Shown here: positions 1-61,180 of the stretch, piece after piece
Numbering within the stretch: the first letter of the stretch is position 1
How the letters are laid out: the number at the start of each line of letters is the position of its first letter
Source: a virus
IMG/VR virus record: IMGVR_UViG_3300023099_000001
Span: 1-61,180 of that record
Reading direction: 5' to 3' (one strand)
DNA: 61,180 bases
The notes under the pieces: generated by a model
What the model saw: the letters and a program-made list of their open reading frames with translations, nothing else
What the model was told of the DNA's origin: nothing
Database searches by the model: none
Translations under genes and position numbers: made by a program

Positions 1-127
1 GAAGTGACCCTGCGCATCCTTGTAACCAAAGATGTCGCTCTTCGAAGTCTGAGAACCGACAGAAATTGCGTAGAAGTCAAGCCCCAACGCAGTAGCCGCA
101 TCCTCAGCGCCCTTAGTCTTACCAGTA
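1..127. repeat. 127-nt exact terminal overlap with 61054-61180 (circular assembly signature)
   Basis: First 127 nt (gaagtgaccctgcgc...cttaccagta) are identical to the last 127 nt of the window. Confidence 0.95.
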
Positions 128-609
128 CCGGCAGGACCAACCATGAATACAGGCAGCCGAGAGCCGATGATACGCAGCAACAGTTCAAACTTGTTGTGCT
201 GCACCCCGGACAGAGCAATCGTGTTGTTTTCTGTGCGGACCTCAATGGGCCGCACCTGCGTTGCAAGGGCAGTCAAATCTGCTGTAAGCTTCTCAGCCTC
301 AGCGCGCACTGCTGCGCTGTCAGACTTGACTGTCTTTTGAATGCCAGCAAGTGCAGACTTCATTTCCTTGTCGAAAGTTTCCGCTTCCGAACGCAGGCCA
401 TCACTGATGGTCTGAATCAGAACAGGCTTCAGTTCGGCTGTTACAGACTTCAGCACAGGTTCGGTAAGAACCTTCACAATTTCGTCAGTAACGTCAATCT
501 GCCCGTCCTTACCTTTGGTGAGGGTGGCAATGGGGGCTTTCTTAGCAGCTTCCTGCTGTCCCAGCAGTTGACGCATCTGCTCAATGCTGGGGGCTGTTTT
601 ATCAGTCAT
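1..609 (-). CDS. AAA+ ATPase (MoxR/CobS-like), N-terminal part; the gene wraps the contig ends and continues as 60415-61180
   Basis: Open minus frame from ATG at 609 runs off position 1. It reads ...LPVFMVGPAGTGKTKGAEDAATALGLDFYAISVG (Walker A) and continues into ORF 60415-61140 through the 127-nt overlap. Confidence 0.85.
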   Translation of the reverse strand, partial: MTDKTAPSIEQMRQLLGQQEAAKKAPIATLTKGKDGQIDVTDEIVKVLTEPVLKSVTAELKPVLIQTISDGLRSEAETFDKEMKSALAGIQKTVKSDSAAVRAEAEKLTADLTALATQVRPIEVRTENNTIALSGVQHNKFELLLRIIGSRLPVFMVGPAGTGKTKGAEDAATALGLDFYAISVGSQTSKSDIFGYKDAQGHF

Positions 610-964
610 TTTTTGTCAGTAGTCCTTCTACATAGGTGAGGTCGATATGTTCTGAGCTTACAGATGGGTGATACGTTTCGTCAACCATATCTTTTTCAAG
701 CTCTGGGTAACGTGTAACACGATATCGTGGTGTGATAGGAAGGTCAAGCATTTCTTCGATCATTTGAAGACTCTGCTCAAGTTCCCAAGCGTTCTGCCAG
801 AAATTTTCTGCCACCTTACCGGGGCGGTAGTCCCACACAGAAACTTCAAACCACTGATCGTGTTCCTGATCGAACAGTTCGAACTTGGACACGTTACCGC
901 GTGTGTGGTGCATTTCAACATAAAACTCTGGAAGTGTAACTTCCGTTACTGTTTCGTTTGACAT
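602..964 (-). CDS. hypothetical protein (120 aa)
   Basis: ORF track; start/stop packed against neighbours; no motif recognised. Confidence 0.6.
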   Translation of the reverse strand: MSNETVTEVTLPEFYVEMHHTRGNVSKFELFDQEHDQWFEVSVWDYRPGKVAENFWQNAWELEQSLQMIEEMLDLPITPRYRVTRYPELEKDMVDETYHPSVSSEHIDLTYVEGLLTKND

Positions 965-971
965 TTATTTT

Positions 972-1301
972 TCAGCCCTTTTCCCACTTGTTGTAATCGT
1001 TGCCGTAAGTTTTTGGACTGATTTGAACACCTGCGGCCAGCATGATAGACATGAGCGCAGTAATAGTGTCCTCATCAGTTAGATCAATGTTACGAATAGC
1101 TTCCTGAAGCTCTTTCGTACCCTTGTCCTGATTTGCCACATTTTTTTCAATGATGGCCTGCATAACAAAATGCACAGGTCGGATTAGACCCACTATTTTA
1201 CGCAACGCGCCTTCAGTGCCGGGAGGCGCTTTCTTCAAGTAATCTTCGTTACCGGAATCACCGCTGATCGATCCGCCGTTGGGCGGGAAGAAGCTATTCA
1301 T
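972..1301 (-). CDS. hypothetical protein (109 aa)
   Basis: ORF track; overlaps the next gene by 4 nt. Confidence 0.6.
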   Translation of the reverse strand: MNSFFPPNGGSISGDSGNEDYLKKAPPGTEGALRKIVGLIRPVHFVMQAIIEKNVANQDKGTKELQEAIRNIDLTDEDTITALMSIMLAAGVQISPKTYGNDYNKWEKG

Positions 1302-1654
1302 GCTTTATCTCCTGAAATGTCTTTGTCAGTGTCGTTTTCAAACGGATCAATACCGTCAGCAGGAATCTCACCGATAGCGAACATGGTTTCCCAGAGGGTC
1401 ATGTGTCGAGGTGCTTGATAGTAGACACCGTGATCGTGTTCCGAATCGCAGCTGGACAGCAGGCGTGTCAGTTCAATGCGAGTGTCTTCATCCACCTGAA
1501 TCCAACCAGACTCAAAACGGAAAGTGTCTGCGGCGACATAATCACCGGCAGCAAAATCTACCATAGCGTGCTTCTGGCTGAGCTTCACCATTTGGATTAG
1601 CTCAACAGACTTGTCACTCTTGGTGTCAGCGAGGGTTTTAGTAATTTCGTACAT
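1298..1654 (-). CDS. hypothetical protein (118 aa)
   Basis: ORF track; operon packing. Confidence 0.6.
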   Translation of the reverse strand: MYEITKTLADTKSDKSVELIQMVKLSQKHAMVDFAAGDYVAADTFRFESGWIQVDEDTRIELTRLLSSCDSEHDHGVYYQAPRHMTLWETMFAIGEIPADGIDPFENDTDKDISGDKA

Positions 1655-1656
1655 GT

Positions 1657-2202
1657 TTAGGACACTACTGCTTTCTCTGTCGGTGTGTCAAGAGCTACGA
1701 AGTAATTAATTATTTCGAAAAGTTCACAAGCAATTTTGCGGGTAAGCAGAATGTACTGCCCATTATCGGCAGCAAGGTTACTTGTAATTTTAAAGCCAGC
1801 TTCTGCATCGTTACCGTGAATAACTGTCACTTTGACAGCAGTGTAACCGTTTGGTCCCTGCTCAGACTCCACGCCAGCAATAACCCAGTGTAGAGCAATG
1901 TGAAACAAAGCCAACCGTTTGCGGGGCACAGCGAGGTCCATGATCTGGATAGTCTCAGCAGACACTTTCAGGATGCCTTCTTGCAGCAACGGTGTAACGT
2001 ACTGTGCCGCAATCTCTTTGGCGGGCGCGTGCATCATTGTCTTACAAAAGTCAGCGTTAGCTTGCTCTACAGCTTCGTCGTAGGTGTGCCATTCGATTAC
2101 TGCCGCCTCTTCCTCTTCGGGAGTTGCGAACGTGCTGGCTGGCTTGTACTCGGTGTCAGTCACTTGTATAGCTCCACAATCAAAATAATAGCTGAGATAC
2201 AA
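1657..2202 (-). CDS. hypothetical protein (up to 181 aa; start uncertain, TTG at 2202 or GTG at 2163)
   Basis: ORF track. The listed start is TTG. A GTG with a GGAGC motif 8 nt upstream lies at 2163. Confidence 0.55.
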   Translation of the reverse strand: MYLSYYFDCGAIQVTDTEYKPASTFATPEEEEAAVIEWHTYDEAVEQANADFCKTMMHAPAKEIAAQYVTPLLQEGILKVSAETIQIMDLAVPRKRLALFHIALHWVIAGVESEQGPNGYTAVKVTVIHGNDAEAGFKITSNLAADNGQYILLTRKIACELFEIINYFVALDTPTEKAVVS

Positions 2203-2254
2203 CCAGCTACAGCAAACAAACCAGCAATAAATAGTAGCTTTTCTTCAAGTGTTT

Positions 2255-2530
2255 TCAACGGTCGCTGCCTTGCGTGCGGTTCTCGCGGGGCTTGGCTGCC
2301 TGCTCAGCTTCGAACTCAGCGCGCGGCACCAGCTTATAGAAACTGTACGTCGTACCGTCAGGCTCAATTGTCATGTGCAAGTCAGTATTCGTGTCGGCCT
2401 GAAAACGTTGAATCCAAGTATTCCACAGCGGAGTACCTTTGATGCAGGTTTCTTCGATCTTCACCGCAAACGGATACTCAGGGTTACGTGCGAGCTTCCG
2501 CTTGAAATCATCAAGAGTCATTGCAAACAT
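2255..2530 (-). CDS. hypothetical protein (91 aa)
   Basis: ORF track; abuts the next gene. Confidence 0.6.
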   Translation of the reverse strand: MFAMTLDDFKRKLARNPEYPFAVKIEETCIKGTPLWNTWIQRFQADTNTDLHMTIEPDGTTYSFYKLVPRAEFEAEQAAKPRENRTQGSDR

Positions 2531-2722
2531 TTAATTTTCTCCATAAGTTGCATAGTATTCGAGTGCTGTAGCTAAATCTAGCGCTTCCTGCTTCGAAAGT
2601 CTAGAGCTAATAGTTATGTCTCTTTCAATAGCTGTGACACTTAAAACCAAAGGACCGGGAGAGCTTCGTGATCCTATAACGTGCACAGTTCGCGCCAGAT
2701 CAGTAGTTAGTTCAAAAGACAT
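2531..2722 (-). CDS. small protein, C-terminal D-L-x-x-A-L-x-Y-Y helix family
   Basis: 63 aa ending ...QEALDLATALEYYATYGEN; member of the tandem paralog set. Confidence 0.65.
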   Translation of the reverse strand: MSFELTTDLARTVHVIGSRSSPGPLVLSVTAIERDITISSRLSKQEALDLATALEYYATYGEN

Positions 2723-2961
2723 CAGGCGTGCCCCCTCGCATAAAATTGTAACGCAACTGCCAAATCTTCTGCCTCTTCGGCGGTAAGAAAAATCGCTGTA
2801 CCTTTAGTGGGTACGCTGTTCAGTTGAATAGACACAATAACGTCATTTAATTCTGAAATCTGTGTTGGGCGACTGCTAAGCACGGTAATGGTGCGTCTAC
2901 TACCACTAGTCTCCGGCCTAATATAACCCGTTGGCTTTGTAATTACAAATTTGCTCATCAA
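2722..2961 (-). CDS. small protein, C-terminal D-L-x-x-A-L-x-Y-Y helix family
   Basis: 79 aa ending ...AEEAEDLAVALQFYARGHA. Confidence 0.65.
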   Translation of the reverse strand: MMSKFVITKPTGYIRPETSGSRRTITVLSSRPTQISELNDVIVSIQLNSVPTKGTAIFLTAEEAEDLAVALQFYARGHA

Positions 2962-3293
2962 CTATTCCGCGTGGTTTTGTAATACGAAAGCACAGTAATC
3001 AGATCATCAATATCAGAGTCCGTCAGGTCAATCTGAGCTACCGCCTGCTGTGTGGCTGAGGTAACAGAAATAAGCGGCTCAGAAAGGCCAACATAAATAG
3101 AGGTCGGGTAAATCCGTAACTGAAACTCTCCGCGAGCGAACTTGTAATCAGTTCCGCCGCCTACCAGACCGTCAAAGGGTCCTAGCCTCTTTACTGCCGG
3201 AACGTAAGGTCGGTTTGAGTTCGCGGCTGTCGTCGTGTACACAGACTCTTGCAACTTAGCAGCTTGAAGCCAGTCATACTTACTCATTTTCAA
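2958..3293 (-). CDS. small protein, C-terminal D-L-x-x-A-L-x-Y-Y helix family
   Basis: 111 aa ending ...DSDIDDLITVLSYYKTTRNS; shares a 35-nt identical stretch with 58670-58704. Confidence 0.65.
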   Translation of the reverse strand: MKMSKYDWLQAAKLQESVYTTTAANSNRPYVPAVKRLGPFDGLVGGGTDYKFARGEFQLRIYPTSIYVGLSEPLISVTSATQQAVAQIDLTDSDIDDLITVLSYYKTTRNS

Positions 3294-3519
3294 GAGCCTT
3301 CACAAGATTTTGAAAGAACGGATCGGACATATCCCACACTACAGGGTAGTGTACGTTTCCGCTAGGGTCTTTATGGCACTGGTAAAGTTCGTCATCAACA
3401 GACACAATAAACCACCGCGACTCGTCAACACTACCCTGCCTCTGCTCCCAGATGCTCCATGTCCGAGTTTCTGCGGCCACGGGCGGGTCATCGGCCCGAT
3501 GCTTAGCCATGAAAACCAT
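3280..3519 (-). CDS. hypothetical protein (79 aa)
   Basis: ORF track. Confidence 0.55.
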   Translation of the reverse strand: MVFMAKHRADDPPVAAETRTWSIWEQRQGSVDESRWFIVSVDDELYQCHKDPSGNVHYPVVWDMSDPFFQNLVKALENE

Positions 3520-3820
3520 CGCGCATAATAGGCGTAGCAGTAGGCATTACCTTACCGTTAGCAATTTCTTCGCGCAGCTTAGCTGAAGTCTCGCGGACAC
3601 GAATAGTCTGCTTATCCATCACCCGCACATAGGCAGCCGTAGCCAAATCAGAATGACTAACAGCATCGATAGATAAACCCTGAATAACTCTCATGAATTC
3701 GTCAACAGCCACACGAGCGCTAGTAGCTTCCATGATAGCGCGGGAATGCTTCAACGCTGTGCTCACGCCCAAACGAATCTCACCGTATTGCTTAGCGATT
3801 TTATTTTTTGACTTAAACAT
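3503..3820 (-). CDS. hypothetical protein (105 aa; start moved to ATG 3820)
   Basis: Internal ATG (MFKSKNK...) lies 1 nt after the stop of the upstream gene at 3822. The longer ORF would overlap that gene by 80 nt. Confidence 0.55.
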   Translation of the reverse strand: MFKSKNKIAKQYGEIRLGVSTALKHSRAIMEATSARVAVDEFMRVIQGLSIDAVSHSDLATAAYVRVMDKQTIRVRETSAKLREEIANGKVMPTATPIMRDGFHG

Positions 3821-3821
3821 T

Positions 3822-4109
3822 TTATTCACCCGTCCACTGCTCGTATGTGCCGGGGTAACCCAGCAACACAATCTCACCTGACGCATCCTGACCAACCCCA
3901 ACAATAATTGCGGGGATAACCTGCTTCTCGTTCTCAGGATTCATAATCTCAATTGAGATTACAGTGTCACCGGGAATCTGCGCAAGAATGTTTGACAAAG
4001 CAGAAACCGTAATCTGAGTGCTTGACGTAGTGGTGTCCTCGCTGCCCCTATAGTTTCCCAACTGAGGGGTATCTTCGTGCTTTTCTTGTCCGTTAGGAAA
4101 CATAGACAT
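3822..4109 (-). CDS. hypothetical protein (95 aa; start moved to ATG 4109)
   Basis: ATG (MSMFPNG...) lies directly after the upstream stop at 4111. Confidence 0.55.
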   Translation of the reverse strand: MSMFPNGQEKHEDTPQLGNYRGSEDTTTSSTQITVSALSNILAQIPGDTVISIEIMNPENEKQVIPAIIVGVGQDASGEIVLLGYPGTYEQWTGE

Positions 4110-4110
4110 T

Positions 4111-4410
4111 TTAGTAATCTTCTCTCTGTGGGTCGTTGCCGTCGTACTGCTCGTACTGGTAATAGTAATCCATGGTCTGTAAATTACCGTTTCTATCTCT
4201 GATAAAACCATTTATACCGTGGATAAGAAAACCCGGAAATTTTTTAACAAACTGTAGCACAGCATCTGCAATGTCGGTTGCCGGAAAATTGCTTAACGTC
4301 ATTGACGTATTATCTGTCGGGTTGCGCGCAGAAATACTCCACACTGTCGGCGCAGTTTCCGTAGCTGCCGTAGCTGCCGTAGCTGCCGTAGAAGTCTCAG
4401 ATGCTGTCAT
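4111..4410 (-). CDS. hypothetical protein with (TAA)n repeat N-terminus (99 aa)
   Basis: ORF track; contains a 9-bp x3 tandem repeat (4361-4390) encoding TAATAATAAT. Confidence 0.55.
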   Translation of the reverse strand: MTASETSTAATAATAATETAPTVWSISARNPTDNTSMTLSNFPATDIADAVLQFVKKFPGFLIHGINGFIRDRNGNLQTMDYYYQYEQYDGNDPQREDY

Positions 4411-4607
4411 GAATTAAACACTACACCCTTGTAGTAAGTTAACGCAACAATCAAATCACTAACTTCCCGCTCATTCAGGATAATAGTATGACTTTCGTAC
4501 TTAGCCAACCAAGTAGTTTTAAGTCTTACTCCCTTGGAGTAGCTTTCGGCTTCTCCCACCTCTAAACTGAAAACAATTCTTTCATTAGTGCGCTCAATTT
4601 CTATCAT
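4407..4607 (-). CDS. small protein, C-terminal D-L-x-x-A-L-x-Y-Y helix family (66 aa; start at ATG 4607)
   Basis: MIEIERTNERIVF...EREVSDLIVALTYYKGVVFNS. Confidence 0.6.
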   Translation of the reverse strand: MIEIERTNERIVFSLEVGEAESYSKGVRLKTTWLAKYESHTIILNEREVSDLIVALTYYKGVVFNS

Positions 4608-4887
4608 CGCCTGCTTCCTTCTCAAGCTCACCGCGCACAAACTGCACTTGATCCAAAATTGCCAAAGCAAGCTCTTCAGCCTGTGCTACACTCATACCGA
4701 AAATGCCGTTAGTTCGTATAACACCAGAAAGTTCTACAAGAATTGGTGTCAGTCTTCCATCACGCATAGCCTCAAAATTATCGCCTGTCGGCCTGACTAC
4801 TTTAGAGAAATAAACATCGACTGCGGTATCTTGTGCCCACACAGTGACGACACGCCGTGAGTAAGCTTCCTCCCATGACGTAATCAT
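4594..4887 (-). CDS. hypothetical small protein (97 aa), distant member of the same family
   Basis: ...SVAQAEELALAILDQVQF...; same size class and position in the tandem array. Confidence 0.55.
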   Translation of the reverse strand: MITSWEEAYSRRVVTVWAQDTAVDVYFSKVVRPTGDNFEAMRDGRLTPILVELSGVIRTNGIFGMSVAQAEELALAILDQVQFVRGELEKEAGDDRN

Positions 4888-5144
4888 GGCTTAATCCTAC
4901 CCTCAGTCACCGCGATATGGTACTCCAAAACGGTAATATAATCTTTGACCTCTTGAACAGTCAAACCAATACTTGTTTTTACCTGTGTAAAACCGGGTGA
5001 GCCGGAGAGAAAATTTGCTCCTACCGTAGCCAACACAACAACTTCATTTATGCTACGAGGGCGGTTAGATTCTACCGTCAGTTCTACACCGTGCAGCCAA
5101 CGGGACTTAAGTGGAACAGCACTTTTAACATAGTTATCTGCCAC
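4884..5144 (-). CDS. small protein, C-terminal helix family
   Basis: 86 aa ending ...VQEVKDYITVLEYHIAVTEGRIKP. Confidence 0.6.
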   Translation of the reverse strand: MADNYVKSAVPLKSRWLHGVELTVESNRPRSINEVVVLATVGANFLSGSPGFTQVKTSIGLTVQEVKDYITVLEYHIAVTEGRIKP

Positions 5145-5373
5145 TATTCAACACCGTCCGGTAATATTCGAGCGCTGTAATAAAATCGTCAAGCTGTTTC
5201 CCGCGAATCAAAATTACGTGTCTGTTATCTTCGTTATCATAGTGAAACGTAACAGCAACATCGTTACCAGCCATTTCTTCAACGTCTAGCTCTAGCTTGA
5301 TATCAGTATTGTAGTTTTCTTCGTCGTTGTAATCAGACCTTGGCAGTTTAGTTTCAAGAATTCGATAACTCAC
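5134..5373 (-). CDS. small protein, C-terminal D-L-x-x-A-L-x-Y-Y helix family
   Basis: 79 aa (GTG start) ending ...GKQLDDFITALEYYRTVLNSGR. Confidence 0.6.
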   Translation of the reverse strand: MSYRILETKLPRSDYNDEENYNTDIKLELDVEEMAGNDVAVTFHYDNEDNRHVILIRGKQLDDFITALEYYRTVLNSGR

Positions 5374-5377
5374 CGGC

Positions 5378-5554
5378 TCACTCTCCGTTACTTATAGCCT
5401 GAGTGCGTTGAGCAAGGCGAGTGCGAGCGCGCCGCTTACGCCGATCAGCGTGAACACCACTAGCGCCAGAACGACGAAGCTCACGCATAGCCGCAATATA
5501 TCCCTCATTAGCGACCTTGTGCGGTCTGAATTTCGGCGGCTTCTGCTTCTTCAT
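5378..5554 (-). CDS. small basic protein (58 aa), below the ORF-track cutoff
   Basis: Hand translation MKKQKPPKFRPHKVANEGYIAAMRELRRSGASGVHADRRKRRARTRLAQRTQAISNGE. Its stop lies 4 nt before the next gene's GTG. Confidence 0.4.
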   Translation of the reverse strand: MKKQKPPKFRPHKVANEGYIAAMRELRRSGASGVHADRRKRRARTRLAQRTQAISNGE

Positions 5555-5660
5555 GGTCCAAGTCTACAAGTTCTTCATGGTCCAAGTCTACAAGCAAATC
5601 AGGCTGGTGTACAGCATAGTAAGCGTAAATTTCTTCGGGTGTCGGATGATTCTTTGACAT
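5490..5660 (-). CDS. small acidic protein (56 aa) containing a duplicated LVDLDHEE unit
   Basis: Hand translation MSKNHPTPEEIYAYYAVHQPDLLVDLDHEELVDLDHEEAEAAEIQTAQGR; spans the 24-bp tandem duplication at 5547-5594. Confidence 0.35.
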
Positions 5661-5667
5661 GATTTAA

Positions 5668-5973
5668 TCAATCTTTCAGGGCTTCAATAACGTCGGCACA
5701 ATCTATCAGATACTGTGCCAATTTGCGTGCCTCAGGAGCACTAAGCAGAAAATTTCTAGTCATGGCGGTAAAGAAAATGTCACTACCTTGAGCCGATATT
5801 GACGGAAGTCTATCAACAGTAGACGCATTTATAATCACCATACCTACGGTTTCTTCTGACGTTCTATTGCCTTCGTTATCAAATCCTACTATCTGCTTAT
5901 ACCCGTTTAAGTCCTCAAATGCGTGCTCGAAAATTTCTAGCTCGTCTGGCGTGTAATCTTTTCTAGCCATCAA
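5668..5973 (-). CDS. hypothetical protein (101 aa), possibly a distant family member
   Basis: ORF track; ends ...APEARKLAQYLIDCADVIEALKD. Confidence 0.55.
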   Translation of the reverse strand: MMARKDYTPDELEIFEHAFEDLNGYKQIVGFDNEGNRTSEETVGMVIINASTVDRLPSISAQGSDIFFTAMTRNFLLSAPEARKLAQYLIDCADVIEALKD

Positions 5974-6197
5974 AACTCCCCTCTTCTGGCAGAACGCTCT
6001 TCATGAGTTTTAACACGCTTCTTGATTGCGCGCGCAATAAGCCTAGCACCATTACGAACCGATCCGCTAACGCTACGATCAAACTTCTTCTCGATCTTCC
6101 GAACGTGCTCATCACGCCATCCAGTAGCACCGTGATATCCGCCGATTGTCGCCTTCACACGACGAGTTATTTTCCTTTGTCCTGCGTTTGAATCCAT
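5970..6197 (-). CDS. small basic protein (75 aa)
   Basis: ORF track; 4-nt overlap with the downstream gene. Confidence 0.55.
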   Translation of the reverse strand: MDSNAGQRKITRRVKATIGGYHGATGWRDEHVRKIEKKFDRSVSGSVRNGARLIARAIKKRVKTHEERSARRGEF

Positions 6198-6397
6198 TAG
6201 TCCGAACCTCCCGAGTCACCGGAAGACACCGGTACACACCAATCTGCCGGAACAGAAACAGGGGACGGCCACTCAGCATCAACCTCTTTAATAATAATAC
6301 TCTGGCTCGTTGACTTGATTTTGACAATCTGGTAAACAGTACCGTCGCCGCCATCATATTTTGGGGCGGTAACTAAATCACCTACTGACAGTTTCAT
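6197..6397 (-). CDS. hypothetical protein (66 aa)
   Basis: ORF track; shares junction nucleotides with both neighbours. Confidence 0.55.
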   Translation of the reverse strand: MKLSVGDLVTAPKYDGGDGTVYQIVKIKSTSQSIIIKEVDAEWPSPVSVPADWCVPVSSGDSGGSD

Positions 6398-6789
6398 TAC
6401 GGACCTCTTCGAATTTCAGTAGCCCATTCGCGCGCATCACTGACGAAAGTATCTTGGTCCCAGATTACAGCAGACTTATTATCTGCTAAGGCATTCGCGT
6501 AGTCCTCTACAGCCTCGGCCTTGACCTCGCGCTCGTCGCGGATGATGCCTGCGGCAAGCAGTGTGTCAACATCCTCCTGACATGAGCCACAATACGGAGG
6601 CGCGCTTGCGCAGCTGCCGCAATACTGTTGGTTTGATATGAATTCCAGCAGTGCTTCACGGCTTACGGTCAGGCGTGACTCGCGGCCAGCCTCAAACCCT
6701 ATGCGCCGGTCCTCGACACGACCATAGTGGTCGTCAATTCCGTCCGGGAAGCGGGCAATCGCCTCGGGGCTATGCTGTGGCTCAGTCAT
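6397..6789 (-). CDS. hypothetical Cys-rich protein (130 aa)
   Basis: ORF track; contains CGSCASAPPYCGSCQ. Confidence 0.6.
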   Translation of the reverse strand: MTEPQHSPEAIARFPDGIDDHYGRVEDRRIGFEAGRESRLTVSREALLEFISNQQYCGSCASAPPYCGSCQEDVDTLLAAGIIRDEREVKAEAVEDYANALADNKSAVIWDQDTFVSDAREWATEIRRGP

Positions 6790-6974
6790 TTTGAATCCTT
6801 AGTGTCAACAACTCTTGCGGCGTTACCTATGCTATTCCAAATCTTCACTTTGTACTTAGCTGAAAATTTAAAGTGGTAACTGTCGCTATCAACAACCCAC
6901 CTACCCATATTGAAAAATTCAACCACATAACGTTTTTGTGGGGCTGGATAAGATTCATAAATAACTTTTGGCAT
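6786..6974 (-). CDS. hypothetical protein (62 aa)
   Basis: ORF track. Confidence 0.55.
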   Translation of the reverse strand: MPKVIYESYPAPQKRYVVEFFNMGRWVVDSDSYHFKFSAKYKVKIWNSIGNAARVVDTKDSK

Positions 6975-7289
6975 TTACTTGTCCTCAAGTTTATTCGGCG
7001 GGTAATCCCCCACCAACTGTGTTTTCACATATTCCAAATGTGAAACTTGCCCGTTATATTTACGGTACCGTGACAAACACAAATAAGCATAATCAGAAAT
7101 TGTTTCTGGTGTTGCTTTGTCGGCGTACATATTAGTTTGATACAGTGCCACGGTGTACTTAATCAACCCAAAAAACGTTTTACGGCGTTCCATCAGTCGA
7201 ACATGAATAAATGACACCCCCAACGGGTGTGATTCAGTAACCCGCCAAAATTGGTGAGCAGGTAATACAGGCAACGTGTTCTTAGACAT
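6975..7289 (-). CDS. hypothetical protein (104 aa)
   Basis: ORF track. Confidence 0.55.
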   Translation of the reverse strand: MSKNTLPVLPAHQFWRVTESHPLGVSFIHVRLMERRKTFFGLIKYTVALYQTNMYADKATPETISDYAYLCLSRYRKYNGQVSHLEYVKTQLVGDYPPNKLEDK

Positions 7290-7575
7290 GCGTTAGCTCT
7301 TTCTCTTTACGCTTGATTTCCTGATAGCGGAACGCCTTAGCAACATCAAGATACAAATTGCTGAGCGGCAAGTCAAGCGCTTGGCTTATATTCGCAATCA
7401 CAGTACTACTCGGCTCTTTAATGCCCCGCTCAATCTCGCTCAGAAAACTCAGGCTGATATGGGATTTAGCCGACAGGTCACGTAAGGTCAAGTCCTGCTG
7501 TGTGCGGTACTGCTTGAGCGTACTACCCAACGCATACGCGGTTGACAATTCGTATTCAAGTGCGCGGTTTGTCAT
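7282..7575 (-). CDS. XRE-family helix-turn-helix transcriptional regulator (97 aa; start at ATG 7575)
   Basis: LKQYRTQQDLTLRDLSAKSHISLSFLSEIERGIKEPS is a classic Cro/CI-type HTH. The ATG overlaps the upstream stop (TGATG). Confidence 0.8.
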   Translation of the reverse strand: MTNRALEYELSTAYALGSTLKQYRTQQDLTLRDLSAKSHISLSFLSEIERGIKEPSSTVIANISQALDLPLSNLYLDVAKAFRYQEIKRKEKELTHV

Positions 7576-7874
7576 CAGATTAGTACAACCTTCCAGCAAT
7601 CTTCTGAATTTCTTTTGCAATCTGCGCAAATCACTTCATCCCACTTGTCTAGGTAATCATTGTAACGCTGCTGGCACCAAAAGCGTGTAATATTATCGCA
7701 TCCTGTTGCTTTTGCTACTGCGTGAGTAGTGCAGTCGTGCTCTTGCCTAGAATTACAGACCAAATTATCATGCTGGCTGTGCAGAATCTTCACAAACTCT
7801 TCGATATCCTGCTCAGAAATCGGTGACGCGACTGTTGGCGCTGATTCAGTATTCATGAGATACCCCCATTCCAT
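7575..7874 (-). CDS. hypothetical Cys-rich protein (99 aa)
   Basis: ORF track. Confidence 0.55.
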   Translation of the reverse strand: MEWGYLMNTESAPTVASPISEQDIEEFVKILHSQHDNLVCNSRQEHDCTTHAVAKATGCDNITRFWCQQRYNDYLDKWDEVICADCKRNSEDCWKVVLI

Positions 7875-8335
7875 GCTGCAAGTTCAGCCAGCCACTGGTC
7901 CGATTCGCGCAGCATTTGAGACAGGGCACGAGATACGAAGTAGAACTCGCCCCGCATGTTGACGAAGTTTTTCAACTCGTAGAGCACCGCCTCGCGCGGG
8001 GTCTTGCCGAATATTGCTGGACTCTTGCCCTCGGCGGCGCGGTGCATGTTGAGCGAGAGCGTCATGATGTGGTCCTGCATGTGGAAGCTGAACGCGTCCA
8101 TCACTGCCCGATACGCGGCGCTTTCGCGCTTCATATCAGCCTCGATGTGAGGGATGGATTTCGCAGCCTCAAAGTGCGCGTCGATGAGGTTCCAGCGCCC
8201 CGGCACGAACGTCACATCCATGCCGTATAGCTCGTTAGTGAACGAGAGCATTTCTCGGTATTCTACTTTGATGCCGGGATACCAGCGCAGTGTTGAATGA
8301 ATCACGGCTGCATTAGATGTGGGTGGATAGCTCAT
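7853..8335 (-). CDS. hypothetical protein (160 aa)
   Basis: ORF track. Confidence 0.6.
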   Translation of the reverse strand: MSYPPTSNAAVIHSTLRWYPGIKVEYREMLSFTNELYGMDVTFVPGRWNLIDAHFEAAKSIPHIEADMKRESAAYRAVMDAFSFHMQDHIMTLSLNMHRAAEGKSPAIFGKTPREAVLYELKNFVNMRGEFYFVSRALSQMLRESDQWLAELAAWNGGIS

Positions 8336-8339
8336 AGCT

Positions 8340-8954
8340 TTACTCTAGCGTCTGCGGGGGCGCTTGTACAGCGTTTTTGTTAATATCTTCGATCAGATTA
8401 CGGTAAAACGAACGCTGCGCTTCTGACATATTCGGGTCAGAATACCAATCCTCCGGCATGCTCTCAGTGGTCATAACATTCCACTCGTTCAGTTTGTAAT
8501 GGTACTCATACTCAGCCTGTTCGCCATCCTCAAGCTTCGTAATCCACACCGAACGCTCTGCGCGGTCAAGACTGTACTCCCACCCCAACACCGTAGCTTC
8601 GTTTGACAATTCAGCGTCAATCTTCTCGATTGTTGCAATTTTCTTCTGCGCCAGTCCAGCCACCGGACGAATTCTTGTTGTCAGCCCGCGCTCTTTGCGC
8701 TTTTGCGGGTCAGTTTCAATGAGCGGCTTATCGTTGCGAATCAGGTAAACGAAATTTCTGGTATTACCGATAGCTTCCGCAACCTGACCCACGGTGTAGT
8801 GGTAGTCAGCTTGCACCTTAAAAATGGCGCGCTGCAACGCTTGACGTTGGGGCGCTAACTCGTCTTCAAGCTGTTGACGTTGACGAGCTTTAATAGCTTC
8901 TCTGGTTTCCCAGAACTCGTTGTACTTATCGCTCAAATCTTCTAAACTACTCAT
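8340..8954 (-). CDS. hypothetical protein (204 aa); first gene downstream of the AT-rich palindrome region
   Basis: ORF track; possible HTH around TVGQVAEAIGNTRNFVYLIRN. Confidence 0.6.
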   Translation of the reverse strand: MSSLEDLSDKYNEFWETREAIKARQRQQLEDELAPQRQALQRAIFKVQADYHYTVGQVAEAIGNTRNFVYLIRNDKPLIETDPQKRKERGLTTRIRPVAGLAQKKIATIEKIDAELSNEATVLGWEYSLDRAERSVWITKLEDGEQAEYEYHYKLNEWNVMTTESMPEDWYSDPNMSEAQRSFYRNLIEDINKNAVQAPPQTLE

Positions 8955-9378
8955 TTTTATCTCTTTCGTGTCATAAACTAATTGTTTTAGGACGTACCAA
9001 TTATTTTGTGCGTACTAAACAATATAATCCTTCTCCGCACCAGCATGCGGGAGTAGATTAATTAATCTAGTTTGTATAATTTTGTCAGTACGTAGTAGAT
9101 TAATTAGTTTAGTACACTTTTTTGGGTGTGTCAAGTCAAAATTGTGCGATTCCGGGTTGTTTTTTGCTGTTTTTGAGGTTCAAATTTGCGTTTTTCGCTT
9201 TTTCCTCTATGTGAATGTGTAAAAGAATAATATATATATATTATTCTTTTAGAGCGACACAAAGGGAGAAAACTTAAACTGACCGATCGGTCAGGAATTT
9301 TCTGGAAAAAGGCACAACAACACAACTAACACAAAAAAGACAACACTAGTTACTTTCAGAACCAACAACTCTGATTTG

Positions 9379-9588
9379 TCAAGCATCGTTGACTCCCAAC
9401 ATTTCGTAAACACCCTTAGCAAATTCATCTGCTGAAATAGTAATGCCATCTATTCTGACATTATGCACATTCCAGATATTAATAAGAACAACAGACTCGT
9501 CGTCCTGTTTTTCCAACATCAAAGTAATAGACTTAACTTTATGTTTGCTGATGATTTTCACACCAAAATCACGAATGTTATACAACAT
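9379..9588 (-). CDS. hypothetical small protein (69 aa; start at ATG 9588)
   Basis: MLYNIRDFGVKIISKH...; the longer ORF would overlap the upstream gene. Confidence 0.5.
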   Translation of the reverse strand: MLYNIRDFGVKIISKHKVKSITLMLEKQDDESVVLINIWNVHNVRIDGITISADEFAKGVYEMLGVNDA

Positions 9589-9838
9589 TTTTGAATGCCT
9601 TACTGTGATAGTAAACCTCGAAAGTGTTCCAGCAGATAGCTGACCACACATAACCAGACTTAGTTGGGGGAGAAACTAAATTTCTCAGATTAGCCTCAAG
9701 GCTTGCCTCAAGCAACGAATCAAATTTATGTGATTGCCCATTCTGAGAAAAAGAACTACTAACACCTAACGGTAACACAGCAGGAGTTTCGACAATACCA
9801 AAACGTAGCGGCCTGCCGTACTTATCAGTGTCAGGCAT
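9578..9838 (-). CDS. hypothetical protein (86 aa)
   Basis: ORF track. Confidence 0.5.
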   Translation of the reverse strand: MPDTDKYGRPLRFGIVETPAVLPLGVSSSFSQNGQSHKFDSLLEASLEANLRNLVSPPTKSGYVWSAICWNTFEVYYHSKAFKNVV

Positions 9839-10112
9839 TTTTCAAATCCTCAAGCGTGATATCAGTGACTAAACGGTCAACAGAGTGTACGAGCTCATAA
9901 GTACCATTAGTGCGAACAACAGCCACAAAACGATTGTGTGCCGTACCAGCAATCATTGTAACCGCTCCGGTAGCAGGCGGTGTATGCACATTCCACGACA
10001 GCTTAGGGTTAGCTGATTTAATAATGTCAACCTGAATTTGCTGACGGTTAGAAAACTGACCTGTACTGTTTCTGACTTTATGAAAATTACTGGTGTTATT
10101 AGGTTTAGCCAT
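9831..10112 (-). CDS. hypothetical protein (93 aa)
   Basis: ORF track. Confidence 0.55.
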   Translation of the reverse strand: MAKPNNTSNFHKVRNSTGQFSNRQQIQVDIIKSANPKLSWNVHTPPATGAVTMIAGTAHNRFVAVVRTNGTYELVHSVDRLVTDITLEDLKNA

Positions 10113-10115
10113 AAT

Positions 10116-10340
10116 TCAGGTACCCTGCCTTCCCACAAGCTGCTTTAAATATTCAGCATTAAATTCTTCAAGATCAACAATAATATTCACATAGCTATGG
10201 CCGTCTTCAAGCTCCACATACATCTGAGTAGCATTAAAAACCTTTATAGTCAACACATGAGTCACGTCAGTACCGCCGCCTGTGTGATCGAGTAGTTTAG
10301 AATCTTCGTTCAGAGGAACAAATTTTTCAGGCTTAGTCAT
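10116..10340 (-). CDS. hypothetical small protein (74 aa; start at ATG 10340)
   Basis: MTKPEKFVPLNEDS...; the ATG overlaps the upstream stop by 8 nt. Confidence 0.5.
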   Translation of the reverse strand: MTKPEKFVPLNEDSKLLDHTGGGTDVTHVLTIKVFNATQMYVELEDGHSYVNIIVDLEEFNAEYLKQLVGRQGT

Positions 10341-10572
10341 AACTACGTGACCCCACCCCTGAGCCGTTAACCCAACCAAGAGTGCGGATAAGCTCAAGAC
10401 TCTCAAGCTCTTTATCAGGAATTGGCAAATCCATGTCAACGTCGAAACGGCTGCGTTTAGGCCGAGCTATCAAACTCTTGTGCATATCATTCACACGCTG
10501 CCTAGCTGCCACCCTAGCCGCTGTAGGAGCATTTCTGGGCGTAGAGTACTTAGAAGTGGGAGCCTTAGCCAC
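10333..10572 (-). CDS. hypothetical basic protein (79 aa)
   Basis: ORF track. Confidence 0.5.
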   Translation of the reverse strand: MAKAPTSKYSTPRNAPTAARVAARQRVNDMHKSLIARPKRSRFDVDMDLPIPDKELESLELIRTLGWVNGSGVGSRSYD

Positions 10573-10756
10573 GATTCGTAACCTCTACAATTTCATCCCA
10601 ATCGCTGCGAGAAAGCAGAACAATGTACGGATGAGAATTACTACGTTTTACAGAAACCTGCACAAGCTCGTCCTGAGCTACAACAGTAACAGAATTGTGC
10701 GGCTGCACGTTGTCTGTCTTTGTAACTCTTGTGAAGGTTGCCACAGGATTTCTCAT
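10565..10756 (-). CDS. hypothetical small protein (63 aa)
   Basis: ORF track; first gene after the 626-nt noncoding region. Confidence 0.5.
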   Translation of the reverse strand: MRNPVATFTRVTKTDNVQPHNSVTVVAQDELVQVSVKRSNSHPYIVLLSRSDWDEIVEVTNRG

Positions 10757-11382
10757 TTCTTGATTAGGTAATTACAAAAACTTGCCCGTAGGATCATACA
10801 TGGGGAGCTTTAGGGACTTTTAGCTCTCTGCCTCCACGTTCCATTCCAGTGAGTCAATTTCATATCTAGAATTTAGTTGTTACCTGACTGCCCTCATTCA
10901 CTACGCCATAGCTACGTGACTTATTGGGAATTTAAGATTGGCTAAATGCCCTCTGCGAGTTTTCTAGGGTTTCAAGTTTCATTTAGCCAATCAGCACGAC
11001 TGACACTTACTCTAGGCAATGTTCGGGCATTCCTGTTTCACTGCCAGCCGCGCAGACTGTCTAACTAATATATTTTCTATGTCGCTACACCAGTCCGGTC
11101 GTTTCTGGAATTACAAGCAATTCACCGGAGTTTCTAAAATCACATATATTCAACCCTATAGGCGGGTAACCTGTCGCTTTTACATGATAGCTCCTGATTA
11201 GGTATTTTTCATTTCTGTGCTACAAGAGAAACACTACGGGGAGTCAAGGTGTCTTGTCTAGTGTTTCTTTATAACAGATTGGTAACGGAAGATAACAGCC
11301 TGCAAACCAGCCTGAGAACTTGATTTCGAAAAATCAACTCTAGGCGCTTTACGTGGGACAGGTACAAAGCTGGGGAGTGTGA
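10757..11382 (-). other. 626-nt noncoding, hairpin-dense region between two leftward gene blocks (candidate structured RNA or regulatory region)
   Basis: No credible ORF on either strand. Perfect 13-bp (10936-10948/10980-10992) and 10-bp (11227-11236/11259-11268) inverted repeats, plus several shorter ones. Confidence 0.5.
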
Positions 11383-11613
11383 TCATTTCGAAATCACATC
11401 CGTGCCCAGCCCGTTACCCTGCACGTCCGCATCCCAAAAGCAATTATCGCTATCTTCAGTGGGGCACGGAGTTTCGGCGGGTATAGAAATAGTGGGCAAT
11501 TGCTGGGGAACAAACTGCATTTCCTGAATCTTGTTACCCACAATTACGATGAGTGCAACTGCAACCAACACAATCATGCAGTCCATAGCTGTTTTCAAAA
11601 ACTTGGGAATCAT
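11383..11613 (-). CDS. small membrane protein (76 aa, one TM helix)
   Basis: MIPKFLKTAMDCMIVLVAVALIVIVGNKI... is a hydrophobic N-terminus. ATGA overlap with the upstream ORF. Confidence 0.6.
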   Translation of the reverse strand: MIPKFLKTAMDCMIVLVAVALIVIVGNKIQEMQFVPQQLPTISIPAETPCPTEDSDNCFWDADVQGNGLGTDVISK

Positions 11614-11735
11614 GCTGGGTTTCCTACTCTCTTAGTGTTGTGTGAAATCTTTTCGAAGCTGGGTAAGTTGTCCATGTCCACGTCAAGGGCGGCAAGGCAC
11701 GACAGGGCACGCTGTAGCTTTCCTGAAATTCTCAT
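11610..11735 (-). CDS. small ORF (41 aa)
   Basis: Hand translation MRISGKLQRALSCLAALDVDMDNLPSFEKISHNTKRVGNPA; ATGA-coupled to 11613. Confidence 0.4.
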   Translation of the reverse strand: MRISGKLQRALSCLAALDVDMDNLPSFEKISHNTKRVGNPA

Positions 11736-11736
11736 T

Positions 11737-11880
11737 TCAGTAATCCCCTAAAAAGTAATCCCCTAAAATAGGAGCTAGGACCAACATAACCGCCGTGAGA
11801 ACACTATCCACAGTGGGATTATCCGCTTCCATAGCCTTATCAATGGCTTCGCCAAGGTCGTATTTAAGCTCTTCCAGCAT
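11737..11880 (-). CDS. small ORF (47 aa) downstream of hammerhead C
   Basis: Hand translation MLEELKYDLGEAIDKAMEADNPTVDSVLTAVMLVLAPILGDYFLGDY; the ATG lies 20 nt after the ribozyme motif. Confidence 0.45.
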   Translation of the reverse strand: MLEELKYDLGEAIDKAMEADNPTVDSVLTAVMLVLAPILGDYFLGDY

Positions 11881-11899
11881 TTTGATAACTCACTCTCTA

Positions 11900-11963
11900 A
11901 GTCTCATCAGTGTGCCTATCTGACACAGACCTAGCCTAATTGAATTTAGGCTAGGTTTCGACT
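11900..11963 (-). ncRNA. hammerhead ribozyme motif C (type II permutation)
   Basis: Minus-strand RNA: A GUC GAAA CCUAGCCUAA-auucaa-UUAGGCUAGG UC UGUGUC-agaua-GGCACA CUGAUGA GAC U. All invariant core nucleotides and a GUC cleavage triplet are present. Confidence 0.75.
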
Positions 11964-11976
11964 AGTTGGATAGAGA

Positions 11977-12816
11977 TTAGATGCTGTACGCTTCCCCACA
12001 GTTATCGCACGTCATCGTGGACTTCTCGTACATGTCACGAGGAATCCGGTAAATCGTGTCACAAGGGCACGAGACAGTGACCGTAGCGCTACCGTAAGCC
12101 TTACGCGGTTTCGGCGTGAACGGAATGTTCAAGTCAATTCCTGTAGTACCGCCGTAAGGGTTAGTGCTGGAAATGCGCCGGTAAATCGTGATCGCTGACA
12201 TAAGATTCTCGATTTTGTCGGCATACAGGGCGCGTGCGCTATCAGTGATACCCGGCGTAACGTGACCGATGTTTTGGTTCACGTTCGTGTTGGGGTCACG
12301 CTCCACAACACAACCGAAAGATGCTGCGAGGTTCGCAAAACGCTTGTTGTGGTAACGCCCTGAACGGGACGTGTCCTGAATGCCTTTAGCGTGCGCGTAA
12401 GCATGCGCAGCTTCATGCAACAGCGTGGAAACAGTTTTGATAACCTGTCCACCGTTTGTGTTCCACTCGCCCACCATAGACAGCGTGGAAAGCATCAACT
12501 CGTGGTGCGCAGCACCTTCGTACCGGTTCGGCGCGAAATGCCCATGAGCCCGTGTGTCGGCCTGCAACACAATGTTGACAGGCGGGGTACCGGGGTGTGT
12601 GTGCTGAATTTCACGCCACAACTCATTGATAGCGTTCAGAATGGGCAGAGTCGGCGTGTCATGGCGCAGAAACACTGCCAGCGCCTTACCGGGCAGCGTG
12701 TCGTGGTCCCGGTCGGCAGGGTAGCTCTTCTCAATGTTGCTAGCCCGCGTCAGGCTAACCACCCCGTGATCGACGGCGGCAACCAACGGGGCGTAAGTGA
12801 CTTTACGTGTTGACAT
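11977..12816 (-). CDS. SprT-like zinc metalloprotease with C-terminal zinc ribbon (279 aa; start at ATG 12816)
   Basis: LLHEAAHAYAHAKGIQDTSRSGRYHNKRFANLA contains an HExxH motif. C-terminal CPCD...CDNCG. The listed upstream start at 12849 lies inside the ribozyme motif. Confidence 0.7.
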   Translation of the reverse strand: MSTRKVTYAPLVAAVDHGVVSLTRASNIEKSYPADRDHDTLPGKALAVFLRHDTPTLPILNAINELWREIQHTHPGTPPVNIVLQADTRAHGHFAPNRYEGAAHHELMLSTLSMVGEWNTNGGQVIKTVSTLLHEAAHAYAHAKGIQDTSRSGRYHNKRFANLAASFGCVVERDPNTNVNQNIGHVTPGITDSARALYADKIENLMSAITIYRRISSTNPYGGTTGIDLNIPFTPKPRKAYGSATVTVSCPCDTIYRIPRDMYEKSTMTCDNCGEAYSI

Positions 12817-12832
12817 TCTATTCTCTCTTTCA

Positions 12833-12887
12833 AGACTCATCAGGTGCACTATCTGTGCACGACACGCTGTGGGAGCGTGTTTCGTCT
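12833..12887 (-). ncRNA. hammerhead ribozyme motif A (type II permutation)
   Basis: Minus-strand RNA: A GAC GAAA CACGCU-cccac-AGCGUG UC GUGCAC-agaua-GUGCAC CUGAUGA GUC U. Confidence 0.75.
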
Positions 12888-12894
12888 AGGGGGG

Positions 12895-13098
12895 TTACTC
12901 CCAGTCTGCTAGTGCTCCTGTTACCTCGAATTGTTCGAACGCTGCGCACAATGCGTCGCTACGGTCCAACCGAGGCCAGTTGCCTACTCGTGATTCGAAT
13001 ACCGAACCGTCGGTGTCAGCAATCGTTAGCACCGTATAACTGGGACGGTCCCCGAATGCCGGACCTTGCTTACCTGTAACAACTGTTATGCGTTCCAT
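12895..13098 (-). CDS. hypothetical protein (67 aa); first ORF of the ribozyme-punctuated operon
   Basis: ORF track; the ATG lies 21 nt after hammerhead B. Confidence 0.55.
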   Translation of the reverse strand: MERITVVTGKQGPAFGDRPSYTVLTIADTDGSVFESRVGNWPRLDRSDALCAAFEQFEVTGALADWE

Positions 13099-13119
13099 TG
13101 CTCTGCCTTTCGTGTAGTG

Positions 13120-13169
13120 GACTCATCAGCACGGGGGTTATCCGTGGACCCGTATACGCGGGTTTCGTC
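13120..13169 (-). ncRNA. hammerhead ribozyme motif B (type II permutation)
   Basis: Minus-strand RNA: GAC GAAA CCCG-cguaua-CGGG UC CACGG-auaaccc-CCGUG CUGAUGA GUC. Confidence 0.7.
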
Positions 13170-14164
13170 GGGTGGCTAGTACTTCGCGGCCCTAGCTAGG
13201 CGTTCCCTGAGACCCTGCCACCGTTTCGACTCCTACTATCCATGCGGCCCGGTGGGGCTCATTGATATCAGTATAGCCGCATATAGGCAGAATTGACCTG
13301 CAAATATCAACGGATTTATAACATTGCAGACCGTGCAAGATTGTGAGTACATAGCCCCCTCCACTAGTGGATATGCGCCACCCTGTCAATACCCCCGTAT
13401 ATACGCGCGCGGGCGAGGAAAACTCAGTCTTTCGAGCAGGGGGGTGTATGTACTGGTGTATGAGTGAGTCAATGGAACAGTACAGAGACCAACACATTGA
13501 TATATGAGTGTCAATCAATAGCTAGGTGCGCTGACATATGAGAGTCAATGAGTCGTTGACATATACATGTAGCTAGAACATATGTACGAGACAGAACAGT
13601 CTGTCGCACTATTAGCACTCGCAGAGCAAGAGTGCCAAAAGGGGGGTTTAGTGGGGTAAAGAGAACCCCGGAATAGAGCGGCTGAAAGGGGCTGATTCGA
13701 TTCTACGGGGCGAACGGGGATGAGTTAGGGGTAGCGGATGGGTAAGGGGGGTCAAGGGCTTAGACGGGCGCACAGGGCCGCACGCTATGAACTAGCTGTA
13801 TGAACACTGATAGGTGTGAGTGTAGAACACATGTACTAAACAGGGTGAGGATGTGTCAAGTTAAGAGTATGTACTGGTGTATGTACTAGCGTGACATATA
13901 AATGTATACATGAAAGGGATTAGAGTTGAATGAACGCTGATAGATAGCTGTGAGCGGGCTATGAGAAGAGCAAGAGAAACAAATGAGAATAAATCATGTT
14001 CAATCGATGAAAGAAGATAATGAGAGAATGTCACGGCTGGGAGAGCGTGGTTGGGGGTGGTGTATGTATTTTTGTATTAAAAATTTCTAGTGTAGTTTCT
14101 CTTTTCCAAAAAATAATCGGAGAAAAAATTGCTATAGGACCCGTTCTAGTTGTAGACTGTCTAC
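13170..14164. promoter_or_regulatory. about 1-kb noncoding divergent control region (repeats, G-tract cluster); candidate promoters, ori or pac
   Basis: Lies between leftward and rightward gene blocks. Only an implausible Cys/His-rich ORF is present. Direct repeats and 11 G-runs. Confidence 0.5.
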
Positions 14165-14476
14165 ATGAAAGATAAAACGCTTGAAGAGGTAGTATTAGAT
14201 TCTGTACAATCTACGTTGAGTACAGCAACACCTGAACAAATTACTGATTTAATCCGGGCACCATACGAGGATTTGAAGGGCAATAAAATGGACGAGTTTG
14301 ATTACATGCAGGACGATGCGCTAATGAAATTTACAAAACAGTTTGAGCCAGAGCTTAGCGACCATTACACCGGTAATATCGCGGATTACACTTTCTTTAT
14401 TCAGGAAGAGTTTCTGCCCCGTTTCGAGCGCGCTGTGTGGGAGCTAACGCTGCAATCCAGACCTAGCCGCAGGTAG
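14165..14476 (+). CDS. hypothetical protein (103 aa)
   Basis: ORF track; first rightward gene. TTGCTA-18 nt-TAGACT lies 6 nt upstream of the ATG (possible leaderless start). Confidence 0.6.
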   Translation: MKDKTLEEVVLDSVQSTLSTATPEQITDLIRAPYEDLKGNKMDEFDYMQDDALMKFTKQFEPELSDHYTGNIADYTFFIQEEFLPRFERAVWELTLQSRPSRR

Positions 14477-14492
14477 TGCTAAAATAGGTTGT

Positions 14493-14870
14493 ATGGCGAA
14501 TATGGTGTTGGTTGACTATAAGACTTTAGAGAACCCCCAAAAACGGGAGGTCGTTAAAGCCTTCCTTATCGAGCACTTAATTAGCCATCCCGATACCCTG
14601 ATTACTGTGCTGAATGCTGAATGGGACGCTCAACCTGTTATGACTAAAACTAGTCTGAAAGGTTGGGCGTTTCCTTTTGACGGGTTGGCGGTTAACCCTT
14701 TGACGTTGGAGGTACCTCCGATTACGTTTAAAACAATGTTTGCTGCGAGTGTGTCTGAAAAAGCTGAGCACAAGGTTGTGCTGGTTATTGATGACGAAAT
14801 GGAAGCGCTTACCATGTGGAAAAATTTTGGTGTAGTATTTACGTTAAGTCCTGAAGTTAAAGCGGCATAG
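14493..14870 (+). CDS. hypothetical protein (125 aa)
   Basis: ORF track. Confidence 0.6.
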   Translation: MANMVLVDYKTLENPQKREVVKAFLIEHLISHPDTLITVLNAEWDAQPVMTKTSLKGWAFPFDGLAVNPLTLEVPPITFKTMFAASVSEKAEHKVVLVIDDEMEALTMWKNFGVVFTLSPEVKAA

Positions 14871-14888
14871 AAGAGAGTAAGTGTTATT

Positions 14889-15104
14889 ATGGGTGTTTCT
14901 GCGTCTAAGTATGTGAAAGACATTATGGAAGTTCTGACTATGCAGGACGGGCAATTCAATGAAGAAATTAGTGCTTATGTTACTGCGTATGCTTGCGGTG
15001 AAGATCAGGTTGCTGTAGAGTTAGAATATGTAGACCCGGATGATGACGAGGATATGGAAATCGTTCAGGTTAAAAAATTCACTATTGTTATTACAGAAGA
15101 CTAG
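14889..15104 (+). CDS. hypothetical acidic protein (71 aa)
   Basis: ORF track. Confidence 0.55.
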   Translation: MGVSASKYVKDIMEVLTMQDGQFNEEISAYVTAYACGEDQVAVELEYVDPDDDEDMEIVQVKKFTIVITED

Positions 15105-15116
15105 AGGATTAAAATT

Positions 15117-15485
15117 ATGGCAGCACGTAACGAACGCAATAGTTTTTCAAGCAGCGAGACTATGACACGCACTTTTGTTGTTACACAGAAGCATGAGTAT
15201 GAGTATCAGGTACGTAAGAAAAATACCGATATGCTTACCAGCGCGCCGGTAGATTACGACACGTTGCCGGAAGATCACCCTGACTATGAGTGGATAGAGT
15301 CTAACTGGACAGACACAGTTACGGCTTATGTTATCGAGCCGCGTGATGATAGCGACGTAGTATGCGTTAGAGTTGGTGAAAGCGATAATTCTTTAACACT
15401 TTACGACGAAGGCGATATTGACGCTTACATTCAGTTGCTGTCTGATATCAAAGCCGCTAAGGTATTTGATAAGAAGTCCGAATAA
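15117..15485 (+). CDS. hypothetical protein (122 aa)
   Basis: ORF track; followed by a terminator. Confidence 0.6.
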   Translation: MAARNERNSFSSSETMTRTFVVTQKHEYEYQVRKKNTDMLTSAPVDYDTLPEDHPDYEWIESNWTDTVTAYVIEPRDDSDVVCVRVGESDNSLTLYDEGDIDAYIQLLSDIKAAKVFDKKSE

Positions 15486-15509
15486 ATCCGAAGTATTCGG
15501 AATAGAAGA

Positions 15510-15540
15510 CCCCGCTGAGAAATTGGCGGGGTTTTCGTTT
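15510..15540 (+). terminator. rho-independent terminator
   Basis: CCCCGC-ugagaaauug-GCGGGG followed by TTTTCGTTT. Confidence 0.7.
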
Positions 15541-15580
15541 GTCTGCACGGATTTGACATTTACATGATAAAATGTAAGTT

Positions 15581-16108
15581 ATGGCTAATCTTAGTGTGTT
15601 GCAGGGTGAAATACTTGATATGGTGGCTGAGGGCAAAAGCCCCCGCCAGATCGAAGCTCGCCTTGGCGTACCCGCTGCACAGGTTCACAGAATAGCTAAT
15701 GAGCTACTTGATAAAGAACTTGACCTTGACACTGATTCTAAGCGAAAAATTCAGGTATACCGGCTTGAAAAAATCATTGAGTCCCTTTACCAGCGTGTAA
15801 TGAAGCACGCTGACCGCGATGACGTAAAGAACCTTGTGGAAGTAATGGACCGCGTTAATGACCTGCTGGCGCTGCATAAAGAGCGTGATGCAGCAGAGTT
15901 GCTGCGTGTTACACAGTATCAGTCTAGTTTGTACATTGGTTCTCTAAAGACACTTGTTAACGCTTTTAAAGCTATTGCACCTAACGCTATGTCGAATGAT
16001 GAGTGGGATGAGTGGACGGCGGCACAGTTAATGATTGCGCAGTCAACTCTTGAAGCTAACGCTGGGCAGCTTGAACTCAGTGGTGAAACAAAGGAAATCG
16101 AGAACTAA
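15581..16108 (+). CDS. terminase small subunit (putative; HTH N-terminus)
   Basis: Position immediately upstream of the large terminase. N-terminal HTH-like GKSPRQIEARLGVPAAQVHRIANELL. Confidence 0.6.
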   Translation: MANLSVLQGEILDMVAEGKSPRQIEARLGVPAAQVHRIANELLDKELDLDTDSKRKIQVYRLEKIIESLYQRVMKHADRDDVKNLVEVMDRVNDLLALHKERDAAELLRVTQYQSSLYIGSLKTLVNAFKAIAPNAMSNDEWDEWTAAQLMIAQSTLEANAGQLELSGETKEIEN

Positions 16109-16350
16109 TGGCATATCCACAGACACAAACGCTACTAAAATCGCTGGGTTTAAATCCTAGTGTAATCAGCGCAGATGGTTTAACTCCTACAACTTACCAT
16201 GAGTTTATTGTTAGTAATGGTAAGCTAAAGTTTGACAACAATACCGGAAATGCGCAGTATGTTGTCCGCGAGTGGCCCACCGGACAGGCTGAAAGGATTT
16301 GGGCAAGCCTAATTGCTGAAGCGCCTTCCCTAAGCGGGGAGTATAAATAA
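16108..16350 (+). CDS. hypothetical protein (80 aa)
   Basis: ORF track; ATG/stop coupled on both sides. Confidence 0.55.
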   Translation: MAYPQTQTLLKSLGLNPSVISADGLTPTTYHEFIVSNGKLKFDNNTGNAQYVVREWPTGQAERIWASLIAEAPSLSGEYK

Positions 16351-18017
16351 TGGCTAACATTGAACAAGTAGTACAGAATGTATTTGATGATGCTATTGCT
16401 GATTTACGTAAGTCAAGTAAAAACGCTAAATACAAAACAGATATCGCTTTATGGGCTAAAGAAGTTCTAGGCATCCACCTGTGGAGTAAACAACGCGAAG
16501 TTGCTGATGCTGTGCTTAATCATAAGCGTGTAGCTGTAAAGTCTTGCCACAACGCTGGTAAAAGCAAACTTGCCGCCATTATTGCATGTTGGTGGATTGC
16601 AACACACCCTATCGGTGAAGCTATTGTCGTTACAACTGCGCCAACATATCAGCAGGTTCACGGTATCCTGTGGCGAGAAATTGGTAAACACCACGAAATC
16701 TCAGCCGAAAACGGTCAACCATTACCGGGTAACATTACCGCGAGTGATAAATGGAACATTGTTCACAACGGAACACTGTTTCAGGCTGGGTGGGGACGTA
16801 AGCCTGCGGACACAAATATTCACGGTTTTCAGGGTGTCCACGAACGTTATGTGCTGGTGATTGTAGATGAGGCGTGTGGTATTAATGAATCTCTTTGGAC
16901 AGCGATTGAAGCGATCACCACAACAGGTGATGCAAGAATTTTGGCTATCGGTAACCCAGATGACCCCAACACCCAGTTCGGGAAAATCTTTAATGACGCA
17001 AAAACCTCTAGTCAATGGAACCTCAATACAATCAGTGCATTTGACACACCCAACCTTGCCAGACATTTTCTTAACGATCCAAGCAGTCCCCACTATAAGT
17101 ACGCAGTGCTGGATAAAGATTTTCCCGACGAACTACGACCTTTAATGCTTCAAGAGGATACAGTCGAATCTTGGCGTATCCAATGGTCAGAGAACGATCC
17201 ACGCTGGAAAGCTAAAATTCTGGGCGAGTTCCCTGACCAATCTGAGAACTCTCTTTTCTCACAGGCAGTCGTCAACAAAGCTGTTGAGACAGAAGTCCGG
17301 CCAGATCACGACTCACGTCCGCTACTGGGTGTCGATGTGGCGCGTTTTGGAAATGACCTTAGCGCGATATATAGTGTTGAAACTGGTTCGGTTTGGGAGT
17401 CGCTAACTGATGAAGATAACGAAATTTCGTGGGTTCAAACGCAGCGTAGAGGCAAACGTGTCAGACTCGTTAAATCGTGGGCGAAAGCAGACGGCGTGGA
17501 AGCTGCAAACCTTATCCACCAAACTGCTCTCGAAACCGGCGCATATGAAGTCCGAATTGACATTGGTGGACTTGGTGCGCCAATCAAAGACCAAGTTGCT
17601 GTCCTTGCACAAACCACCTATTCAGTAGTTGGTATGAACGGTAACGGGCCGACACCGGACTCGTATCATTGGCGTAATGCTAGAGCGTGGTGGCATGACT
17701 CGCTAAGAGAGCAGATGCAAAGTGGTACAATTGATATTGATTATTCAGACGATAAGCTAAAAAATGAGCTTCTAGGTATTCGGTACCACTTTAAAAACAC
17801 GCACAGGGCTTTACAGGTTGAATCTAAAGATGACATGGCTTCACGTAACGTTAAGTCGCCTGACCACTCTGACGCGGTTGTTTACGCTACAGCACCTATT
17901 GAAGATTTACTTTCAAGTCCTTTAGGTATGTACAACGTTGGGCAGAAGTTAAGCATTGATCCGCGAGTATTTATGGACACTGAAGGTAACCGCTTCAGCC
18001 TACTCGGACCCTACTAA
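16350..18017 (+). CDS. terL: terminase large subunit
   Basis: 555 aa. Walker A-like VAVKSCHNAGKSKLAA, Walker B VLVIVDEACGI, nuclease-like C-terminal half, position before the portal. Confidence 0.85.
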   Translation: MANIEQVVQNVFDDAIADLRKSSKNAKYKTDIALWAKEVLGIHLWSKQREVADAVLNHKRVAVKSCHNAGKSKLAAIIACWWIATHPIGEAIVVTTAPTYQQVHGILWREIGKHHEISAENGQPLPGNITASDKWNIVHNGTLFQAGWGRKPADTNIHGFQGVHERYVLVIVDEACGINESLWTAIEAITTTGDARILAIGNPDDPNTQFGKIFNDAKTSSQWNLNTISAFDTPNLARHFLNDPSSPHYKYAVLDKDFPDELRPLMLQEDTVESWRIQWSENDPRWKAKILGEFPDQSENSLFSQAVVNKAVETEVRPDHDSRPLLGVDVARFGNDLSAIYSVETGSVWESLTDEDNEISWVQTQRRGKRVRLVKSWAKADGVEAANLIHQTALETGAYEVRIDIGGLGAPIKDQVAVLAQTTYSVVGMNGNGPTPDSYHWRNARAWWHDSLREQMQSGTIDIDYSDDKLKNELLGIRYHFKNTHRALQVESKDDMASRNVKSPDHSDAVVYATAPIEDLLSSPLGMYNVGQKLSIDPRVFMDTEGNRFSLLGPY

Positions 18018-18029
18018 AAGGACTAAAAT

Positions 18030-19565
18030 ATGGCAAGTCTCCTAGACTTCCTAAACGGCAACAAACAAACAGACAGTGGACTGTTTATTGAGAATGCTGC
18101 TCTACAAGAGCGCCTTACAGACCTTGAAGTAAAAGCTGAAGAACTTGAAGAATCTTTACTAGCAGTAGCTGACGCTTTCGATAATGTCGGATGGTCACCA
18201 CTTGACACAGAGAATTCTAACGAAATGTCTCTGAAGACTGTTAAAAAGATCAGCGAAATTGCGCGAGCAATGAACGCCGTTAATCCTTTTGTTAAGCGCG
18301 GGGTGAACGCCAGAATTAGTTATGTTTGGGGTAATGGCGTAGAATTTGAAAAAGCTGGCGAAACTGCTAAAGAGTATATGAAAAAGAATCGTAAAACGAT
18401 TTTCTCTCAGCAAGCTTATGAGGAGCGCGAACGCGCCGCAGCAACAGACGGTAACGTATTCACAGCGTTACATAAAGAAGATGGCTCTGTTTTCAGAATT
18501 CCGCTAGCGCAGATTTTTGGGTGTATCTCTAACCCAGAAAATGCTGAAGAGATTTGGTTTTACAAGCGTCAGTGGAAAGTTAAAGCTAAGTCTGGCGATG
18601 AAGGCGCAGCGGCTAAAGAAACAGAAAAGACACTGTTTTACCCTAGCCTAGCGTATGCTAAGAAGCTTGAAAATGAGGGTAAAGAACTTCCTAAGCGTTG
18701 GGGACGTACTGGAATCGACCAAACATACGTTATTCAACACGATGCAGTTAATAAGCAGGTTGGTTGGCGTTGGGGTGTACCGGATATTATGCCGGTAATT
18801 TACTTTGCTAAAGTTTATAAAGAGTACCTTGAAGATAACGTGACATTGGTTAAAGCTTACGCTCGTATTGCTTACCAAATTAAAAACGGTAGTCAGGCTT
18901 CCGCTAATAGTGCGTCTGCACAGTGGCAGTCAACACCTGTGCGCGATCCGCTGACAGGTGAAATGTCTAGTGTGGGTGCTACCGCGTTCACAGGTACGGG
19001 TACACAAATTGAGGCCACAGGTCTAAACAGTTCTGCGGTTGACTTCAGCACAGGTGAGCCACTAGCTGCTGGTATTGCCGCAGGTCTTGAAGTTTCTCTT
19101 GACGTTATATTGTCAAGCTCAAAAAACTCTGGTAACGGCAGCACACTTGACCAGCCTACACTTAAAGCTATGGAAACTCGGCAAAAATTGTGGACTGAAT
19201 CTTTCCTTGACCTGTTTGAATTCTGGGAAGATGATGACGTAAAAGTTACATGGCGCAACATTGATGAAGATGAAACGCACCGTCGTGTGCAGTCTGTGCA
19301 GCTTGCATACGATGGTGGTCTTCTGCATCAGGAAGAGGCACGTAAGGAAGCTCTTGAAATGCTGCGCATTGTTCCTACGAGCGAAGAAATGCCTATAGCT
19401 CCTGCTGTTGTTGCGGCAGAAAAAGCTGCCGAGAATGCTGAAAAGGTTGCTGCGGCTAAGCCTGCCGTTGTTCCCGGTCAAGGCCGTAGCGGTAGCGTAG
19501 GTTCAGTGAATTCTGGCCGTGGTCAAGTCAAAGCCGCTACCAAAAAAGCTATGGTTAATAAGTAG
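18030..19565 (+). CDS. portal protein
   Basis: 511 aa directly after TerL; size and position typical; Ala/Lys-rich C-terminal tail. Confidence 0.75.
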   Translation: MASLLDFLNGNKQTDSGLFIENAALQERLTDLEVKAEELEESLLAVADAFDNVGWSPLDTENSNEMSLKTVKKISEIARAMNAVNPFVKRGVNARISYVWGNGVEFEKAGETAKEYMKKNRKTIFSQQAYEERERAAATDGNVFTALHKEDGSVFRIPLAQIFGCISNPENAEEIWFYKRQWKVKAKSGDEGAAAKETEKTLFYPSLAYAKKLENEGKELPKRWGRTGIDQTYVIQHDAVNKQVGWRWGVPDIMPVIYFAKVYKEYLEDNVTLVKAYARIAYQIKNGSQASANSASAQWQSTPVRDPLTGEMSSVGATAFTGTGTQIEATGLNSSAVDFSTGEPLAAGIAAGLEVSLDVILSSSKNSGNGSTLDQPTLKAMETRQKLWTESFLDLFEFWEDDDVKVTWRNIDEDETHRRVQSVQLAYDGGLLHQEEARKEALEMLRIVPTSEEMPIAPAVVAAEKAAENAEKVAAAKPAVVPGQGRSGSVGSVNSGRGQVKAATKKAMVNK

Positions 19566-19567
19566 AG

Positions 19568-19573
19568 TATAAT
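19568..19573 (+). promoter_or_regulatory. candidate -10 box (TATAAT) after the portal gene
   Basis: gagTATAAT in the 40-nt intergenic spacer. Confidence 0.35.
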
Positions 19574-19605
19574 TAGTTGAGACTTCGAAGAAAATAGGTT
19601 ATAAT

Positions 19606-20274
19606 ATGGCAACTCAAGACGGCCCAGTGGTTGGCCTTACATTCACAGATGCTGCCGGGGTTCAGCGCTTCGGTGATACTCTTACGCCTTATCCGGTTAC
19701 AAATGCTGGTGGTAGCGTAAGCATTACCGGCGCTCTGCCTGCCGGTTCTAACTCAATTGGTACTGTTGCTGTTGTACCGGGAACTACTGCTACAGCCTTA
19801 GGTAAGGCCGAAGATGCCGCGCATGCCTCTGGTGATGTTGGTGTATCTGTACTAGGTGTGCGCGGTCCTACTACGCCTGTTGCTCCGACAAGTGCTGCGG
19901 GTGATTACGGAACTCTCAAAATTGACGCTGAGGGTAACCAAGTTGTTAAACTGAATGCTATACCCGATATCACATATCAGGCTGTCGCTACCCTAACAAC
20001 TACAACATCCACTTCTGTTAAAGCGTCTGCTGGTGCCGGTGTTCGTAATTATGTGACTGACATTACAGTGTCAAACGCTAGTGCCACCCCCACCCTTGTT
20101 ACTATCCTTGACGGTGTTACAGTTATTTGGCAAACATGGCTGGTTGCTGGCGCTAGCATCGACGGAGCATTTACAACACCGCTACGCGGTACCGCTGCAA
20201 CAGCCATTAACGTGCAGTCCAGCGTAGCTGTAACTAGTGTATATGTTGCAATCGCCGGTTTTGCTGGTATTTAA
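19606..20274 (+). CDS. hypothetical structural protein, Gly/Ala/Thr-rich (222 aa)
   Basis: ORF track; lies between the portal and scaffold genes and is flanked by promoter-like motifs. Confidence 0.6.
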   Translation: MATQDGPVVGLTFTDAAGVQRFGDTLTPYPVTNAGGSVSITGALPAGSNSIGTVAVVPGTTATALGKAEDAAHASGDVGVSVLGVRGPTTPVAPTSAAGDYGTLKIDAEGNQVVKLNAIPDITYQAVATLTTTTSTSVKASAGAGVRNYVTDITVSNASATPTLVTILDGVTVIWQTWLVAGASIDGAFTTPLRGTAATAINVQSSVAVTSVYVAIAGFAGI

Positions 20275-20294
20275 TTTTAACTGTCAAAACATAG

Positions 20295-20302
20295 TGTATA
20301 AT
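20295..20302 (+). promoter_or_regulatory. extended -10 promoter element (TGTATAAT; copy of TAGTGTATAAT)
   Basis: tagTGTATAAT lies 10 nt upstream of ATG 20313 with no SD between (short or no leader). Confidence 0.5.
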
Positions 20303-20312
20303 TGAATTTGAC

Positions 20313-21182
20313 ATGGACAACTTTGACGTAGTAGAATCCGCTACTCTTACCCAAGCACCTGAAGAGGTTACAGGTAAGCGTTGGAACGCGCTACTTATTA
20401 AAGCCGGTTGGGGTTCTAAAGCGTATTACACCGAAGAGGCGTTACGCAACGACGGACCAACCGTATTCAAAGCTGGTACACCAATCTTTTTAGACCACCA
20501 GACACCTTCTGATCGTGAGCTTCGTCCATTCGGTTCCGTAGCGAATCTAGCAGGCGAACTTGTAACAGACGCTGTGTGGGACGCAGAAAAAGGTGGATTA
20601 ACAGCAGAAGTCGAAATTTTTGAGCATGAGCAAGCTCGTGTTCGCTCCCTAGCTAAAAAAGTTGGTCTGTCCGTCCGGGCAACAACCCGCGCTGACAGGG
20701 GAACAATAGAAGGCCGTAGCGGTCGAATCGTTACAGGACTGGTTGGCGCTAAATCAGTAGATTTAGTTGTCAGAGCCGGAGCCGGAGGGCAATTGCTCGA
20801 CGTTCTCGAATCTGAAATTGACATAGAAATGGAAGAGCAGCAAATGGATGAAGTCCTAGAGGCTATCAAAAAGCTGTCTGACGATAACAACACTCGCTTT
20901 GAGGCGTTTGACAAAAAGTTTGCAGACATTGAGGAATCACTTGCTGCCGCTGTTGTCGAGCCAGAAGTTGAAGTAGATGCTGAAAAGGCTGAAGCTGAAG
21001 AGCCAGTTGATATCGCAAAGACAATCACCGAGGCAATCGCCGCAGAAATGGCTAAGCTTAAACTAGCTGTGCAGGAAAGCGCAGACGTTGAAGGCGACGA
21101 AGAAAATGTTGACGACGTTGAAGAGTCAGCAACCGACACAATTAAAACACCCCGTCACTGGGCTGTTAAGGGAGACAAGTAA
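20313..21182 (+). CDS. scaffolding protein (possibly protease-related N-domain)
   Basis: 289 aa; acidic coiled-coil C-terminal half (EMEEQQMDEVLEAIKKL...EAEEPVD); lies upstream of the capsid gene. Confidence 0.6.
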   Translation: MDNFDVVESATLTQAPEEVTGKRWNALLIKAGWGSKAYYTEEALRNDGPTVFKAGTPIFLDHQTPSDRELRPFGSVANLAGELVTDAVWDAEKGGLTAEVEIFEHEQARVRSLAKKVGLSVRATTRADRGTIEGRSGRIVTGLVGAKSVDLVVRAGAGGQLLDVLESEIDIEMEEQQMDEVLEAIKKLSDDNNTRFEAFDKKFADIEESLAAAVVEPEVEVDAEKAEAEEPVDIAKTITEAIAAEMAKLKLAVQESADVEGDEENVDDVEESATDTIKTPRHWAVKGDK

Positions 21183-21532
21183 TGGCTAAAAACGAAGTTT
21201 ACAAGGATGCCGATTACCTAAGCCTTCCCGTTACAAACGGTCTTCTATCAGGCTCACCAGTTATTATTAACGGTGGCCTTGTAGGTGTGCTTCAGACTAA
21301 CGAGGGCGATTTAGTAACCAACGAAGAGGGTTACGCAAGCGTTGCCCTTACCGGGGCATGGAGACTACCGTCATCTGTGGCCTTCGCTAGCGTTGGTCTG
21401 CCTGTTTACATTACATCAGGTAACGTACTTAACGCAACTAGTGCCGGTAACCGTTTCTTCGGCTACACGCTTAGTACAAAGGGTGCTGGCGCTGGAACAG
21501 TTATTGTTCGTATCGTCCAGACGGGAATCTAA
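21182..21532 (+). CDS. head decoration/cement-like protein (DUF2190-like position and size)
   Basis: 116 aa between the scaffold and major capsid genes; Gly/Val-rich, beta-rich. Confidence 0.45.
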   Translation: MAKNEVYKDADYLSLPVTNGLLSGSPVIINGGLVGVLQTNEGDLVTNEEGYASVALTGAWRLPSSVAFASVGLPVYITSGNVLNATSAGNRFFGYTLSTKGAGAGTVIVRIVQTGI

Positions 21533-21540
21533 GGAATATA

Positions 21541-22677
21541 ATGGCTAGACTAAATAAAGATCGCGTGAACGATGTTTCACGTAAGATCGAAGATGCCCTA
21601 GATGGTAAGCGTTCAGCGCAGCGTGCCCTTCAGGATGAAATTGATGGAATCTATGTTGAAGAGTCACATTCAACAAGTGACTTCCCAGCAGCATTCCAAG
21701 CGGTAACTAACCGCGCGGTGCTGGGGCAGTATGAGCTTATCCCTAACGGGTGGACAGCTTATGCTCGTAGCTTCGACGTGCAGAACCTTAAGCCACAGAG
21801 CTTCTACAGCTTCTTCCCAGACTACAGCAACCTGCCGGAAACTAACGGCGGTAAAAACACTGTTGCCGGTGGTCTACCCCGCGTTCCTGAGCTAACCGAG
21901 TTCCCAACCTTCAGCTTCGCAGCTAGCGAGACAAGCATGACGGTTCGCAAGTTCGGTGCTCGTGTGAACTTCAGCTTTGAAATGCTTCTGAACGACGAGT
22001 GGGGTGTCCTTGAGACTCTTCCCCGCGACCTCGCGCAGCTTGCTATTAACACTGAAGATATCACAGCAACTGAAGTATTTGCTGCCTCTGTTACACCGTT
22101 TGGGCCTAACCCAACAACATTCAGTGCAGCTAACGGTAACCGTATTGCCAACAACCCGGCACTAACAATTGCTAGCCTAAACGCGGCCATTGGTGCAATC
22201 CGCACCCGCACATTCAACGGTAACCCCGTTGTTGTCGGCTCACTTGCCCTCATTGTGCCACCAGCACTTGAGCAGCTTGCTAAGCAGATTGTTGGAATCA
22301 CAACACTTCAGGTAACTGATGTGAACGGTACCTATGATGTTGCTAGCCCGATCAATGGCGTAACTGTTGTTGTGAACCCTTGGCTACCAATCGTAGACAA
22401 GTCAGCTACAGCCAACACTACTTGGTACCTTGCACCACTAAACGGTGCAGGCGTTCGCCCAAGCGTTGTGTTCTCGAAGATTCGTGGACGTGGCAACCCT
22501 GAGCTTCGCATCGCGACACAGGGTGGAGCATACCTTGGTGGCGGGGCAGTACCCGGCCTTGAGGGTAGCTTCGAAACTGACGACATTCAGTTCCGCGTGA
22601 AGCACTACGTTGGGGCAGCCGCTATTGCGACTGAAACAATGGCAGTATCTAAGGGCGACGCAACAGCGTGGGCTTAA
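21541..22677 (+). CDS. major capsid protein
   Basis: 378 aa after the scaffold gene, followed by a strong terminator; size and position typical. Confidence 0.75.
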   Translation: MARLNKDRVNDVSRKIEDALDGKRSAQRALQDEIDGIYVEESHSTSDFPAAFQAVTNRAVLGQYELIPNGWTAYARSFDVQNLKPQSFYSFFPDYSNLPETNGGKNTVAGGLPRVPELTEFPTFSFAASETSMTVRKFGARVNFSFEMLLNDEWGVLETLPRDLAQLAINTEDITATEVFAASVTPFGPNPTTFSAANGNRIANNPALTIASLNAAIGAIRTRTFNGNPVVVGSLALIVPPALEQLAKQIVGITTLQVTDVNGTYDVASPINGVTVVVNPWLPIVDKSATANTTWYLAPLNGAGVRPSVVFSKIRGRGNPELRIATQGGAYLGGGAVPGLEGSFETDDIQFRVKHYVGAAAIATETMAVSKGDATAWA

Positions 22678-22717
22678 TCTAGAAACCTGCTAGGTTTCAT
22701 CCTCTCACCTAGCACCC

Positions 22718-22768
22718 AACCCTCCCGGTTCCCGGTTAAGCCGGTTTGAACCGGGAGGGTTTTCTTTT
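22718..22768 (+). terminator. rho-independent terminator after the capsid gene
   Basis: AACCCTCCCGGTT...AACCGGGAGGGTT 13-bp stem followed by TTCTTTT. Confidence 0.8.
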
Positions 22769-22778
22769 GGAGAAAATA

Positions 22779-23183
22779 ATGGCAGCAGAAGACGTATTAG
22801 ACATTCGCACACTCATTCCCGATACTGATGCTATCTATGGGAATGCTGAAGACGAGTACCTTTTTACTGACGAACAACTTGAGCGTTTTTACCGTTTAGG
22901 CGGCAACAGCGCTTTGCGCGGTGCGGGCCTTGCTATGATTGCTGTTGGCAACTCTGAAGCAATGATTAGCAAAGTAATTGTTACTCAAGATTTAGAAACT
23001 GATGGTGCTAAAGCTCAGAAAGAATGGCGTGAAGCTGGACGGCTTCTCATTAACCGCGCTGATGCTGGCGAAGAGTTCCACGGCTTTGAACTTGTTAACT
23101 TTCGTCAAGGATGGCGAGAGTTCCCTCCAGAGCTTACAGAAACGCCGTGGGATGGAAGTTGGCCTTACGGGTATGGATACTAA
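22779..23183 (+). CDS. head-tail connector protein (134 aa; start moved to ATG 22779)
   Basis: The listed start at 22746 lies inside the terminator stem. GGAGAAAATAATG provides an RBS for 22779. Confidence 0.55.
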   Translation: MAAEDVLDIRTLIPDTDAIYGNAEDEYLFTDEQLERFYRLGGNSALRGAGLAMIAVGNSEAMISKVIVTQDLETDGAKAQKEWREAGRLLINRADAGEEFHGFELVNFRQGWREFPPELTETPWDGSWPYGYGY

Positions 23184-23612
23184 ATGGCACCTATCAACGC
23201 CCGCAAAAGTTTGCATCCTCGCTGGACTAGTCATCATACTCGTACTATTGACGGTTTTAAAAACTGTGTTGTACAAATAAGTCGTCGCAATAATGCAATA
23301 GCTGTTACATATGATCCTGTTACAGAAACATACACAAACGGGTATGAGGTTGTATACGAGGGCGCGGCCAGACTACAGCCTTATGGTATTAACCTTGACC
23401 TTGAAATAGCAAACGATCCTACAGCGCGTCGGCTTGTTCTTGTGCAAATTGCTGGTAAGAATCTTGGCATTGAAACTGACGACATGCTTATTGTTACGTC
23501 TGCTGAAAACAACACAGACTTGATGTTGTACAAGTATGATGTGCGTGGATCACTAGGTAGCTCTATGGAATGGGGAACTAACCTTGTTACAGAAGCGAAC
23601 CTAAAAATCTAA
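23184..23612 (+). CDS. head-tail adaptor / head closure protein (putative)
   Basis: 142 aa; position in the connector module. Confidence 0.5.
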   Translation: MAPINARKSLHPRWTSHHTRTIDGFKNCVVQISRRNNAIAVTYDPVTETYTNGYEVVYEGAARLQPYGINLDLEIANDPTARRLVLVQIAGKNLGIETDDMLIVTSAENNTDLMLYKYDVRGSLGSSMEWGTNLVTEANLKI

Positions 23613-24013
23613 TGAAGCAATACGGACCTAACGGTGGAGTCAACCGGATTAAAGTAACTGGACCTGACTTCGACCTTATCCGTGCTCGCATACTATCAAA
23701 GCCGGATCAAGTAACAGATGAAATTGCTGAAGCTTTTGATGAAGTGGGTCGTGAAGCTGTTACAGAAATGCAAGAGCGCATAACTTCGCTTGACCGCATT
23801 GATACCAAAGTTATGTACGACTCTGTAGATTACATTGCCCGCAAAAACAAGCGCAGCGTAAGTTTAAGATTTGGCTGGATTAAAGGTACTCCCGGCTACG
23901 CAGCATTCCAAGAATACGGTGTCAGTAACCGTACCTACGAGCCAATGCACGCACTCACAGATGCCAGACTAAGTGCTGACATTAAAATTGCAAGCATATT
24001 AAGGAAACTATAA
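23612..24013 (+). CDS. neck protein (HK97 gp10-like position)
   Basis: 133 aa; ATG/stop coupled. Confidence 0.45.
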   Translation: MKQYGPNGGVNRIKVTGPDFDLIRARILSKPDQVTDEIAEAFDEVGREAVTEMQERITSLDRIDTKVMYDSVDYIARKNKRSVSLRFGWIKGTPGYAAFQEYGVSNRTYEPMHALTDARLSADIKIASILRKL

Positions 24014-24444
24014 TGCCACTAGATCAAGTACCCGGTCAAGATGACATTATAGTGCAGCTTAAAACAATACCCGGCGTAGACGTATACGAAGGACAATATA
24101 CACCAGACGGTGTAACGCCGCCAATGGATACTAACGGAATGTTTAAGCCGTACATTACAACAGTGTTTGGGGCAAGCTATCAATCAAAAGATAGAGGTAT
24201 CGCTTCTGAACGTTATAACACTGTAGTAACAACTGTCACTGTATATTGTGCCACACCAATAGACCGAGTAACACGACAGTATATTGACAGAATACGAAAC
24301 GTTCTCGTCGGCTATATTCCGACCGACTGCACACAGCTAGCACCTTACGGTGGCTACATTTATGTGGACTCTGATCTTGGAGTCAACCGTTACGTACATT
24401 CGGCTGTATTCCGTTACACAACTAACCTGAGTTATTCAGCGTAG
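24013..24444 (+). CDS. tail terminator / tail completion protein (putative)
   Basis: 143 aa immediately before the tail tube genes. Confidence 0.45.
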   Translation: MPLDQVPGQDDIIVQLKTIPGVDVYEGQYTPDGVTPPMDTNGMFKPYITTVFGASYQSKDRGIASERYNTVVTTVTVYCATPIDRVTRQYIDRIRNVLVGYIPTDCTQLAPYGGYIYVDSDLGVNRYVHSAVFRYTTNLSYSA

Positions 24445-24450
24445 TATACA

Positions 24451-24459
24451 TGATATAAT
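24451..24459 (+). promoter_or_regulatory. extended -10 promoter element (TGaTATAAT)
   Basis: Intergenic; followed by AGGAG and ATG 24485. Confidence 0.4.
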
Positions 24460-24484
24460 AGATTAGATCAACAGGAGAAATACA

Positions 24485-24703
24485 ATGGAGCTTAAAAGAT
24501 ATTACAACGAACTCACCAAAGAAATTGTTGAGTACCCTGAAGAAGCTGCTGCCCTCTTTGACGTTCTGAAGCCAGTACCCAGCGAGCGCAACAAACCAGT
24601 GCTAGACGCTGAGAACCAGCTTGACATTCAAATCGAAAAGCCTAACAACGTAGACGAAAAGGTTAAGGCTTCTAACAAGACAGGTAACGCAGATGCCAAG
24701 TAA
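24485..24703 (+). CDS. hypothetical protein (72 aa)
   Basis: ORF track; AGGAG RBS. Confidence 0.55.
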   Translation: MELKRYYNELTKEIVEYPEEAAALFDVLKPVPSERNKPVLDAENQLDIQIEKPNNVDEKVKASNKTGNADAK

Positions 24704-25205
24704 GCTTCTTCGTGGAAACACCAAAATTGTTGCGGTAGAGTACGACGCTATTGCTAACCCAGCCGCACCCACAAGCACAGAACTTAACAGCGCTACGATG
24801 GCTAACGACATTTCCTGTGCCGTGCTTGACGATTACACACTAAACATTACTGACTCTGACACAGATGACACAATGACAGTTTGTGATATCGGTAACGTTT
24901 CAACTCGTACTTTCACAAACTACGAAGCTGAATTAACTGGTCTAAAAGACGCTGTGCTTACAGACAACTCTAGCGTTTATAACACATTCTTTAGACTGTT
25001 TAATTCGCCAGATGTACGCTACTGGCTTGTGAAGCGTATCGGCCCTGCGCAAGCAACTGCGTTCGCTGCCGGACAAGTTGTTTCTCTATATGGTGTCTTA
25101 ACAGACTACCCCACAAATATTGCTGAAGACGGTTCAATGCTTTCTATGACAGCAAACTTCAAGCCAACCGGCGCTGTTAACGCCAACTACACGCTACTCG
25201 CCTAA
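24693..25205 (+). CDS. major tail (tube) protein paralog 1
   Basis: 170 aa; aligns by eye with the N-terminal 170 aa of 25217-25972 (I..PA.PT..E.N / D.GN / F.LF..P..YLV.R.G.A...AAG..VS.Y.V.TD). Confidence 0.6.
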   Translation: MPSKLLRGNTKIVAVEYDAIANPAAPTSTELNSATMANDISCAVLDDYTLNITDSDTDDTMTVCDIGNVSTRTFTNYEAELTGLKDAVLTDNSSVYNTFFRLFNSPDVRYWLVKRIGPAQATAFAAGQVVSLYGVLTDYPTNIAEDGSMLSMTANFKPTGAVNANYTLLA

Positions 25206-25216
25206 GGGATAATATA

Positions 25217-25972
25217 ATGCCAACAAGACAAATCTCTAACGGTAACGTAACCGTATGGTGGGTTACATCCATTGCTACACCGGCCTCACCAACACCAGCC
25301 GAAATTAACGCCGGAATTAACCTATCGGCGGCTATCGCATGGAATAACTTTGAATTAGGTTCCACAGGTTCAGCCGATGTTGACGACCGTTCAATTGTGG
25401 ATGCCGGTAACTCTGTATCTCGCGGGTTCCCCGATTTCGGTGCAACACTAGATTTCTTCCGCGAAGCAAACATGGCAGACACTGCTTCTATTTACCAGCA
25501 GGCGTTTACGCTGTTCAAGACACCGGGTATTTATGGGTACCTTGTTGTTCGTTACGGACAGGCACTGCCAACCGCAGTAGCGGCTGCTGGCGAATATGTA
25601 AGCGTCTACTATGTGCAGACAGACGTTTTCTCTGACGACACAGAAGGTGACGATAGTGTTAAGTTTGAAGTTACTTACTTACCACAAGGTGTCCTGTTTG
25701 AACACACTCTCGTGAAGACGGCTGTAGTTCCGATCAGTGCACCAACCACTCTTTCTCTAGCAACCAACGGAGCTATCGGAAAGCTGAAGATTACAGTCTC
25801 CGGTAAGGATGTTACTAGTGGAGCAACATATACAGTGAGCGACCCTACTAAAGCAATTTCAAAAGGTAACGGAATTATTCAGCGCGTAGCTGCGGGTACA
25901 GGTGTGACAGTAACAGTCAGCCACCCGGCAGCTACAGGTTCCAGCACGGCTGTTACACTGACAATGCCATAA
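25217..25972 (+). CDS. major tail (tube) protein paralog 2 with C-terminal Ig-like domain
   Basis: 251 aa. The C-terminus (ISAPTTLSLATNGAIGKLKITVSGKDVTSGATYTVSDPTKA...VTVTVSHPA) resembles a Big_2-type Ig fold. Confidence 0.7.
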   Translation: MPTRQISNGNVTVWWVTSIATPASPTPAEINAGINLSAAIAWNNFELGSTGSADVDDRSIVDAGNSVSRGFPDFGATLDFFREANMADTASIYQQAFTLFKTPGIYGYLVVRYGQALPTAVAAAGEYVSVYYVQTDVFSDDTEGDDSVKFEVTYLPQGVLFEHTLVKTAVVPISAPTTLSLATNGAIGKLKITVSGKDVTSGATYTVSDPTKAISKGNGIIQRVAAGTGVTVTVSHPAATGSSTAVTLTMP

Positions 25973-25982
25973 TAGTAACAAT

Positions 25983-26011
25983 TTGATTACAACTTAAAAA
26001 TCACGTATAAT
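25983..26011 (+). promoter_or_regulatory. sigma70-like promoter (TTGATT-17 nt-TATAAT)
   Basis: -35 TTGATT at 25983-25988, exact 17-nt spacer, -10 TATAAT at 26006-26011. Confidence 0.55.
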
Positions 26012-26049
26012 TAGGGGCATGGAGTGCTATACTTCATGCCCCTAATTTT
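26011..26049 (+). terminator. rho-independent terminator / 5' hairpin after the tail tube genes
   Basis: TTAGGGGCATG-13 nt-CATGCCCCTAA followed by TTTTA. Confidence 0.7.
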
Positions 26050-26063
26050 ATGGAGAGAATTAA

Positions 26064-26726
26064 ATGTCAGACGTAAACCCCATCGAAGCTGCAAAAGCAC
26101 CCGGCGTGTTTGATTTAAACAGCTTCCTTGCTGGTGTGGCATACCCGGAAGAAACAGTAACCGTGTTTACTGACGCGTATGCGGTAAACGAACTCATCCG
26201 TCTTAAGTCTAGACGGAATGAAATTGAGTTAACGCTAAAAGAGAAGAAAAAGTCTGCGCAGAGAACAATTGCTGGTAATCAGCCCGCCACTAACGACGTG
26301 GAAGAGCTTGAAGAGATTAACGACAAAATTGAAAAACTAGACAAAGTGGTGGCTGAAAGCGCGCTTAAAATCAAGTTACGCGGCATTTCTCCCAAAGCTT
26401 TAGAAGACTTAACAGCTAAGCATTACACAGACCCACAAGTGAACTATTCTGGTAAGCCAGAAGAAAAAGCGCGTGATTACGAACTTATCGCTACTGCAAT
26501 TGTAAGCATTGAAAATGCGGAAGGCAGTGTTGATGTAACGCCTGTTGGTGTAGAAAAGGTTAAGCAACTGCAAGGCGTTCTTCTAGAGGGCGAATACATG
26601 CGTATTGTTTACGGCGTGTCTCGCGTAGCCATGAATGGCGCACTCTTCGATGAGGCGGTCGATGCCCCCTTTCTTAGCGGACGTACTAACTTGGCCGGAC
26701 AACAGAGGGTTCGTAACAGCGCTTAG
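26064..26726 (+). CDS. tail assembly chaperone (gpG-like)
   Basis: 220 aa between the tube and tape measure genes; overlaps the next ORF by 92 nt. Confidence 0.7.
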   Translation: MSDVNPIEAAKAPGVFDLNSFLAGVAYPEETVTVFTDAYAVNELIRLKSRRNEIELTLKEKKKSAQRTIAGNQPATNDVEELEEINDKIEKLDKVVAESALKIKLRGISPKALEDLTAKHYTDPQVNYSGKPEEKARDYELIATAIVSIENAEGSVDVTPVGVEKVKQLQGVLLEGEYMRIVYGVSRVAMNGALFDEAVDAPFLSGRTNLAGQQRVRNSA

Positions 26727-27114
26727 AGTAGCGCGAGACTATCAAGTCCCGCCTACGGTAATGCTTTTACAAAACAGACAGCCTACAGAAGGCTGGTCAG
26801 CCAACGATAAAAAGTTGGCAATGGCGCTTCAAATTCTGGAAGATGAAACGTGCTCAGACTGCGGTGTGCCCATATGGATTGGGCACAGTGACGATAAAAA
26901 CGTTGAATTTGAAATCAAGTCAAAGACTTGTTATTCCTGCGCTCGCATAGAGTCCGAAAAAGAGTCGGAAGAAAAGCGCTCAAGTAAGCGTAAAGGAAGT
27001 AACCGTGGCAACCACGGACGTAAGCGCTTCCTTGTTACAAACAACAATGGACTAGCCCCCTCCCGTGAAAAATACATGCTAGTTCAATCGGGTATAATTG
27101 TAGATGACGACTGA
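26635..27114 (+). CDS. tail assembly chaperone frameshift extension (gpT-like), in the +1 frame relative to 26064-26726
   Basis: The overlapping ORF has no RBS of its own. Candidate slip site GCC CCC UUU C at 26664-26673. The extension carries CSDCG...CYSC. Confidence 0.6.
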   Translation: MAHSSMRRSMPPFLADVLTWPDNRGFVTALRVARDYQVPPTVMLLQNRQPTEGWSANDKKLAMALQILEDETCSDCGVPIWIGHSDDKNVEFEIKSKTCYSCARIESEKESEEKRSSKRKGSNRGNHGRKRFLVTNNNGLAPSREKYMLVQSGIIVDDD

Positions 27115-27140
27115 GATTAAAATGACAAAGGAAAACGGCG

Positions 27141-30100
27141 ATGCCAGATAATTCAACTGATGTTGACATTAACATTGCCGTTGACGGTACCGCAAGTTTA
27201 AGAACCGCAGCCAACGCTTTAGCCGCTATAAACGACAGCCTAAAAAGTGTCGGTAGCTCGCTGGGTAGCGCTATCAGCGGTATCGATAAATTAGAAAAAT
27301 CTCTTGCCGGTGTCTCAAAGCAACGTTCAGGCATTGAATCTCTTACTGCGGCCACTAAAGAGTACTACAAAGTTGCTAATACTACGCCGACTAAATCAGG
27401 TGTGTTTAGCGAAACAGCGGCGCAACAACAGGGCAGTGTTTCACTCCAGTCGGCTAACGGTATCTATTACCGCGACATGGAAGGGCAGTTTATTTCAACT
27501 GCCAAAGCCGCGAGTATTGCGGATGCTGCACTGGCAAAAAACCGTGAGAACCTTGACAAATCTGCCGCAGCTTATGGCCGCGTCACGGAAGCAAATCATA
27601 CATTCGGTAGCGCTATCATTGACAGCCGCACCAGAATGCAGAAATTTAACGACGGTCTACGAGACATTAACCAAAATGCCTCTACAACACGTTACGCACT
27701 TTATGACGTAAGCCAGTCCTTCGCTGTGCTGGGTGCTGGCCTTCTATCTGTCTCTGTGGCCTCTGCTGCTGTGGCTATCCAATACGAGCGTGACTTCGCT
27801 AACGTTATTAGAACATCACAAGACGGCACAATCGGAATCTCTGAGCTTCGTGACGAACTTATCGGCCTAACAGAAGATATTCCTATTGCGTTCTCAGAGA
27901 TTACAGAAATCGCTACCCTTGGTGGGCAACTAGGTATAGCCGGTAAAGACCTTGACGAATTTACTTCTGTTGTTGCCCGCCTTGCTGCTACTACTGACCT
28001 TTCTGCTGAAGCCGCTGGTACAGCGCTTGGCCGTTTCCAAGCTCTACTAGGCGTGCCCGGTGATGAGTTTGAAAACCTTGCTAGTTCCATTCTTAAAGTC
28101 GGTGTTAACTCTGTTGCTACAGAATCACAGATTGTCGCTATCTCAACGCAGATTAGCTCAATGGCTGACTTCGCTGGGTTCACTGCCGATCAAGTTGTAG
28201 GACTCGCTGGTGCTTTAGCATCGGTTGGTGCCGCCCCTGAACTATCTCGCGGTACTATCACCCGCGTTTTCTCTTTAATGTCAAAGGCTATTGCCGGTAG
28301 TACAGAACAACTTGATGGCTTTGCTAGAATTTCTGGCGTATCTGCTGCTGAGTTTGAAAAGTCATTTGGTACATCAGAATTCGCTGGTATCTTCCAGAAG
28401 TTCCTTATAGGACTTGAGAGCATCAATGATGCTGGCGGTAACGCAGTCATCGAGCTTAACAATCTTGGCATTAGTTCTGTGCGTGACGTTCCACTCCTAC
28501 TTCGCCTAGCTGGTGCGCAGGATACCGTGACACGCGCATTTATTGATTCAGCTACAGCCTACGCCGAGGCCACAGAGTTACAGGATCAATACGGTATCAT
28601 TGCGGATACTACCGCCTCAAAAATTCAGCTACTAATTAACAGCGTAACTAATTTGCTTGATGCTTTAGGTTCAGGCGCTACTGGTCCCATTAAAGATGTA
28701 GTAGACATGTTGGCCGAAATGGTTCAGAATATTACGGAATTTGTTAAGACCGACGCTGGACAAAGAATCACAGTAGTTGTTTTAGCGTTAACGGCTCTAG
28801 CCGGTGTACTAGCATTAACAGTTTCAGGCTTAGCTCTTTCTGCTGCCGGGTATCTCGCCGTACAGCAGGCTTTAATCGGATTAGGGCTTAGAGCTAATAC
28901 GGCTACGATTAGCCTAACTGCAACAGAACTAGCTGCCCGCCGCACAGCGTTAGCATTTAACCTACTGAAAGGCGCTGCAATTGCTGCCGGTGTTATTGCC
29001 GCAATTACATTCCTCCCAGATATTACAGAACAAGGTAAGGTTTGGGCTGATGAAGTTCGCGGCATTGACCGTAGCTTTGTCCCCGCGTTAGGTCGTTTAG
29101 CTAAAGCCAGCGATGAGGTCGCAAAGCAAACTGTTACAACAACAAAGACCTATTCAACGTATGCTGGTGGAACATACACAGCCGGTAAAGTAACGGAAGA
29201 CCTTTCGGCTGCGCAAATTCAAGCTGCTAAAGATGCTAACACTTTATGGAACAGCCTATTAAGCGGACGCGGCGTTAATGCTGAACTAAAGCGCGATTTT
29301 GAATCCACGCAGAAAGCGTTAATCGAGCTTGCTAATACTGGTGATGTAGAAGGCTTAAACTCTAGACTTACTGCTGTCGCTAATGCTTTTGGCATAACTA
29401 CTCAAGAGGTCATAAAAGGAATGCCAGACCTTGGGAAAGCCCTTGCGAACGGAAATCTGGAGCTTACCAAGAACGAAAACGGTGTGTACAGTCTTACCAC
29501 TAAGCTTACTGAATTCTCTGCCGTTGAAGAAATAGCTACTGCTCGTGCAGAAGAGCTTGCTACGCAGCTAGGCCTTCTCCCAGAAGAACTTGACAATCTT
29601 AAGACAAACCTTACTTCTGGTAGCGCTGGCTTCGTACAGTTCGGTGACCTCATACAACGTGTGCAAGACAAGACACGCGGCTGGGCTGAAGAAGAATCTA
29701 AAGAAAAATATGATTCTAAGGATTCTTGGCAGGAATGGTATGACGGTAGCTCCGTCAATATCTACGACTTTATGACTCTGCTGGATCAACAAATAAACGC
29801 ACAAGCTGTGTGGGCCGATGACTTAGCTGAACTAAGCGCTCGTGGTGCTAACGCTTTTGTTAGCGAACTGGCAAAAATGGGACCGGAAGGTGCACCGCTC
29901 GCTGCCGCTGCTGTGAATCTTACAGCAGAAGAATTATTCAGACTAGAAGATCAAGCACGTCTTGCTGCGTTCTTAGCAAGCACAGCTTTTGCTGAAACCT
30001 TTACAGAAAATCAGCCAGCACTTATTGCAGCATATAAGTCTGGCGGTATCGCTGCTGTGCAGGCGCTTATTACAGCACAGCGTGAAAATCCGGTGCCGCC

Positions 30101-30614
30101 TATTACGCCTACAGTAGATACAGAGCCTGCTCGCAGTACGTTTAACAAGCTTCTCCAAGACTTCCCTAAGTCTGTAACCGTTCGTGTCGATATGGTACCG
30201 GGTGGTGGAGCAAAACTTGGCACTGGGCAGTTTGCAAACAAAATAGTTCCGCTTGCAACAGGTGGGCCTGTTAGCGGGCCGGGTACTGGTACATCCGATA
30301 CAGCAGGAATATTCGCGCTATCAAATAACGAATATGTTGTCAAGGCGAAATCTGCTGAAGGACTAGGATTACCAGTGATGAACTACATCAACAAATATGG
30401 TAGATTACCCGGATTTGCTACTGGCGGTTCAGTCGGCGGCGGCACAACTACAGTCGCGTCAATCGGAAGCGGAATTGTAGAACTAGGTCCTACAAGTCTG
30501 GGAATTCTACGTCAAGCTCTGGCACGAGAAATAGCAGTATACCTTGACGGTTCAGCTGTGGGTAGAAGTGTAAATGAATATAATGCTAATCAGGCAAGAC
30601 GTGGAGCTAACTAA
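27141..30614 (+). CDS. tape measure protein
   Basis: 1157 aa; Ala-rich helical protein with TM-like segments, after the chaperones. Confidence 0.9.
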   Translation: MPDNSTDVDINIAVDGTASLRTAANALAAINDSLKSVGSSLGSAISGIDKLEKSLAGVSKQRSGIESLTAATKEYYKVANTTPTKSGVFSETAAQQQGSVSLQSANGIYYRDMEGQFISTAKAASIADAALAKNRENLDKSAAAYGRVTEANHTFGSAIIDSRTRMQKFNDGLRDINQNASTTRYALYDVSQSFAVLGAGLLSVSVASAAVAIQYERDFANVIRTSQDGTIGISELRDELIGLTEDIPIAFSEITEIATLGGQLGIAGKDLDEFTSVVARLAATTDLSAEAAGTALGRFQALLGVPGDEFENLASSILKVGVNSVATESQIVAISTQISSMADFAGFTADQVVGLAGALASVGAAPELSRGTITRVFSLMSKAIAGSTEQLDGFARISGVSAAEFEKSFGTSEFAGIFQKFLIGLESINDAGGNAVIELNNLGISSVRDVPLLLRLAGAQDTVTRAFIDSATAYAEATELQDQYGIIADTTASKIQLLINSVTNLLDALGSGATGPIKDVVDMLAEMVQNITEFVKTDAGQRITVVVLALTALAGVLALTVSGLALSAAGYLAVQQALIGLGLRANTATISLTATELAARRTALAFNLLKGAAIAAGVIAAITFLPDITEQGKVWADEVRGIDRSFVPALGRLAKASDEVAKQTVTTTKTYSTYAGGTYTAGKVTEDLSAAQIQAAKDANTLWNSLLSGRGVNAELKRDFESTQKALIELANTGDVEGLNSRLTAVANAFGITTQEVIKGMPDLGKALANGNLELTKNENGVYSLTTKLTEFSAVEEIATARAEELATQLGLLPEELDNLKTNLTSGSAGFVQFGDLIQRVQDKTRGWAEEESKEKYDSKDSWQEWYDGSSVNIYDFMTLLDQQINAQAVWADDLAELSARGANAFVSELAKMGPEGAPLAAAAVNLTAEELFRLEDQARLAAFLASTAFAETFTENQPALIAAYKSGGIAAVQALITAQRENPVPPITPTVDTEPARSTFNKLLQDFPKSVTVRVDMVPGGGAKLGTGQFANKIVPLATGGPVSGPGTGTSDTAGIFALSNNEYVVKAKSAEGLGLPVMNYINKYGRLPGFATGGSVGGGTTTVASIGSGIVELGPTSLGILRQALAREIAVYLDGSAVGRSVNEYNANQARRGAN

Positions 30615-31492
30615 TGGCCGGACAAATTTGGTTTGGTAGACCCGGAGATTTTCGTTGGATGCCTGCGCCCGCCACAGGCATGTCTGCGCGTAACGAAGGA
30701 TACTCAGAAACAATAAACTTCGAAAACGGGCGAGCTTCGGTGGTTCGCTCCAAAGCTTCTCATAAGGTTTTCGAGTGGATTTTTCCGGTTCAAGATGCCA
30801 CTGAATACGAGGGGCTTGACGTTTACTCGGAGTACGCTACCGGATTACGCGGAATTGGTGACAAGGTTTACTGGGCCGACCCTATGAACTACGATACAAA
30901 CCTCTTCCCTCCCGGTTGGGCAGCACCAGCATTACAGGAGCAAGGATGGAAAAGCGTCGCACCGTTAGCTACTGTCACATATCTTAACACCGCCGCCAAT
31001 TCTTATTTGCAACCGTCACGCACGGCAACGTTTAACCTCAACTCCATTCCTGCCAATACCCCAGCGGGGGCGAGCGTAATTATTCCAATCCCGCCATCAC
31101 ATACTTTGAGTATTGGGCACAGTGGTGCCAACATCGGTGCCGCAGCAGTTGTGGCTAGGCCTATCAATTTTGACGGAACATACGCTACCGTTGTCCCGCT
31201 TACTCCGTTGAACCCAGTAAACTTCACTAGATACAATGCAACCTTTGCGGGTTCCAGTTTTTCGGCTGTCGAAGTTTACTTGCGGCAAACTACAGTTTCT
31301 GCGGGTAATAGCGTTACGATTACTTCCCTCTCAGCGCGTCTTGATTCTTTATCACTTCCCACGACGGACGTTTTTGTTTCGGGAAAGGGAACAACCGGCA
31401 TGAAGTTTGCTGATGGTGCAATTTCTGAAACTTATGTGATGCAGGATCGTCACCTTAAAGGAATGTCAACAAGCTTGGTGGAGGTGGATTAA
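30614..31492 (+). CDS. distal tail protein (Dit-like)
   Basis: 292 aa directly after the tape measure gene (ATGA-type coupling). Confidence 0.6.
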   Translation: MAGQIWFGRPGDFRWMPAPATGMSARNEGYSETINFENGRASVVRSKASHKVFEWIFPVQDATEYEGLDVYSEYATGLRGIGDKVYWADPMNYDTNLFPPGWAAPALQEQGWKSVAPLATVTYLNTAANSYLQPSRTATFNLNSIPANTPAGASVIIPIPPSHTLSIGHSGANIGAAAVVARPINFDGTYATVVPLTPLNPVNFTRYNATFAGSSFSAVEVYLRQTTVSAGNSVTITSLSARLDSLSLPTTDVFVSGKGTTGMKFADGAISETYVMQDRHLKGMSTSLVEVD

Positions 31493-33762
31493 TGTCTGTA
31501 GAATTAGATATAACTAGTTCGGGTACTGTTGGCGATGTCATAAATTGGTCGGTTACAGAGAACGCAACACCTGTTGCTATTGGTGACAGTTCTGGTAGTG
31601 TGGGTCAGATTTCAGTCACAGTGGAACAAGGTATTGATTCAGAGTTCATCATCGACTCTAGTGCCGTTTTTACACACGAGGATTTGGGTTCTATAAACGG
31701 TCGCGTTTCTGACGGTACCAGTAACGGTGCCTCGGAACTTACAGATACTAGTTTCCCGCTTTCAATTGACACTGTGCTTAGTTCGCTTGCAACCGATAGG
31801 GTAGCAAAAAGCATATCTCGTCTATCTGATGTATACAAGGTGAACACTGCGGTTTACCCATATTTTGACAATTTGGCAATGAACCCAGCAGATGGAAGCT
31901 TAGCTGCAATCTCTGGTGATCAATACATGACCTACGATGCAAGCGGTAATCCGACATTACCTAATACTATTGTGCTTTCGGGTGGAATTTACGTCAACGA
32001 TTTTATTATCGACACAAATGACGACCTTTGGGTTTATGACATAAATTCTTCCACTATACGTAAGTATGACAGCGCGGGAGCCTACCTTGGAATAACAATA
32101 TCAGGGCATAACAATCTTTCTAGAATGGCAGTTAACAGTACCCACCTTTTTGTTACTGACCCTGCTAACTCTAGGATTAGGGTTTATCTAGTTTCAACTG
32201 GTGCCTACGTTACGCAGTGGGGTACACTTGGCGCGGGAAATGGTCAATTCTTCAATCTTGGCGGTATCGCGGTTGGGGACAGTATCACAACCTTTGGACC
32301 GGGATCAGTTTATGTGGTGGATGGTCCGCAAACTACAAACTTCCGAGTTCAGAAATTTGATTATTCTGGAACATATATTACAAGCTGGACCTTTGACACT
32401 GCTGGGATTGAACCATCTGAGCGCTTCCCATATCATAGCCCCGTTTCTGCTGATGGAAATGACATGCTATGGTTTACCGATTTAGTTACCGGGACAGTTT
32501 ATGCACATTTGGCACCGACTGGGGAACGCTTTGCTAAAATGCCACTCACCTTTGCCAAGAAAACAGTTTCTGCATTTATCAGGACAGAAACTTTCGCGAG
32601 TGTTGGTAATGCAACTGGATTTTCCACGGCTGAAAACTTGTACCGGTTTATCGGCTTTACTCCCACCCTATCTGATGCTTTCAGTTACTACATAAATTTA
32701 GTCGATCCTAATATTCTAGTATCTTATCAGGCTAGTACTAATCCGACGGTGATCGCAAAGGGCTGGACTGGTGATGTTTGGAAGTATCTCAAAGACCTCT
32801 GCGCTGCTTATAACGTAGAGATTGCCCTAATTTCTGACAGTATTATTATTAGGGACATATCTACATCAGTGCTCCCCATAGAGGATGCACTTGCTGGGTC
32901 CACCAGCCTCACGCTTTCCACTGCTAACTCCGCAAGAACTGTCAACATAAAGAACTATAAAAGTTTTTATACACCACTGGGGCTTGCCTATAGCGCGTTT
33001 TCTGAAGGCAAGGAAATCTCTGTTGACATTGGCGCTACAGTAACTTATACTACCGCAACAAACCATGACCTTACAGAAGTTTATGCGCCGATAATGCTAT
33101 CCGATCCGGGGCTGGTCGGGAAAGGCACACCGGGATTTGTGTTATACGACGCAGAAGGTAAATTATATCCTGAGGCAGCGTGGTATAACAACCCAGATTA
33201 TGCCGGGGTTTATAAAGTCGAACTTGACCCCACTAATAGTTCAAACGTTGTTACAACAATTGTAGGTCCTAGATCACTGCTTCCGGGCTATCCCGGTCCT
33301 TACCGAATCGTGGGTGGTGGGTTTTACGGTAGAGGCGTTTTCATGGAGCCAGAAATGATTAATCTGTATGTTGGGAATGCTGAAAGTACAACGCCAGAAG
33401 AGGTAGCCAAAGATATTGACAACATCTTTATTAAGTCTTTGTCGCAGGTTTACGATAGAGGCTCTTGGGCCTCTGAGCAAGTTCTGAGCCCACAGGTTAA
33501 ACTGTCATTCAGCATTCCCACAACTCAGGTTCAATCTTTTGGCCTAACTCAAGGTTCTCGTTTTCTTTTTAAAGAAGCAATATACCGTGTGATCGATGTA
33601 ACACTTTCCAAGTCTACAGTTAAAATCGACGCTGTGCGCCATACCACGCAGGCTGACGTTGTGGCTGTTATTGGAAGCGCCACTATGGGGGATTACGTAA
33701 ACGTGTGGGGTGACCACCCTGCCAAAGATGTCCTGATTAAGCCGCTAAGGACGATTCTGTAG
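31492..33762 (+). CDS. tail-associated (Tal-like) protein with NHL-type beta-propeller repeats
   Basis: 756 aa. Repeats such as NSRIRVYLVSTGAYVTQWGTLGAGNGQFFNLGGIAVG and NFRVQKFDYSGTYITSW. Confidence 0.6.
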   Translation: MSVELDITSSGTVGDVINWSVTENATPVAIGDSSGSVGQISVTVEQGIDSEFIIDSSAVFTHEDLGSINGRVSDGTSNGASELTDTSFPLSIDTVLSSLATDRVAKSISRLSDVYKVNTAVYPYFDNLAMNPADGSLAAISGDQYMTYDASGNPTLPNTIVLSGGIYVNDFIIDTNDDLWVYDINSSTIRKYDSAGAYLGITISGHNNLSRMAVNSTHLFVTDPANSRIRVYLVSTGAYVTQWGTLGAGNGQFFNLGGIAVGDSITTFGPGSVYVVDGPQTTNFRVQKFDYSGTYITSWTFDTAGIEPSERFPYHSPVSADGNDMLWFTDLVTGTVYAHLAPTGERFAKMPLTFAKKTVSAFIRTETFASVGNATGFSTAENLYRFIGFTPTLSDAFSYYINLVDPNILVSYQASTNPTVIAKGWTGDVWKYLKDLCAAYNVEIALISDSIIIRDISTSVLPIEDALAGSTSLTLSTANSARTVNIKNYKSFYTPLGLAYSAFSEGKEISVDIGATVTYTTATNHDLTEVYAPIMLSDPGLVGKGTPGFVLYDAEGKLYPEAAWYNNPDYAGVYKVELDPTNSSNVVTTIVGPRSLLPGYPGPYRIVGGGFYGRGVFMEPEMINLYVGNAESTTPEEVAKDIDNIFIKSLSQVYDRGSWASEQVLSPQVKLSFSIPTTQVQSFGLTQGSRFLFKEAIYRVIDVTLSKSTVKIDAVRHTTQADVVAVIGSATMGDYVNVWGDHPAKDVLIKPLRTIL

Positions 33763-33769
33763 CAGATGG

Positions 33770-33775
33770 TATAAT
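33770..33775 (+). promoter_or_regulatory. candidate -10 box (TATAAT)
   Basis: ggTATAATataataATG in a 19-nt spacer. Confidence 0.3.
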
Positions 33776-33781
33776 ATAATA

Positions 33782-33907
33782 ATGACTTTAAATAATCAAG
33801 CTTCTTACGCCCCCGCAGAAATGCAGCCGTGGGTCCGCGAAGTGGAGAAAGAAATCAATGAACTTAAAGATTTGATTAAAGTTCTGTCTACGCAGGTGGG
33901 TAAGTAA
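33782..33907 (+). CDS. small ORF (41 aa), coiled-coil-like
   Basis: Hand translation MTLNNQASYAPAEMQPWVREVEKEINELKDLIKVLSTQVGK; TAATG-coupled to the next gene. Confidence 0.45.
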   Translation: MTLNNQASYAPAEMQPWVREVEKEINELKDLIKVLSTQVGK

Positions 33908-34695
33908 TGCCGACAACATCACCAGATAATATATACTTCACTGATACTTCCCAACCGGGGAACCCTATTACCGAATCAGCCACTCAGGCAACAAGTATTC
34001 AGGCGGCGCTGAACAGCCGCTCCGTCCATTCTTATAAGTGGAATAACTCTGCGGCTCGAATCGCCCAAACTGGTATGTCCGAGGGGGATGTCGGGGATCA
34101 GAGAGACACCAATATAACTTATCGATATGATGGCGCACAGTGGCGTGCGATCAGTGCTGGACTTATCCCTGCGGTTCCGGCAGGCGTAGCCGGGTCAGGG
34201 GTTGTGCTTTCTGCCGGAGGTTTGGTTACCTTTACTGGCTCGACAACGGTTAGCGTAAATGGTTGTTTTGATTCCGCATTTCGCCGCAACCAGATTCTTA
34301 TAGAATGGGATTCGGGTGCAGCGTCCGACGTTTTCTTGCGGTTCCGCTCTGGCGGTACTGATGCCACCGGTCTAGACTACACAACTCAAGGTGTGCATAA
34401 TGCTGCCGCTGCCGTCACGGGCGTGGGAGCTTTAAACTCTTACATTCCTCTCAGCTATGCAGACCTTGAAGTGGGTTCTTCCCGCGTTGAGTTAAGAAAA
34501 GTATCAGCCGCCACGATTACTCGCTACCAGACGCAAGGAGAATCGTCAAACGCGGCAGGAACTTCCGTATCGGCAATGTTCAGCGGAGGAAATCACAAAG
34601 TGGCCGCCGCTTATGACGGGTTTACTATCTACCGAGAATCTGGCGGGACACTTAGCGGTGAACTGGTAGTCTACGGCTTCAACAGTAATATTTAA
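33907..34695 (+). CDS. minor tail / receptor-binding protein (putative)
   Basis: 262 aa; last structural gene before the lysis genes. Confidence 0.5.
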   Translation: MPTTSPDNIYFTDTSQPGNPITESATQATSIQAALNSRSVHSYKWNNSAARIAQTGMSEGDVGDQRDTNITYRYDGAQWRAISAGLIPAVPAGVAGSGVVLSAGGLVTFTGSTTVSVNGCFDSAFRRNQILIEWDSGAASDVFLRFRSGGTDATGLDYTTQGVHNAAAAVTGVGALNSYIPLSYADLEVGSSRVELRKVSAATITRYQTQGESSNAAGTSVSAMFSGGNHKVAAAYDGFTIYRESGGTLSGELVVYGFNSNI

Positions 34696-34704
34696 GGGGT
34701 CGTT

Positions 34705-35673
34705 TTGTTAACTCAAAAATTCAACGAATTTAAGAGGCTTTACGTTACCCCTAAAAGCCTTCCATCAAAATACAATGTACCAAAAGATGCCGTTGATTGG
34801 TCATCATGGTGTGGCGTAGCGGTTAGAACCTTCAGTCAATGGATCGGATGGCAAAAATGGCCTGATGCTCCTTTCGGAACTGCCACTATCGCTGGAAATA
34901 ATTCAGGTCCGTTAAACAATAATTTCAATCTTGCACCCATTGGCGCTTATCACTTTTGGGGTGGGGGGCCGCTAGGGCATGGTCATGTTGTGATAGACCT
35001 AGAAGGCGGCGGGCACACCGTTGGTCAATCTTTTAATACGCTAAATATTAGTTCCGTATCGAACATGACCAAAACCCTAGAACGTTCAGGTCACTTCTAT
35101 CGCGGCTGGTCTAGAAACTATGCTGGCGGCACACTTATTCCGTCATCATCCACTGCCGGTGGGGATGTTAAACCGCTACCTAATAATAAGGAAATTGATA
35201 TGCTCCCAGTGATGCTTCATACCCCCGCAACTAACAAAACTATTATCGTTTTTGCAGAGGCAAACAAAATTCTTCAACTTACAGATGATGCCGGTCTGAG
35301 AGATTTAGCAATCTCAATGTATTCACCTGTGCTATACATGCAACAGCCGGAAAATGTTTGGGCTGCGCGACTGCAAATGTTAGGGTTTGCAGAAGTTGCC
35401 TCAAACCCAGAGTTAATTAACAGTGTCCCCCGCCTTGGGTATTATTTACAGGGCACAGTGGATAGCGCTACCATCGTTAACACTATTAAGCAAGCCATCA
35501 AAGACTCTCCATTAGTAGATGTTGACGAATCGGCCATAGCTGAACTGTTAGGACCTAAGCTTGTCGAGTCTCTAACTCCTAAGTTTGACGCGCTGGAAAT
35601 TGACTATACCGAAGTTGCTAAATTTGTTAACGACGAAGATGATCGTCGTGAACGTGAGCGTCTTTCTTTATAA
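34705..35673 (+). CDS. endolysin (putative cysteine peptidase, CHAP/NlpC-like N-domain)
   Basis: 322 aa, TTG start after a GGGG RBS. WCGVAV...GHGHVVIDLEG gives a Cys/His pair. Followed by three membrane proteins. Confidence 0.5.
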   Translation: MLTQKFNEFKRLYVTPKSLPSKYNVPKDAVDWSSWCGVAVRTFSQWIGWQKWPDAPFGTATIAGNNSGPLNNNFNLAPIGAYHFWGGGPLGHGHVVIDLEGGGHTVGQSFNTLNISSVSNMTKTLERSGHFYRGWSRNYAGGTLIPSSSTAGGDVKPLPNNKEIDMLPVMLHTPATNKTIIVFAEANKILQLTDDAGLRDLAISMYSPVLYMQQPENVWAARLQMLGFAEVASNPELINSVPRLGYYLQGTVDSATIVNTIKQAIKDSPLVDVDESAIAELLGPKLVESLTPKFDALEIDYTEVAKFVNDEDDRRERERLSL

Positions 35674-36083
35674 TGCTTATTAATCGTGGGTTACTTATTG
35701 TTGTCTATGCTCTGTCAAGTTTAATGGGGCTTATGACTACAGTGTTTCCTGTGACTGCAATTGTAGATATCATTACATTACACTTCACAGTCGGCTACGG
35801 GCTATCTATTTTTGCGGGCTCAGTAGGCGCGCTTATAGCAGTAATCAAGCCGGATTACCGCCTAGAAATTGTTTTCCTTTGGTTCATCGTAGCTGGATAT
35901 TTGTGCTATGATGTGGCACTTTGGGGATTATTTTTTGAGCGCGTGGGGGTACCAGATGGCTTAGCGCCACCCTATGGCCCTGCTTTAGGTATAGCTGTTC
36001 TAGTATCTTTGTTGTTTGCTAAGCAGGTAACTTTGATAGCAAAAAATCGTGAGCTTGTTAGGAATGTAAATAATAATGCCTAA
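35673..36083 (+). CDS. holin-like membrane protein (4 predicted TM)
   Basis: 136 aa, highly hydrophobic. Confidence 0.6.
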   Translation: MLINRGLLIVVYALSSLMGLMTTVFPVTAIVDIITLHFTVGYGLSIFAGSVGALIAVIKPDYRLEIVFLWFIVAGYLCYDVALWGLFFERVGVPDGLAPPYGPALGIAVLVSLLFAKQVTLIAKNRELVRNVNNNA

Positions 36084-36492
36084 CTGGTTTGATCTTATAG
36101 TTGAAGGTAATATTGCAGCGATAATAATTTCGTTTATTTTGGTTGCGCTTACAGGCGCTGTTGGCGCATCTATCGTGAATGGTATATATGCAAGCCGTCG
36201 CGGTGTCCGGGGTGACGCTTTAGTTAAAGAACAAAATGGTATTACAGGTCTGGGTAAACTTGCTGATTCTCAGGGGGAGTATATCGACAGACTAGAAAAA
36301 AGATTGTCAGAAGTCGAGACTAGTGCCAAAGAGCAAATCGCGGAACTGCGGACAGAGTTTGAAGCCAAAGTAGATGAGCTAGAAACTAAGCTATTTATCG
36401 AAGTGGAATATTCTAACGTTTTAATTTCTGCCTTATCTGAAAATACAATTCCAATACCACCGCGCCCCATTAGGCGCATTAAGGACAAATAA
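36076..36492 (+). CDS. membrane-anchored coiled-coil protein (lysis accessory)
   Basis: 138 aa; N-terminal TM helix plus a coiled coil (LEKRLSEVETSAKEQIAELRTEFEAKVDELE). Confidence 0.5.
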   Translation: MPNWFDLIVEGNIAAIIISFILVALTGAVGASIVNGIYASRRGVRGDALVKEQNGITGLGKLADSQGEYIDRLEKRLSEVETSAKEQIAELRTEFEAKVDELETKLFIEVEYSNVLISALSENTIPIPPRPIRRIKDK

Positions 36493-36803
36493 TGATTGAG
36501 TTTAACTTAGAAATCGCACAGCTTATCGGTATCCTATCAGGTATCGTAATCCCTGTGCTCGTTGGTCTAGTGACTCGTTACGTCACACACAGCGGTATTA
36601 AAGCTGGGTTGCTTGCTGGTCTTTCGTTTGGCATTAACTTGCTAACCGAGCTTGGCGCAGCTTTAGCTAACGGCACAGCGTACAACCTTGGAGCGGCGTT
36701 ACTTGCTGGTCTAGGCACTGTTATCGTTGCTGTGAGTCTACACTACGGTATTTACAAGCCTACCGGTGTGTCGGATGTTGCGCAGCGCTCTCTAATCAAG
36801 TAG
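36492..36803 (+). CDS. holin-like membrane protein
   Basis: 103 aa, 3 hydrophobic segments. Confidence 0.55.
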   Translation: MIEFNLEIAQLIGILSGIVIPVLVGLVTRYVTHSGIKAGLLAGLSFGINLLTELGAALANGTAYNLGAALLAGLGTVIVAVSLHYGIYKPTGVSDVAQRSLIK

Positions 36804-36840
36804 AATAGTAGCTGGACAGGGGACGCTTGACCGGCAGCGC

Positions 36841-36874
36841 AAAGGGCACGTTACGATTATGTAACGTGCCCTTT
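36841..36874. terminator. perfect 14-bp hairpin (terminator-like)
   Basis: AAAGGGCACGTTAC-gattat-GTAACGTGCCCTTT. Confidence 0.6.
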
Positions 36875-36917
36875 GTCATGTAAAATAGTAAGCGCGCCTA
36901 CCTAATTGGAGGATACA

Positions 36918-38021
36918 ATGGCTCGCATTTTAACTGAGGCTGACCTGAAACGTGTTGAAGGGTTGTCAGGTAGAGAAGCCGCAAAAGTTCTGGGTGTCGG
37001 TAAGACTACCGTCAATGAAGCCCGCCGACAAAACCTATTCGCACGTCCACTTGTTTTCACAGATGAGCCGCAGTGGCCTGTCATCCAGCCCGCGCAGCCT
37101 GTGGCTGTAACGCTGAAGCTTAGTCAACTACGAGAAAACTTCGGCCCTAAATCTGAATGGAAGACAGCTATCTTCCTGCCAGACCCGCAAATTGGTTACC
37201 GTAAATTCGAGGACGGCACGCTTGATCCATTCCACGATGAGCGAGCAATGGAACTTGCGCTACAAATCGTAGCATATGAAGAGGTTAAAAATGGTGTCGA
37301 TCAGGTTGTAAACCTTGGCGACTTCCTTGACCTGCCTACACAATCACGCTGGGCGCAAGAGGCCACTTTCGCTAACACCACACAGCTTGCGATTGACCGT
37401 GGACATAGATTCTTAGCCGAACAGCGTGCGGTTGCTCCCAATGCTCGCGTCGTTCTTATTGAGGGTAACCATGACAGACGACTACAAAACTTCGTGGAGA
37501 TTAACGCACTGTCGGCTTTTGGTATTCGCCGCGCTAATATGCCTGCAAGCTGGCCTGTTATGTCTCTCCCTTATTTGCTTCGCCTTGATGAGCTTTCCGT
37601 GGAATATATTGATAGCTACCCTGCTGGGGTTCACTGGGTTGCAGATGATCTTCGTGCCATTCATGGCGACAAAGTTCGCAGTGGAGGGTCAACGGCAGCA
37701 GCCTACACCAACGCTCTACCCCACATCAGCACAGTGTTCGGACACACACACAGACTAGAGATTCAGTCTACTACCACCTTTGATCGTTTGGGTAAGATTC
37801 GCTCAATGGCGATTTCTCCCGGTTGCCTGTGCCGTGTTGATGGCGCTGTGCCCAGTGTTCACGGTGCTATTGGTGTTGACAGTAAGCCAGCTTATGTAGC
37901 CGAGAATTGGCAGCAGGGTGTGGCGGTTATCAAGTATAAGGACACCGGTGAGTTTTTCGTGAACCTTGTACAGATTGATGATGGACTTACCGTGTATGAG
38001 GGTGTAGAGTTTAAGGTATGA
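36918..38021 (+). CDS. HTH-containing calcineurin-like metallophosphoesterase (start at ATG 36918)
   Basis: GGAGGA RBS. N-terminal HTH (EAAKVLGVGKTTVNEARRQ). Motifs NLGDFLD, IEGNHD, FGHTH. Confidence 0.75.
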   Translation: MARILTEADLKRVEGLSGREAAKVLGVGKTTVNEARRQNLFARPLVFTDEPQWPVIQPAQPVAVTLKLSQLRENFGPKSEWKTAIFLPDPQIGYRKFEDGTLDPFHDERAMELALQIVAYEEVKNGVDQVVNLGDFLDLPTQSRWAQEATFANTTQLAIDRGHRFLAEQRAVAPNARVVLIEGNHDRRLQNFVEINALSAFGIRRANMPASWPVMSLPYLLRLDELSVEYIDSYPAGVHWVADDLRAIHGDKVRSGGSTAAAYTNALPHISTVFGHTHRLEIQSTTTFDRLGKIRSMAISPGCLCRVDGAVPSVHGAIGVDSKPAYVAENWQQGVAVIKYKDTGEFFVNLVQIDDGLTVYEGVEFKV

Positions 38022-38182
38022 TACTAACCATTGCTCCTACGAGTACCGTGTACATGGACGGTACTGGAATGTATTCTGTACGCGAAGAAAATAAGCCGGG
38101 AATACTTTATACACTAAGACTGTGGCCTGAAGACTACAGCAGCCTAGTCAACAGCGGCGTATTTGTGGCGGTGCGAATATGA
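38018..38182 (+). CDS. small ORF (54 aa)
   Basis: ATGA-coupled to the upstream stop; hand translation MILTIAPTSTVYMDGTGMYSVREENKPG... Confidence 0.4.
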   Translation: MILTIAPTSTVYMDGTGMYSVREENKPGILYTLRLWPEDYSSLVNSGVFVAVRI

Positions 38183-38358
38183 TGAAAGTTGACGGAATCT
38201 GTCGGTGCGGGAATAAGTTAGACTTGGCTAGCGTTACACCTTGCACACACTGTGACAATGTGTGTATACTGAATCCTAGAAGTTGTTCATTCTGCAAAGC
38301 ACTAAATGAAACTGGTGGGGATGCAGAATATTATGACTACCATGCGGATACAAAATAG
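38179..38358 (+). CDS. small Cys-rich (zinc-ribbon-like) protein (59 aa)
   Basis: MMKVDGICRCGNKLDLASVTPCTHCDNVCILNPRSCSFCKAL...; ATGA-coupled. Confidence 0.45.
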   Translation: MMKVDGICRCGNKLDLASVTPCTHCDNVCILNPRSCSFCKALNETGGDAEYYDYHADTK

Positions 38359-38366
38359 TGTATAAT
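38359..38366 (+). promoter_or_regulatory. extended -10 promoter (TGTATAAT; TAGTGTATAAT copy) at the head of the tRNA array
   Basis: tagTGTATAATag lies 20 nt before the first tRNA-like gene. Confidence 0.5.
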
Positions 38367-38385
38367 AGATAACTCAAGCTGACGT

Positions 38386-38456
38386 ATCGTGTTGGTGTAA
38401 TGGCAGCACAAGAAACTCCAAATCTCTTGGCGGGAGTTCGATTCTCTCACACTTTG
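38386..38456 (+). tRNA. tRNA-Trp(CCA)-like, acceptor stem defective at pairs 2-71 and 3-70
   Basis: D arm GTGT/GCAC, anticodon loop CTCCAAA, T arm GGGAG-TTCGATT-CTCTC, CCA encoded. Acceptor ATCGTGT/ACACTTT gives only 5 of 7 pairs. Confidence 0.45.
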
Positions 38457-38479
38457 CCAGCTTGAATAACTAAATACTT

Positions 38480-38552
38480 GGGCCTATGACTAGATAGGGA
38501 TGTCCCTGCTTTGCAAGCAGTGTGTATGGGAGTTCGAATCTCCTTAGGTCCA
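38480..38552 (+). tRNA. tRNA-Ala(TGC)
   Basis: Acceptor GGGCCTA/TAGGTCC with G3:U70; anticodon loop TTTGCAA; T loop TTCGAAT. Confidence 0.7.
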
Positions 38553-38557
38553 CGCAA

Positions 38558-38629
38558 CGCGGTGTAGTCTAACGGTAGGACAACAGTTTCATACGCTGTA
38601 CAGTGCGAGTTCGATTCTCGTCACCGCAA
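38558..38629 (+). tRNA. tRNA-Met(CAT) with C1-A72 mismatch (initiator-like acceptor), CCA encoded
   Basis: CGCGGTG/CACCGCA; anticodon loop TTCATAC; T arm GCGAG-TTCGATT-CTCGT; A73-CCA. Confidence 0.7.
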
Positions 38630-38654
38630 CCACTTGACAACTTAATATCAACAA

Positions 38655-38726
38655 CCGATTATACGCAAGAGGTATGCGGCACGCTTTGGGAGCATGAAGT
38701 CGAAGGTTCGAATCCTTCTAATCGGA
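38655..38726 (+). tRNA. tRNA-Pro(TGG)
   Basis: CCGATTA/TAATCGG; loop TTTGGGA (G37); T arm GAAGG-TTCGAAT-CCTTC. Confidence 0.75.
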
Positions 38727-38728
38727 CT

Positions 38729-38801
38729 GCGGCTATGACAGAATGATAATTGTCACTGATTGTGGATCAGTTGTACGTGGGTTTGATCCCCACTAGTCGC
38801 C
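38729..38801 (+). tRNA. tRNA-His(GTG), CCA encoded
   Basis: GCGGCTA/TAGTCGC; C73; anticodon stem ACTGA/TCAGT; loop TTGTGGA. Confidence 0.75.
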
Positions 38802-38896
38802 CCACTTCCCGGTAACGGGCAGCGCAACAATCGGCGCGATAAAAGACATGAGGTTAGCGGCCTCAGGTGAAGTCCTCACTGACGAATGGACAATTT

Positions 38897-38968
38897 GGGA
38901 CTATAGCTCAGAGGAAGAGCATTCGCCTGTCGAGCGAAAGGTCGCGGTATCGTAATCCGTTAGTCTCG
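38897..38968 (+). tRNA. tRNA-Asp(GTC), non-canonical T arm (U53-U61), CCA encoded
   Basis: GGGACTA/TAGTCTC; stem TTCGC/GCGAA; loop CTGTCGA; T arm GCGGT-ATCGTAA-TCCGT. Confidence 0.65.
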
Positions 38969-38972
38969 CCAA

Positions 38973-39045
38973 GTCGCATTAGGATAGCGGTTAATCCACT
39001 TGATTCTCAGTCAAGATACCGAGGGTTCGAATCCCTCATGCGATA
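38973..39045 (+). tRNA. tRNA-Glu(CTC)
   Basis: GTCGCAT/ATGCGAT; stem CTTGA/TCAAG; loop TTCTCAG; T arm GAGGG-TTCGAAT-CCCTC. Confidence 0.7.
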
Positions 39046-39046
39046 C

Positions 39047-39120
39047 GCTCCGTTGGTCTAGCGGTTAGGATGCCGGGCTTTCACCCCGTGCGAACGTCGG
39101 TTCGAATCCGACACGGAGTA
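39047..39120 (+). tRNA. tRNA-Glu(TTC)
   Basis: GCTCCGT/ACGGAGT; loop CTTTCAC; T arm GTCGG-TTCGAAT-CCGAC. Confidence 0.7.
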
Positions 39121-39122
39121 CG

Positions 39123-39150
39123 ATAGCACAGTACACCCTGTGCTATTTTT
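39123..39150 (+). terminator. rho-independent terminator inside the tRNA array
   Basis: ATAGCACAG-tacacc-CTGTGCTAT followed by TTTT. Confidence 0.7.
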
Positions 39151-39165
39151 AGTCAGTGGAGTATA

Positions 39166-39249
39166 ATGGATAACAGTACAGAGAACATCGACGGATTTGC
39201 TTGCCCAATTGATCCTATGGAAGCCTTGCAATGCGAGTCTTGCCAGTGA
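39166..39249 (+). CDS. micro-ORF (27 aa, Cys-containing)
   Basis: GGAG-tata-ATG; hand translation MDNSTENIDGFACPIDPMEALQCESCQ. Confidence 0.3.
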   Translation: MDNSTENIDGFACPIDPMEALQCESCQ

Positions 39250-39255
39250 TATAAT
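39247..39255 (+). promoter_or_regulatory. extended -10 element (TGaTATAAT) 8 nt before tRNA-Tyr
   Basis: The predicted start site would fall at or next to the mature tRNA 5' end. Confidence 0.4.
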
Positions 39256-39263
39256 TAAATAAC

Positions 39264-39345
39264 GGCGCGTTACTCAAGCGGTTAACGAGGTCTGACTGTA
39301 AATCAGATGTGTAATGCTACGGGAGTTCGAATCTCTCACGCGCCA
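39264..39345 (+). tRNA. tRNA-Tyr(GTA), class II
   Basis: GGCGCGT/ACGCGCC; stem TCTGA/TCAGA; loop CTGTAAA; 13-nt variable arm. Confidence 0.8.
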
Positions 39346-39405
39346 CGCAGTAGCTGAAGTGTTGCAACGGGACTAACTGAATAACTCCCTATTGCTGCTG
39401 CACTT

Positions 39406-39478
39406 GCCCCTTTAGCTCAAACGGTAGAGCATTGGTCTGAAACGCCGAGGGTTGTTGGTTCGAATCCAATGGGGGGCA
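39406..39478 (+). tRNA. tRNA-Phe(GAA)
   Basis: GCCCCTT/GGGGGGC; loop CTGAAAC; T arm GTTGG-TTCGAAT-CCAAT. Confidence 0.75.
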
Positions 39479-39483
39479 CGCAT

Positions 39484-39556
39484 GCCTGTGTACCCCAATG
39501 GCAGAGGGACAGCACTTAAAATGCTTTCAGTAAGGGTTCGAGTCCCTTGACAGGTA
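39484..39556 (+). tRNA. class-I-shaped tRNA with anticodon TAA (UUA-Leu codon)
   Basis: GCCTGTG/GACAGGT; loop CTTAAAA; only a 5-nt variable region; T arm AAGGG-TTCGAGT-CCCTT. Confidence 0.55.
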
Positions 39557-39574
39557 CGTTACAATTAAACATAT

Positions 39575-39655
39575 GGCTCATTGGTGGAATGGTATACACG
39601 CTAGTCTTAGGAACTAGTGCCGAAAGGTATAAGAGTTCGAATCTCTTATGGGCTA
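39575..39655 (+). tRNA. tRNA-Leu(TAG), class II
   Basis: GGCTCAT/ATGGGCT; stem CTAGT/ACTAG; loop CTTAGGA; 13-nt variable arm. Confidence 0.75.
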
Positions 39656-39669
39656 CTCGTAGGAAAATA

Positions 39670-39740
39670 AAAGCTATAGTGTAGTGGAAGCGCGCCGGGC
39701 CGTTAACCCGGAAGTGGGAGTTCGATTCTCTCTAGCAAAA
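39670..39740 (+). tRNA. tRNA-Asn(GTT)-like, acceptor pairs 1-3 all A-A, C33
   Basis: AAAGCTA/TAGCAAA; stem CCGGG/CCCGG; loop CCGTTAA; canonical D and T arms. Possibly a pseudogene. Confidence 0.4.
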
Positions 39741-39817
39741 AGTGGTGTATACTGCACACGTAAGCGCTCCCTGTTTGGTACGGGGGAAGCGGGACGAGGA
39801 CTACCGCATAGAAACGG

Positions 39818-39846
39818 TAGACACTACGATTCATTTAGTGTATAAT
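39818..39846 (+). promoter_or_regulatory. promoter (TAGACA-17 nt-TGTATAAT; TAGTGTATAAT copy)
   Basis: -35 at 39818-39823, 17-nt spacer, extended -10 at 39839-39846, 6 nt before ATG 39853. Confidence 0.55.
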
Positions 39847-39852
39847 AGGAGA

Positions 39853-39921
39853 ATGATGATTAAGCAGCAAACGAAATGCTCGGGCATAGGTAATACTGTC
39901 CGCGCCCTGTTTGCTGCCTAA
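39853..39921 (+). CDS. micro-ORF (22 aa), possibly leaderless
   Basis: MMIKQQTKCSGIGNTVRALFAA; followed by a terminator. Confidence 0.3.
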   Translation: MMIKQQTKCSGIGNTVRALFAA

Positions 39922-39942
39922 AAGTTCTTAGAACTACTTGAC

Positions 39943-39973
39943 AGCCTATAGGGAAACCTGTAGGCTATTTTTA
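39943..39973 (+). terminator. rho-independent terminator
   Basis: AGCCTATAGG-gaaa-CCTGTAGGCT followed by ATTTTTAT. Confidence 0.7.
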
Positions 39974-39991
39974 TAACTACACACAGCAAAT

Positions 39992-40073
39992 GGAGACACG
40001 CATGGGAGAGCTTATGCGTCTTGAAAACGTTGATGACCGCAAGGTTGTGGGGGTTCGAGTCCCTCTGTCTCCG
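39992..40073 (+). tRNA. tRNA-Ser(TGA), class II, atypical D arm
   Basis: GGAGACA/TGTCTCC; loop CTTGAAA; variable arm GACC-gcaa-GGTT; T arm GGGGG-TTCGAGT-CCCTC. Confidence 0.6.
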
Positions 40074-40123
40074 CAATAGGTTAGGAAGCCCTGAGTTCCA
40101 GAACAGCACCGACACCTAGATTT

Positions 40124-40206
40124 GGAATCATGGCAGAGCGGTAATGCAGCACCCTGCTAAGGTGTACAGCCTCACGGTTGCGAAGGTTCGATTCCTTCTG
40201 GTTCCG
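40124..40206 (+). tRNA. tRNA-Ser(GCT), class II
   Basis: GGAATCA/TGGTTCC; stem GCACC/GGTGT; loop CTGCTAA; long variable arm. Confidence 0.75.
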
Positions 40207-40229
40207 CTTGACAACTAAATAATAACTAA

Positions 40230-40301
40230 CCCCCTGTAGCTCAGAGGCAGAGCACCGGACTTTTAATCCGAGGGCCGAGATTTCAAAATTCTCTGGGGGG
40301 A
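40230..40301 (+). tRNA. tRNA-Lys(TTT), non-canonical T arm (U53-U61)
   Basis: CCCCCTG/TGGGGGG; loop CTTTTAA; T arm GAGAT-TTCAAAA-TTCTC. Confidence 0.6.
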
Positions 40302-40395
40302 CAAACTCGACACACGGAGCGCTCTGTGCTAGAGTTAGGTACGTTGGACCGGACTGGTGCAATTCAAGCTAAGGTTTCCGCAACGTACCGATCTT

Positions 40396-40466
40396 GCCTT
40401 ATTGATGTAGAAGTAACATACTAGTCTTCCAAACTAGGTTCGCGGTGGCAGAATCCGCATAAGGCT
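40396..40466 (+). tRNA. tRNA-Gly(TCC), non-canonical T arm
   Basis: GCCTTAT/ATAAGGC; stem CTAGT/ACTAG; loop CTTCCAA; T arm GCGGT-GGCAGAA-TCCGC. Confidence 0.6.
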
Positions 40467-40485
40467 CTTGATAACTAAATAACAT

Positions 40486-40558
40486 GCCGAATTAGCTCAT
40501 CAGGTAGAGCAGGTATCTTGTAAATATCAGGTGGTCAGTTCGAGTCTGACATTCGGCC
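40486..40558 (+). tRNA. tRNA-Thr(TGT)
   Basis: GCCGAAT/ATTCGGC; loop CTTGTAA; T arm GTCAG-TTCGAGT-CTGAC. Confidence 0.8.
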
Positions 40559-40560
40559 CC

Positions 40561-40628
40561 GGTTCACGTTCTGGGAACAAGCATCCTTTACACGGAAGCT
40601 CCGCAGAGTCCGATTCTCTGGTGAACTA
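40561..40628 (+). tRNA. tRNA-Val(TAC), short D arm
   Basis: GGTTCAC/GTGAACT; loop TTTACAC; T arm CAGAG-TCCGATT-CTCTG. Confidence 0.55.
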
Positions 40629-40778
40629 CGCAATACGTCTTAGCATGGTGTAAGCCTGAAGCTAAGAACTATACAGGAACTTACATTCCGTGGTATAGTC
40701 GAGTCAAAGGATACTCGTAATCATCCGGCGCTGATAGTTTATGGTACAACGCATGAAGCATAATGAACCGTACAACAT

Positions 40779-40850
40779 TGGAGTGTGGCGCAGCGGCAGC
40801 GCAGGAAACTGTTAATTTCTTGGTCGTAGGTTCGAATCCTACCATTCCAG
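40779..40850 (+). tRNA. tRNA-Asn(GTT)
   Basis: TGGAGTG/CATTCCA; D arm GCGC/GCGC; loop CTGTTAA; T arm GTAGG-TTCGAAT-CCTAC. Confidence 0.75.
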
Positions 40851-40870
40851 CTTTACAATTAAATATCAAT

Positions 40871-40942
40871 GCCTTATTAGCTCAGCGGAAGAGCTTGCGC
40901 CTACGGAGCGTAGAGTCGGGAGTTCGAATCTCTCATAGGGCA
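40871..40942 (+). tRNA. tRNA-Arg(ACG)
   Basis: GCCTTAT/ATAGGGC; loop CTACGGA; T arm GGGAG-TTCGAAT-CTCTC. Confidence 0.8.
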
Positions 40943-41023
40943 CGAAAGGCTGTGTGGTAGGTATCTCAGACGCTCCCGATAACGGAGACAGTAGATCACA
41001 GTGAAGAAACACCCTACCGACAA

Positions 41024-41095
41024 TGCCCGCTGGTGTAACCGGCAACACGACTGGCTCTGAATCAGTTATTTCTAGTTCGAATCTAGGGTGGGCAG
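41024..41095 (+). tRNA. tRNA-Gln(CTG)
   Basis: TGCCCGC/GTGGGCA (U1-A72); loop CTCTGAA; T arm TCTAG-TTCGAAT-CTAGG. Confidence 0.75.
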
Positions 41096-41105
41096 CGCTT
41101 GACAT

Positions 41106-41177
41106 ACCCCGTTGGTGTAGCGGCAGCACGCGAGCCTTTGGAACTCGTAGGGCGTGGTTCGAATCCACGGTGGGGTG
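41106..41177 (+). tRNA. tRNA-Gln(TTG)
   Basis: ACCCCGT/GTGGGGT; loop CTTTGGA (31-39 C-A mismatch); T arm CGTGG-TTCGAAT-CCACG. Confidence 0.65.
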
Positions 41178-41197
41178 CTCTGATAATTTAATAACAC

Positions 41198-41269
41198 GCC
41201 CCTCTAACTCAGAGGCAGAGTATTCCCCTCTTAAGGGAAGAGTCGAGATTTCGAAATTCTCGGGGGGCA
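41198..41269 (+). tRNA. tRNA-Lys(CTT), non-canonical T arm (U53-U61)
   Basis: GCCCCTC/GGGGGGC; stem TTCCC/GGGAA; loop CTCTTAA; T arm GAGAT-TTCGAAA-TTCTC. Confidence 0.65.
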
Positions 41270-41270
41270 C

Positions 41271-41344
41271 TGTCCTAGGGCCGAACGGTTTGACGGCATG
41301 AAGCTTATAACTTCACGGACAGGGTTCAATTCCCTGTGGGACTA
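41271..41344 (+). tRNA. tRNA-Ile(TAT)
   Basis: TGTCCTA/TGGGACT (1-72 U-U); D stem GCCG/CGGC; stem TGAAG/CTTCA; loop CTTATAA. Confidence 0.55.
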
Positions 41345-41345
41345 C

Positions 41346-41417
41346 GGTAGTGTGCGTGAGTGGCTAGCGCGCTGATTGCAAACCAGTTGTACGCCTGTTC
41401 GAATCAGGTCACTACCT
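41346..41417 (+). tRNA. tRNA-Cys(GCA)
   Basis: GGTAGTG/CACTACC; U73; loop TTGCAAA; T arm GCCTG-TTCGAAT-CAGGT. Confidence 0.75.
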
Positions 41418-41436
41418 CTTGATAATTTAATAGCAA

Positions 41437-41508
41437 GCCTCTATAGCTCAATGGAAGAGCAACGGTTTTCTAGGCCATAGGTTGCGGGTTCGAATCCTGC
41501 TAGGGGTA
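41437..41508 (+). tRNA. tRNA-Arg(TCT)
   Basis: GCCTCTA/TAGGGGT; loop TTTCTAG; T arm GCGGG-TTCGAAT-CCTGC. Confidence 0.7.
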
Positions 41509-41566
41509 CTGGGTGCTACCTATGGCGGTAGTTAAATGTCGGCATCGTCCCTACAGCCCTTATTAA

Positions 41567-41640
41567 AGCCGTTTAGCTCAGTAGGTTAGAGCGCTGTGCT
41601 GATAACACAGAGGTCCGCAGTTCAAATCTGCGAATGGCTA
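41567..41640 (+). tRNA. tRNA-Ile(GAT)
   Basis: AGCCGTT/AATGGCT; stem CTGTG/CACAG; loop CTGATAA; T arm CGCAG-TTCAAAT-CTGCG. Confidence 0.8.
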
Positions 41641-41648
41641 CGTTATGG

Positions 41649-41692
41649 CCCGCAAGCTCGGTGAGCTAACTGCCACCACTTGCGGGTTTTTT
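41649..41692 (+). terminator. rho-independent terminator closing the tRNA array
   Basis: CCCGCAAG...CTTGCGGG followed by TTTTTT. Confidence 0.8.
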
Positions 41693-41750
41693 ACTTTGCA
41701 AAATCAAAATGGTAGAATGATAACAAGAACATAACTTTCTACTAGAGGAC

Positions 41751-42008
41751 TTGATTTTGAACGAACACGATGCTAACCAACCGGTGTGGTTCACCGCGCG
41801 TGTAGCCGACAAAAATGCCGGTTACTTTGAAGCTGTGCCTATTGGTACAGACCCGGTAACCGGCATGATTGATTATAGAATTACAATTGACGAAGAAGTT
41901 TTTATTGTAGGGCATCATCCCGATAAGTCAGTATGGTTCCTACTTTACCGCGCATTAGAAGCATCACTATTCGGCCAAGTTGACGACGAAATTTCACCCG
42001 AAGTCTAA
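41751..42008 (+). CDS. hypothetical protein (85 aa, TTG start); last rightward gene
   Basis: ORF track. AGAGGA RBS. TGgTAGAAT extended -10 at 41710-41718. Confidence 0.5.
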   Translation: MILNEHDANQPVWFTARVADKNAGYFEAVPIGTDPVTGMIDYRITIDEEVFIVGHHPDKSVWFLLYRALEASLFGQVDDEISPEV

Positions 42009-42119
42009 GCATGTTTGCATTCCTTACAGCCGCACACCAGTGCAGCTTGATCTGATTGTCGAATCGTTTCTTTGTTGCAAAGCTCGTGTGTTTCTGATAT
42101 GCAGTAACCGCAAGGCTGA

Positions 42120-42410
42120 TTACGTTTGATTCTTTCGCTCATCTAATAAGTTCTCGTTCTCTTCTCTCAGCCTTGCGATAGTTGACCGGGCTTCGTCCAT
42201 CATCTGAAACGCCATAGGTAACAACAGGACTAACCTTACCATTTTCTCTTCGGTAGTCCCGCTCTCTTCGAGAATCCCGAATGTATTGCCGCGTAGGACC
42301 TCGAATGCCTTGTCGTTTTCTGACATGGAAGCTACCTCTGTTGACTCTACAGGGATATACTTCATAATTTCTTGGCTTAGCGCCTCTAGCGGCGGCTTCT
42401 CTGCTGTCAT
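42120..42410 (-). CDS. hypothetical protein (96 aa)
   Basis: ORF track; last gene of the leftward arm. Confidence 0.55.
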   Translation of the reverse strand: MTAEKPPLEALSQEIMKYIPVESTEVASMSENDKAFEVLRGNTFGILEESGTTEEKMVRLVLLLPMAFQMMDEARSTIARLREENENLLDERKNQT

Positions 42411-42422
42411 AAGATTTTTTGG

Positions 42423-42668
42423 CTACACCTTCGTGGCTAAAGCAGCAACTGTTTGCGAACTTTCCTGAGACTTTAAGCGTTTTATTTCTCGCTGTAGGTA
42501 CCATTGGGCCTTTTCCAAGTCTTCTATTTCTGTGTCAGGATTTTTTACGCCAGCCCTTGACACATATTTTACAACGTTTCCTCTGTTGTAGTTGAGTTGT
42601 TCGGCTAAGTCTATGACCTCTATGCCCTGAAATCTAGTGTAATGTTTAGGGTTTATTGCGTCAGACAT
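42423..42668 (-). CDS. DUF3310-family protein
   Basis: NPKHYTRFQGIEVIDLAEQLNYNRGNVVKYVSRAGVKNP...DLEKAQWYL matches my recollection of the DUF3310 signature. Confidence 0.7.
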   Translation of the reverse strand: MSDAINPKHYTRFQGIEVIDLAEQLNYNRGNVVKYVSRAGVKNPDTEIEDLEKAQWYLQREIKRLKSQESSQTVAALATKV

Positions 42669-42990
42669 TCATACCAGCTTCCTGTAGGGCGAGGATGGCG
42701 CGAGCTAGACATATTTCAGCGCCGTCAGAATGCTTGTGGTTGAACGTCACATGCGGCGTTGTAATATACTTGTGTATCTGTGCGCTGCCCATAAAGTTTA
42801 GGCCTTCTACGGTTTCGTACTCTACCATGTCAGGAGCTACGCGAGCAGCATAATATGTCATGGTGTCGTTGGGGCTGTTTTGTATTTCGTTTCTCCAAAT
42901 ATAAATGTCAGAGATATGTCCGTTGGTTACTCCACTGTCGTATGTAAGCCCTAATTTCATGCGTAGCGCGCCCATTTTAGCGGTACCCAT
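42661..42990 (-). CDS. hypothetical protein (109 aa)
   Basis: ORF track. Confidence 0.55.
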   Translation of the reverse strand: MGTAKMGALRMKLGLTYDSGVTNGHISDIYIWRNEIQNSPNDTMTYYAARVAPDMVEYETVEGLNFMGSAQIHKYITTPHVTFNHKHSDGAEICLARAILALQEAGMNV

Positions 42991-43144
42991 AGTCTTCCTC
43001 TTGCTTGACTTGTTGCTCTATTTCTCCGGTAGTACGAGTATCTGGGTGGAAAATGTCGTACCAAATCGTGTATCCGATAAAGATAAACACCACCAGCATA
43101 AAAAGACTATAAACAACCCACCCAATGATACTAAATATGTTCAT
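42977..43144 (-). CDS. small membrane protein (55 aa)
   Basis: Hand translation MNIFSIIGWVVYSLFMLVVFIFIGYTIWYDIF... Confidence 0.45.
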   Translation of the reverse strand: MNIFSIIGWVVYSLFMLVVFIFIGYTIWYDIFHPDTRTTGEIEQQVKQEEDYGYR

Positions 43145-43145
43145 T

Positions 43146-43301
43146 TTAGTCCTCGTACCATCTTCCGATATAGTAATGTCTGTAGCTTATGATAACGGAT
43201 AACTGCCAGCCCGCGTTACCCATCATCTTAGAACCCCTAAGAAAGTAAGGCGCGTGCCACTTGGTATTAAATGTTTTGTAACTGCCAATGTGAAACTTCA
43301 T
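43146..43301 (-). CDS. small ORF (51 aa)
   Basis: Hand translation MKFHIGSYKTFNTKWHAPYFLRGSKMMGNAGWQL...; abuts the HNH stop. Confidence 0.4.
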   Translation of the reverse strand: MKFHIGSYKTFNTKWHAPYFLRGSKMMGNAGWQLSVIISYRHYYIGRWYED

Positions 43302-43703
43302 TTATTCTCCATAGAATTCTAATAACTCTTTAGCCCACGATATCTTATCTGACACGCGCTGTCCAGCAGGTTGTGAAGTAGGCCATAATTCAAGATTGGA
43401 CAATCTATTATCAAGCTTGTCCCCGTTTATGTGGTGTACATTTTCTCCGGGCAGCAACTTACGCCCCAAATGGCGCTCCATAACTAGTCTATGTTGCATG
43501 GCACGCCTACCGGTCTCGGTCATTTCTAATACGTAACCCTTGGAAATAACTGTATGACCTATTGGCGCTTTCACTCTAGCTTTAGAGGGCAATGCGACTT
43601 GCTCAAACGTCCCTAATTCAATTAAATAGTAGCGACACTTGCCGCAAATTCCTCTTGCTGTATGTTCTTTTACTATGCCACAATTTACACATTTAGTCTT
43701 CAT
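43302..43703 (-). CDS. HNH endonuclease
   Basis: N-terminal CxxC...CxxC and [17 protein letters not shown]. Confidence 0.85.
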
Positions 43704-44160
43704 GCTCAGGCCAATACGCTTTAGCTGTTGGTAGGTGGTTAAGTTTTCCCCAAGCTAATGCGTGCATCCTAGCATCCATCTGATGACGCTGGCCGGGTAT
43801 CCAGAAACCATGCTCTCTAAGGGCACTGTCGCCCACTAGGCTCTTCTTAGTGTTGCGCTGGTAGGTGACTGTACCCTCACCCAGTAAGGCCGTTAGAGCG
43901 CCTTCTATGCGTACCGGTGTGAGGTCGGGTTGCTTAGTTCGACCGTCTAAAACGAAGCTCTCAGAGACAATAGTAAACTGGTCCCACTCCCACGGCTCTA
44001 GCTGGTTTAGTTCCTGCGCCTTAATAAAATTTACGACACCGACCACGCCGTTAGGTATTTGACCGCCCGCGACAAATGTCATAGGCTCGCTGTCCGAATA
44101 CTGCGCGATTGACCAACCTGTCGTACCACCGGGATCAAAAGCTAACACATATTTAGTCAT
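43693..44160 (-). CDS. RuvC-like Holliday junction resolvase
   Basis: [14 protein letters not shown]-terminal catalytic motif; 155 aa. Confidence 0.7.
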
Positions 44161-44458
44161 TGTCTAGCACCAACACTTCCGCGTAGTAAGGTATTGTATC
44201 TGGAATGTCAGAAGGGTTGTACCAGTAGCTAGGATACTTACCATTACGGCCTTTGACATGCTTAGTCTTGCTGTACATGCCAACAATTCTGACACCACCA
44301 TTTTCTTTGTGCATAATAGTTCTGGGAATTATATACCACCTATGCAGCTTAGCGTTGGCGCGAAACGTACCATCACTGTTGCTGTACTTAAACTCGGTAT
44401 AAATTTGACGACCTATATGAAGGCCGTTTAGTTCTATCGCTTTCATTTCTGGTACCAA
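44153..44458 (-). CDS. small protein, IELNG-family paralog
   Basis: KAIELNGLHIGRQIYTEFKY resembles the N-termini of 53227-53463 and 53460-53681. Confidence 0.55.
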   Translation of the reverse strand: MVPEMKAIELNGLHIGRQIYTEFKYSNSDGTFRANAKLHRWYIIPRTIMHKENGGVRIVGMYSKTKHVKGRNGKYPSYWYNPSDIPDTIPYYAEVLVLDND

Positions 44459-44727
44459 CTTTCTTTTGCCGCCTTTAGTTTAGCTGTGAGCACTGGCTGA
44501 GCACCTACCTTTGTGGAAAAGTCTCCCTGAAAACCGGCTTCACATTCTAGGCTGTGTAGTCTGACATCATCTACAAGTACGATATCTGCATCAGCAATTC
44601 GCCACACAGTGCCAGAGCTTATTACGTTAACTTTGTTGCCTTCTGGATCGCTAAAACTTTCGGACCAAAAAACAAGATCACCAACCCTAAACACTGTAGG
44701 TACTCGGCTCATAGCAAATCTCCCCAA
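44443..44727 (-). CDS. hypothetical protein (94 aa)
   Basis: ORF track. Confidence 0.55.
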   Translation of the reverse strand: MGRFAMSRVPTVFRVGDLVFWSESFSDPEGNKVNVISSGTVWRIADADIVLVDDVRLHSLECEAGFQGDFSTKVGAQPVLTAKLKAAKESWYQK

Positions 44728-45482
44728 CTACGTCCGTACGAAAATTCGCTCAGGTACGGCACTTTGTCACCGAACACGGCTTCTCCGGTCAGTCTAAACT
44801 CCGATTGTATACGCTTACCTATGATATCCGCAAGTGTCCATGCCGCAGGATCAGCACCCGGAATTTCCACGAGGATAGCGTCATGCACAAGGGCCACGAT
44901 GTGCGCGCCTTGCTCTTTAATCCACGGGTGAACTCTTATAGCGGTTACCAAACAAATGTCAGAGCTAATCGCCTGCGGCATAAAAGACAACGCTTCGCGC
45001 TCGATGTTACCCTTGTTTTTGTGTGTAATGATTTCGCTTTGAAAACGCCGACCAAATGGTGTAAGTAGGTATTGATCACGGAGAGTTTCGTCTGTTGCAG
45101 CGCGCTTGACATTCACACGCCATTCAGCAAATTTCTCTGCTGTTGTCAAGTAGTTGTCAATAATAGCTTGCGCCTCGCGGACAGTGATGCCAAGCTCTAC
45201 TGCAATTGCTTTAGCTTCGCGGCCAAACGCTAGTCCGTACTGCACAGTCTTTACTTTGACGCGGAATTCTTTCTTAGCCGTCTTGTCAATGTTGTGCACG
45301 TCAACATTAGGGAAACAAATGGGCATCATGTAATTGTCGAAGAAATCCCCGGCACCTTCGCGTAAGGCGTTCAGCATCCAAGGGTCGTCAGATAGTGCCG
45401 CCATTGTTCGTAGTTCCGCTTGGCTGAGGTCTACTTGTAAGAGCGTCACGTCTTGCCTGCTTTCTTTCCTTGTCTGGATCAC
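44709..45482 (-). CDS. DNA polymerase I (family A), C-terminal fragment (motifs A, B, C)
   Basis: GTG start preceded by a stop. VDLSQAELRTMAALS (motif A), KTVQYGLAFG (motif B), VALVHDAILVE (motif C). Confidence 0.85.
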   Translation of the reverse strand: MIQTRKESRQDVTLLQVDLSQAELRTMAALSDDPWMLNALREGAGDFFDNYMMPICFPNVDVHNIDKTAKKEFRVKVKTVQYGLAFGREAKAIAVELGITVREAQAIIDNYLTTAEKFAEWRVNVKRAATDETLRDQYLLTPFGRRFQSEIITHKNKGNIEREALSFMPQAISSDICLVTAIRVHPWIKEQGAHIVALVHDAILVEIPGADPAAWTLADIIGKRIQSEFRLTGEAVFGDKVPYLSEFSYGRSWGDLL

Positions 45483-45744
45483 GAGTTATATAAGTGTTTG
45501 CAAGGTCTTGCGCGTGGTGAGGGAATGTATTTGTAGTATTCCAGCGCCCACCGGGAGTATAGTTCTGTATATAACGAATAGTTCTTTGCGCACTATAACC
45601 TACCAATCTCCACTCTTCTAGCAGTATACCCAGCACTTTAATTTTGTGCTTTTGGCGTTTGATTTTAGCGCGCAGGCGTAAGATTTCTTCTGCCATTTGA
45701 AGTTCAAGCTCGGTAGGATTACGAGGTATCAAGTCATCCACCAT
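45388..45744 (-). CDS. hypothetical protein within the polymerase split (118 aa from ATG 45744)
   Basis: ATG overlaps the stop of 45734-46093 (ATGGTGGATGA). Coiled-coil-like; the 3' end overlaps the polymerase C-fragment. Confidence 0.45.
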   Translation of the reverse strand: MVDDLIPRNPTELELQMAEEILRLRAKIKRQKHKIKVLGILLEEWRLVGYSAQRTIRYIQNYTPGGRWNTTNTFPHHAQDLANTYITRDPDKERKQARRDALTSRPQPSGTTNNGGTI

Positions 45745-46093
45745 CAGGTAATACAACTCCCGTACCGTTTTCGTGACGGTTACCGTCACTGTCATACCAG
45801 ATAATAGTGTTGTGGTCTGTCGGACCCATGTCTGGGTAAATTGTCTTCCAAAACTCTGCGTTCACTGCGGGATCATTGCTGTGTGAGCAGGGAAATCTGT
45901 GGTTGACTGCGCCGGGACAGCGTTTGTTGCCGCACTCAGGGCATAGTGTCATCCATGACCCGCCTTGCATAAACGCTTCGAAAGGGTCAGCAGGCCGCAC
46001 CCACGGCACTTCAGGATCACGCCACGGTGGGCCGCATTTACTGCATGTACACATGTCGAACGGCGTTACTTTGTTTGGATTAATGTCAGCCAT
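45734..46093 (-). CDS. Cys-rich (zinc-finger-like) protein within the polymerase split (119 aa)
   Basis: CTCSKCGPPW...LCPECGNKRCPGAVNHRFPCSH. The ATG lies 3 nt after, and in frame with, the TAG of the polymerase N-fragment. Confidence 0.55.
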   Translation of the reverse strand: MADINPNKVTPFDMCTCSKCGPPWRDPEVPWVRPADPFEAFMQGGSWMTLCPECGNKRCPGAVNHRFPCSHSNDPAVNAEFWKTIYPDMGPTDHNTIIWYDSDGNRHENGTGVVLPDGG

Positions 46094-46096
46094 AAT

Positions 46097-47452
46097 CTAT
46101 CCTATGTAAATCGAGCGAAATTTTGCGTCGCGGGGAATGTTTTGTATGTTCGGGCCTGAGCTTGACAACCTGCCTGTACTCGTACCGTGTACAAGAAATG
46201 TTGTATGCACTCTGCCTTTGCGGGCTTTGTTCAGTGCGCCTGTCACATAGGTAGAGAGTGCTTTACTTACCCCTCTGTACTCTAACAGTAAATCAATGAA
46301 TACAACAACAGGGTGAGTAGACGAAAAGTTGGCCCTATACTTTGTCAAATGTTTTTCATCTGTACTGTCCGTGTAAGCGGTACCAGAGAATGAAGTCAGA
46401 ACAGTTTGGACTTGCTGCCATGAACCGGGATTAAATAGCTTGTTTGTTTTGAACACAACGCCGCTAGTAAGCGTCTGAAGTTTAGAAAGTAGGTCGTCTA
46501 CTTCAAATGCCATATCGTTTTCAAGATTCTGCGTATAAGGCACATCAATAGCGAAACCGAACTGCTCCACATCCAGCAGGAAATCTGCGGCCTTCATTTC
46601 CAGTAGGAAAGCTTTCTGCGCTTCATCATCAGCGAAGATAAGCGGCTCAAGATACTTCCAAAGCTCATACGTCCAGTACACATCCCACATGTTGTACTCA
46701 TTCAGGATGTGTGCGGGCACGTTCTCGTAGTAGGCACCGCCTACCGTCCATTTAGACAGGTCAGCTTCCCACTCGGGGGCACCCAAATACATTCTGCACA
46801 GTGGCTTGAGCTTGTGAAGTCCTGCGGCTTGGTTGAGTACGTGGTGCGCAAGCATGGTGTCGAAAAAGTTTGGCATTCTAACGCCAGTGCGTGCTTCTAT
46901 TACACGGATATCGAACTTACCATTATGCCAAATAGGGTACTTGATTTTACGTAGCCACTGTTTAACAGCGGCCATTTCTAGGGGCGTTCTGAAATCCCAG
47001 CACGCCCACATACCCTCTTGATAGAAGCTGATCGAGAGAATGTCAACTTGTTCAGGCGTGTGCTTTTTATCAAGGTCACCAGCAGTCTCAATGTCTACTG
47101 CAATTGGCTTGTCAAGGTCAAACCTGTCTAAGCCACCCTGAATAACTCTGGTAGGGTGAACCTTTTGGGGTAGATAAAACTGGTTCAGGGCGGCTTTCAG
47201 GACGCTTACAGCATTGGCTTTTGTACATATTTGCGCAAGGCTGTAAGTGTGGACAAGCTGGCTGCCTGTTTGTATGGCATTTAAGGCAATTCTACCCATA
47301 GGATCAACTATAGTACCAAAGATTAAAACTCTGGGTTCGTGAATACCACTAAACGAGGCGTAGTTTTTGGGGTCTAGGTTATGAATTCTAAAGGTGTTCG
47401 GCGGGTATTGGTCGATGACACCTTTGATAATATCAAAAGCATCCTGAGTCAT
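46097..47452 (-). CDS. DNA polymerase I (family A), N-terminal fragment (3'-5' exonuclease, thumb, motif 2a; start at ATG 47452)
   Basis: IAVDIETAG (Exo I); HNGKFDIRV; TGRLSSSGPNIQNIPRDAKFRSIYIG then TAG. Confidence 0.85.
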   Translation of the reverse strand: MTQDAFDIIKGVIDQYPPNTFRIHNLDPKNYASFSGIHEPRVLIFGTIVDPMGRIALNAIQTGSQLVHTYSLAQICTKANAVSVLKAALNQFYLPQKVHPTRVIQGGLDRFDLDKPIAVDIETAGDLDKKHTPEQVDILSISFYQEGMWACWDFRTPLEMAAVKQWLRKIKYPIWHNGKFDIRVIEARTGVRMPNFFDTMLAHHVLNQAAGLHKLKPLCRMYLGAPEWEADLSKWTVGGAYYENVPAHILNEYNMWDVYWTYELWKYLEPLIFADDEAQKAFLLEMKAADFLLDVEQFGFAIDVPYTQNLENDMAFEVDDLLSKLQTLTSGVVFKTNKLFNPGSWQQVQTVLTSFSGTAYTDSTDEKHLTKYRANFSSTHPVVVFIDLLLEYRGVSKALSTYVTGALNKARKGRVHTTFLVHGTSTGRLSSSGPNIQNIPRDAKFRSIYIG

Positions 47453-47459
47453 GGGTTGC

Positions 47460-47879
47460 TCAGAGTAAATCGGTACCTGTATAACCACTGAGACTCCTAG
47501 AAATTTGTGAAAGCGTAAGACCTGTAAACTTAGCAACAATTCTACGTGAGTTACCGTCAAGAATTGCGCCATGCAGCAGGTGAACATTGATAGGTCGCCC
47601 GTTGTTTAAGTTTAGTCGTAGCTGCAACAAGGTGTCAAGGCTCTTCGGGTTAAACTTTCCGGTACCTTTGCGTGGCATTTCAATGCCAAAACCTCTGATG
47701 GTACTGGCAGACCAACCTGACAGTTGCACCAGATGACCTGTGCTGAACAGTCCCCACTCGTTCAGCGACACTAACGCTTCGTAACGTTGCTGCTTTGACA
47801 TAAATTTGCTGCGTTCGTAAAGGTATTTTGCCTCTGTCATTGCCTTTACATAATCAGCATTACTCAGTTGTACCTGCAA
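47460..47879 (-). CDS. putative DNA-binding protein (139 aa)
   Basis: ORF track; HTH-like segments. Confidence 0.5.
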   Translation of the reverse strand: MQVQLSNADYVKAMTEAKYLYERSKFMSKQQRYEALVSLNEWGLFSTGHLVQLSGWSASTIRGFGIEMPRKGTGKFNPKSLDTLLQLRLNLNNGRPINVHLLHGAILDGNSRRIVAKFTGLTLSQISRSLSGYTGTDLL

Positions 47880-50076
47880 AATTTATCTCCAAGGTTCTAG
47901 CAACAGGTCCAGTTTTACGCTGAATGATTCTACCCATGTCTTCAAGTCCGTCAGCAAGCTCAAGGAACTCTTTCGGGCGCTTGTCATCGAACTGCTTGTA
48001 TGCAAGCTCGTAACTAACCTTGCCGCCTTTTTGAAGAATGAACTTCTCAAGCTTGGTAAGGTCAGCTTGCCAAGCGGACTCAGAAATCATGGCAGCGATC
48101 TTCTGTAAATCATCGTACCAATCTTCCGCCAAGTCAATAGCCGACAATACATCATCAAGCTCAATGTTTTGACGCTTGTCATCCATAGCAAACAGTGCAG
48201 CAGTCTTTGCCACACTAATGACAAGACGCTCAATTGGTCCTTTGAGAGTTTCAAAGCGTGAGCTTGTCATAATCATTTTCTTCACAGCGAAACTGAATTC
48301 GTTCAACCGGGCCAAGGCCGGGTCGCTGAATCTAATAGGTGTTGTCTGGCTGCGGTTACCTCGCATACCCCAGAAATTACGCACCACTGCAAGGTGCTGC
48401 ACTAGACTCTCCCGCACGGGGTCAACATAACCTGCTGTTGTAGCTCCGCTTTGTTTCAGCGGATCATTCTGGGGCTCATACGGGCGCGGCTCAACCAGCG
48501 TGTACAAGAATCGTGTAAGGAACCCCGACTCGAAGTGCTTAATTGTCAGAGCTTCCGCAACGTGCGTAACAATACCGGTTAGATACATTTGAAAGTTAAC
48601 TGGCACAGATTTGATAACCTGTTTGTCACCAGTGCTGCGTAATGTACCGCGAGATTTACCGGAGTAAAGCTGCGTCCAGTAACCTACAAGACCCGTAAGA
48701 TAACCCTGTGAAAATACTTCACGGAATACGTCTTGGACTTCGTCAGCGTGCAGCAGTGATGACTGGTGCGGGCGCTCAGATAGCGCCTTGTTCAGACCTT
48801 GCTGCGTTACATCAGAGCCAATGTCGTAAGTGTAATCTGGTGTCTCAAGTGACTCAAGAATACCTGTCATGTATTTGAGCGCAGTAGTTTTACGGTCAAC
48901 TGTTGTATTACCCAACAGCATTACCCAAACAGCAAGGTTTGTTTCTTCAAAGTCAAACGGGATATGTCCGTACTCTGCATACACACATGACATAAGCATA
49001 AGGGCAGCCATGCGGTGATACTTAGCAGGACTAGTTGTGTGGCTGGTTGCCCATGCCTCGTATTTGTCAATGAATGTGACTGGCAAAGACGCGCGCTCTT
49101 CTGCTGTAAGAAAGTCGGCAGGAATGATTGTCTCGTAGATGTTGATAAGAGCATCACCGTCAAGCGAGGATGCTGCCTGAGCCGCTAAATCTACCGGCCT
49201 GCCATCGTCTACAGGCGGCTGATTTTCGGGGTCAACTTCGGCGTTGAGAATTTCTTTCCAAAGATGCTCTTGCGGACGATTCTCTTGCTTGTATTTACAG
49301 CAAGGGGCATCCCACACGAGTACCAAAACCTCTTCAGCACTGAACCCATAGCGGAACAGTTCACTTTCGAGCTTGTATCGCATTTCCGAACGGCGACCGG
49401 GGATTGGCTCGTCAAAAAGCAGGTTGCGTAACGTGCGGTCGTCAGAAATTTTATCGAGCAGGGTTGCTCTGTCAGGTAGTTTCGCTGTGTCAAGCGGCTT
49501 ATCTGTGCCGTACACTTTTTCGGGTACATCTGTTGCTGGGTAGGCGGCTTCGAGTTCTGCTAACGAGTAGATAGCAGTGCCGTCAACAACTACTGTGACC
49601 CTGAAGTTGTCGCGGTTAGTGTTAAGACTACCGGGCACACGTAGCATCTTAGCTGCGTGACCAAAGTTTCTATCTAGTCCCTCGTCTTTGTGTGCCCAAT
49701 GGACACGACGATTGAGTAGTGCAATAGTATGCGGGTTATAATCCCCGTCAAGAAACCAATAATTGTGTGTACGACCTTCGGCTGTTTGGACTGTGAGACT
49801 AGGTACAATCTTATAAGCATTGAAATCAAAAACGTCTGAGTCCGCGTAAGCCACGCTTGTTGTTTTGGCATAAATCTTCTCACGTTTCGGCTGGCTGAAC
49901 AGCACAGGACTGAAGTAGACTTGCTGGTTGACACCGTTGGTGTCAGCATAGCGTACCATATCGTCAAGCTGCACAGGGTAGCTGAAGAATGTTCCCTTGC
50001 TTGACAGGTCAGTGGTTAGGACAGCGTAACCCTCGCCAGCACCGAAGATGCTTTCAAAGAATTCGCGTGTCTGCAT
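47860..50076 (-). CDS. DNA primase/polymerase-helicase (AEP prim-pol N-domain plus DUF3987/D5-like C-domain, putative)
   Basis: 738 aa; SVAYADSDVFD and THNYWF resemble AEP motifs; position next to the polymerase. Confidence 0.65.
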   Translation of the reverse strand: MQTREFFESIFGAGEGYAVLTTDLSSKGTFFSYPVQLDDMVRYADTNGVNQQVYFSPVLFSQPKREKIYAKTTSVAYADSDVFDFNAYKIVPSLTVQTAEGRTHNYWFLDGDYNPHTIALLNRRVHWAHKDEGLDRNFGHAAKMLRVPGSLNTNRDNFRVTVVVDGTAIYSLAELEAAYPATDVPEKVYGTDKPLDTAKLPDRATLLDKISDDRTLRNLLFDEPIPGRRSEMRYKLESELFRYGFSAEEVLVLVWDAPCCKYKQENRPQEHLWKEILNAEVDPENQPPVDDGRPVDLAAQAASSLDGDALINIYETIIPADFLTAEERASLPVTFIDKYEAWATSHTTSPAKYHRMAALMLMSCVYAEYGHIPFDFEETNLAVWVMLLGNTTVDRKTTALKYMTGILESLETPDYTYDIGSDVTQQGLNKALSERPHQSSLLHADEVQDVFREVFSQGYLTGLVGYWTQLYSGKSRGTLRSTGDKQVIKSVPVNFQMYLTGIVTHVAEALTIKHFESGFLTRFLYTLVEPRPYEPQNDPLKQSGATTAGYVDPVRESLVQHLAVVRNFWGMRGNRSQTTPIRFSDPALARLNEFSFAVKKMIMTSSRFETLKGPIERLVISVAKTAALFAMDDKRQNIELDDVLSAIDLAEDWYDDLQKIAAMISESAWQADLTKLEKFILQKGGKVSYELAYKQFDDKRPKEFLELADGLEDMGRIIQRKTGPVARTLEINFAGTTE

Positions 50077-50110
50077 AACCTACCCTTAGCTTGAATTATA
50101 AATGTCTATG

Positions 50111-50184
50111 TCTCTCACCTGAGATTCGAACTCAGATCGCACACCGTTTGAAGGTGCCGCCTCTACCATTTGGGCTAGCGAGAG
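50111..50184 (-). tRNA. class-I-shaped tRNA with anticodon CAA (UUG-Leu codon), isolated on the minus strand
   Basis: Reverse complement: CTCTCGC TA GCCC-AAATGGTA-GAGGC GCACC-TTCAAAC-GGTGT GCGAT CTGAG-TTCGAAT-CTCAG GTGAGAG A. Confidence 0.6.
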
Positions 50185-50192
50185 TGGACGAA

Positions 50193-50224
50193 GGGAGGGG
50201 CGTTGGTTTCCCAAGACCCCTCCC
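50193..50224. terminator. GC-rich hairpin (terminator-like) after the SSB-like gene
   Basis: GGGAGGGG-16 nt-CCCCTCCC. Confidence 0.45.
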
Positions 50225-50250
50225 CGCGATTTTGCAAGAGCGGCGGCGTT

Positions 50251-50742
50251 CTAGCTACCGTTTAACCCGCCCCATGAGGGCGCAGCACTGGTGGCTGCTG
50301 GTGCGGCTGAACCGCCGACACCTGCGGGAGCGTAACCCCCGACTTCATTGAAGATACGCTTCTGCGCATCCGGGGCTTTTTCGTTCACCTTGATAGTGAG
50401 CGGTGTACCCAGCACTGACTGTAGGTTGTCAGGAAGTTCAACGCCTGCACCCTTACCGGCCTTCCAGCCGACAGCTTCCGCGAACGTGGTCAGCTTCCAT
50501 GCACCCGGCCCGTCGTACAGCGGAATGTTCTGGTAGCGAATCTCTCTACCATTATACTCTTCGCCGGGAGCCTGCACCTTGAACGTAACAACAAGCTGCG
50601 GCTTACCAGCGTTGTCACCTGACTTGACAGCTACCTCTTCGATGGCGAAGACGGTTGCCTGAACTTTGGTTCCGTGTGGGATCGGCTTGAAATCTCCGCC
50701 ACCCTCAAAGGCTTTATCGCCTACGTTAATTACTCTACCCAT
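50251..50742 (-). CDS. ssDNA-binding protein (DUF2815/gp2.5-like, putative)
   Basis: 163 aa with a Gly/Ala-rich acidic-less tail; canonical position between the Sak4-like ATPase and the primase. Confidence 0.5.
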   Translation of the reverse strand: MGRVINVGDKAFEGGGDFKPIPHGTKVQATVFAIEEVAVKSGDNAGKPQLVVTFKVQAPGEEYNGREIRYQNIPLYDGPGAWKLTTFAEAVGWKAGKGAGVELPDNLQSVLGTPLTIKVNEKAPDAQKRIFNEVGGYAPAGVGGSAAPAATSAAPSWGGLNGS

Positions 50743-50751
50743 TTTTATTCC

Positions 50752-51459
50752 TTACTTCGCTTCTTCGATTAACTGGTTGATTACTGAAATTGTTGGGTCA
50801 TAGATTTTGCTTGGCAGACCGAAACGGTTTTTCGTAACAAGACCAAGAGCTTCACCAACGTACAGCGTGCGGCGCAGCTTACCGTCAGTGTCTGTTTCGT
50901 AGTTGTAGTAACCCACTATATCAGAAACTGTGGGAACTTCCTCTTTGAACGATCCCTGATACTTTGGAATTGTTTTGACAGCGCCGGTCTGTTCGTTCTT
51001 CTCATCCAGCGCGTGGAAAATGAACACGGTTGGGATTGGTGAGTGGTGGAAGTCCCACATGAAATCACTAGTCCAGTTGAACAAGTCATCCCACGCGCCG
51101 AATTTGTTGGCGCGGTTAGCTGGATCGTTTTTGAACTTAGCTGTTGCCAACTTACCGGCGCGGTTCATAGTGTCAAACACCACAAGGTCAACGTCGTTAG
51201 GGTTAGCAAGTAGTTCATCTTTGATAAGCTCAAGGTGCTGGAAAGTTGGCGCACTGATACGCTTTACGCCGGGGTTAAGGCGACCAACACCTTTAGCTGA
51301 ACCTTCAATGTCAACAATGAGAACGTTCTTAAATCCGGCATGAATTGCGCTGGCTGCAAGGTTAGTCTTACCTACACCTGATGGGCCGTACAGTGTCATA
51401 CTGTCGAAGGTGTCTAACGATTCCACGTCTTCGATTCCTGCGTCAAAACTATAAACCAT
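50752..51459 (-). CDS. RecA-fold AAA ATPase (Sak4-like)
   Basis: Walker A LYGPSGVGKTN; Walker B DLVVFDT. Confidence 0.75.
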   Translation of the reverse strand: MVYSFDAGIEDVESLDTFDSMTLYGPSGVGKTNLAASAIHAGFKNVLIVDIEGSAKGVGRLNPGVKRISAPTFQHLELIKDELLANPNDVDLVVFDTMNRAGKLATAKFKNDPANRANKFGAWDDLFNWTSDFMWDFHHSPIPTVFIFHALDEKNEQTGAVKTIPKYQGSFKEEVPTVSDIVGYYNYETDTDGKLRRTLYVGEALGLVTKNRFGLPSKIYDPTISVINQLIEEAK

Positions 51460-51625
51460 TTGTTCCCTCTGCCTCTTTGTTGTATCGTGCGTAAGCTTCG
51501 CCGTAACCGTAGTCGTAGACGTGTAGTAAAGCTATGCGGTGCGCTTCAAAATCTCCCACACCTTTAGCCAAAACTTTAGCATGCTCTTCGCGATAGATTT
51601 TATCTAACAGTCGAGTGTCAATCAT
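51449..51625 (-). CDS. small ORF (58 aa)
   Basis: Hand translation MIDTRLLDKIYREEHAKVLAKGVGDFEAHRIALLHVYDYGYGEAYARYNKEAEGTNGL. Confidence 0.45.
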   Translation of the reverse strand: MIDTRLLDKIYREEHAKVLAKGVGDFEAHRIALLHVYDYGYGEAYARYNKEAEGTNGL

Positions 51626-51626
51626 A

Positions 51627-51971
51627 CTACGCCTTCAGTTTAATTTCAACTTTGTTTTTGGGGAAGACTTTCTGGCATGAAGCGTACTCTTCCTCGGTAA
51701 GATATTTCTTAGCCAGTGTACTGTCTACGACAGCAGAATACAACTTCATGTTCTCGCCGTTAGGGCCGAGCGGAAACTTTTCAGTGGCGATATCTGAATT
51801 GAATCGAACGTTAGGTGAAATTACAATTTCAGCGTTCACTGTATCAGCAGTGTATACGCCGACCGGCATAGACGCAAGTCCAAGTTCTGATGTTAGCTCT
51901 TCAATCTCTTCCGTCAGGCGCTTGATTTCGTTCTTGCGCTTAAGGATTTCGATAAGCTTAGTCTCGTCCAT
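51627..51971 (-). CDS. hypothetical protein (114 aa)
   Basis: ORF track. Confidence 0.55.
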   Translation of the reverse strand: MDETKLIEILKRKNEIKRLTEEIEELTSELGLASMPVGVYTADTVNAEIVISPNVRFNSDIATEKFPLGPNGENMKLYSAVVDSTLAKKYLTEEEYASCQKVFPKNKVEIKLKA

Positions 51972-52090
51972 TACTTGTTCTTTCTCTGCTTGCGGTCAAA
52001 ATAAAAATTCACTGCCCACGGCACGACTACATGATTAATGTACGTAATGCCGATAAAGATAGCGGCAAACATCCACCAGTTAAATTCCAT
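51971..52090 (-). CDS. small membrane protein (39 aa)
   Basis: Hand translation MEFNWWMFAAIFIGITYINHVVVPWAVNFYFDRKQRKNK; TAATG coupling. Confidence 0.4.
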   Translation of the reverse strand: MEFNWWMFAAIFIGITYINHVVVPWAVNFYFDRKQRKNK

Positions 52091-52092
52091 TA

Positions 52093-52245
52093 TTTTCCTC
52101 TTCGCATAAGCGTGCCGCCGATTAGTCCTAGCGAAAAACTTGCAATGCTGCGCTTAGTTTCGTCGTTGTCAGTAGCATAGAACGATGCTGTGAAAGTGTC
52201 AACGATTTTCTCAATCTCATCGAGAATTTCTTTATCGCTTGCCAT
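52093..52245 (-). CDS. small ORF (50 aa)
   Basis: Hand translation MASDKEILDEIEKIVDTFTASFYATDNDETKRSIASFSLGLIGGTLMRRGK. Confidence 0.4.
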
Positions 52246-52953
52246 TTATGGCCCCATTCTGTGTAAAACATTGCTACACACGTAGCAGTTCGGATCGGAA
52301 GGTAAGGTTTCAGGATCGTTACCGTCCTCCAACCACTGCCAAGCTAATAGTAACCTATCCCACGCCTCATTAGCAAGCGTTTCGTCATAATCAAATGAGA
52401 TAACAACTACATCACGGTCACTGGTACCGTCACGGTTGATAAACACAAAACTTATCTTGTCTACCGGGTGTCCCGCAGCTATTAATGCGCGAGCGTACAG
52501 CATCACCTGATAGATGTACTGTGTTGGTATGGTGCTGTTGTCCAGCCGGTACATGTCAACTTTAGAACGCTTTGAAGTTTTATAGTCAACAAGATGATTC
52601 TCCGCCGTCAAATACAAATCAGGTGTGGAGTAAATATCTCCGTAGTTCGGCACAGTGCCGATGTACACAGATTTTTCTAGTCTAGCCCCAGCGAAGTATT
52701 TAAACTTACCATTAGTGGTGTTCAGATATTTTTCTGCTTCATGCTCTAAGAGTGCGTGGATTGCGTCACCAATACGAGCGCCTAACCAGTATTGCCCAAT
52801 CTTACCGCCTTGCCCGCCGATTAGGCTTGTAGCTAGGCAGTAAGCGCAAGGGTTTCCGATACCTGATGCACCAATTTTACGCTGCTGTGTCCGTACTGTT
52901 GGAACTTTTAGTACGTCTAAGATTAGCTTTTTGAGTTGCGCGTCGTCTAGCAA
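52246..52953 (-). CDS. Cas4/RecB-like PD-(D/E)XK exonuclease with four Cys
   Basis: NPCAYC near the N-terminus, VDYKTSK core, CYVCS near the C-terminus. The start is uncertain (77-nt overlap with the WhiB gene). Confidence 0.75.
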   Translation of the reverse strand: MLDDAQLKKLILDVLKVPTVRTQQRKIGASGIGNPCAYCLATSLIGGQGGKIGQYWLGARIGDAIHALLEHEAEKYLNTTNGKFKYFAGARLEKSVYIGTVPNYGDIYSTPDLYLTAENHLVDYKTSKRSKVDMYRLDNSTIPTQYIYQVMLYARALIAAGHPVDKISFVFINRDGTSDRDVVVISFDYDETLANEAWDRLLLAWQWLEDGNDPETLPSDPNCYVCSNVLHRMGP

Positions 52954-53215
52954 TTTCTTCCTTACGCTGTGCCGGTGTCATCCCACCGTAAATGAAGTTG
53001 TTTTCTTCGTTAAGGATAGCAAATTGACCGCATAATTCCAAAACGTGACAACCTTCACACAGCGAAGCTGCTACTTCAGGTGTTGTGCTGTTAACCCATG
53101 CGCCTGTCCATTTCTCAGGGTCGTTGGGGTTACCATCTTTGTCAAAATCTACATAGCATGGTTCTGTTTCGTTGAGCGCATGTTTCAGCGCTATCTTAGC
53201 TCGCTCTGGTGTCAT
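52877..53215 (-). CDS. whiB: WhiB-like transcription factor
   Basis: EPC...CEGCHVLELC (C-Xn-C-X2-C-X5-C), IYGGMT turn, basic C-terminus. Confidence 0.8.
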   Translation of the reverse strand: MTPERAKIALKHALNETEPCYVDFDKDGNPNDPEKWTGAWVNSTTPEVAASLCEGCHVLELCGQFAILNEENNFIYGGMTPAQRKEEIARRRATQKANLRRTKSSNSTDTAA

Positions 53216-53226
53216 AGTTTCCCCCG

Positions 53227-53463
53227 TTAATCAAGTAGCTCCACAGTAGCATCGAAAGGAATCTTTACAATGTCTTGATATGACAAACCATATTCTGACT
53301 GGTAATTAGCAACGCTTAACATAACACTGTTTGGCTGGTGACGCACACCATTTAGGTATCCCTCTAAGATAACTTCAGGTTTGTCTTTCTTCCATGACTT
53401 AAACCGATATGTAATCCTCATTTTAGCGTGAACATGCACACCGCTTAGCTCAAGTGCGATCAT
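53227..53463 (-). CDS. small protein, IELNG-family paralog
   Basis: MIALELSGVHVHAKMRITYRFKS...PFDATVELLD. Confidence 0.6.
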   Translation of the reverse strand: MIALELSGVHVHAKMRITYRFKSWKKDKPEVILEGYLNGVRHQPNSVMLSVANYQSEYGLSYQDIVKIPFDATVELLD

Positions 53464-53681
53464 AGAAACTCTACCTCCGCGTCGAATGGTACGCGGAATG
53501 CACCGTCAGCTTTCTTAGGGGTGGGCGCTGTTGTCAGTTTAATCCAAAGCTCTCCACCTGCCATATGCCGTACTTCGTTTAAGTATCCAGACGCAAATCG
53601 ATCATAGTTGTCAGTTTTAAATCTGTATGTCAACTTGACATTTCTCTGTACGTGCGCGCCGTTAAGTTCAATTGCGTACAC
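53460..53681 (-). CDS. small protein, IELNG-family paralog
   Basis: MYAIELNGAHVQRNVKLTYRFKT...PFDAEVEFL. Confidence 0.6.
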   Translation of the reverse strand: MYAIELNGAHVQRNVKLTYRFKTDNYDRFASGYLNEVRHMAGGELWIKLTTAPTPKKADGAFRVPFDAEVEFL

Positions 53682-53682
53682 C

Positions 53683-53928
53683 TTATATCAACCCCAGTTC
53701 CGCGAGTCTTTTAGTAGCCGCATAAACTCGATCCAATTCTGGTTGGTGGTTGGGATGACCGCAAAGCCAAGAGCAGTGCGCTGTAATAGCAGAGCCGCCG
53801 ATCCCACCATGTACCGCTGTTGAGCCGTGCATTTTATGTAAGTTGTTGATTGTTAGTACATACTCTTTTATTGCGTCGGCTACATATTTGGGAATGAGTA
53901 TTTTGCTTTCGCCGTTCATGTCCATCAC
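53683..53928 (-). CDS. hypothetical protein (81 aa)
   Basis: ORF track. Confidence 0.55.
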   Translation of the reverse strand: MMDMNGESKILIPKYVADAIKEYVLTINNLHKMHGSTAVHGGIGGSAITAHCSWLCGHPNHQPELDRVYAATKRLAELGLI

Positions 53929-54563
53929 TTTTCCTTACGAGGTCGGCCCAGCTTTGGGGCATTCATATGCACAGGCTCAGCGAACAAGACACTAGCCATA
54001 GCCTTAGACACGAGGACAAAGAACAGGGACACTACGAATCTGATACTTACACCAACCCACATATCAGGATCAGTCCAAGCGAAGTCATATAGGTCAATAA
54101 CGTGGTAACTTGACAGCGCAATGGCAACGCCCGATGCGGCGATCATAGCCACAAACCACCCGGTAACCTGCGGGCCTTTTTCTCGGCTGCCCTTGACATA
54201 GTAGGTAAGCATAAACACAAGGATGGCAACCTCTACGGCACCAAACAGAACAAACGCTTGCCAAGGATCAGCAAACCTAGACAACGCTGCGCTTGAAATT
54301 GTTCCGTCAGCGGTGAGGATAGCTGTAGCAATAAACATGATTGCCGCAAGCCCGCCCAGAATTCCTAGCGTAGCTGTTTGGTCAATCTGAAACTGCGGTG
54401 CTCGCTTAGATTCCTGCTCGATGAAACGCTCAGCACTACGATCACGAGTGAACGCAGCCACTTTCTGTGCTGTGTTCTGCTCACGCTTTACTGGTGTTGC
54501 TGGCTCTCGTACAGCTATAGTGTTGTTTACCACGCTTAGTGTCCTAATCTTTTTGATTTCCAT
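53925..54563 (-). CDS. integral membrane protein (212 aa, about 5 TM)
   Basis: Multiple hydrophobic segments. Confidence 0.6.
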   Translation of the reverse strand: MEIKKIRTLSVVNNTIAVREPATPVKREQNTAQKVAAFTRDRSAERFIEQESKRAPQFQIDQTATLGILGGLAAIMFIATAILTADGTISSAALSRFADPWQAFVLFGAVEVAILVFMLTYYVKGSREKGPQVTGWFVAMIAASGVAIALSSYHVIDLYDFAWTDPDMWVGVSIRFVVSLFFVLVSKAMASVLFAEPVHMNAPKLGRPRKEK

Positions 54564-54774
54564 AGTATCCGAACTTATTCAGTATATACGCAAGATTTTG
54601 CATTTGTTTTTCAGCATCTTCTACAGCTATACCTAACAGTTTGATTGTTTCCGCCGAAGCATCAACGGTCGCGGTCGATGGCTGAGATTCCGGGGTAGGG
54701 GTTTGTCTCTGGAATTTCAAGAGGTTCGTTTCGAGTGCTACCGTTACTCGGTCCTCCCGGCTCGGCTTCGACAT
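54544..54774 (-). CDS. hypothetical protein (76 aa); overlaps 54662-54997 by 113 nt
   Basis: ORF track; the true boundary with the upstream ORF is unresolved. Confidence 0.4.
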   Translation of the reverse strand: MSKPSREDRVTVALETNLLKFQRQTPTPESQPSTATVDASAETIKLLGIAVEDAEKQMQNLAYILNKFGYYGNQKD

Positions 54775-54997
54775 ACGTACCCTCCAAAATTGCCTTTATG
54801 GTGTGTTTATTAGGCTCCATGCGAAGAAATCCGCATTGACTGATATATGCCAACGCTTCCTCAACCCTTAGAAAAGCTACCTGCTTCATACGGTCACGCA
54901 TGAACTCTTCGGGGCTTGTGTCAGGGCGTGCGACCTCCTGCGCAGCTTTCCACTGCACATACTCAGTCAGTAACGCGGTGTCGTTAGAAACGTCCAT
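54662..54997 (-). CDS. hypothetical protein (111 aa)
   Basis: ORF track. Confidence 0.5.
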   Translation of the reverse strand: MDVSNDTALLTEYVQWKAAQEVARPDTSPEEFMRDRMKQVAFLRVEEALAYISQCGFLRMEPNKHTIKAILEGTYVEAEPGGPSNGSTRNEPLEIPETNPYPGISAIDRDR

Positions 54998-55268
54998 TAA
55001 TCAAATCCTCATAAGTCTTTACGCTTCGTTTGTTTGTCCGAATTGAATCATATTCAATCAGGTACAGCACTACCATAATTGAACCAAAAACTACGTTCCA
55101 CCAGTAGTCAGGCCGGATGATAAACGCGAAAAAATCCCAGATAGCGAACACGCCACAATATGCTAGCCAAAAGTAGCCCCACTTGATTCGCTTTTCAAGC
55201 TCGCGAATCTTATCTCTCCACATTGGGGTTTTGTTTTTAATGTATGCGTTTCTCGTTGTGTCTGACAT
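54984..55268 (-). CDS. membrane protein (94 aa, 2 TM)
   Basis: GYFWLAYCGVFAIWDFFAFII...VFGSIMVVLYLI. Confidence 0.55.
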   Translation of the reverse strand: MSDTTRNAYIKNKTPMWRDKIRELEKRIKWGYFWLAYCGVFAIWDFFAFIIRPDYWWNVVFGSIMVVLYLIEYDSIRTNKRSVKTYEDLINGRF

Positions 55269-55322
55269 TTAATTTTCTCTTTCCAGAATTTTTTCGGGGT
55301 CTAATTTTCCGCGCGGGGGATT

Positions 55323-55922
55323 TTAGAAGTGCGCCTTCTCGCCGGAACGAGTCATCGAAATGAACTGCCCCAACTGCTCAGCCATACGCTTCATACCGTC
55401 CTCATCAAACGGCTCAAGGATTGCCACAGACTTGTCAAGCCCCAACTGCGGCAGCGCCTGCTGCAAACCAGAAGCAGAACCAGCAGACAAGAAAGCAAAA
55501 TCCCAGCCAGCCTTATTCAGTCGCTTAGTAGTCTGGGGAAGGTCACGCGCGCGATGCGTGATGTCGTATTCACTCACACCATCACTAGCGAAAATAACCA
55601 CAACATGACCCGGCTTCTCATTCTCTGGCATCTTGTTTACTTTTGCCTCGAAATTGTCAATGATAGTGGCGCTGCTATCAAACATGGACGTACCGCCGCT
55701 AGCAAACATGCTCAGATGTACAGTCATAGGGTCAGCATCTGCCTCACCCCAGTAAGGGTCGTCATCAAAGTATGTTACATCAACTGTGATGTAACCAGCG
55801 AGTTTGCGCGCCTGCTGCTCAAGCATCATGTGCATAGCGTCTTCCATCAGGTGAAAGTGCCCCCCCATAGAGCCGGACACGTCAAGGATGAAAAGGACTG
55901 CGGTGTAGTTAGGGTTGCTCAT
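55323..55922 (-). CDS. von Willebrand factor A (vWA) domain protein
   Basis: MIDAS motif FILDVSGSMGG; 199 aa. Confidence 0.8.
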   Translation of the reverse strand: MSNPNYTAVLFILDVSGSMGGHFHLMEDAMHMMLEQQARKLAGYITVDVTYFDDDPYWGEADADPMTVHLSMFASGGTSMFDSSATIIDNFEAKVNKMPENEKPGHVVVIFASDGVSEYDITHRARDLPQTTKRLNKAGWDFAFLSAGSASGLQQALPQLGLDKSVAILEPFDEDGMKRMAEQLGQFISMTRSGEKAHF

Positions 55923-57397
55923 GTGGAGTGATTACCTTTTGTTTGGGAGCCTAGTGAGTTATTCAAGCTTAGCCGCTTAGCTAACTGCTTGTCAATGATT
56001 TCCTGATCGTATGTTCCCGGTACAATGAAACGGTACCGTGTAACACGTTCTGATCTTACCGTGCTGGGGCGGGGAAGTCTACCCTTAGCCTGAGTATTCA
56101 TGAACAAATTATCGGAGTCGCTGAACCAAAATTCTGTGCTACACAGGTCTTGGAGTCCGTCTGTGCCTTCGGCTATTGCTTCCACGACTGCGACAATGAC
56201 CTGATATCCTCCGGCTTTCCCCCACGTCGCCAAAGCATCTGCGCGAGCCTTATCAGATGTACCCCCAATCCAAGCGAACGCATTGTAACCCCTCTGTGTG
56301 AATCTATGCGCCGCGACACTAGCAAATTCCCTGCTGTGAGTAAATACAAGCACAGGCTCCAATACTGGGAGGTCACCCATAACTTCCATAGCCTCATCAA
56401 GTTTTGAACTGTACGTGTCAACATTGTATGCGACCTTTCCAACTTCATTGAAGGCTGGCGCACCTAGGGTGATTTGACGCAGCCTGATCCTAGTTACAGC
56501 CCGAAGCTCGGACACTGACGGTAGCTTACCAGTAAGTGGGTCCGGCGTGTCAAGCCACATAATTTCTTCCTCTACCATTTGCTTGTAGAGTTTCTTCTGT
56601 GCTGGTGACAACTTACATTCAATATCAACAACCAGCGGTTCTTCTAGCCCGAGGTCGTCGCCTTCGTGAATATAATTATCATAGTAGGAGAGCATTGTGC
56701 CCTCTTCGTAGCGTTCACCCTCAATGGTCGTGAACCCCAACCATTCGTCCTCAACCTGAATAAGCCAATCGCCCACCCAATTCCAGAAACTGCGCGGCGT
56801 ACCATACACGCCGTACTTAGGGTCGTAGCTACCGTCTTTGATAAGATGCTCAGGGAACAACCAACGCAGAGTCGTCCAAGCACCTTGCATTTTATTGCCA
56901 ACAAACGTACCCGACATAGCAACACGTTTTGTATTTGTCTTGCCAACATTGCGCATGTTAGCCCACGACTTAGAGTTACGGTTCTGCATACGGTGGCATT
57001 CGTCTGCCACAACCATGTCAACATCAGTCTTGTTCCAGAAACCTTCTGGGCGTAACGCAAAATATTGCCATGTAACAAAATACCAACCGGGCACACCGTT
57101 CCAGAAATCTTGCATCGCCTGTTTACCGGGCACTGTGCTATTGATCCAACGTACAAGCATAGGGTCAGTGTAGTCTTGATACTGTCGGCGTACTGTGCGT
57201 TCCCAGCCTGAGTACGTATTACGTGGAGCAACAATAAGGACACGTTTCAGCTTCAGCCTGTACGCAGCTTCTACAGCGGTAGTTGTTTTACCTTGTGCAA
57301 GACCTAGCGCATACAGCACCGACTCTTCCCGCATCAAAACTTGACAGTATTGTTCCTGCCGTGGTCTGAGAGTCAGTCTACTTTCGGTCGCTATCAA
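55919..57397 (-). CDS. SNF2/DEAD-like helicase (TTG start, uncertain)
   Basis: Motif I LGLAQGKTT; motif II VVADECHRMQN; helicase C-domain. Confidence 0.8.
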   Translation of the reverse strand: MIATESRLTLRPRQEQYCQVLMREESVLYALGLAQGKTTTAVEAAYRLKLKRVLIVAPRNTYSGWERTVRRQYQDYTDPMLVRWINSTVPGKQAMQDFWNGVPGWYFVTWQYFALRPEGFWNKTDVDMVVADECHRMQNRNSKSWANMRNVGKTNTKRVAMSGTFVGNKMQGAWTTLRWLFPEHLIKDGSYDPKYGVYGTPRSFWNWVGDWLIQVEDEWLGFTTIEGERYEEGTMLSYYDNYIHEGDDLGLEEPLVVDIECKLSPAQKKLYKQMVEEEIMWLDTPDPLTGKLPSVSELRAVTRIRLRQITLGAPAFNEVGKVAYNVDTYSSKLDEAMEVMGDLPVLEPVLVFTHSREFASVAAHRFTQRGYNAFAWIGGTSDKARADALATWGKAGGYQVIVAVVEAIAEGTDGLQDLCSTEFWFSDSDNLFMNTQAKGRLPRPSTVRSERVTRYRFIVPGTYDQEIIDKQLAKRLSLNNSLGSQTKGNHST

Positions 57398-57531
57398 CGT
57401 AGTTTCTCCGAATCCACAGTGCTGCTGCTACCACTGTTGCGAGGGCTACAATGATGACAATACCCAGTAGAACACCACGAGGACCAAGGCCTACGAAGCC
57501 GGGCCAACCTGCTGCAATTGCTCTGAACATT
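57379..57531 (-). CDS. small membrane protein (50 aa)
   Basis: Hand translation MFRAIAAGWPGFVGLGPRGVLLGIVIIVALATVVAAALWIRRNYVDSDRK. Confidence 0.45.
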
Positions 57532-57559
57532 TGTTTTACCTTTGTTAGTTTAATATCAA

Positions 57560-57624
57560 GTGCGCGGACAGGAATCGAACCTGTGTTTGGGCTTACGCCC
57601 TGTCTACCACTGAACTACCGCGCG
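57560..57624 (-). ncRNA. anticodon-less tRNA-like RNA (initiator-tRNA-like acceptor/T arm; GNRA tetraloop in place of the anticodon loop)
   Basis: Reverse complement: CGCGCGG TA GTTC-AGTGGTA-GAC A GGGC-GTAA-GCCC AAAC ACAGG-TTCGATT-CCTGT CCGCGCA C. Confidence 0.6.
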
Positions 57625-57637
57625 ATACTGCTTTGTG

Positions 57638-58561
57638 TTACTTAGCGCCGATGAACGGCGTTGAACCATCCGGCACCACATAAACGGTACCTTCACCAAG
57701 TGAATCGATGTACTTCTGCTGAAGCAGGAGCGGAGTCAAAGAATCATTGATTAGGCGGTTAGCTTCAGCCTGCGCTGTCGCGGTTGCCACAAGCTGCTGC
57801 GCTTCAATTTCTTTAGCGCGCAACTCAGCTTCCTGCTTCAGAACATTCTGGTTAGAAACCTCAACAGCCTTCAAAGCCTCTTCAACAGCTTCAGGATAGG
57901 TTACCATCTGAATGTTCACAAAGTCAACAGCCACACCCAGCGGCTTCAACTTAGCATTGAGAAGATCGAGCATTGATTCTGCTGCTTCGGCACGCTTGTC
58001 ACCACGGAATTCAACAGCCGTGTAGTCGGACGGAACCTGACGAATAATTGACAAAACGGTCTTCTCAATTACCTGCTTCGTGAAACGTTCCTGTGACTTG
58101 TACTTCTCGTACAGGGACACAACCTTGTCAGCGTCAAGGCTGTATGTTACGGAAATGTCAATGTCGGCCTGCGTGCTGCCACCATTGATACCACCAACAG
58201 CCGTTGTCACTTCATAACCGCTCACAGTACCGCCTGTGTAGGCTGGCTGCCCGTCACCGTTACCGGCATAAACCAGTTCCTGTGAGAACAAGTCGTAATC
58301 GATAACGTCCTGCCACGGTGCCTTCCAGCCAGAACCGGGAGTCAATCGCGGCTCACCAGCTAGCGTACCATCAACATTCACGAACACTTTAGCCTCACCG
58401 ACACTGTTGGTGTAGTACGAGCTTGAAATCAACACAATACCACCAGCAACCGCTGCGACGATAGCAATAATGACCGGAAAGAATTCCCTAACCATGACTG
58501 CTGCAATAATTGCGATCAGTGCGATAACGAACAGCACAATCGCGATAACAAAAGCTACCAT
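57638..58561 (-). CDS. SPFH/band-7 (prohibitin/stomatin-like) membrane protein
   Basis: Two N-terminal TM helices, an SPFH core, and a C-terminal Ala/Glu coiled coil (EAELRAKEIEAQQLVATATAQAEA). Confidence 0.75.
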   Translation of the reverse strand: MVAFVIAIVLFVIALIAIIAAVMVREFFPVIIAIVAAVAGGIVLISSSYYTNSVGEAKVFVNVDGTLAGEPRLTPGSGWKAPWQDVIDYDLFSQELVYAGNGDGQPAYTGGTVSGYEVTTAVGGINGGSTQADIDISVTYSLDADKVVSLYEKYKSQERFTKQVIEKTVLSIIRQVPSDYTAVEFRGDKRAEAAESMLDLLNAKLKPLGVAVDFVNIQMVTYPEAVEEALKAVEVSNQNVLKQEAELRAKEIEAQQLVATATAQAEANRLINDSLTPLLLQQKYIDSLGEGTVYVVPDGSTPFIGAK

Positions 58562-58587
58562 TTATTTTCCTCTTTTTGTTGGGTTTT

Positions 58588-58872
58588 TTACTCTCGAATC
58601 GAAATTTTTTCCGACCCGAAATTTTCCGCGCGGGGGCCTTGCCAGCTACCGTGCTTAAGTTTTAGTTGCTTGTAATACGAAAGCACAGTAATCAGATCAT
58701 CAATGTCTTGATCTTTTATATATACTTCGCGTCCGCTATCCGGTCTTACGGGATCACTGACACCTACAAATGCTCCACCTGCCGTTTGGGGAACAAAGCG
58801 TAACGTTGGACTTAGGTCATATTCCTGACCCCACACATTATAACAAAAATCGGAATTAGCCTCGTTATACAT
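58588..58872 (-). CDS. small protein, C-terminal D-L-x-x-A-L-x-Y-Y helix family (dispersed copy)
   Basis: ...DQDIDDLITVLSYYKQLKL...; 35 nt identical to 2977-3011. The C-terminal 25 aa run through a conserved intergenic-type motif, so the true stop may be earlier. Confidence 0.55.
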   Translation of the reverse strand: MYNEANSDFCYNVWGQEYDLSPTLRFVPQTAGGAFVGVSDPVRPDSGREVYIKDQDIDDLITVLSYYKQLKLKHGSWQGPRAENFGSEKISIRE

Positions 58873-59828
58873 CAGTAGTTACTCCGGCGCTTTCTAGTGC
58901 GGTTACGCTGGATACGTAAGAACGGACGGCCAACCTTCAAAGGAACTTCGGTAAACCGCTGCTCACGAGTAATCATGCCTGCAATTTCTTTCTCGATTTT
59001 ATCGAAATCGGCATCCAGCTTCGTCAAGTCGTTATCATACGTGTAACCCTGCTCAGTGTCATCAGGAGCGTAAGGCATGTAACCGCCGACATAAATACTG
59101 ATACCATCGTCAGGGTCCGCATAGTTGCTTGCCAAAGAAATGTCATCGTAGTCCACCGCGTCACCGTAACCGAACTCCCACGTAGGAGACTGCTCAGCGA
59201 TCAGCAGGCAAGTGCGGCGCATGAAATCTGGGTGCATAGCCACCGCAAGGTGATTCAAGTCAAACGGGTCTTGATGCTCTTTCACAGTCACCACCACGTT
59301 TGCAGCATCAGTGAACAGCAGGCACCGTACCTGCGTGCGGATACCGTACTGCTCAAGCCAGTCCACCAGACGCAGAATACGCTTCTGCTTGTGAATCATG
59401 TACTCGGCTGTAGTCCACTTTGCGGCAGCCAGATTTACGGTAATGCGGGCGAAAATGCGTGCCGGGTTACCCATGATGCTGTTACCGAAATCTTCGGGGT
59501 CACCTTCCATTGTCTTACCAATGTCAAGGTAATCACCGGTCACATCATAGAACACATCGTTGCCGGGGTTATCGTCCGTGCGCAGCTTGTCGTCTTTCTG
59601 CGAAAACTGGCGAATGCGCCACGGCTCATTCAGAAACACGTTGTGTGCATGTTCCAGTGAATCGAAGATCAGGTATTCCCCATCACCGGGGATGTCGCTT
59701 GCCATTGCACGCGCCGGTCCCCAACCTTCACGGTCGATCAGACGGAACAGCGCGGGGATGCTTTCGGTGGCGACAAACAGCGTACCCTCGTCGTCAGTGT
59801 CAACCATTGTTGCGCGAATTTTAGACAT
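58872..59828 (-). CDS. hypothetical protein (318 aa) adjacent to the AAA+ ATPase
   Basis: ORF track; no motif recognised. Confidence 0.6.
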   Translation of the reverse strand: MSKIRATMVDTDDEGTLFVATESIPALFRLIDREGWGPARAMASDIPGDGEYLIFDSLEHAHNVFLNEPWRIRQFSQKDDKLRTDDNPGNDVFYDVTGDYLDIGKTMEGDPEDFGNSIMGNPARIFARITVNLAAAKWTTAEYMIHKQKRILRLVDWLEQYGIRTQVRCLLFTDAANVVVTVKEHQDPFDLNHLAVAMHPDFMRRTCLLIAEQSPTWEFGYGDAVDYDDISLASNYADPDDGISIYVGGYMPYAPDDTEQGYTYDNDLTKLDADFDKIEKEIAGMITREQRFTEVPLKVGRPFLRIQRNRTRKRRSNY

Positions 59829-59833
59829 GTTGT

Positions 59834-60079
59834 TTAGCTATCCTTTGAAGTCTCGTTTTGTCCAGTGTATAGCTCAGGTGCCGAATACACAACAGCTTTC
59901 ATACGAATTTCTAGAATGATTTTGTCGTGGTGTTCTTGATCTATCACAGATTTATAGTCTCTCATTTTCATGTAAGCGTGAGCCATTGAACCCCAAGAAG
60001 TCCTGCTTAGCAGTCCGTCTTTAAAATTAACCATACGCGGATAAACGCAACTAAACTCATACGTTATTTCTGCGTTCAT
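59834..60079 (-). CDS. small protein, paralog of 60076-60408
   Basis: ITYEFSCVYP...ILEIRMKAVVYSAPELYTGQNE. Confidence 0.55.
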   Translation of the reverse strand: MNAEITYEFSCVYPRMVNFKDGLLSRTSWGSMAHAYMKMRDYKSVIDQEHHDKIILEIRMKAVVYSAPELYTGQNETSKDS

Positions 60080-60408
60080 TTATCCTGCCCTGTGTACTCT
60101 TCCCATTCGGAAACCACAGATACAACGGCTCGGATACGCAGTTTAACAGCATCCCTAAACTCTTGTGTTGCTCGGGGTACTGCCGTGTTTTTAAAGTCAA
60201 GATAACTATTCATAATATCTTGCACTGATCTGGGGCCGTGCCCGCTAGCAGATATTCCTGAAGATTCGGGTGCAAGAGTAACCCATATGTTAGTAGATTT
60301 ATTGGGGTACTCATAGTCACTCGGAACAGTAAGTTCGTACTCGTAAGTCAGTGTATACGCGGGGAGGGCATCAATGCTGGTGCCCTCCCCGTTCTCGTCA
60401 ATATTCAT
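60076..60408 (-). CDS. small protein, paralog of 59834-60079
   Basis: LTYEYELTVP...VKLRIRAVVSVVSEWEEYTGQDK. Confidence 0.55.
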   Translation of the reverse strand: MNIDENGEGTSIDALPAYTLTYEYELTVPSDYEYPNKSTNIWVTLAPESSGISASGHGPRSVQDIMNSYLDFKNTAVPRATQEFRDAVKLRIRAVVSVVSEWEEYTGQDK

Positions 60409-60414
60409 GACTAC

Positions 60415-61180
60415 TTACTCGTTTACTTCGCCCTCAAAAGCGGACACCAAATCGTCAAGATCAGTTTCCTTAGCGACACGCTCACGGCCCGCCTTGCCCT
60501 GCTTAGGAGCACCCTTAGCCCACGTTGCGTTAGCGAGGTTCAGCAGAACCTCACGCTCAGCCTCAGGCATGTTGGCGATAAGAGCCACCTGCACGGCTTC
60601 CTCATACGTCACCCCCGCCTCAAGCAACGTAGCACCACGCAGAGTTGACCGTGGAGAGACAACCGCACGCAATTCAAGCTTGTTGATGGCTTCGTCACGC
60701 ACAGCACGCACAACACGCAACCAACGCTGGCCGTAGGTGGGGCTGATACCAGAAATCGCTTCCTCAATCTGATCGTCAATGTCCCACGTAATAACAGTGA
60801 AGCGGTCAAGCGTTGCCGCGTCAAGCTGGTTACGTCCCACATACTGACGGCTTGCACCGTTACCATACGTGTTCGCGGTCGCTACCATGCGGAAATCGTC
60901 GTGCATCTTCGACATGACACCATTCGGGAAAAACACGTAACCGTTAGACAGGGCCGCGTTCAACCCCACCAGCACGTTAGCGTTACCCGCGTCAGCTTCA
61001 TCAAGGAGAAACACACCACCGTTGACATACGCCTTATAGAAAGCTGTCTCGTGGAAGTGACCCTGCGCATCCTTGTAACCAAAGATGTCGCTCTTCGAAG
61101 TCTGAGAACCGACAGAAATTGCGTAGAAGTCAAGCCCCAACGCAGTAGCCGCATCCTCAGCGCCCTTAGTCTTACCAGTA
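60415..61180 (-). CDS. AAA+ ATPase (MoxR/CobS-like), C-terminal part; same gene as 1-609
   Basis: VFLLDEADAGN (Walker B), sensor/arginine region. The frame stays open to the window end and is identical to 1-127 over the overlap. Confidence 0.85.
   Translation of the reverse strand, partial: TGKTKGAEDAATALGLDFYAISVGSQTSKSDIFGYKDAQGHFHETAFYKAYVNGGVFLLDEADAGNANVLVGLNAALSNGYVFFPNGVMSKMHDDFRMVATANTYGNGASRQYVGRNQLDAATLDRFTVITWDIDDQIEEAISGISPTYGQRWLRVVRAVRDEAINKLELRAVVSPRSTLRGATLLEAGVTYEEAVQVALIANMPEAEREVLLNLANATWAKGAPKQGKAGRERVAKETDLDDLVSAFEGEVNE
61054..61180. repeat. 127-nt exact terminal overlap with 1-127
   Basis: Identical string at both window ends. Confidence 0.95.

Follow-up and report, generated by a model that had tools for sequence, protein, structure and literature searches.

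Clusters of type II hammerhead ribozymes have been described around prophage genes, with a stem II of as little as 2 bp and with cleavage both in vitro and in vivo (PMC3088659). For such clusters, the splitting of polycistronic phage transcripts into single-gene mRNAs was proposed in 2011 (PMC3088659), and effects of the cleavage on stability or translation are listed as unproven (PMC6765202). In D. vulgaris, moreover, in vivo activity has been shown for three type II hammerheads located close to phage-like genes (PMC8782182). The element considered here, a type II hammerhead termed motif B (13120..13169, minus strand), which is recognised by its minus-strand sequence, by a descriptor match and by the scores of the covariance models RF02276 and R1, is a further example of the clustered phage type II hammerheads described in 2011 (PMC3088659).

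The window, i.e. the whole stretch of 61,180 nucleotides of the IMG/VR record IMGVR_UViG_3300023099_000001 that was analysed, encodes a terminase, a portal protein, a head protease, a tape measure protein, a tail protein, a DNA polymerase, a primase and a helicase, and this set of terminase, portal, tail and replication genes identifies it as a tailed-phage genome. It corresponds to nearly the whole of a 61,194-bp contig in an ENA metagenome assembly. It also carries 25 tRNA genes within 3.3 kb (38386-41640, plus strand) and a lone tRNA gene (50111-50184, minus strand), a large complement for a 61-kb phage. A stretch of about 1 kb devoid of called genes (13170..14164) separates the rightward structural operon from a divergent leftward operon of small genes, and motif B is situated at its 3' edge on the minus strand. 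From there, the minus strand presents, in this order, the leader, motif B, a 67-aa gene, motif A, a 279-aa SprT-like gene, motif C, a 47-aa gene and further small genes.

The 67-aa ORF (12895..13098, minus strand) is the first of the leftward operon, a called gene with homologues at 58% and 54% identity, and a purine-rich AAAGG/GAG stretch lies between motif B and its start. Motif A (12833..12887, minus strand), a type II hammerhead of the sub-type with an AGAUA loop that is supported by RF02276 (22.8 bits), R1 (31.5 bits) and the descriptor, begins 7 nt past the stop of the 67-aa ORF and ends 16 nt ahead of the next ATG; its stem II, AGAC/GUCU, comprises 4 bp and its C17 is located at 12861. 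The following 279-aa gene (11977..12816, minus strand) is classified as SprT-like by a weak Pfam match, by phrog_6361 and by its homologues. Its product features the putative metalloprotease motif HEAAH and a C-terminal CxxC...CxxC arrangement, and related proteins occur in the Actinoplanes phage phiAsp2 as well as in Streptomyces and Micromonospora genomes. Motif C (11900..11963, minus strand), again type II with an AGAUA loop and supported by the descriptor and by R1 (29.4 bits), has an 11-bp stem III, an AGUC/GACU stem II and C17 at 11928; it begins 13 nt past the SprT-like stop and ends 19 nt ahead of the next ATG. Downstream of motif C lies the 47-aa ORF (11737..11880, minus strand; from the ORF list and a called gene).

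Read as minus-strand RNA from 13169 to 13120, motif B consists of GAC, GAAA, a CCCG/CGGG helix capped by CGUAUA, UC, a CACGG/CCGUG helix capped by AUAACCC, CUGAUGA and GUC. In standard hammerhead numbering, stem II is formed by the 11.x strand GAC (13169-13167) and the 10.x strand GUC (13122-13120), G12-A14 (GAA) occupies 13166-13164, stem III with A15.1-U16.1 included extends over 13163-13148, C17 lies at 13147, stem I comprises 13146-13130 and the segment CUGAUGA (C3-A9) 13129-13123, all on the minus strand. Hence, the core of C3, U4, G5, A6, N7, G8 and A9, of G12, A13 and A14 and of H17 is complete and in the right order around a three-way junction, with both closing pairs present, G10.1-C11.1 of stem II as G13122-C13167 and A15.1-U16.1 of stem III as A13163-U13148. 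The topology is that of type II, stems I and III being capped by loops while stem II is open, and the three-way junction is the minimum free energy (MFE) fold of a 65-nt segment. Stem II comprises 3 bp and is followed by a C.C position. One nucleotide 5' of stem II, a 6-bp hairpin GGUGGC...GCCACC (13171..13222, minus strand; 13222-13217/13176-13171) is found, the 3' strand of which takes the place of an A-G flank conserved in the sub-family of motif B. An earlier note, drawn up from the letters alone, had given the same sequence, the same 3-bp stem II and the same hairpin (13171-13176/13217-13222), all of which match the minus strand; its identification of a hammerhead is borne out by the complete core, the descriptor match at 13169..13120 and the type II topology. 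Likewise, its placing of the predicted cleavage after C17 at 13147/13146 agrees with the numbered core, and the 21 nt that it counted between motif B and the first ORF are recovered with the ATG at 13098.

With respect to the frequency of such motifs, the pattern GAAA-N8-30-TC-N8-30-CTGATGA occurs four times in the window against 0.67 expected occurrences. A full descriptor, which additionally asks for an A-U pair closing stem III, for H17, for a hairpin in stem I and for no fewer than 2-3 bp in stem II, retains three matches in the window, 13169..13120 (motif B), 12887..12833 (motif A) and 11963..11900 (motif C), and all three are located on the minus strand, between called genes and within 1.27 kb. 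In 300 dinucleotide-preserving shuffles the same descriptor yields no match, even at relaxed stem lengths. Two looser matches, at 28964-29056 (plus strand) and 49329-49370 (minus strand), were taken as chance, as their loops are huge or their stem II has just 2 bp, and R1 lends them no support. The proposition that motif B itself is a chance match, or a repeat at the DNA level devoid of any role as RNA, could appeal to its score below the Rfam gathering threshold and to its ordinary energy when folded in isolation (z = -0.21 for 65 nt, compared with -2.91 for motif A and -4.22 for motif C). Since the folding energy is unremarkable, the support for motif B derives from the motif and from comparative data rather than from energy. 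Opposed to a chance origin are the absence of shuffled matches set against three clustered, co-oriented and intergenic ones, the strong covariation of the family and a distance of about 30 bits between motif B and the background of R1; a DNA repeat is contradicted by the three copies themselves, which have the core alone in common, none of the stems being the same. The latter had already been observed in the earlier note, which described a common core and different stems that still pair, and the sequence comparison of the three copies agrees. The chance or repeat reading is thus effectively refuted.

The covariance models place motif B in the type II family both by sequence and by structure, at rather different scores. 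At gathering thresholds, Rfam reports 26 tRNAs in the whole window and no hammerhead; the gathering score of RF02276 (Hammerhead_II) is 37 bits, which is an operational database criterion and not a biochemical one. With permissive filters, RF02276 aligns to motif B from end to end (model positions 1-66) at 18.6 bits, below gathering, and reports motif A, while motif C is left unreported, probably due to its 11-bp stem III. Scores of this order are common among similar elements: in ten short metagenome contigs with B-type ribozymes, RF02276 gave nine matches of 22.3-32.5 bits, some contigs having none and no match attaining 37 bits, and none of the compact ribozymes in the scanned IMG/VR loci was found at gathering, whereas pseudoknot-type hammerheads in one locus (L026) and AGAUA-type copies in another (L063) do reach it. 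Accordingly, the shortfall in RF02276 is common to the whole compact class and not peculiar to motif B. Since none of those scanned reached the Rfam gathering threshold, annotation pipelines for phages probably overlook many compact type II hammerheads.

A second covariance model, R1, was built from a gap-free seed of 17 B-like IMG/VR sequences and contains no sequence of the window. Searched over both strands of the whole window with filters off, it assigns 41.1 bits (E 4.6e-9) to motif B, a score that is partly circular because the seed was fetched with a pattern made from the conserved letters of motif B; motifs A and C follow at the scores given above, and the next match has 11.3 bits. A covariance score at background level, which the earlier note had named as evidence against a hammerhead, was therefore not obtained, the best background match being the one at 11.3 bits. 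Elsewhere, R1 produces 102 matches in 76 other loci, many of which had not been selected by text patterns.

In total, 280 distinct related ribozymes were gathered from public viral and metagenome contigs. Pattern searches of IMG/VR alone revealed 41 loci with the letters of B-like ribozymes and 25 loci with the AGAUA loop, several contigs bearing two or three copies, and the loci with B-like ribozymes are not relatives of the phage analysed here. The B-like pattern was also found in a Streptomyces chromosome and in metagenome-assembled genomes of Umezawaea, Nanopelagicales, Bdellovibrionota and Alphaproteobacteria. In an alignment of 78 distinct sequences, which was fitted to the R1 model, 99.5% of the cells are paired and both sides have changed in 12 of the 15 pairs; the covariation score amounts to 0.72, compared with at most 0.096 in slid controls, and is reached by none of 500 shuffles. 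A cleaner test is provided by a metagenome scan in which only the outer 5 bp of stem I of motif B and the core were fixed, and which returned more than 119 loci among the matches listed. Here, the unconstrained pairs of stem II are formed in 114, 115 and 112 of 117 distinct sequences among the matches listed; at the second pair, the 114 paired sequences contrast with 46.9 in the shuffled control and are distributed over AU (48), UA (37), CG (15) and GC (14), again among the matches listed. The helices of the type II hammerhead are hence backed by compensatory changes among homologues.

Two compact type II sub-types recur among these sequences (loci L015-L207). The first combines a 6-bp stem I, an AGAUA loop and a 4-bp AG(U/C)C stem II; in the second, a stem I of 6 bp carries a U-N-A-N-G loop, and the GGNC stem II of 4 bp has A.A at its flanks. 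Both occur commonly in viral as well as metagenome contigs, with scores mostly below Rfam gathering. A much denser arrangement than the trio of motifs B, A and C is seen in the IMG/VR record IMGVR_UViG_2974780946_000001 (L026), where 11 type II hammerheads above Rfam gathering are found at 1137-10061 (minus strand) within an 11.9-kb stretch.

The placement of these ribozymes relative to genes is conserved. Among the first 81 loci, 79 distinct hammerheads were evaluated: the distance from the 3' end to the next start codon has a median of 18 nt (interquartile range 15-26), the 5' end follows the previous stop codon at a median of 3 nt, and a Shine-Dalgarno-like motif is present within 30 nt in 62 of the 79. 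Stem II measures 4 bp in 59 and at most 3 bp in 15 of this sample. Motif B, with 21 nt to the start codon and a 3-bp stem II, fits this pattern. The very precise placement, approximately 3 nt past a stop and 18 nt ahead of a start, thus pertains to 79 of the 280 ribozymes gathered.

The compact phage sub-type to which motif B is closest can be written as aGGNC-GAAA-[stem III]-UC-[6 bp + 5-nt U-N-A-N-G loop]-CUGAUGA-GN'CCa. Motif B shares with it the outer 5 bp of stem I (common to more than 117 members), GAC/GUC in stem II, the CCC/GGG start of stem III, the GUCCA 3' flank and an equal distance to the downstream start codon. In the 117-member set, an apparent 7-nt loop is almost always a sixth pair plus a 5-nt U-N-A-N-G loop, and stem II has exactly 4 bp with A/A flanks. 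Motif B departs from this scheme at four positions. Its sixth stem I pair, A13141.C13135, is broken, a pair formed in 116 of 117 relatives among the matches listed; its fourth stem II pair, C13170.C13119, is broken as well (formed in 112 of 117 among the matches listed); the base 5' of that pair is C, where A is present in 106 of 117 among the matches listed; and its loop, UAACC, ends in C instead of G, a base shared by 1 of 80 relatives among the matches listed. All four departures are situated at the distal ends of stems I and II, where the two stems face each other. In hammerheads, fast cleavage at physiological Mg2+ depends on a contact between stem I and stem II (PMC3088659), and a pseudoknot between loop and tail is not obligatory, approximately 40% of hammerheads overall using one (PMC3088659); within type II, such a feature occurs in most members, though not in all. 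By inspection, no pseudoknot of at least 4 bp was found between loop I (AUAACCC) of motif B and the 25 nt of its 3' tail; a possible 4-bp match of loop I to AGGGU in the loop of the upstream hairpin is unsupported. As its stems I and II lack distal pairs, motif B would probably cleave more slowly than motifs A and C, to judge from these pairings. The earlier note had considered motif B the weakest of the three owing to its 3-bp stem II, an assessment that holds and extends further, in that the sixth pair of stem I and two further conserved positions of the sub-family are also absent from motif B.

These departures raise the possibility that motif B is a hammerhead in the evolutionary sense which has lost efficient catalysis, a decaying copy that would amount at most to a pair of hairpins in a 5'-UTR. 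Such a loss would agree with the change of four near-invariant sub-family positions, all distal in stems I and II, with the missing pseudoknot, with the lowest Rfam score among the detectable copies, with the lack of conservation of position B in orthologous loci and with the takeover of the 5' flank of stem II by an unrelated hairpin. On the other hand, motif B has kept every strictly conserved nucleotide of the core along with all three helices, and natural type II hammerheads with a stem II of 2-3 bp exist, both in the sample of 79 described above and in the literature (PMC3088659). Moreover, a close homologue in the locus L014 (NCBI GCA_040384245.1, JAWVHA010014897.1) retains the 3-bp GAC/GUC stem II together with the CC 5' flank. 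It resembles motif B also in the 5-bp stem III, in a 7-nt loop I ending in ACC and in the inner stem I pairs ACGG/CCGU, can be aligned with it through both flanks, and receives the same R1 score of 41.1 bits. It differs from motif B in that it occupies the place of motif A, one gene farther downstream, and in a stem I that is two pairs longer, with a 4-bp UUGA/UCAA pairing between loop and tail being possible. Between this one close homologue and motif B, compensatory swaps are found in stem III (G-C to C-G) and stem I (C-G to U-A), in addition to the two extra pairs, and no pair is broken. These changes, as far as the two sequences can tell, argue for maintenance, contrary to simple decay, and a decayed motif B is regarded as unlikely. 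Motif B is a genuine, if slightly eroded, copy of a type II hammerhead, and its predicted cleavage may be slow.

A broader conjecture would treat the compact type II hammerheads, with their 6-bp stem I, U-N-A-N-G loop, 4-bp A.A-flanked stem II and lack of a pseudoknot, as a distinct sub-class with its own contact between loop and helix ends, which phages would use systematically as insulators, each cistron thereby receiving a 5'-hydroxyl end some 18 nt ahead of its start; motif B and its homologue in L014 would then constitute a second solution and not decayed copies. This is put forward as a speculative proposal, and its truth is doubtful.

Regarding the conservation of the locus, homologues of the SprT-like protein were detected at 50-61% identity on contigs that keep synteny. 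A megablast search of 9000-17000 against the phage collection gave no match, a search of IMG/VR with the SprT-like protein yielded no relative, and tblastn for relatives retrieved only the Actinoplanes phage phiAsp2, at 26% identity. In three of the syntenic relatives (L005, L008 and L014), a type II hammerhead is located directly upstream of the SprT-like gene, i.e. at the position of motif A. The one in L005 scores 39.8 bits with RF02276, above gathering, and the one in L008 has CUGAAGA (N7 = A) with a 6-bp stem I and an AGAUA loop, as in motifs A and C. The position of motif A is devoid of a hammerhead in four further relatives (L002, L006, L009 and L013). Upstream of the two distant orthologues that the 67-aa gene has in L081 and L082, no ribozyme is found, from which it follows that position B is not conserved. 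Owing to the same two orthologues, the idea of a cassette composed of a hammerhead plus a gene is unsupported. The pattern of presence and absence among the relatives indicates that ribozymes are gained and lost at individual intergenic sites, in agreement with the inconstancy of the flanked genes in phage hammerhead clusters (PMC3088659).

Two further observations concern the same relatives. Six of them that are without motif C (L002, L005, L008, L009, L013 and L014) have strong CTAG-rich hairpins just downstream of the SprT-like gene, and stem III of motif C (CCUAGCCUAA/UUAGGCUAGG, 11959..11929) is similar in character; judging from this resemblance, it appears as if an intergenic hairpin had been there first and motif C had formed around it. 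A 175-aa protein (15581-16108, plus strand) shows about 80% identity among the syntenic relatives, its gene being by far better conserved than any other in the vicinity of the locus; the sole match of this protein is a weak one to phrog_645, annotated as RNase E (E 1.2e-7).

The gene-free stretch 13170..14164, the minus strand of which is presumed to be the 5' leader that motif B would cut off, has a counterpart in the syntenic relatives, where a gene-free gap of approximately 0.3-1 kb is found at the same place. It contains the 17-nt repeat GGTGTATGTACTGGTGT four times (13443, 13864, 13876 and 14059) as well as further short direct repeats, e.g. TGA(T/C)ATATGAG(T/A)GTCAAT twice, and may harbour promoters, operators or an origin. 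A scan of 11000-14600 for sigma-70 promoters and terminators gave counts at chance level and no promoter upstream of motif B on the minus strand. A 108-aa ORF with a TTG start (13192..13518) was taken as non-coding, as it has no family match and is not a called gene. Immediately upstream of motif B, the octamer GUCGAAAC (13229..13222, minus strand) followed by the hairpin 13222..13171 resembles the 5' half of an AGAUA-type hammerhead. Its interpretation as half of a larger or nested hammerhead was rejected, as position 16.1 would be A and stem II unpaired; to judge by the resemblance, the octamer and hairpin may be a remnant of a hammerhead.

The leader also bears on whether motif B might be conditional. 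In the MFE fold of a 176-nt context, 13237..13227 pairs with 13126..13117 in place of stem II, so that this leader segment would sequester the 3' end of the core along with a stem II strand and thereby gate cleavage. The hammerhead fold of motif B costs 3.3 to 7.6 kcal/mol over the MFE in longer contexts, approximately 7.5 kcal/mol in the 176-nt context that forms the competing helix and 3.3 kcal/mol with 110 nt of upstream sequence. The latter penalty is within the range of the family, in which the median cost is 2.4 kcal/mol (280 distinct sequences) and 4.7 kcal/mol for members with a 3-bp stem II. Moreover, the 176-nt context folds no better than its shuffles (z = 0.32), there is no comparative support for the competing helix, and the homologue in L014 has no leader. 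A regulatory switch made of the leader helix is not robust, its penalty being dependent on context, and gating of motif B in this manner is judged highly improbable.

The reading favoured here, which is held to be likely, is that motif B is a type II hammerhead that is transcribed within the leftward small-gene operon of a tailed phage and cleaves after C17 to remove the leader, and that together with motifs A and C it cuts the transcript into single-gene pieces. Its transcription and cleavage, as well as any effects on mRNA stability or translation, are what we infer from motif, family and placement. Motif B would fold co-transcriptionally and cleave after C17 between 13147 and 13146, whereby a long 5' leader would be removed, and the remaining mRNA, headed by a 5'-hydroxyl and the hairpin of stem I, would start about 48 nt in front of the 67-aa gene's start codon. 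At the next two intergenic junctions, motifs A and C would cut likewise, thus converting a polycistronic transcript into single-gene RNAs. At the 5' end of each of these pieces, a stem I hairpin would lie just in front of the ribosome-binding site, and the 3' end would be formed by a stem III hairpin carrying a 2',3'-cyclic phosphate, so that each cistron would gain a defined 5' UTR independent of its context. Counting against this reading are the score of motif B below gathering, its position as an outlier of its sub-family, the missing pseudoknot, the ordinary folding energy, the cost of the hammerhead fold in longer contexts, the partial circularity of its R1 score, the unconserved position and the lack of a detected promoter.

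The class has been known since 2011, so that the surprise is small. Nevertheless, the locus assembles three hammerheads of two sub-types within 1.3 kb of an early-type phage operon, and motif B, which naturally lacks distal helix pairs, offers a convenient natural test of their share in cleavage within a native transcript. In addition, the set of 280 ribozymes provides far more examples than the curated family suggests for asking what the phage gains.

An engineered counterpart of the phage elements is RiboJ, a ribozyme placed ahead of a ribosome-binding site that raises both transcript and protein levels (PMC6206723). Like them it is a self-cleaving ribozyme upstream of the gene that it insulates, and unlike them it is synthetic; by analogy, its effect suggests that such cleavage can benefit expression and might do so for the phage elements too. 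From the RF02276 consensus, motif B and the compact class differ by the lack of a pseudoknot between loop I and the 3' tail and, in the case of motif B, by a score below the gathering threshold; motif B differs further in that two helix-end pairs conserved by its own sub-family are missing. With the clusters of Perreault et al. 2011 (PMC3088659; RF02276), motifs B, A and C share the core CUGANGA / GAAA / UH, a short open stem II and capped stems I and III. They likewise occur in multiple copies that flank single genes or short blocks of a phage transcript, with flanked genes that vary, and they are co-oriented, intergenic and part of one phage transcription unit, as in the clusters described there.

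What the first reader, a model, noticed from the sequence alone, without database searches (positions are those of the whole stretch)
44709..47452. Family-A DNA polymerase split between motif 2a and motif A by a two-ORF insertion
- **Where the split falls:** the N-fragment ends ...TGRLSSSGPNIQNIPRDAKFRSIYIG-TAG (46097). The C-fragment (GTG 45482, preceded in frame by a stop) begins MIQTRKESRQDVTLLQVDLSQAELR. Compared with E. coli Pol I (...[39 protein letters not shown]), almost no polymerase residues are missing. The gene is cleanly interrupted by about 614 bp.
- **What the insertion encodes:** a Cys-rich 119-aa protein (45734-46093) and a 118-aa protein (45388-45744). Neither shows an obvious HNH, GIY-YIG or LAGLIDADG motif.
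- **Frame:** the first inserted ORF starts 3 nt after the N-fragment's TAG and is in frame with it.
- **Options:** a two-subunit polymerase created by a mobile-gene insertion, a group I intron with ORFs, or stop-codon readthrough producing a fusion.
Basis: partly seen in the sequence, partly recalled or inferred. Interest (0 to 1): 0.7.

Follow-up and report, generated by a model that had tools for sequence, protein, structure and literature searches.

The report
Split phage DNA polymerase gene
This phage encodes its family-A DNA polymerase as two separate genes, broken a few residues before the catalytic aspartate; a whole clade of uncultured phages shares the break, so it is a lasting two-piece enzyme and not a fresh insertion or an error.

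Summary
On the minus strand, a PolA N-fragment (exonuclease plus the first third of the polymerase domain) ends at TAG 46097. A C-fragment carrying motifs A, B and C follows about 650 nt later, with two small ORFs between them. Only about 3-5 polymerase residues are missing.

The two ORFs did not cause the split. Every relative with a C-fragment at least 47% identical is broken at the same point. That covers about 30 loci and the best 120 database homologs, and the group is monophyletic. All more distant relatives are unsplit. The gap ranges from -4 nt (stop and start codons overlap, no intervening DNA) to about 1 kb, and its gene content varies. Both halves are under purifying selection (dN/dS about 0.1-0.17).

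- **ORF1:** a member of a very large, uncharacterised Cys-rich phage protein family, with no nuclease signature.
- **ORF2:** an orphan with coding-like codon usage.
- **Rejected readings:** group I intron, intein, readthrough and translational bypass are not supported.
- **Relatives:** some carry HNH homing endonuclease genes in the same gap, plus 6-7-nt inserts inside motif A.

Best reading: an old "genes-in-pieces" polymerase at a homing-endonuclease hotspot. The closest parallel is the T4 MobA/gene 39-60 split.

The parts
46097..47488 (-). PolA N-fragment: 463 aa from GTG 47488, stop TAG 46097-46099. It carries the 3'-5' exonuclease domain and the polymerase domain up to ...PNIQNIPRDAKFRSIYIG.
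   Evidence: Pfam DNA_pol_A_exo1 (1.5e-14) and DNA_pol_A positions 11-137/381 (2e-20). phrog_17 DNA polymerase, 8.6e-65. Start inferred from the AGGAG Shine-Dalgarno sequence, the L002 start position and the 463-aa call on the source contig. dN/dS about 0.12 against L002.
45734..46093 (-). ORF1, 119 aa. A Cys-rich protein (core CxCxxC...M.LCPECGNKRCPGAxxHxxxCSHSN) with a C-terminal WYDSDGNRHENGTG tail. Function unknown.
   Evidence: No Pfam, PHROG, NCBIfam or PADLOC match. Profile search finds at least 5995 homologs, none with a Pfam domain. C15, C17, C20, C51, C54, C59, H65 and C69 are invariant. The AF2 model (pLDDT 75) has no significant PDB match. Homologs lie in the same gap in L012, L165 and P0003, and next to unrelated genes elsewhere.
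45388..45744 (-). ORF2, 118 aa. An orphan predicted to have a long N-terminal helix. It overlaps the ORF1 stop by 11 nt and the C-fragment start by 62 nt.
   Evidence: It is the only one of six frames with a coding-like codon score (+0.22 to +0.27 per codon; other frames -0.20 or lower). It has no homolog among 1.84 billion representative proteins. Weak pairwise similarity to the ORF at the same position in L002 (E 3e-6, coiled-coil region). The single-sequence AF2 model shows helix 10-48.
44709..45449 (-). PolA C-fragment: 246 aa from GTG 45449. It carries motif A (DLSQAELR, Asp7 = Taq D610), motif B and motif C (VHDA).
   Evidence: Pfam DNA_pol_A positions 150-381/381, 4.6e-33. Start fixed by homologs that begin M-T-L-(L/V)-Q-x-DLSQAELR. 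Mapped to Taq residues 605-794. dN/dS about 0.10 against L002.

Best explanation
The window carries a family-A DNA polymerase that is permanently encoded as two genes ("genes in pieces").

- **Position of the break:** it lies about 6 residues upstream of the catalytic aspartate of motif A. From memory of Pol I structures, this is the short loop between the motif-2 strand (...FRSIYIG) and the motif-A strand (TLLQVD...).
- **Expression (inferred):** the two halves are translated separately from one same-strand, tightly packed operon. They then associate non-covalently to rebuild the palm, as shown experimentally for the split gp43, NrdA and topoisomerase of T4-type phages.
- **Age (shown):** the break arose once, in the ancestor of a large clade of uncultured phages with genomes of about 55-65 kb, and has been kept since.
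- **The spacer (shown):** the space between the halves has become a hotspot where small accessory genes and HNH homing endonuclease genes come and go. ORF1 and ORF2 are the current occupants in this phage, not the cause of the split.
- **Origin (inferred, less certain):** the break was most likely made by a homing-endonuclease insertion into the conserved motif-A coding DNA. This phage would then represent a state in which the endonuclease has since been lost.
For: **The fragments together make one polymerase.**
- They cover DNA_pol_A profile positions 11-137 and 150-381.
- They align collinearly with the unsplit polymerases of Yappy and Jojan60, with about 4-5 residues missing.
- The C-fragment Asp maps to Taq D610.

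**The break is clade-wide and had a single origin.**
- The best 120 homologs of the C-fragment (46-100% identity) are all 215-264 aa stand-alone proteins starting 3-5 residues before DLSQAELR.
- All IMG/VR and metagenome loci with at least 47% identity are split at the same site. All loci at 44% or less are unsplit.
- Split loci form one clade in a neighbour-joining tree, with unsplit Jojan60 as sister.

**The gap ORFs are not needed for the split.**
- Gaps are -4 nt (L006/L007/L086, GGATGACC overlap, three separate assemblies), 45, 174-305, 467-664, 843 and 914-992 nt.
- The gaps hold unrelated ORF sets.

**Both halves are functional.**
- dN/dS is 0.10-0.17 for N- and C-fragments.
- Motifs A, B and C are intact.
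- Most C-fragment starts have Shine-Dalgarno-like sequences or stop/start overlaps (sequence inspection).

**Homing endonucleases use this site.**
- HNH_3 genes lie directly upstream of the C-fragment in L087, L104, L170 and L173.
- For L087, L104 and L170, pairwise identity is 43-62%.
- The L104 HNH ORF begins with a copy of the C-fragment start.

**Experimental precedent.** Split phage enzymes that reassemble are reported in PMC2988022 (gp43A/B, NrdA) and in bioRxiv 10.1101/2022.08.31.505936 (MobA/Topo2L).
Against: - No expression, protein or activity data exist. Association of the two polypeptides is inferred only from conservation and precedent.
- The window's gap holds no recognisable endonuclease, so a mobile-element origin rests on relatives.
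- The C-fragment start in the window is a GTG with only a weak Shine-Dalgarno-like sequence (GCAGG, 6-11 nt upstream), and ORF2 overlaps it by 62 nt.
- The break lies inside the catalytic palm, not at a domain boundary, which is a demanding place for reassembly.
Confidence: 0.8

Rival explanations
1. The 647-nt spacer is a group I (or other self-splicing) intron carrying ORFs. Splicing would restore one polymerase mRNA.
For: Group I introns are known in phage PolA genes such as SPO1 and T7-like phages (my own knowledge). The spacer sits in a highly conserved coding region, as intron insertion sites usually do.
Against: - No Rfam hit at E up to 10 across 44400-47000.
- The spacer RNA folds no better than shuffled sequence (z = +0.68).
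- Both spacer ORFs fill it completely and have coding-like codon usage.
- Relatives with a -4 nt or 45 nt gap are still split.
- Spacer sequences are unrelated among relatives.
- Every relative has its own stop for the N-fragment and its own start for the C-fragment.
Confidence: 0.03
2. Recoding joins the pieces. This could be TAG readthrough giving an N-fragment-ORF1 fusion, a frameshift from ORF2 into the C-fragment, or ribosomal bypass of the spacer as in T4 gene 60 (take-off GGA followed by TAG).
For: - ORF1 is in frame 3 nt after the TAG.
- The last sense codon plus stop is GGA-TAG, as in T4 gene 60 (sequence inspection plus my own knowledge).
- ORF2 overlaps the C-fragment frame by 62 nt.
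Against: - In L002, L165 and P0003 the ORF after the N-fragment lies in another frame.
- The N-fragment stop codon is TAA, TAG or TGA in different relatives.
- None of the 24 tRNAs is a suppressor.
- A 647-nt bypass is more than ten times longer than any known one, and the C frame has no matching GGA landing codon before GTG 45449.
- A fusion to ORF1 would not restore the polymerase.
Confidence: 0.02
3. The polymerase is dead or only partly used. On this reading the split gene is a decaying pseudogene, or only the N-terminal exonuclease is functional, and the phage replicates with a host enzyme or another polymerase.
For: The break is 6 residues from the catalytic Asp. Motif C is VHDA, not VHDE, and motif A is DLSQ, not DYSQ.
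Against: - Both halves show dN/dS of about 0.1-0.17 over saturated synonymous divergence.
- Both halves stay intact in every complete split locus examined, about 30 loci spanning 47-100% C-fragment identity; all 120 best C-fragment homologs are full-length stand-alone proteins.
- VHDA is shared with unsplit polymerases of cultured phages (Yappy, Jojan60).
- No other DNA polymerase domain was seen next to the locus.
Confidence: 0.05
4. ORF1 and/or ORF2 are working partners of the split enzyme, such as assembly or regulatory subunits, and not passenger genes.
For: - ORF1 homologs recur in the same gap in L012, L165 and P0003.
- A short C-terminal motif, WYDxDGxxHxNGxG, occurs only in gap ORFs of five loci (the pattern was derived from those same sequences).
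- The genes are translationally coupled to the polymerase halves.
Against: - Many clade members lack both ORFs, and some have no gap genes at all.
- The ORF1 family is found thousands of times in unrelated contexts.
- ORF2 has no homologs.
Confidence: 0.12

Closest known systems
T4 MobA element splitting the topoisomerase large subunit (genes 39 and 60, with the 50-nt bypass)
   Same: - An essential enzyme is broken inside a catalytic domain into two collinear genes.
- An HNH-type homing endonuclease gene sits between the halves in some genomes.
- The endonuclease is progressively lost in others while the split persists (bioRxiv 10.1101/2022.08.31.505936).
- Relatives of the window carry short inserts in the downstream half close to the break.
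   Different: - The host gene is a family-A DNA polymerase.
- The window has neither an endonuclease nor an insert.
- The inserts in relatives are 6-7 nt, not 50 nt, and their decoding is untested.
- The N- and C-terminal extensions are minimal here.
Split PolB (gp43A/gp43B) of T4-related Aeromonas phages 25 and 44RR
   Same: A replicative DNA polymerase is encoded as two adjacent genes separated by an untranslated spacer or a homing endonuclease gene. The pieces co-purify and are active (PMC2988022).
   Different: That enzyme is family B, not family A, with a different break point. It is seen in a few phages, whereas this split is fixed across a large clade.
Aeh1 NrdA split by the mobE HNH endonuclease (the original "genes-in-pieces" case)
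   Same: An endonuclease-associated break falls in a functionally critical region. Separate polypeptides reassemble into an active enzyme (PMC2988022; Friedrich et al. 2007, cited there).
   Different: The enzyme is different. In Aeh1 the endonuclease is present, whereas in the window it is absent.
PolA in two parts in LUZ24-like Pseudomonas phages, T7-like cyanophage clade B and MEP401-type OM43 phages
   Same: These are family-A polymerases encoded by two ORFs with small unknown ORFs between them (PMC3890496; PMC12695635; PMC10580990).
   Different: In the LUZ24-like phages and the cyanophages the break is at the exonuclease/polymerase domain boundary (171 aa + 546 aa in UFV-P2). Here it is inside the palm, just before motif A. 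The break point in the MEP401-type phages was not checked.
"Fractured genes" with split inteins flanking a free-standing endonuclease (Dassa et al. 2009)
   Same: A conserved phage enzyme gene is broken in place, both parts keep their orientation, and a mobile gene lies between them (PMC2677866).
   Different: There are no intein halves here. The N-fragment ends in polymerase sequence followed by a stop, no Hint domain was found, and there is no HN-C/S/T junction before the C-fragment.

Membership tests
Family A DNA polymerase (Pol I type) | 3'-5' exonuclease domain plus a polymerase domain carrying motifs A, B and C | tested here: met
   DNA_pol_A_exo1 and DNA_pol_A positions 11-137 in the N-fragment, and positions 150-381 in the C-fragment. 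Motif A is DLSQAELR, motif B is R..K...YG..FG and motif C is VHDA. PDB matches to Taq, Klenow and Bst.
Genes-in-pieces / split phage enzyme | Related genomes have one contiguous gene. Here two collinear same-strand ORFs together cover it, with few residues lost. | tested here: met
   Yappy, Jojan60 and 90 or more metagenomic relatives are unsplit. About 4-5 residues are missing at the junction.
Genes-in-pieces / split phage enzyme | A homing endonuclease gene lies between the halves | tested here: not met
   In the window, ORF1 and ORF2 have no nuclease domain or fold. The feature is met in relatives L087, L104, L170 and L173, which carry HNH_3.
Genes-in-pieces / split phage enzyme | The separate polypeptides reassemble into an active enzyme | not testable with these tools
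   Support is indirect only: purifying selection on both halves and persistence across the clade.
Group I intron | Conserved ribozyme core (P3-P9) and exons that join in frame | tested here: not met
   No Rfam match. No excess folding energy. Relatives with no spacer are still split.
Intein / split intein | Hint-domain blocks in frame with the exteins, no stop at the N-junction, and HN followed by C/S/T at the C-junction | tested here: not met
   TAG follows the last polymerase residue. There is no Hint/intein Pfam match in any of the four ORFs. The C-fragment frame is closed by TAA 11 codons upstream of the start.
Programmed stop-codon readthrough | Conserved stop identity and context, with a conserved in-frame downstream ORF | tested here: not met
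   The stop varies among TAA, TAG and TGA, and the downstream ORF lies in other frames in relatives. The window has no suppressor tRNA.
Translational bypass (T4 gene 60 type) | A short coding gap with matched take-off and landing codons | tested here: not met
   For the window spacer, the gap is 647 nt, is filled with coding ORFs, and has no matching GGA landing codon in the C frame. Separate 6-7-nt inserts with matched codons exist in relatives only.

The most novel reading that the evidence does not exclude
This locus would be the DNA-polymerase counterpart of the T4 MobA/gene 60 element.

- A family of HNH homing endonucleases targets the DNA that encodes motif A of this PolA clade. These endonucleases created the split and keep re-invading it.
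- Relatives protect the target with 6-7-nt inserts inside the eight motif-A codons. Four classes were seen, and in each the codon before the insert is repeated at its end (imperfectly in one class): CTT[TAGCTY], TTG[TAGTTG], CGA[TTATCGA] and CAG[TTATCAT].
- These inserts would have to be skipped by ribosome hopping or a +1 frameshift. The TAG classes would be natural "stop-hops".
- The window would be the endonuclease-free, insert-free, susceptible state of the same system.
Probability: 0.3. Interest if true: 0.8.

Novelty: new member of a known kind. Interest (0 to 1): 0.55.

Why it matters
- **Enzyme architecture:** a replicative family-A polymerase appears to work for long evolutionary periods as two polypeptides cut inside the catalytic palm, 6 residues from the metal-binding aspartate. 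That offers a natural template for split-polymerase engineering and a test case for how broken enzymes reassemble.
- **Annotation:** automatic gene calls for this clade often start the C-fragment at an internal ATG and drop the catalytic Asp. The window's own 231-aa call does this. Split halves are also easily misread as truncated genes.
- **Mobile elements and decoding:** the site is a hotspot for gene turnover and homing endonucleases. Relatives carry tiny inserts in motif A that may need non-standard decoding, which would make natural ribosome hopping directly testable.

Tried and rejected
- **Close DNA relatives:** a megablast of the locus against 50,697 phage records found nothing. The closest cultured phages reach only 34-43% protein identity and are unsplit.
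- **Intron:** Rfam gave only noise, and the spacer RNA folds no better than shuffles.
- **ORF1 and ORF2 domains:** Pfam, PHROGs, NCBIfam and PADLOC found nothing.
- **ORF1 structure:** Foldseek of the ORF1 model found no significant PDB match, and BFVD returned only uncharacterised homologs.
- **ORF2 homologs:** an exhaustive HMMER search returned only ORF2 itself. The single-sequence model is low confidence apart from one long helix.
- **Insertion scars:** there are no direct or inverted repeats at the spacer borders, no promoter or terminator in the spacer, and no G+C anomaly.
- **Split intein and 647-nt bypass:** both were considered and rejected on sequence grounds.
- **The window's own HNH gene (43302-43703):** it is unrelated to the gap endonucleases of relatives.
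- **General TAG recoding in L009/L014:** no evidence.
- **More 7-nt-insert loci:** an IMG/VR pattern scan gave two chance hits only.
- **Cultured phages broken at the same point:** I could not establish whether any exist. PHROG profiles 12241 (N-type) and 2573/10285 (C-type) end or begin near the same position, but their members could not be inspected.
Full report
**1. What is in the window**

Genes 43300-50100 all lie on the minus strand and are tightly packed. In order they are:
- a primase/helicase-like protein (47860-50076; phrog_10514, DUF3987);
- a 139-aa protein;
- the PolA N-fragment;
- ORF1;
- ORF2;
- the PolA C-fragment;
- two small ORFs;
- a RuvC-like protein (phrog_1981);
- an HNH endonuclease.

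The unsplit relatives Curtobacterium phage Yappy and Stenotrophomonas virus Jojan60 have the same order: primase, small proteins, one PolA gene, small genes, resolvase.

The two polymerase pieces behave as parts of one protein.
- The N-fragment matches DNA_pol_A_exo1 and DNA_pol_A profile positions 11-137.
- The C-fragment matches positions 150-381.
- Aligned with Yappy and Jojan60, the N-fragment ends at ...FRSIYIG (equivalent to IRRIYQA / VRHCFIA) and the C-fragment begins at TLLQVDLSQAELR (equivalent to ILVECDYSQAELR). Only the 4-5 loop residues between them are absent.
- Against solved structures, C-fragment residues TLLQVD align with Taq L605-D610, so its Asp is the catalytic motif-A aspartate.
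- The N-fragment aligns through NIPR = Taq 583-586. By motif alignment it ends at about A600.

- The N-fragment most likely starts at GTG 47488. AGGAG lies 5 nt upstream, the position matches the ATG start of relative L002, and the source contig calls a 463-aa gene.
- The C-fragment most likely starts at GTG 45449. This gives MTLLQVDLSQ..., exactly where homologs start.
- The gene call on the source contig starts the C-fragment at the internal ATG (231 aa), which drops the catalytic Asp.

**2. The split is a clade character, not a private insertion**

- A search with the C-fragment returned 148 proteins at E up to 1e-20. The best 120 (46-100% identity) are all 215-264 aa, which means they are stand-alone C-fragments. 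Their N-termini line up 3-5 residues before DLSQAELR.
- I fetched 80 IMG/VR loci and 80 metagenome loci and scored each for continuity of the reading frame.
- Every locus whose C-fragment is at least 47% identical to the window's is split at the same place. Every locus at 44% or less is one ORF, as are Yappy and Jojan60.
- One distant locus, L038/L116, is disrupted further upstream. I did not pursue it.
- In a neighbour-joining tree of C-fragment regions, the split loci form a single clade with no unsplit member inside. Jojan60 is the sister.
- No cultured phage falls in the clade.

**3. The spacer is variable**

The distance from the N-fragment stop to the C-fragment start takes these values:
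- -4 nt in L006/L007/L086, where TGA and ATG overlap as GGATGACC in three separate assemblies;
- 45 nt;
- 174-305 nt;
- 467-664 nt, which includes the window at 647 nt;
- 843 nt;
- 914-992 nt.

Clustering the spacer ORFs gives these groups.
- **Acidic-tailed protein, about 65 aa:** found in 12 loci but not in the window.
- **An 89-aa family:** found in 6 loci.
- **The ORF1 family:** found in the window, L012 and L165, with a tail fragment in L097. P0003 adds one more case.
- **HNH_3 homing endonucleases:** found in L087 and L104, and also in L170 and L173.
- **Singletons:** many.

Close relatives differ in spacer content. L085 has only the acidic protein, L086 has nothing, and the sister loci L165 and L087 differ by an HNH gene. 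Turnover is therefore fast compared with polymerase divergence.

The window's spacer looks neither recently acquired nor like a structured RNA:
- no compositional anomaly;
- no flanking repeats;
- no promoter or terminator;
- no excess RNA structure.

**4. The two spacer ORFs of the window**

*ORF1* is Cys-rich.
None has a Pfam domain. Many are about 68 aa, and one is common in Pseudomonas aeruginosa genomes.
- The invariant residues C15, C17, C20, C51, C54, C59, H65 and C69 suggest two zinc sites, which is my inference.
- The AlphaFold model (pLDDT 75) matches nothing solved. In BFVD it matches only uncharacterised homologs from Arthrobacter and Gordonia phages.
- Homologs occur both in this gap and next to unrelated genes. 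It behaves as a widespread small phage gene of unknown function, not a recognisable nuclease.

*ORF2* appears to be coding but has no family.
- Its frame is the only one of six with a positive codon-usage score.
- It has no homolog among 1.84 billion representative proteins.
- It has weak similarity to the ORF at the equivalent position in L002.

**5. Function of the split enzyme**

These points are shown.
- Both halves evolve under purifying selection, with dN/dS of 0.10-0.17 where synonymous sites are not saturated.
- The catalytic motifs are intact.
- The arrangement persists even where a single-base change could re-fuse the halves (L006-type loci).

These points are inferred.
- The halves are translated separately. 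Each relative has its own stop, its own start and usually a Shine-Dalgarno-like sequence or a stop/start overlap.
- The halves then reassemble, as shown experimentally for split gp43, NrdA and T4 topoisomerase (PMC2988022; bioRxiv 10.1101/2022.08.31.505936).

**6. Alternatives**

- **Group I intron:** rejected.
- **Intein or split intein:** rejected.
- **Readthrough into ORF1:** rejected. The in-frame position is not conserved, stop codons vary, and the window has no suppressor tRNA.
- **Bypass of the 647-nt spacer:** rejected. The GGA-TAG take-off look-alike has no landing codon, and the gap is filled with coding sequence.
- **Pseudogene:** contradicted by selection and by clade-wide integrity.

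**7. Origin**

Homologous HNH_3 endonuclease genes sit immediately upstream of the C-fragment in four diverged relatives; for L087, L104 and L170, pairwise identity is 43-62%. In L104 the HNH ORF begins MLKPGYILLNADLA, a copy of the C-fragment start MLKDGYVLLNADLSQ. That is the signature of an element that inserted into the motif-A coding DNA and brought a replacement 5' end for the downstream gene. Dassa et al. proposed this model for fractured genes (PMC2677866).

This makes an endonuclease origin of the ancestral break plausible, but it is not shown. The window has no endonuclease in the gap, and its own HNH gene at 43302-43703 is unrelated to the gap endonucleases.

**8. Unexpected finding in relatives (not in the window)**

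Within the 24 nt that encode DLSQAELR, eight distinct loci (nine fetched records; L090 duplicates L008) carry one of four small inserts.
- **CAG[TTATCAT]GCN:** L104, L169, L170.
- **CGA[TTATCGA]GTC:** L008/L090, L176.
- **CTT[TAGCTY]CGN:** L009, L014.
- **TTG[TAGTTG]AGC:** L173.

Several observations bear on how these are decoded.
- Removing the bracketed bases restores a perfect motif A in every case.
- The codon before each insert is repeated at its end. The repeat is imperfect in the first class.
- The first codon of each insert is TAG or TTA. TTA is the rarest Leu codon in these phages.
- Flanking codons differ synonymously between loci.
- The downstream 232-aa parts keep dN/dS of 0.04-0.14.
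- Three of the four HNH-bearing loci have an insert, against 5 of 27 without HNH (Fisher p = 0.04, post hoc).

A stop or "hungry" codon after the take-off codon, together with matched take-off and landing codons, is the feature set described for the T4 gene 60 bypass. That bypass protects its own DNA from MobA. Atkins et al. 2016 state that no natural in-frame stop-hop was then known (PMC5009743). Whether these inserts are decoded by hopping, by a +1 shift or by readthrough is untested. The window has the uninterrupted sequence, with 27 nt from the Asp codon to the Met codon.

**9. Verdict**

The finding is real and correctly located. Its best interpretation is an ancient, conserved two-piece family-A polymerase at a homing-endonuclease and gene-turnover hotspot. 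The two ORFs are passengers and did not cause the split.

It is a new member of the known class of split ("genes-in-pieces") phage enzymes. Two features set it apart: the break point lies inside the palm, and it is fixed across a large uncultured clade. The more novel possibility, mini bypass elements in motif A, concerns relatives and needs experiments.

Noticed in passing
Relatives only: L009 and L014 5040-5045; L173 1377-1382; L008 5033-5039 (same contig as L090) and L176; L104 2828-2834; L169 and L170 2479-2485: Inserts of 6-7 nt lie inside the motif-A codons (DLSQAELR) of the PolA C-fragment, in four classes. Each begins with TAG or the rare TTA codon and ends with a repeat of the preceding codon. 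Removing the insert restores the motif. The downstream protein is still under purifying selection. These are candidate natural ribosome hops or +1 frameshifts. They are absent from the window.
   Followed up: partly
L087 1228-1839, L104 2300-2776, L170 1938-2441, L173 902-1354: HNH_3 homing endonuclease genes lie directly upstream of the PolA C-fragment in four diverged relatives; L087, L104 and L170 are 43-62% identical pairwise (L173 was not compared). The L104 copy starts with a duplicate of the C-fragment N-terminus.
   Followed up: partly
window 45734-46093 (ORF1) and its homologs P0002-P0240: The ORF1 core (CxCxxC...M.LCPxCGNKRCPxAxxHxxxCxxSN..GQxGS.Y, about 68 aa) defines a very large family of at least 5995 proteins in phages and prophages. 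The family has no Pfam, NCBIfam or PHROG model and no structural match.
   Followed up: partly
Gap ORFs in L002, L008, L009, L010, L012, L014, L016, L085, L088, L093, L097 and L165: A conserved protein of about 65 aa, with an acidic C-terminal tail (..VGF.PNPE + D/E run), sits between the polymerase halves in 12 relatives. It is often coupled by stop/start overlap on both sides. It is absent from the whole window.
   Followed up: partly
window 45734-45800 (ORF1 C-terminus); L165 about 1210, L097 about 3949, L089 about 3949, L008 about 4696: A short C-terminal motif, (W)YDxDGxxHxNGxG, ends five otherwise different gap ORFs and occurs nowhere else in the split loci. The pattern was derived from these same sequences, so the enrichment is not independent.
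   Followed up: partly
window 38386-41641 and 50110-50184: A cluster of 23 tRNA genes, plus one more tRNA-Leu, in a 61-kb phage genome. None is a suppressor tRNA.
   Followed up: no
window 43302-43703: A free-standing HNH endonuclease gene ([10 protein letters not shown] type; phrog_20891; HNH_3 in the precomputed annotation) lies downstream of the RuvC-like gene. It is unrelated to the HNH genes found in relatives' polymerase gaps.
   Followed up: partly
window 45428-45430 and split-clade homologs: Motif A is DLSQAELR in 22 of 24 split-clade sequences, but D(Y/F)xQ in nearly all unsplit relatives. L165 and L087 keep DYSQ. The Tyr-to-Leu change therefore roughly tracks the split.
   Followed up: partly
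L038 / L116, 2471-4604: A distant (33% identity) PolA with a uracil-DNA-glycosylase-like N-terminus is broken upstream of the PNxQNI motif, with part of the thumb region apparently out of frame. This could be a separate split or a frameshift error.
   Followed up: no
window 44709-45449 (protein P0010) and many homologs of 231-232 aa: Automatic gene calls start the C-fragment at the internal ATG (MAALSDDP...), 15 codons downstream of the homology-supported GTG. That omits the catalytic aspartate.
   Followed up: yes

What the first reader, a model, noticed from the sequence alone, without database searches (positions are those of the whole stretch)
57560..57624. Anticodon-less tRNA-like gene resembling an initiator tRNA
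- **Fold:** on the minus strand, between the SPFH gene and a small membrane ORF, a 65-nt sequence folds as a tRNA except for one arm. It has the 7-bp acceptor CGCGCGG/CCGCGCA, U8-A9, the D arm GTTC-AGTGGTA-GAC and a fully canonical T arm ACAGG-TTCGATT-CCTGT.
- **The odd arm:** the anticodon arm is replaced by a 4-bp GC stem capped by a GNRA tetraloop (GGGC-GUAA-GCCC). No anticodon can be presented.
- **Initiator-like features:** the C1-A72 mismatch and the GGG/CCC run in the residual anticodon stem are hallmarks of bacterial initiator tRNA-fMet.
- **3' end:** no CCA is encoded.
- **Possible roles (speculative):** a decoy for a tRNA-targeting nuclease or modification enzyme, a processing or CCA-adding substrate, a primer, or a decayed tRNA gene.
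Basis: partly seen in the sequence, partly recalled or inferred. Interest (0 to 1): 0.75.

Follow-up and report, generated by a model that had tools for sequence, protein, structure and literature searches.

The report
Anticodon-less tRNA mimic after phage SPFH gene
A 65-base phage sequence folds like a tRNA but has no anticodon, and similar unannotated tRNA look-alikes sit right after the same membrane-protein gene in many related phages, so it is probably a working RNA signal and not a dead tRNA gene.

Summary
Window 57624->57560 (minus strand) scores as a tRNA (Rfam RF00005, 36.1 bits against a cut-off of 29). ARAGORN does not call it, because the anticodon arm is a 4-bp stem capped by GUAA.

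It is not a one-off. About 17 of about 37 phage or prophage loci with a homologous SPFH/Band-7 gene carry a tRNA-like element 6-15 nt after that gene's stop codon. A strict scan finds 11 of 35 (P ~1e-13). Two of these phages are cultured: Mycobacterium phage Send513 and Microbacterium phage Count. In all of them the acceptor/T-arm stack, the T loop and an 'AC' tail are intact. The anticodon branch is shortened, replaced or absent.

Two wider classes turned up, neither annotated nor in Rfam:
- a strongly covarying ~45-nt mini form, found in more than 120 viral contigs and 145 cultured actinophage and cyanophage records;
- cloverleafs lacking the anticodon arm, found in more than 120 viral contigs and often placed just before terminase genes.

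Best reading: a non-decoding tRNA mimic cut from the operon transcript by tRNA-processing enzymes, acting mainly as an mRNA boundary signal. A trans-acting decoy role is the main rival. The initiator-tRNA resemblance is only partly supported. All function is inferred.

The parts
57560..57624 (-). Whole tRNA-like element (65 nt): a cloverleaf without an anticodon loop
   Evidence: Rfam RF00005 36.1 bits, E 4.3e-6, model 1-71. ARAGORN makes no call. Fold.
57618..57624 (-). Acceptor 5' strand CGCGCGG. G2-G7 pair with 57562-57567. C1 faces A (57561) or is unpaired.
   Evidence: Direct reading; covariance-model alignment.
57602..57615 (-). D arm GTTC-AGTGGTA-GAC: 3 pairs plus one bulged U. The loop carries A14, G15 and G18-G19.
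   Evidence: The covariance-model alignment shows a one-base deletion in the 3' strand.
57589..57600 (-). Stub in place of the anticodon arm: GGGC-GUAA-GCCC (four G-C pairs and a GNRA tetraloop)
   Evidence: Similar stubs occur in unrelated viral contigs, for example L225 CCGA-GGCA-TCGG and L173 CCT-GCAA-AGG.
57568..57584 (-). T arm ACAGG-TTCGATT-CCTGT, fully canonical
57560..57567 (-). Acceptor 3' strand CCGCGC followed by A and C. This is the same N73-C74, no-CA layout as the phage's genuine tRNA genes.
57638..58561 (-). SPFH/Band-7 membrane protein gene. Its stop codon lies 13 nt upstream of the element. This is the conserved neighbour.
   Evidence: PF01145; homologs.
57378..57530 (-). 50-aa hydrophobic ORF. 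Its start lies 29 nt after the element and is preceded by AAAGG.
   Evidence: no Pfam family.
55919..57397 (-). SNF2/DEAD-type helicase gene, next in the same minus-strand operon
   Evidence: Pfam SNF2-rel_dom, ResIII and DEAD.
50110..50184 (-). Genuine tRNA-Leu(CAA) embedded between protein genes in the same minus-strand operon. It shows that this phage expresses tRNAs from inside mRNA operons.
   Evidence: ARAGORN and Rfam; flanking genes.
38558..38632 (+). The phage's tRNA-Met(CAU), with C1:A72 and an encoded ACCA. It is the closest paralog of the element's top half.

Best explanation
The element is a selectively maintained, non-decoding tRNA mimic.

Proposed mechanism: it is transcribed as part of the long minus-strand operon (SPFH - element - small ORF - helicase). 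It folds into a tRNA L-shape whose acceptor/T-arm stack, T loop and D-loop GG are intact. The host tRNA-maturation enzymes therefore recognise it. RNase P cuts at its 5' side, 3' processing occurs after A73/C74, and the CCA-adding enzyme completes the end. This is how the tRNA-Leu embedded in the same operon must be handled. The cuts separate the SPFH message from the downstream helicase message, so the element acts as a tRNA-type 'punctuation' or boundary signal. They also release a ~64-nt tRNA-shaped RNA that cannot read a codon.

Shown:
- the fold;
- its placement inside an operon;
- recurrence of anticodon-less tRNA-like elements at this gene junction in related and distant actinophages;
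- selection acting on the top half only.

Inferred: transcription, every cleavage step, CCA addition, and the effect on mRNA.
For: 1. The tRNA model match is above Rfam's cut-off, with only the anticodon loop missing.
2. No promoter-like or terminator-like site lies between SPFH and the downstream genes. A genuine tRNA-Leu is embedded in the same operon. The 3' end 'AC, then non-CA' equals the layout of nearly all the phage's genuine tRNA genes.
3. tRNA-like elements occur directly after the SPFH stop in many loci:
   - L009 (Rfam tRNA 40.4 bits, 32-nt insert);
   - L029 (31.5 bits, no D or anticodon arm);
   - L001/L034/L036, L008, L010, L012, L013, L026, L031, L037;
   - L163 (5-nt 'anticodon' loop) and L164 (D arm only);
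   - cultured phages Send513 (Band_7 confirmed) and Count.
   ARAGORN calls none of those it was run on.
4. A strict scan finds 11 of 35 SPFH loci with such an element, against a background of 0.0115 per window. Binomial P = 1.5e-13.
5. Acceptor and T stems differ in sequence between loci but stay fully paired, while the middle varies freely. That is the pattern expected if only the determinants read by processing enzymes matter.
6. In other relatives the homologous position holds a terminator-like hairpin or a promoter, so this is a transcript boundary.
7. The related mini family shows very strong covariation: 97.6% of cells paired, 280 double-sided changes, 0 of 500 shuffles as high. It lies between co-oriented genes, often 7-11 nt after a stop codon. 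In the four multi-copy contigs inspected by eye it is usually followed by a hairpin plus ribosome-binding site. It occurs up to 4-6 times per genome.
8. Cloverleafs lacking the anticodon arm often sit just upstream of terminase small-subunit genes, which is an operon start.
Against: - There is no expression or cleavage data for any of these elements.
- No close relative of the window phage exists (the best SPFH identity is 68%), so conservation of this particular GNRA stub cannot be tested.
- The window element lacks the downstream hairpin seen after many mini elements.
- RNase P cleavage would leave the SPFH mRNA without a protective 3' structure.
- The acceptor/T stack is 11 bp plus a terminal non-pair, not the canonical 12 bp, and the D stem is weakened. 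Efficient processing is therefore not guaranteed.
- A purely cis role does not explain why a full D arm and a neat tetraloop stub are kept here, when 45-nt minis suffice elsewhere.
- The link to the SPFH gene itself has no mechanistic explanation.
Confidence: 0.45

Rival explanations
1. Trans-acting tRNA decoy or sponge. The excised, CCA-tailed, anticodon-less RNA is the functional product. It occupies a host or defence factor that recognises the tRNA body or acceptor end. Candidates are a tRNA-targeting toxin or nuclease, a 3'-end-modifying toxin, a tRNA-modification enzyme or an elongation factor. Because it has no anticodon it is neither consumed nor harmful to decoding.
For: - The phage invests heavily in tRNAs: about 26 in 61 kb. 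That is compatible with pressure from tRNA-targeting defences.
- The window element keeps the complete tRNA core (D arm, elbow, variable-region C48) and closes the anticodon branch with a stable GNRA hairpin. This looks designed for a stable free RNA.
- Similar stub-capped cloverleafs recur in unrelated viral contigs, 25 of 77 of them inside tRNA clusters.
- Placement before highly expressed late genes would give high dosage.
Against: - No partner protein is encoded nearby, and none is conserved.
- Relatives at the same position have lost the D arm and the whole anticodon branch (minis). A nuclease that recognises the anticodon stem-loop could therefore not be the common target.
- Multiple dispersed copies with different stems, tightly spaced relative to stop and start codons, fit a cis signal better.
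- No conserved single-stranded motif was seen beyond what the tRNA fold itself needs.
Confidence: 0.27
2. Decaying tRNA gene (pseudogene). A former tRNA, possibly an initiator-type tRNA-Met duplicate, lost part of its anticodon arm and is drifting without function.
For: - One base is missing from the D stem, the acceptor stem has one fewer pair, and the anticodon arm is 5 nt short.
- The closest paralog is the phage's own C1:A72 tRNA-Met.
- No near-identical relative is available to demonstrate purifying selection on this exact copy.
Against: - The damage is not random. There are 6 of 6 acceptor pairs, 5 of 5 T-stem pairs, a canonical T loop, all core tertiary nucleotides, and a perfect four-G-C stem with a GNRA cap.
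- About 16 other SPFH loci carry differently built anticodon-less elements at the same place, with intact and covarying top halves.
- No relative has an intact tRNA there.
- More than 120 viral contigs carry the same kind of deletion with 6-7 of 7 acceptor pairs in 70 of 77 elements.
Confidence: 0.13
3. Y RNA-like (YrlA-type) partner of a Ro60 protein, or a tmRNA-like ribosome-rescue RNA.
For: Related Microbacterium phages A3Wally and Cece have partial YrlA matches about 600 nt downstream of their SPFH genes. In Cece the match lies next to a Ro-like gene.
Against: - YrlA is circularly permuted (T arm - closed acceptor stem-loop - D arm) and joined to a Ro-binding helix (PMC4201824). The window element has the normal tRNA order, open ends and no extra helix.
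- No TROVE/Ro gene was found among the window ORFs scanned.
- There is no G3:U70, no coding part and no ARAGORN tmRNA call.
- There was no Rfam hit to YrlA or tmRNA at E <= 10 in the local search.
Confidence: 0.03

Closest known systems
Plant mitochondrial t-elements (tRNA-like elements in mRNA UTRs cleaved by RNase P and RNase Z; PMC1920247) and the mitochondrial tRNA punctuation model
   Same: These are tRNA-like structures embedded between or next to protein genes. Their acceptor/T-arm part is what matters. They define mRNA 5' and 3' ends and do not decode.
   Different: They belong to organelles, not phages. Cleavage is shown experimentally there and only inferred here. The window element keeps a D arm and a capped anticodon stub.
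mascRNA / MALAT1 and MEN-beta tRNA-like 3' modules (own knowledge), and MHV68 viral tRNA-like RNAs
   Same: They are non-decoding tRNA-shaped RNAs cut from a longer transcript by RNase P and RNase Z and given CCA. The anticodon region is aberrant and they are not aminoacylated.
   Different: They are eukaryotic nuclear or herpesviral RNAs made from Pol II or Pol III transcripts. There is no sequence relationship.
YrlA / bacterial Y RNAs (RF02553; PMC4201824)
   Same: They are tRNA mimics found in Actinobacteria and their phages. M. smegmatis YrlA is cleaved by RNase P and receives CCA. Partial YrlA matches occur near SPFH genes in A3Wally and Cece.
   Different: YrlA is permuted, carries a Ro-binding helix and sits beside a Ro60 gene. 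None of these applies to the window element.
tmRNA tRNA-like domain
   Same: It has an acceptor stem, a T arm and a D-loop analogue without a D stem, and no anticodon. This resembles the mini forms seen in relatives.
   Different: tmRNA has G3:U70, an mRNA-like domain and pseudoknots. The window element has C3-G70 and nothing else attached.
Bacillus cereus tRNA-Other (pseudo-tRNA with a regulatory role; PMC3399842)
   Same: It is a tRNA-shaped gene product that does not function in translation yet has a phenotype.
   Different: It is chromosomal, keeps an anticodon arm, and acts in a different setting.
Bacterial initiator tRNA-fMet
   Same: The acceptor stem CGCGCGG/CCGCGCA resembles CGCGGGG/CCCCGCA. 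A C1.A72 non-pair is possible. There is a GGG/CCC run in the residual stem.
   Different: There is no CAU anticodon, no A11:U24 and no A73-CCA. The 1:72 non-pair is a family-wide trait also seen as A.A or G.A in relatives.

Membership tests
Canonical tRNA (Rfam RF00005) | Score at or above Rfam's gathering threshold over the full model | tested here: met
   36.1 bits against 29, model 1-71. It was not listed in the whole-window gathering run.
Canonical tRNA (Rfam RF00005) | Anticodon arm with a 5-bp stem and a 7-nt loop presenting an anticodon | tested here: not met
   4-bp stem and 4-nt GUAA loop. ARAGORN makes no call.
Canonical tRNA (Rfam RF00005) | 7-bp acceptor stem plus 5-bp T stem (12-bp stack), T loop TTCRANY, D-loop GG | tested here: inconclusive
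   The T arm, T loop and GG are canonical. The acceptor has 6 pairs plus a C.A or unpaired end, giving an 11-bp stack. The D stem has 3 pairs plus a bulge.
Bacterial initiator tRNA-fMet | C1:A72 mismatch | tested here: inconclusive
   It is present in one register only. The alternative register is a 6-bp stem plus A73-C74, which matches the N73-C74 layout of the phage's other tRNAs. Relatives show C.A, A.A or G.A.
Bacterial initiator tRNA-fMet | CAU anticodon (MetRS identity) | tested here: not met
   There is no anticodon loop.
Bacterial initiator tRNA-fMet | Three consecutive G-C pairs at the bottom of the anticodon stem | tested here: inconclusive
   GGGC/GCCC is present, but in a 4-bp tetraloop hairpin. 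It is not conserved in relatives (L009 has CCC/GGG) and is absent from the phage's own C1:A72 tRNA-Met.
Bacterial initiator tRNA-fMet | A11:U24 in the D stem; A73 followed by CCA | tested here: not met
   Position 11 is U. The 3' end is A-C-T-T.
YrlA / Y RNA (RF02553) | Permuted order (T arm, closed acceptor stem-loop, D arm) joined to a Ro-binding helix | tested here: not met
   The element has the normal tRNA order with open ends. There was no YrlA hit at E <= 10. Family definition taken from PMC4201824.
YrlA / Y RNA (RF02553) | Adjacent Ro60/TROVE gene | tested here: not met
   No TROVE domain was found in the 30 window ORFs scanned with Pfam. Not every small ORF was scanned.
tmRNA | G3:U70, a tag-peptide reading frame, and an ARAGORN or Rfam tmRNA match | tested here: not met
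   The pair is C3-G70. The element is only 65 nt. There is no tmRNA call.
   R1 finds L012, L013 and L031 (two copies) but gives only T-arm fragments in the window. A pattern search with 3 mismatches gives 0 hits. The element works like this family but is not a member of it.
t-element-type processing signal (works-like, not a sequence family) | Cleavage by RNase P at the 5' side and by RNase Z or other 3' processing at the 3' side, in vivo | not testable with these tools
   It needs end-mapping or in vitro cleavage. Only the structural prerequisites were checked.
tRNA pseudogene | Damage spread at random over stems and conserved loops; intact orthologs in relatives | tested here: not met
   The stems and T loop are intact. 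No relative has an intact tRNA at the site. The site is enriched for anticodon-less elements.

The most novel reading that the evidence does not exclude
Phages, especially actinophages, carry a widespread and so far unannotated class of anticodon-less tRNA mimics in three architectures:
- a cloverleaf with a capped stub, as in the window;
- a cloverleaf with the anticodon arm deleted;
- a 45-nt acceptor/T-arm mini form.

These would operate as a tRNA-punctuation system for phage operons, run by host RNase P, RNase Z and the CCA-adding enzyme, or as trans-acting tRNA decoys. One recurrent site is immediately after SPFH/Band-7 genes, in three deeply diverged phage lineages.
Probability: 0.45. 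Interest if true: 0.85.

Novelty: new variant of a known kind. Interest (0 to 1): 0.72.

Why it matters
If this is right, phage genomes hold hundreds of overlooked RNA elements that standard tRNA finders and Rfam miss and that GenBank records leave blank. They would show that phages borrow the host's tRNA-maturation machinery to cut and shape their own messenger RNAs, as mitochondria do, or to make non-decoding tRNA look-alikes.

This bears on three things: how phage operons are regulated, why phages carry tRNA-like genes at all, and the arms race around tRNA-targeting bacterial defences.

The question is directly testable. Cultured phages carry the same arrangement: Microbacterium phage Count, Mycobacterium phages Send513 and Papyrus, and Streptomyces phage Joe.

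There is also a practical point for annotation. Several start codons are currently placed inside these elements, for example Send513 gp79.

Tried and rejected
1. DNA searches for close relatives found nothing. Megablast and blastn of the region against 50,697 phage records gave no match. The pattern GGGCGTAAGCCC...GGTTCGANTCC in IMG/VR gave one hit, which was the variable arm of an ordinary type-II tRNA (L003).
2. YrlA / Ro hypothesis. It was prompted by partial YrlA hits near SPFH in A3Wally and Cece. I rejected it for the window because the topology is not permuted and no TROVE gene was found.
3. tmRNA. Rejected: no G3:U70, no ARAGORN or Rfam call.
4. attP or tRNA-fragment remnant of integration. 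Rejected: both acceptor strands and the D arm are present, no integrase is nearby, and multi-copy relatives exist.
5. Readthrough or frameshift stimulator. I considered this because of the 7-13 nt spacing after stop codons. The in-frame extension of SPFH would add only 14 residues and stop inside the tetraloop. I set it aside without a direct test.
6. Membership in the mini family. Tested with model R1 and rejected.
7. Phage-encoded tRNA-processing or RNA-repair enzymes. Pfam scans of 30 window ORFs found none. The only candidate is a calcineurin-like phosphoesterase beside the tRNA cluster.
8. A conserved protein partner next to mini elements. The Pfam scan of flanking ORFs gave only scattered capsid hits and no SPFH enrichment in that sample.
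9. Bacterial-genome SPFH homologs (Micrococcales) have no tRNA-like element.
10. Eight literature searches found no description of phage anticodon-less tRNA-likes. The held library is incomplete, so prior description elsewhere cannot be excluded.

Full report
OBSERVATION. On the minus strand, window 57624->57560 reads CGCGCGG TA GTTC AGTGGTA GAC A GGGC GTAA GCCC AAAC ACAGG TTCGATT CCTGT CCGCGCA C. A local Rfam search aligns it end to end to the tRNA model at 36.1 bits (gathering score 29), E = 4.3e-6 for the 401 nt searched. Only 4 nt fill the anticodon-loop slot, and one base is deleted from the 3' strand of the D stem. ARAGORN finds 24 tRNAs in the window but not this one. The whole-window gathering run also did not list it. 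The minimum-free-energy fold has the acceptor stem, a 3-bp D stem, the tetraloop hairpin and the T arm (z = -2.2). U8, A14, G15/C48, G18-G19, A21, G53-C61 and T54-T55-C56/A58 are all in place by direct reading.

CONTEXT. The window is essentially a whole 61.2-kb metagenomic contig. It is an actinophage:
- it has a WhiB gene;
- its nearest cultured relatives, at the protein level only, are Microbacterium, Curtobacterium and Arthrobacter phages;
- it has no DNA-level relative.

It is 47% G+C. It carries about 26 tRNA genes, mostly in a plus-strand cluster at 38.3-41.7 kb.

The element sits in the long minus-strand replication operon. It begins 13 nt after the stop of an SPFH/Band-7 gene (57638-58561). 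It ends 29 nt before a 50-aa hydrophobic ORF, which is followed by an SNF2-type helicase. No promoter-like or terminator-like site lies at the junction. A genuine tRNA-Leu(CAA) is embedded in the same operon at 50110-50184. Nearly all the phage's genuine tRNA genes end N73-C74 followed by non-CA. The element ends in the same way, with 'A-C-T-T'.

RELATIVES. I fetched loci encoding SPFH homologs from IMG/VR, JGI metagenomes, Logan/ENA assemblies, GTDB genomes and GenBank phages. A tRNA-like element lies directly after the SPFH stop codon in about 17 of about 37 distinct loci. ARAGORN calls none of those it was run on. The forms differ:
- L009: C1.A72-type acceptor, perfect D and T arms, and in place of the anticodon arm a 4-bp/5-nt-loop hairpin plus a second hairpin (Rfam tRNA 40.4 bits).
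- L163: full cloverleaf with a 5-bp stem and a 5-nt loop.
- L026: a 5-7-5 arm with C33 and C37.
- L164: D arm, then an 8-nt linker, then the T arm.
- L029: acceptor, one tetraloop hairpin and the T arm (Rfam tRNA 31.5 bits).
- L001/L034/L036: a long stem in place of the D and anticodon arms, with ACCA encoded.
- L008: two T arms. L010: a long insert.
- L012, L013, L031, L037: ~45-nt minis with no D stem and no anticodon arm.

Two cultured phages show the same arrangement. Mycobacterium phage Send513 gp78 is a Band_7 protein (Pfam E = 1.2e-16), and a mini element starts 7 nt after its stop. Microbacterium phage Count has a 6-bp acceptor, a 6-bp T arm (loop TTCAAGT) and an 'AC' tail starting 7 nt after its SPFH homolog.

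Across all these loci the acceptor and T stems differ in sequence but remain paired, and the 3' end is almost always 'AC'. The other relatives have a terminator-like hairpin or a promoter-like sequence at the homologous spot. This includes the Micrococcales bacterial genomes.

A purely mechanical scan required a fully paired 11-12-bp acceptor/T stack plus a T-loop motif. It finds such an element within 200 nt after the SPFH stop in 11 of 35 loci. The background rate in the same DNA is 0.0115 per window, giving binomial P = 1.5e-13. The scan misses at least six further cases that I saw by eye.

WIDER CLASSES (found while following the relatives).

(a) The mini form.
These include both GC-rich and AT-rich phages, often with 2-4 copies per contig.
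- On 79 distinct copies, the two helices are paired in 97.6% of cells, with 280 double-sided changes. The covariation score is 0.85 against 0.18 in shuffles (0 of 500 as high) and at most 0.20 when the partners are slid.
- Rfam 15 has no family for it.
- The copies are co-oriented with flanking genes. They often begin 7-11 nt after a stop codon (25th percentile 9 nt, median 41 nt). In the four multi-copy contigs inspected by eye they are usually followed by a small hairpin, a ribosome-binding site and the next start.
- The form occurs in 145 cultured phage records (109 Streptomyces, 25 Mycobacterium, 7 Microbacterium, 4 cyanophage). There are 2-6 copies each, almost always with no annotation.
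- Model R1, built from these copies, finds no full copy in the window. The window element is therefore not a member of this family.

(b) Cloverleafs with the D and T arms too close together.
- The pattern TAGCTCARTGGNAGAG-N9-21-GGTTCGANTCC again hits more than 120 contigs and yields 77 distinct elements. Of these, 70 have at least 6 of 7 acceptor pairs.
- The anticodon arm is either gone or replaced by a 3-4-bp stub with a 3-5-nt loop. GNRA-capped stubs like the window's are among them: L225 CCGA-GGCA-TCGG and L173 CCT-GCAA-AGG.
- ARAGORN of the 77. Twenty-five lie within 1 kb of normal tRNAs.
- About a quarter of the distinct downstream ORFs are terminase small subunits.

The design 'tRNA minus anticodon' is therefore recurrent in viral genomes.

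THE INITIATOR CLAIM. The C.A at the top of the acceptor stem exists only if A is counted as position 72. Read as in the phage's other tRNAs (N73-C74), the stem has 6 pairs and the stack has 11. The same terminal non-pair followed by C is found in relatives as C.A, A.A or G.A, so it is a trait of the family and not a sign of initiator identity. The GGG/CCC run is not conserved. A11:U24, CAU and A73-CCA are absent. The phage's own C1:A72 tRNA-Met is the nearest paralog of the top half, but only by a small margin. Descent from an initiator-type tRNA is possible. Initiator function is not supported.

HOW IT MOST LIKELY WORKS. What is conserved across the SPFH-linked elements and the two wider classes is exactly what the tRNA-maturation machinery reads:
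- the coaxial acceptor/T stack;
- the T loop with a GG partner for the elbow;
- a purine-C tail.

What varies or disappears is everything needed for decoding and for most aminoacyl-tRNA synthetases. The elements sit inside operons at gene boundaries. In relatives, those same boundaries carry terminators or promoters.

The simplest mechanism is that RNase P and the 3'-processing and CCA-adding enzymes excise the element. This splits the polycistronic RNA, as plant mitochondrial t-elements and mitochondrial tRNA punctuation do (PMC1920247). M. smegmatis RNase P and CCA-adding enzyme likewise act on the tRNA-like module of YrlA (PMC4201824). This is inference. I give it 0.45.

The main rival (0.27) is that the released RNA is itself the product, a decoy for a factor that binds the tRNA body or 3' end. 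The window element's complete core and neat GNRA closure fit that idea. The armless minis at the same position in relatives, and the dispersed multi-copy arrangement, fit it less well.

Simple decay (0.13) is disfavoured by the non-random pattern of what is intact and by the recurrence. YrlA and tmRNA readings fail on topology (0.03).

The sub-claim 'a functional, non-decoding tRNA-like element and not a random relic' I put at about 0.8. Why the SPFH gene in particular is the upstream neighbour in three deeply diverged lineages remains unexplained. Those lineages are the window clade, Count at ~35% identity and Send513 at ~20% identity.

NOVELTY. tRNA mimics and tRNA-type processing signals are known kinds: t-elements, mascRNA, herpesviral tRNA-likes, YrlA, the tmRNA tRNA-like domain and tRNA-Other. 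I did not find any description of phage-borne anticodon-less tRNA-likes, of the mini family, or of the SPFH association. Eight full-text searches found none. Rfam 15 matches these elements, at best, as weak tRNAs. GenBank records leave them unannotated. I therefore rate the finding as a new variant of a known kind. The held library is incomplete, which is a caveat.

LIMITS.
- There are no expression data.
- There is no close relative of the window phage.
The GGCATACA linker and the D-arm sequence were imposed by my patterns, so their invariance is not evidence.
- ORF calls in the context statistics were naive.
- The count of 'about 17 of 37' loci mixes strict and by-eye calls.

Noticed in passing
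L012 3416-3463, L013 3487-3534, L031 2425-2472 and 3701-3750; L038-L157; L286 2959-3003 (Streptomyces phage Joe); L287 2505-2546 (Mycobacterium phage Send513): A ~45-nt 'mini tRNA-like' family: 5-bp stem, RAN-GGCAUACA linker, 6-bp stem with a TTCGAGT loop, and an A/G-C tail. It covaries very strongly, is absent from Rfam 15 and is unannotated. It occurs in more than 120 IMG/VR contigs and 145 cultured phage records, with up to 4-6 copies per genome between co-oriented genes.
   Followed up: partly
L166-L285 (for example L225 ~7847-7912, L173 ~670-735, L210, L211): More than 120 viral contigs carry cloverleaf tRNA-likes with intact acceptor, D and T arms. The anticodon arm is deleted or reduced to a 3-4-bp stub. 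About a quarter lie just upstream of terminase small-subunit genes, and a third lie inside tRNA clusters.
   Followed up: partly
L046 7989-8065, L066 9494-9570, L131 12170-12246, L115 8228-8305, L139 3347-3424, L047 9906-9984: A conserved ~80-nt RNA that looks like the tRNA-like domain of tmRNA on its own. It reads GGGCCTGGAA(T)GGTTTCGAC ... GGACAGGGGTTCGAATCCCCTCAGGTCCAC, with G3:U70 and one internal hairpin, and has no coding part. Rfam gives only a weak partial cyano_tmRNA hit.
   Followed up: no
window 39673-39736 (+): A tRNA-like sequence in the tRNA cluster with only a 4-bp acceptor stem (GCTA/TAGC), flanked by A-runs. Its anticodon loop is CCGTTAA (C33). Rfam matches tRNA model positions 4-67 at 45.7 bits, and ARAGORN does not call it.
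   Followed up: partly
window 39992-40072 (+): A 7-bp acceptor (GGAGACA/TGTCTCC) and a canonical T arm enclose a 50-nt interior that does not form D and anticodon arms. It lies between tRNA genes and is called by neither ARAGORN nor Rfam. Fold z = -2.65.
   Followed up: partly
window 38729-38801 (+): A likely tRNA-His(GTG), found by Rfam at 51.1 bits but missed by ARAGORN.
   Followed up: no
window 38386-41641 and 50110-50184: Almost all of the phage's tRNA genes encode N73-C74 but not C75-A76. Only Trp, Met and Asp encode the full CCA. This suggests a particular 3'-maturation route in the host.
   Followed up: no
window 44709-47587 (-): The family-A DNA polymerase is split into two ORFs. 46097-47587 holds the exonuclease domain and polymerase profile positions 11-137. 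44709-45482 holds profile positions 150-381. About 600 bp and small ORFs lie between them. This may be a mobile insertion or a genuinely split gene.
   Followed up: no
L006 4017-4078 (A3Wally), L007 3941-4002 (Cece): Partial YrlA (Y RNA-like) matches lie about 600 nt downstream of the SPFH genes of these Microbacterium phages. In Cece the match is next to a Ro-like gene. Three tRNA genes lie immediately upstream of SPFH in both phages.
   Followed up: partly
L290 2221-2291 (Microbacterium phage Count gene 50) and 2797-3150: The annotated 'tRNA-Arg(agg)' downstream of the SPFH gene gets no Rfam tRNA hit at E <= 1. An RtcB-like RNA ligase gene follows about 500 nt later.
   Followed up: no
L287 2507-3040 (Send513 gp79): The annotated start of gp79 (nucleoside deoxyribosyltransferase) lies inside the mini tRNA-like element. 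An in-frame start at 2579, preceded by GGAG, is more plausible.
   Followed up: partly
window 55323-61140 (-): A conserved gene string: AAA_5 (MoxR/CbbQ-like) ATPase, DUF7192, SPFH, [tRNA-like element], helicase, weak VWA-domain protein. It is shared with L009 and L029.
   Followed up: no
L153 3622-4094, L075, L114, L123 (upstream of the mini or related elements): In some GC-rich contigs, arrays of GGCNNGGC-type octamers (GGCAAGGC, GGCGAGGC, GGCATGGC and others) precede the tRNA-like element. Their meaning is unknown.
   Followed up: no
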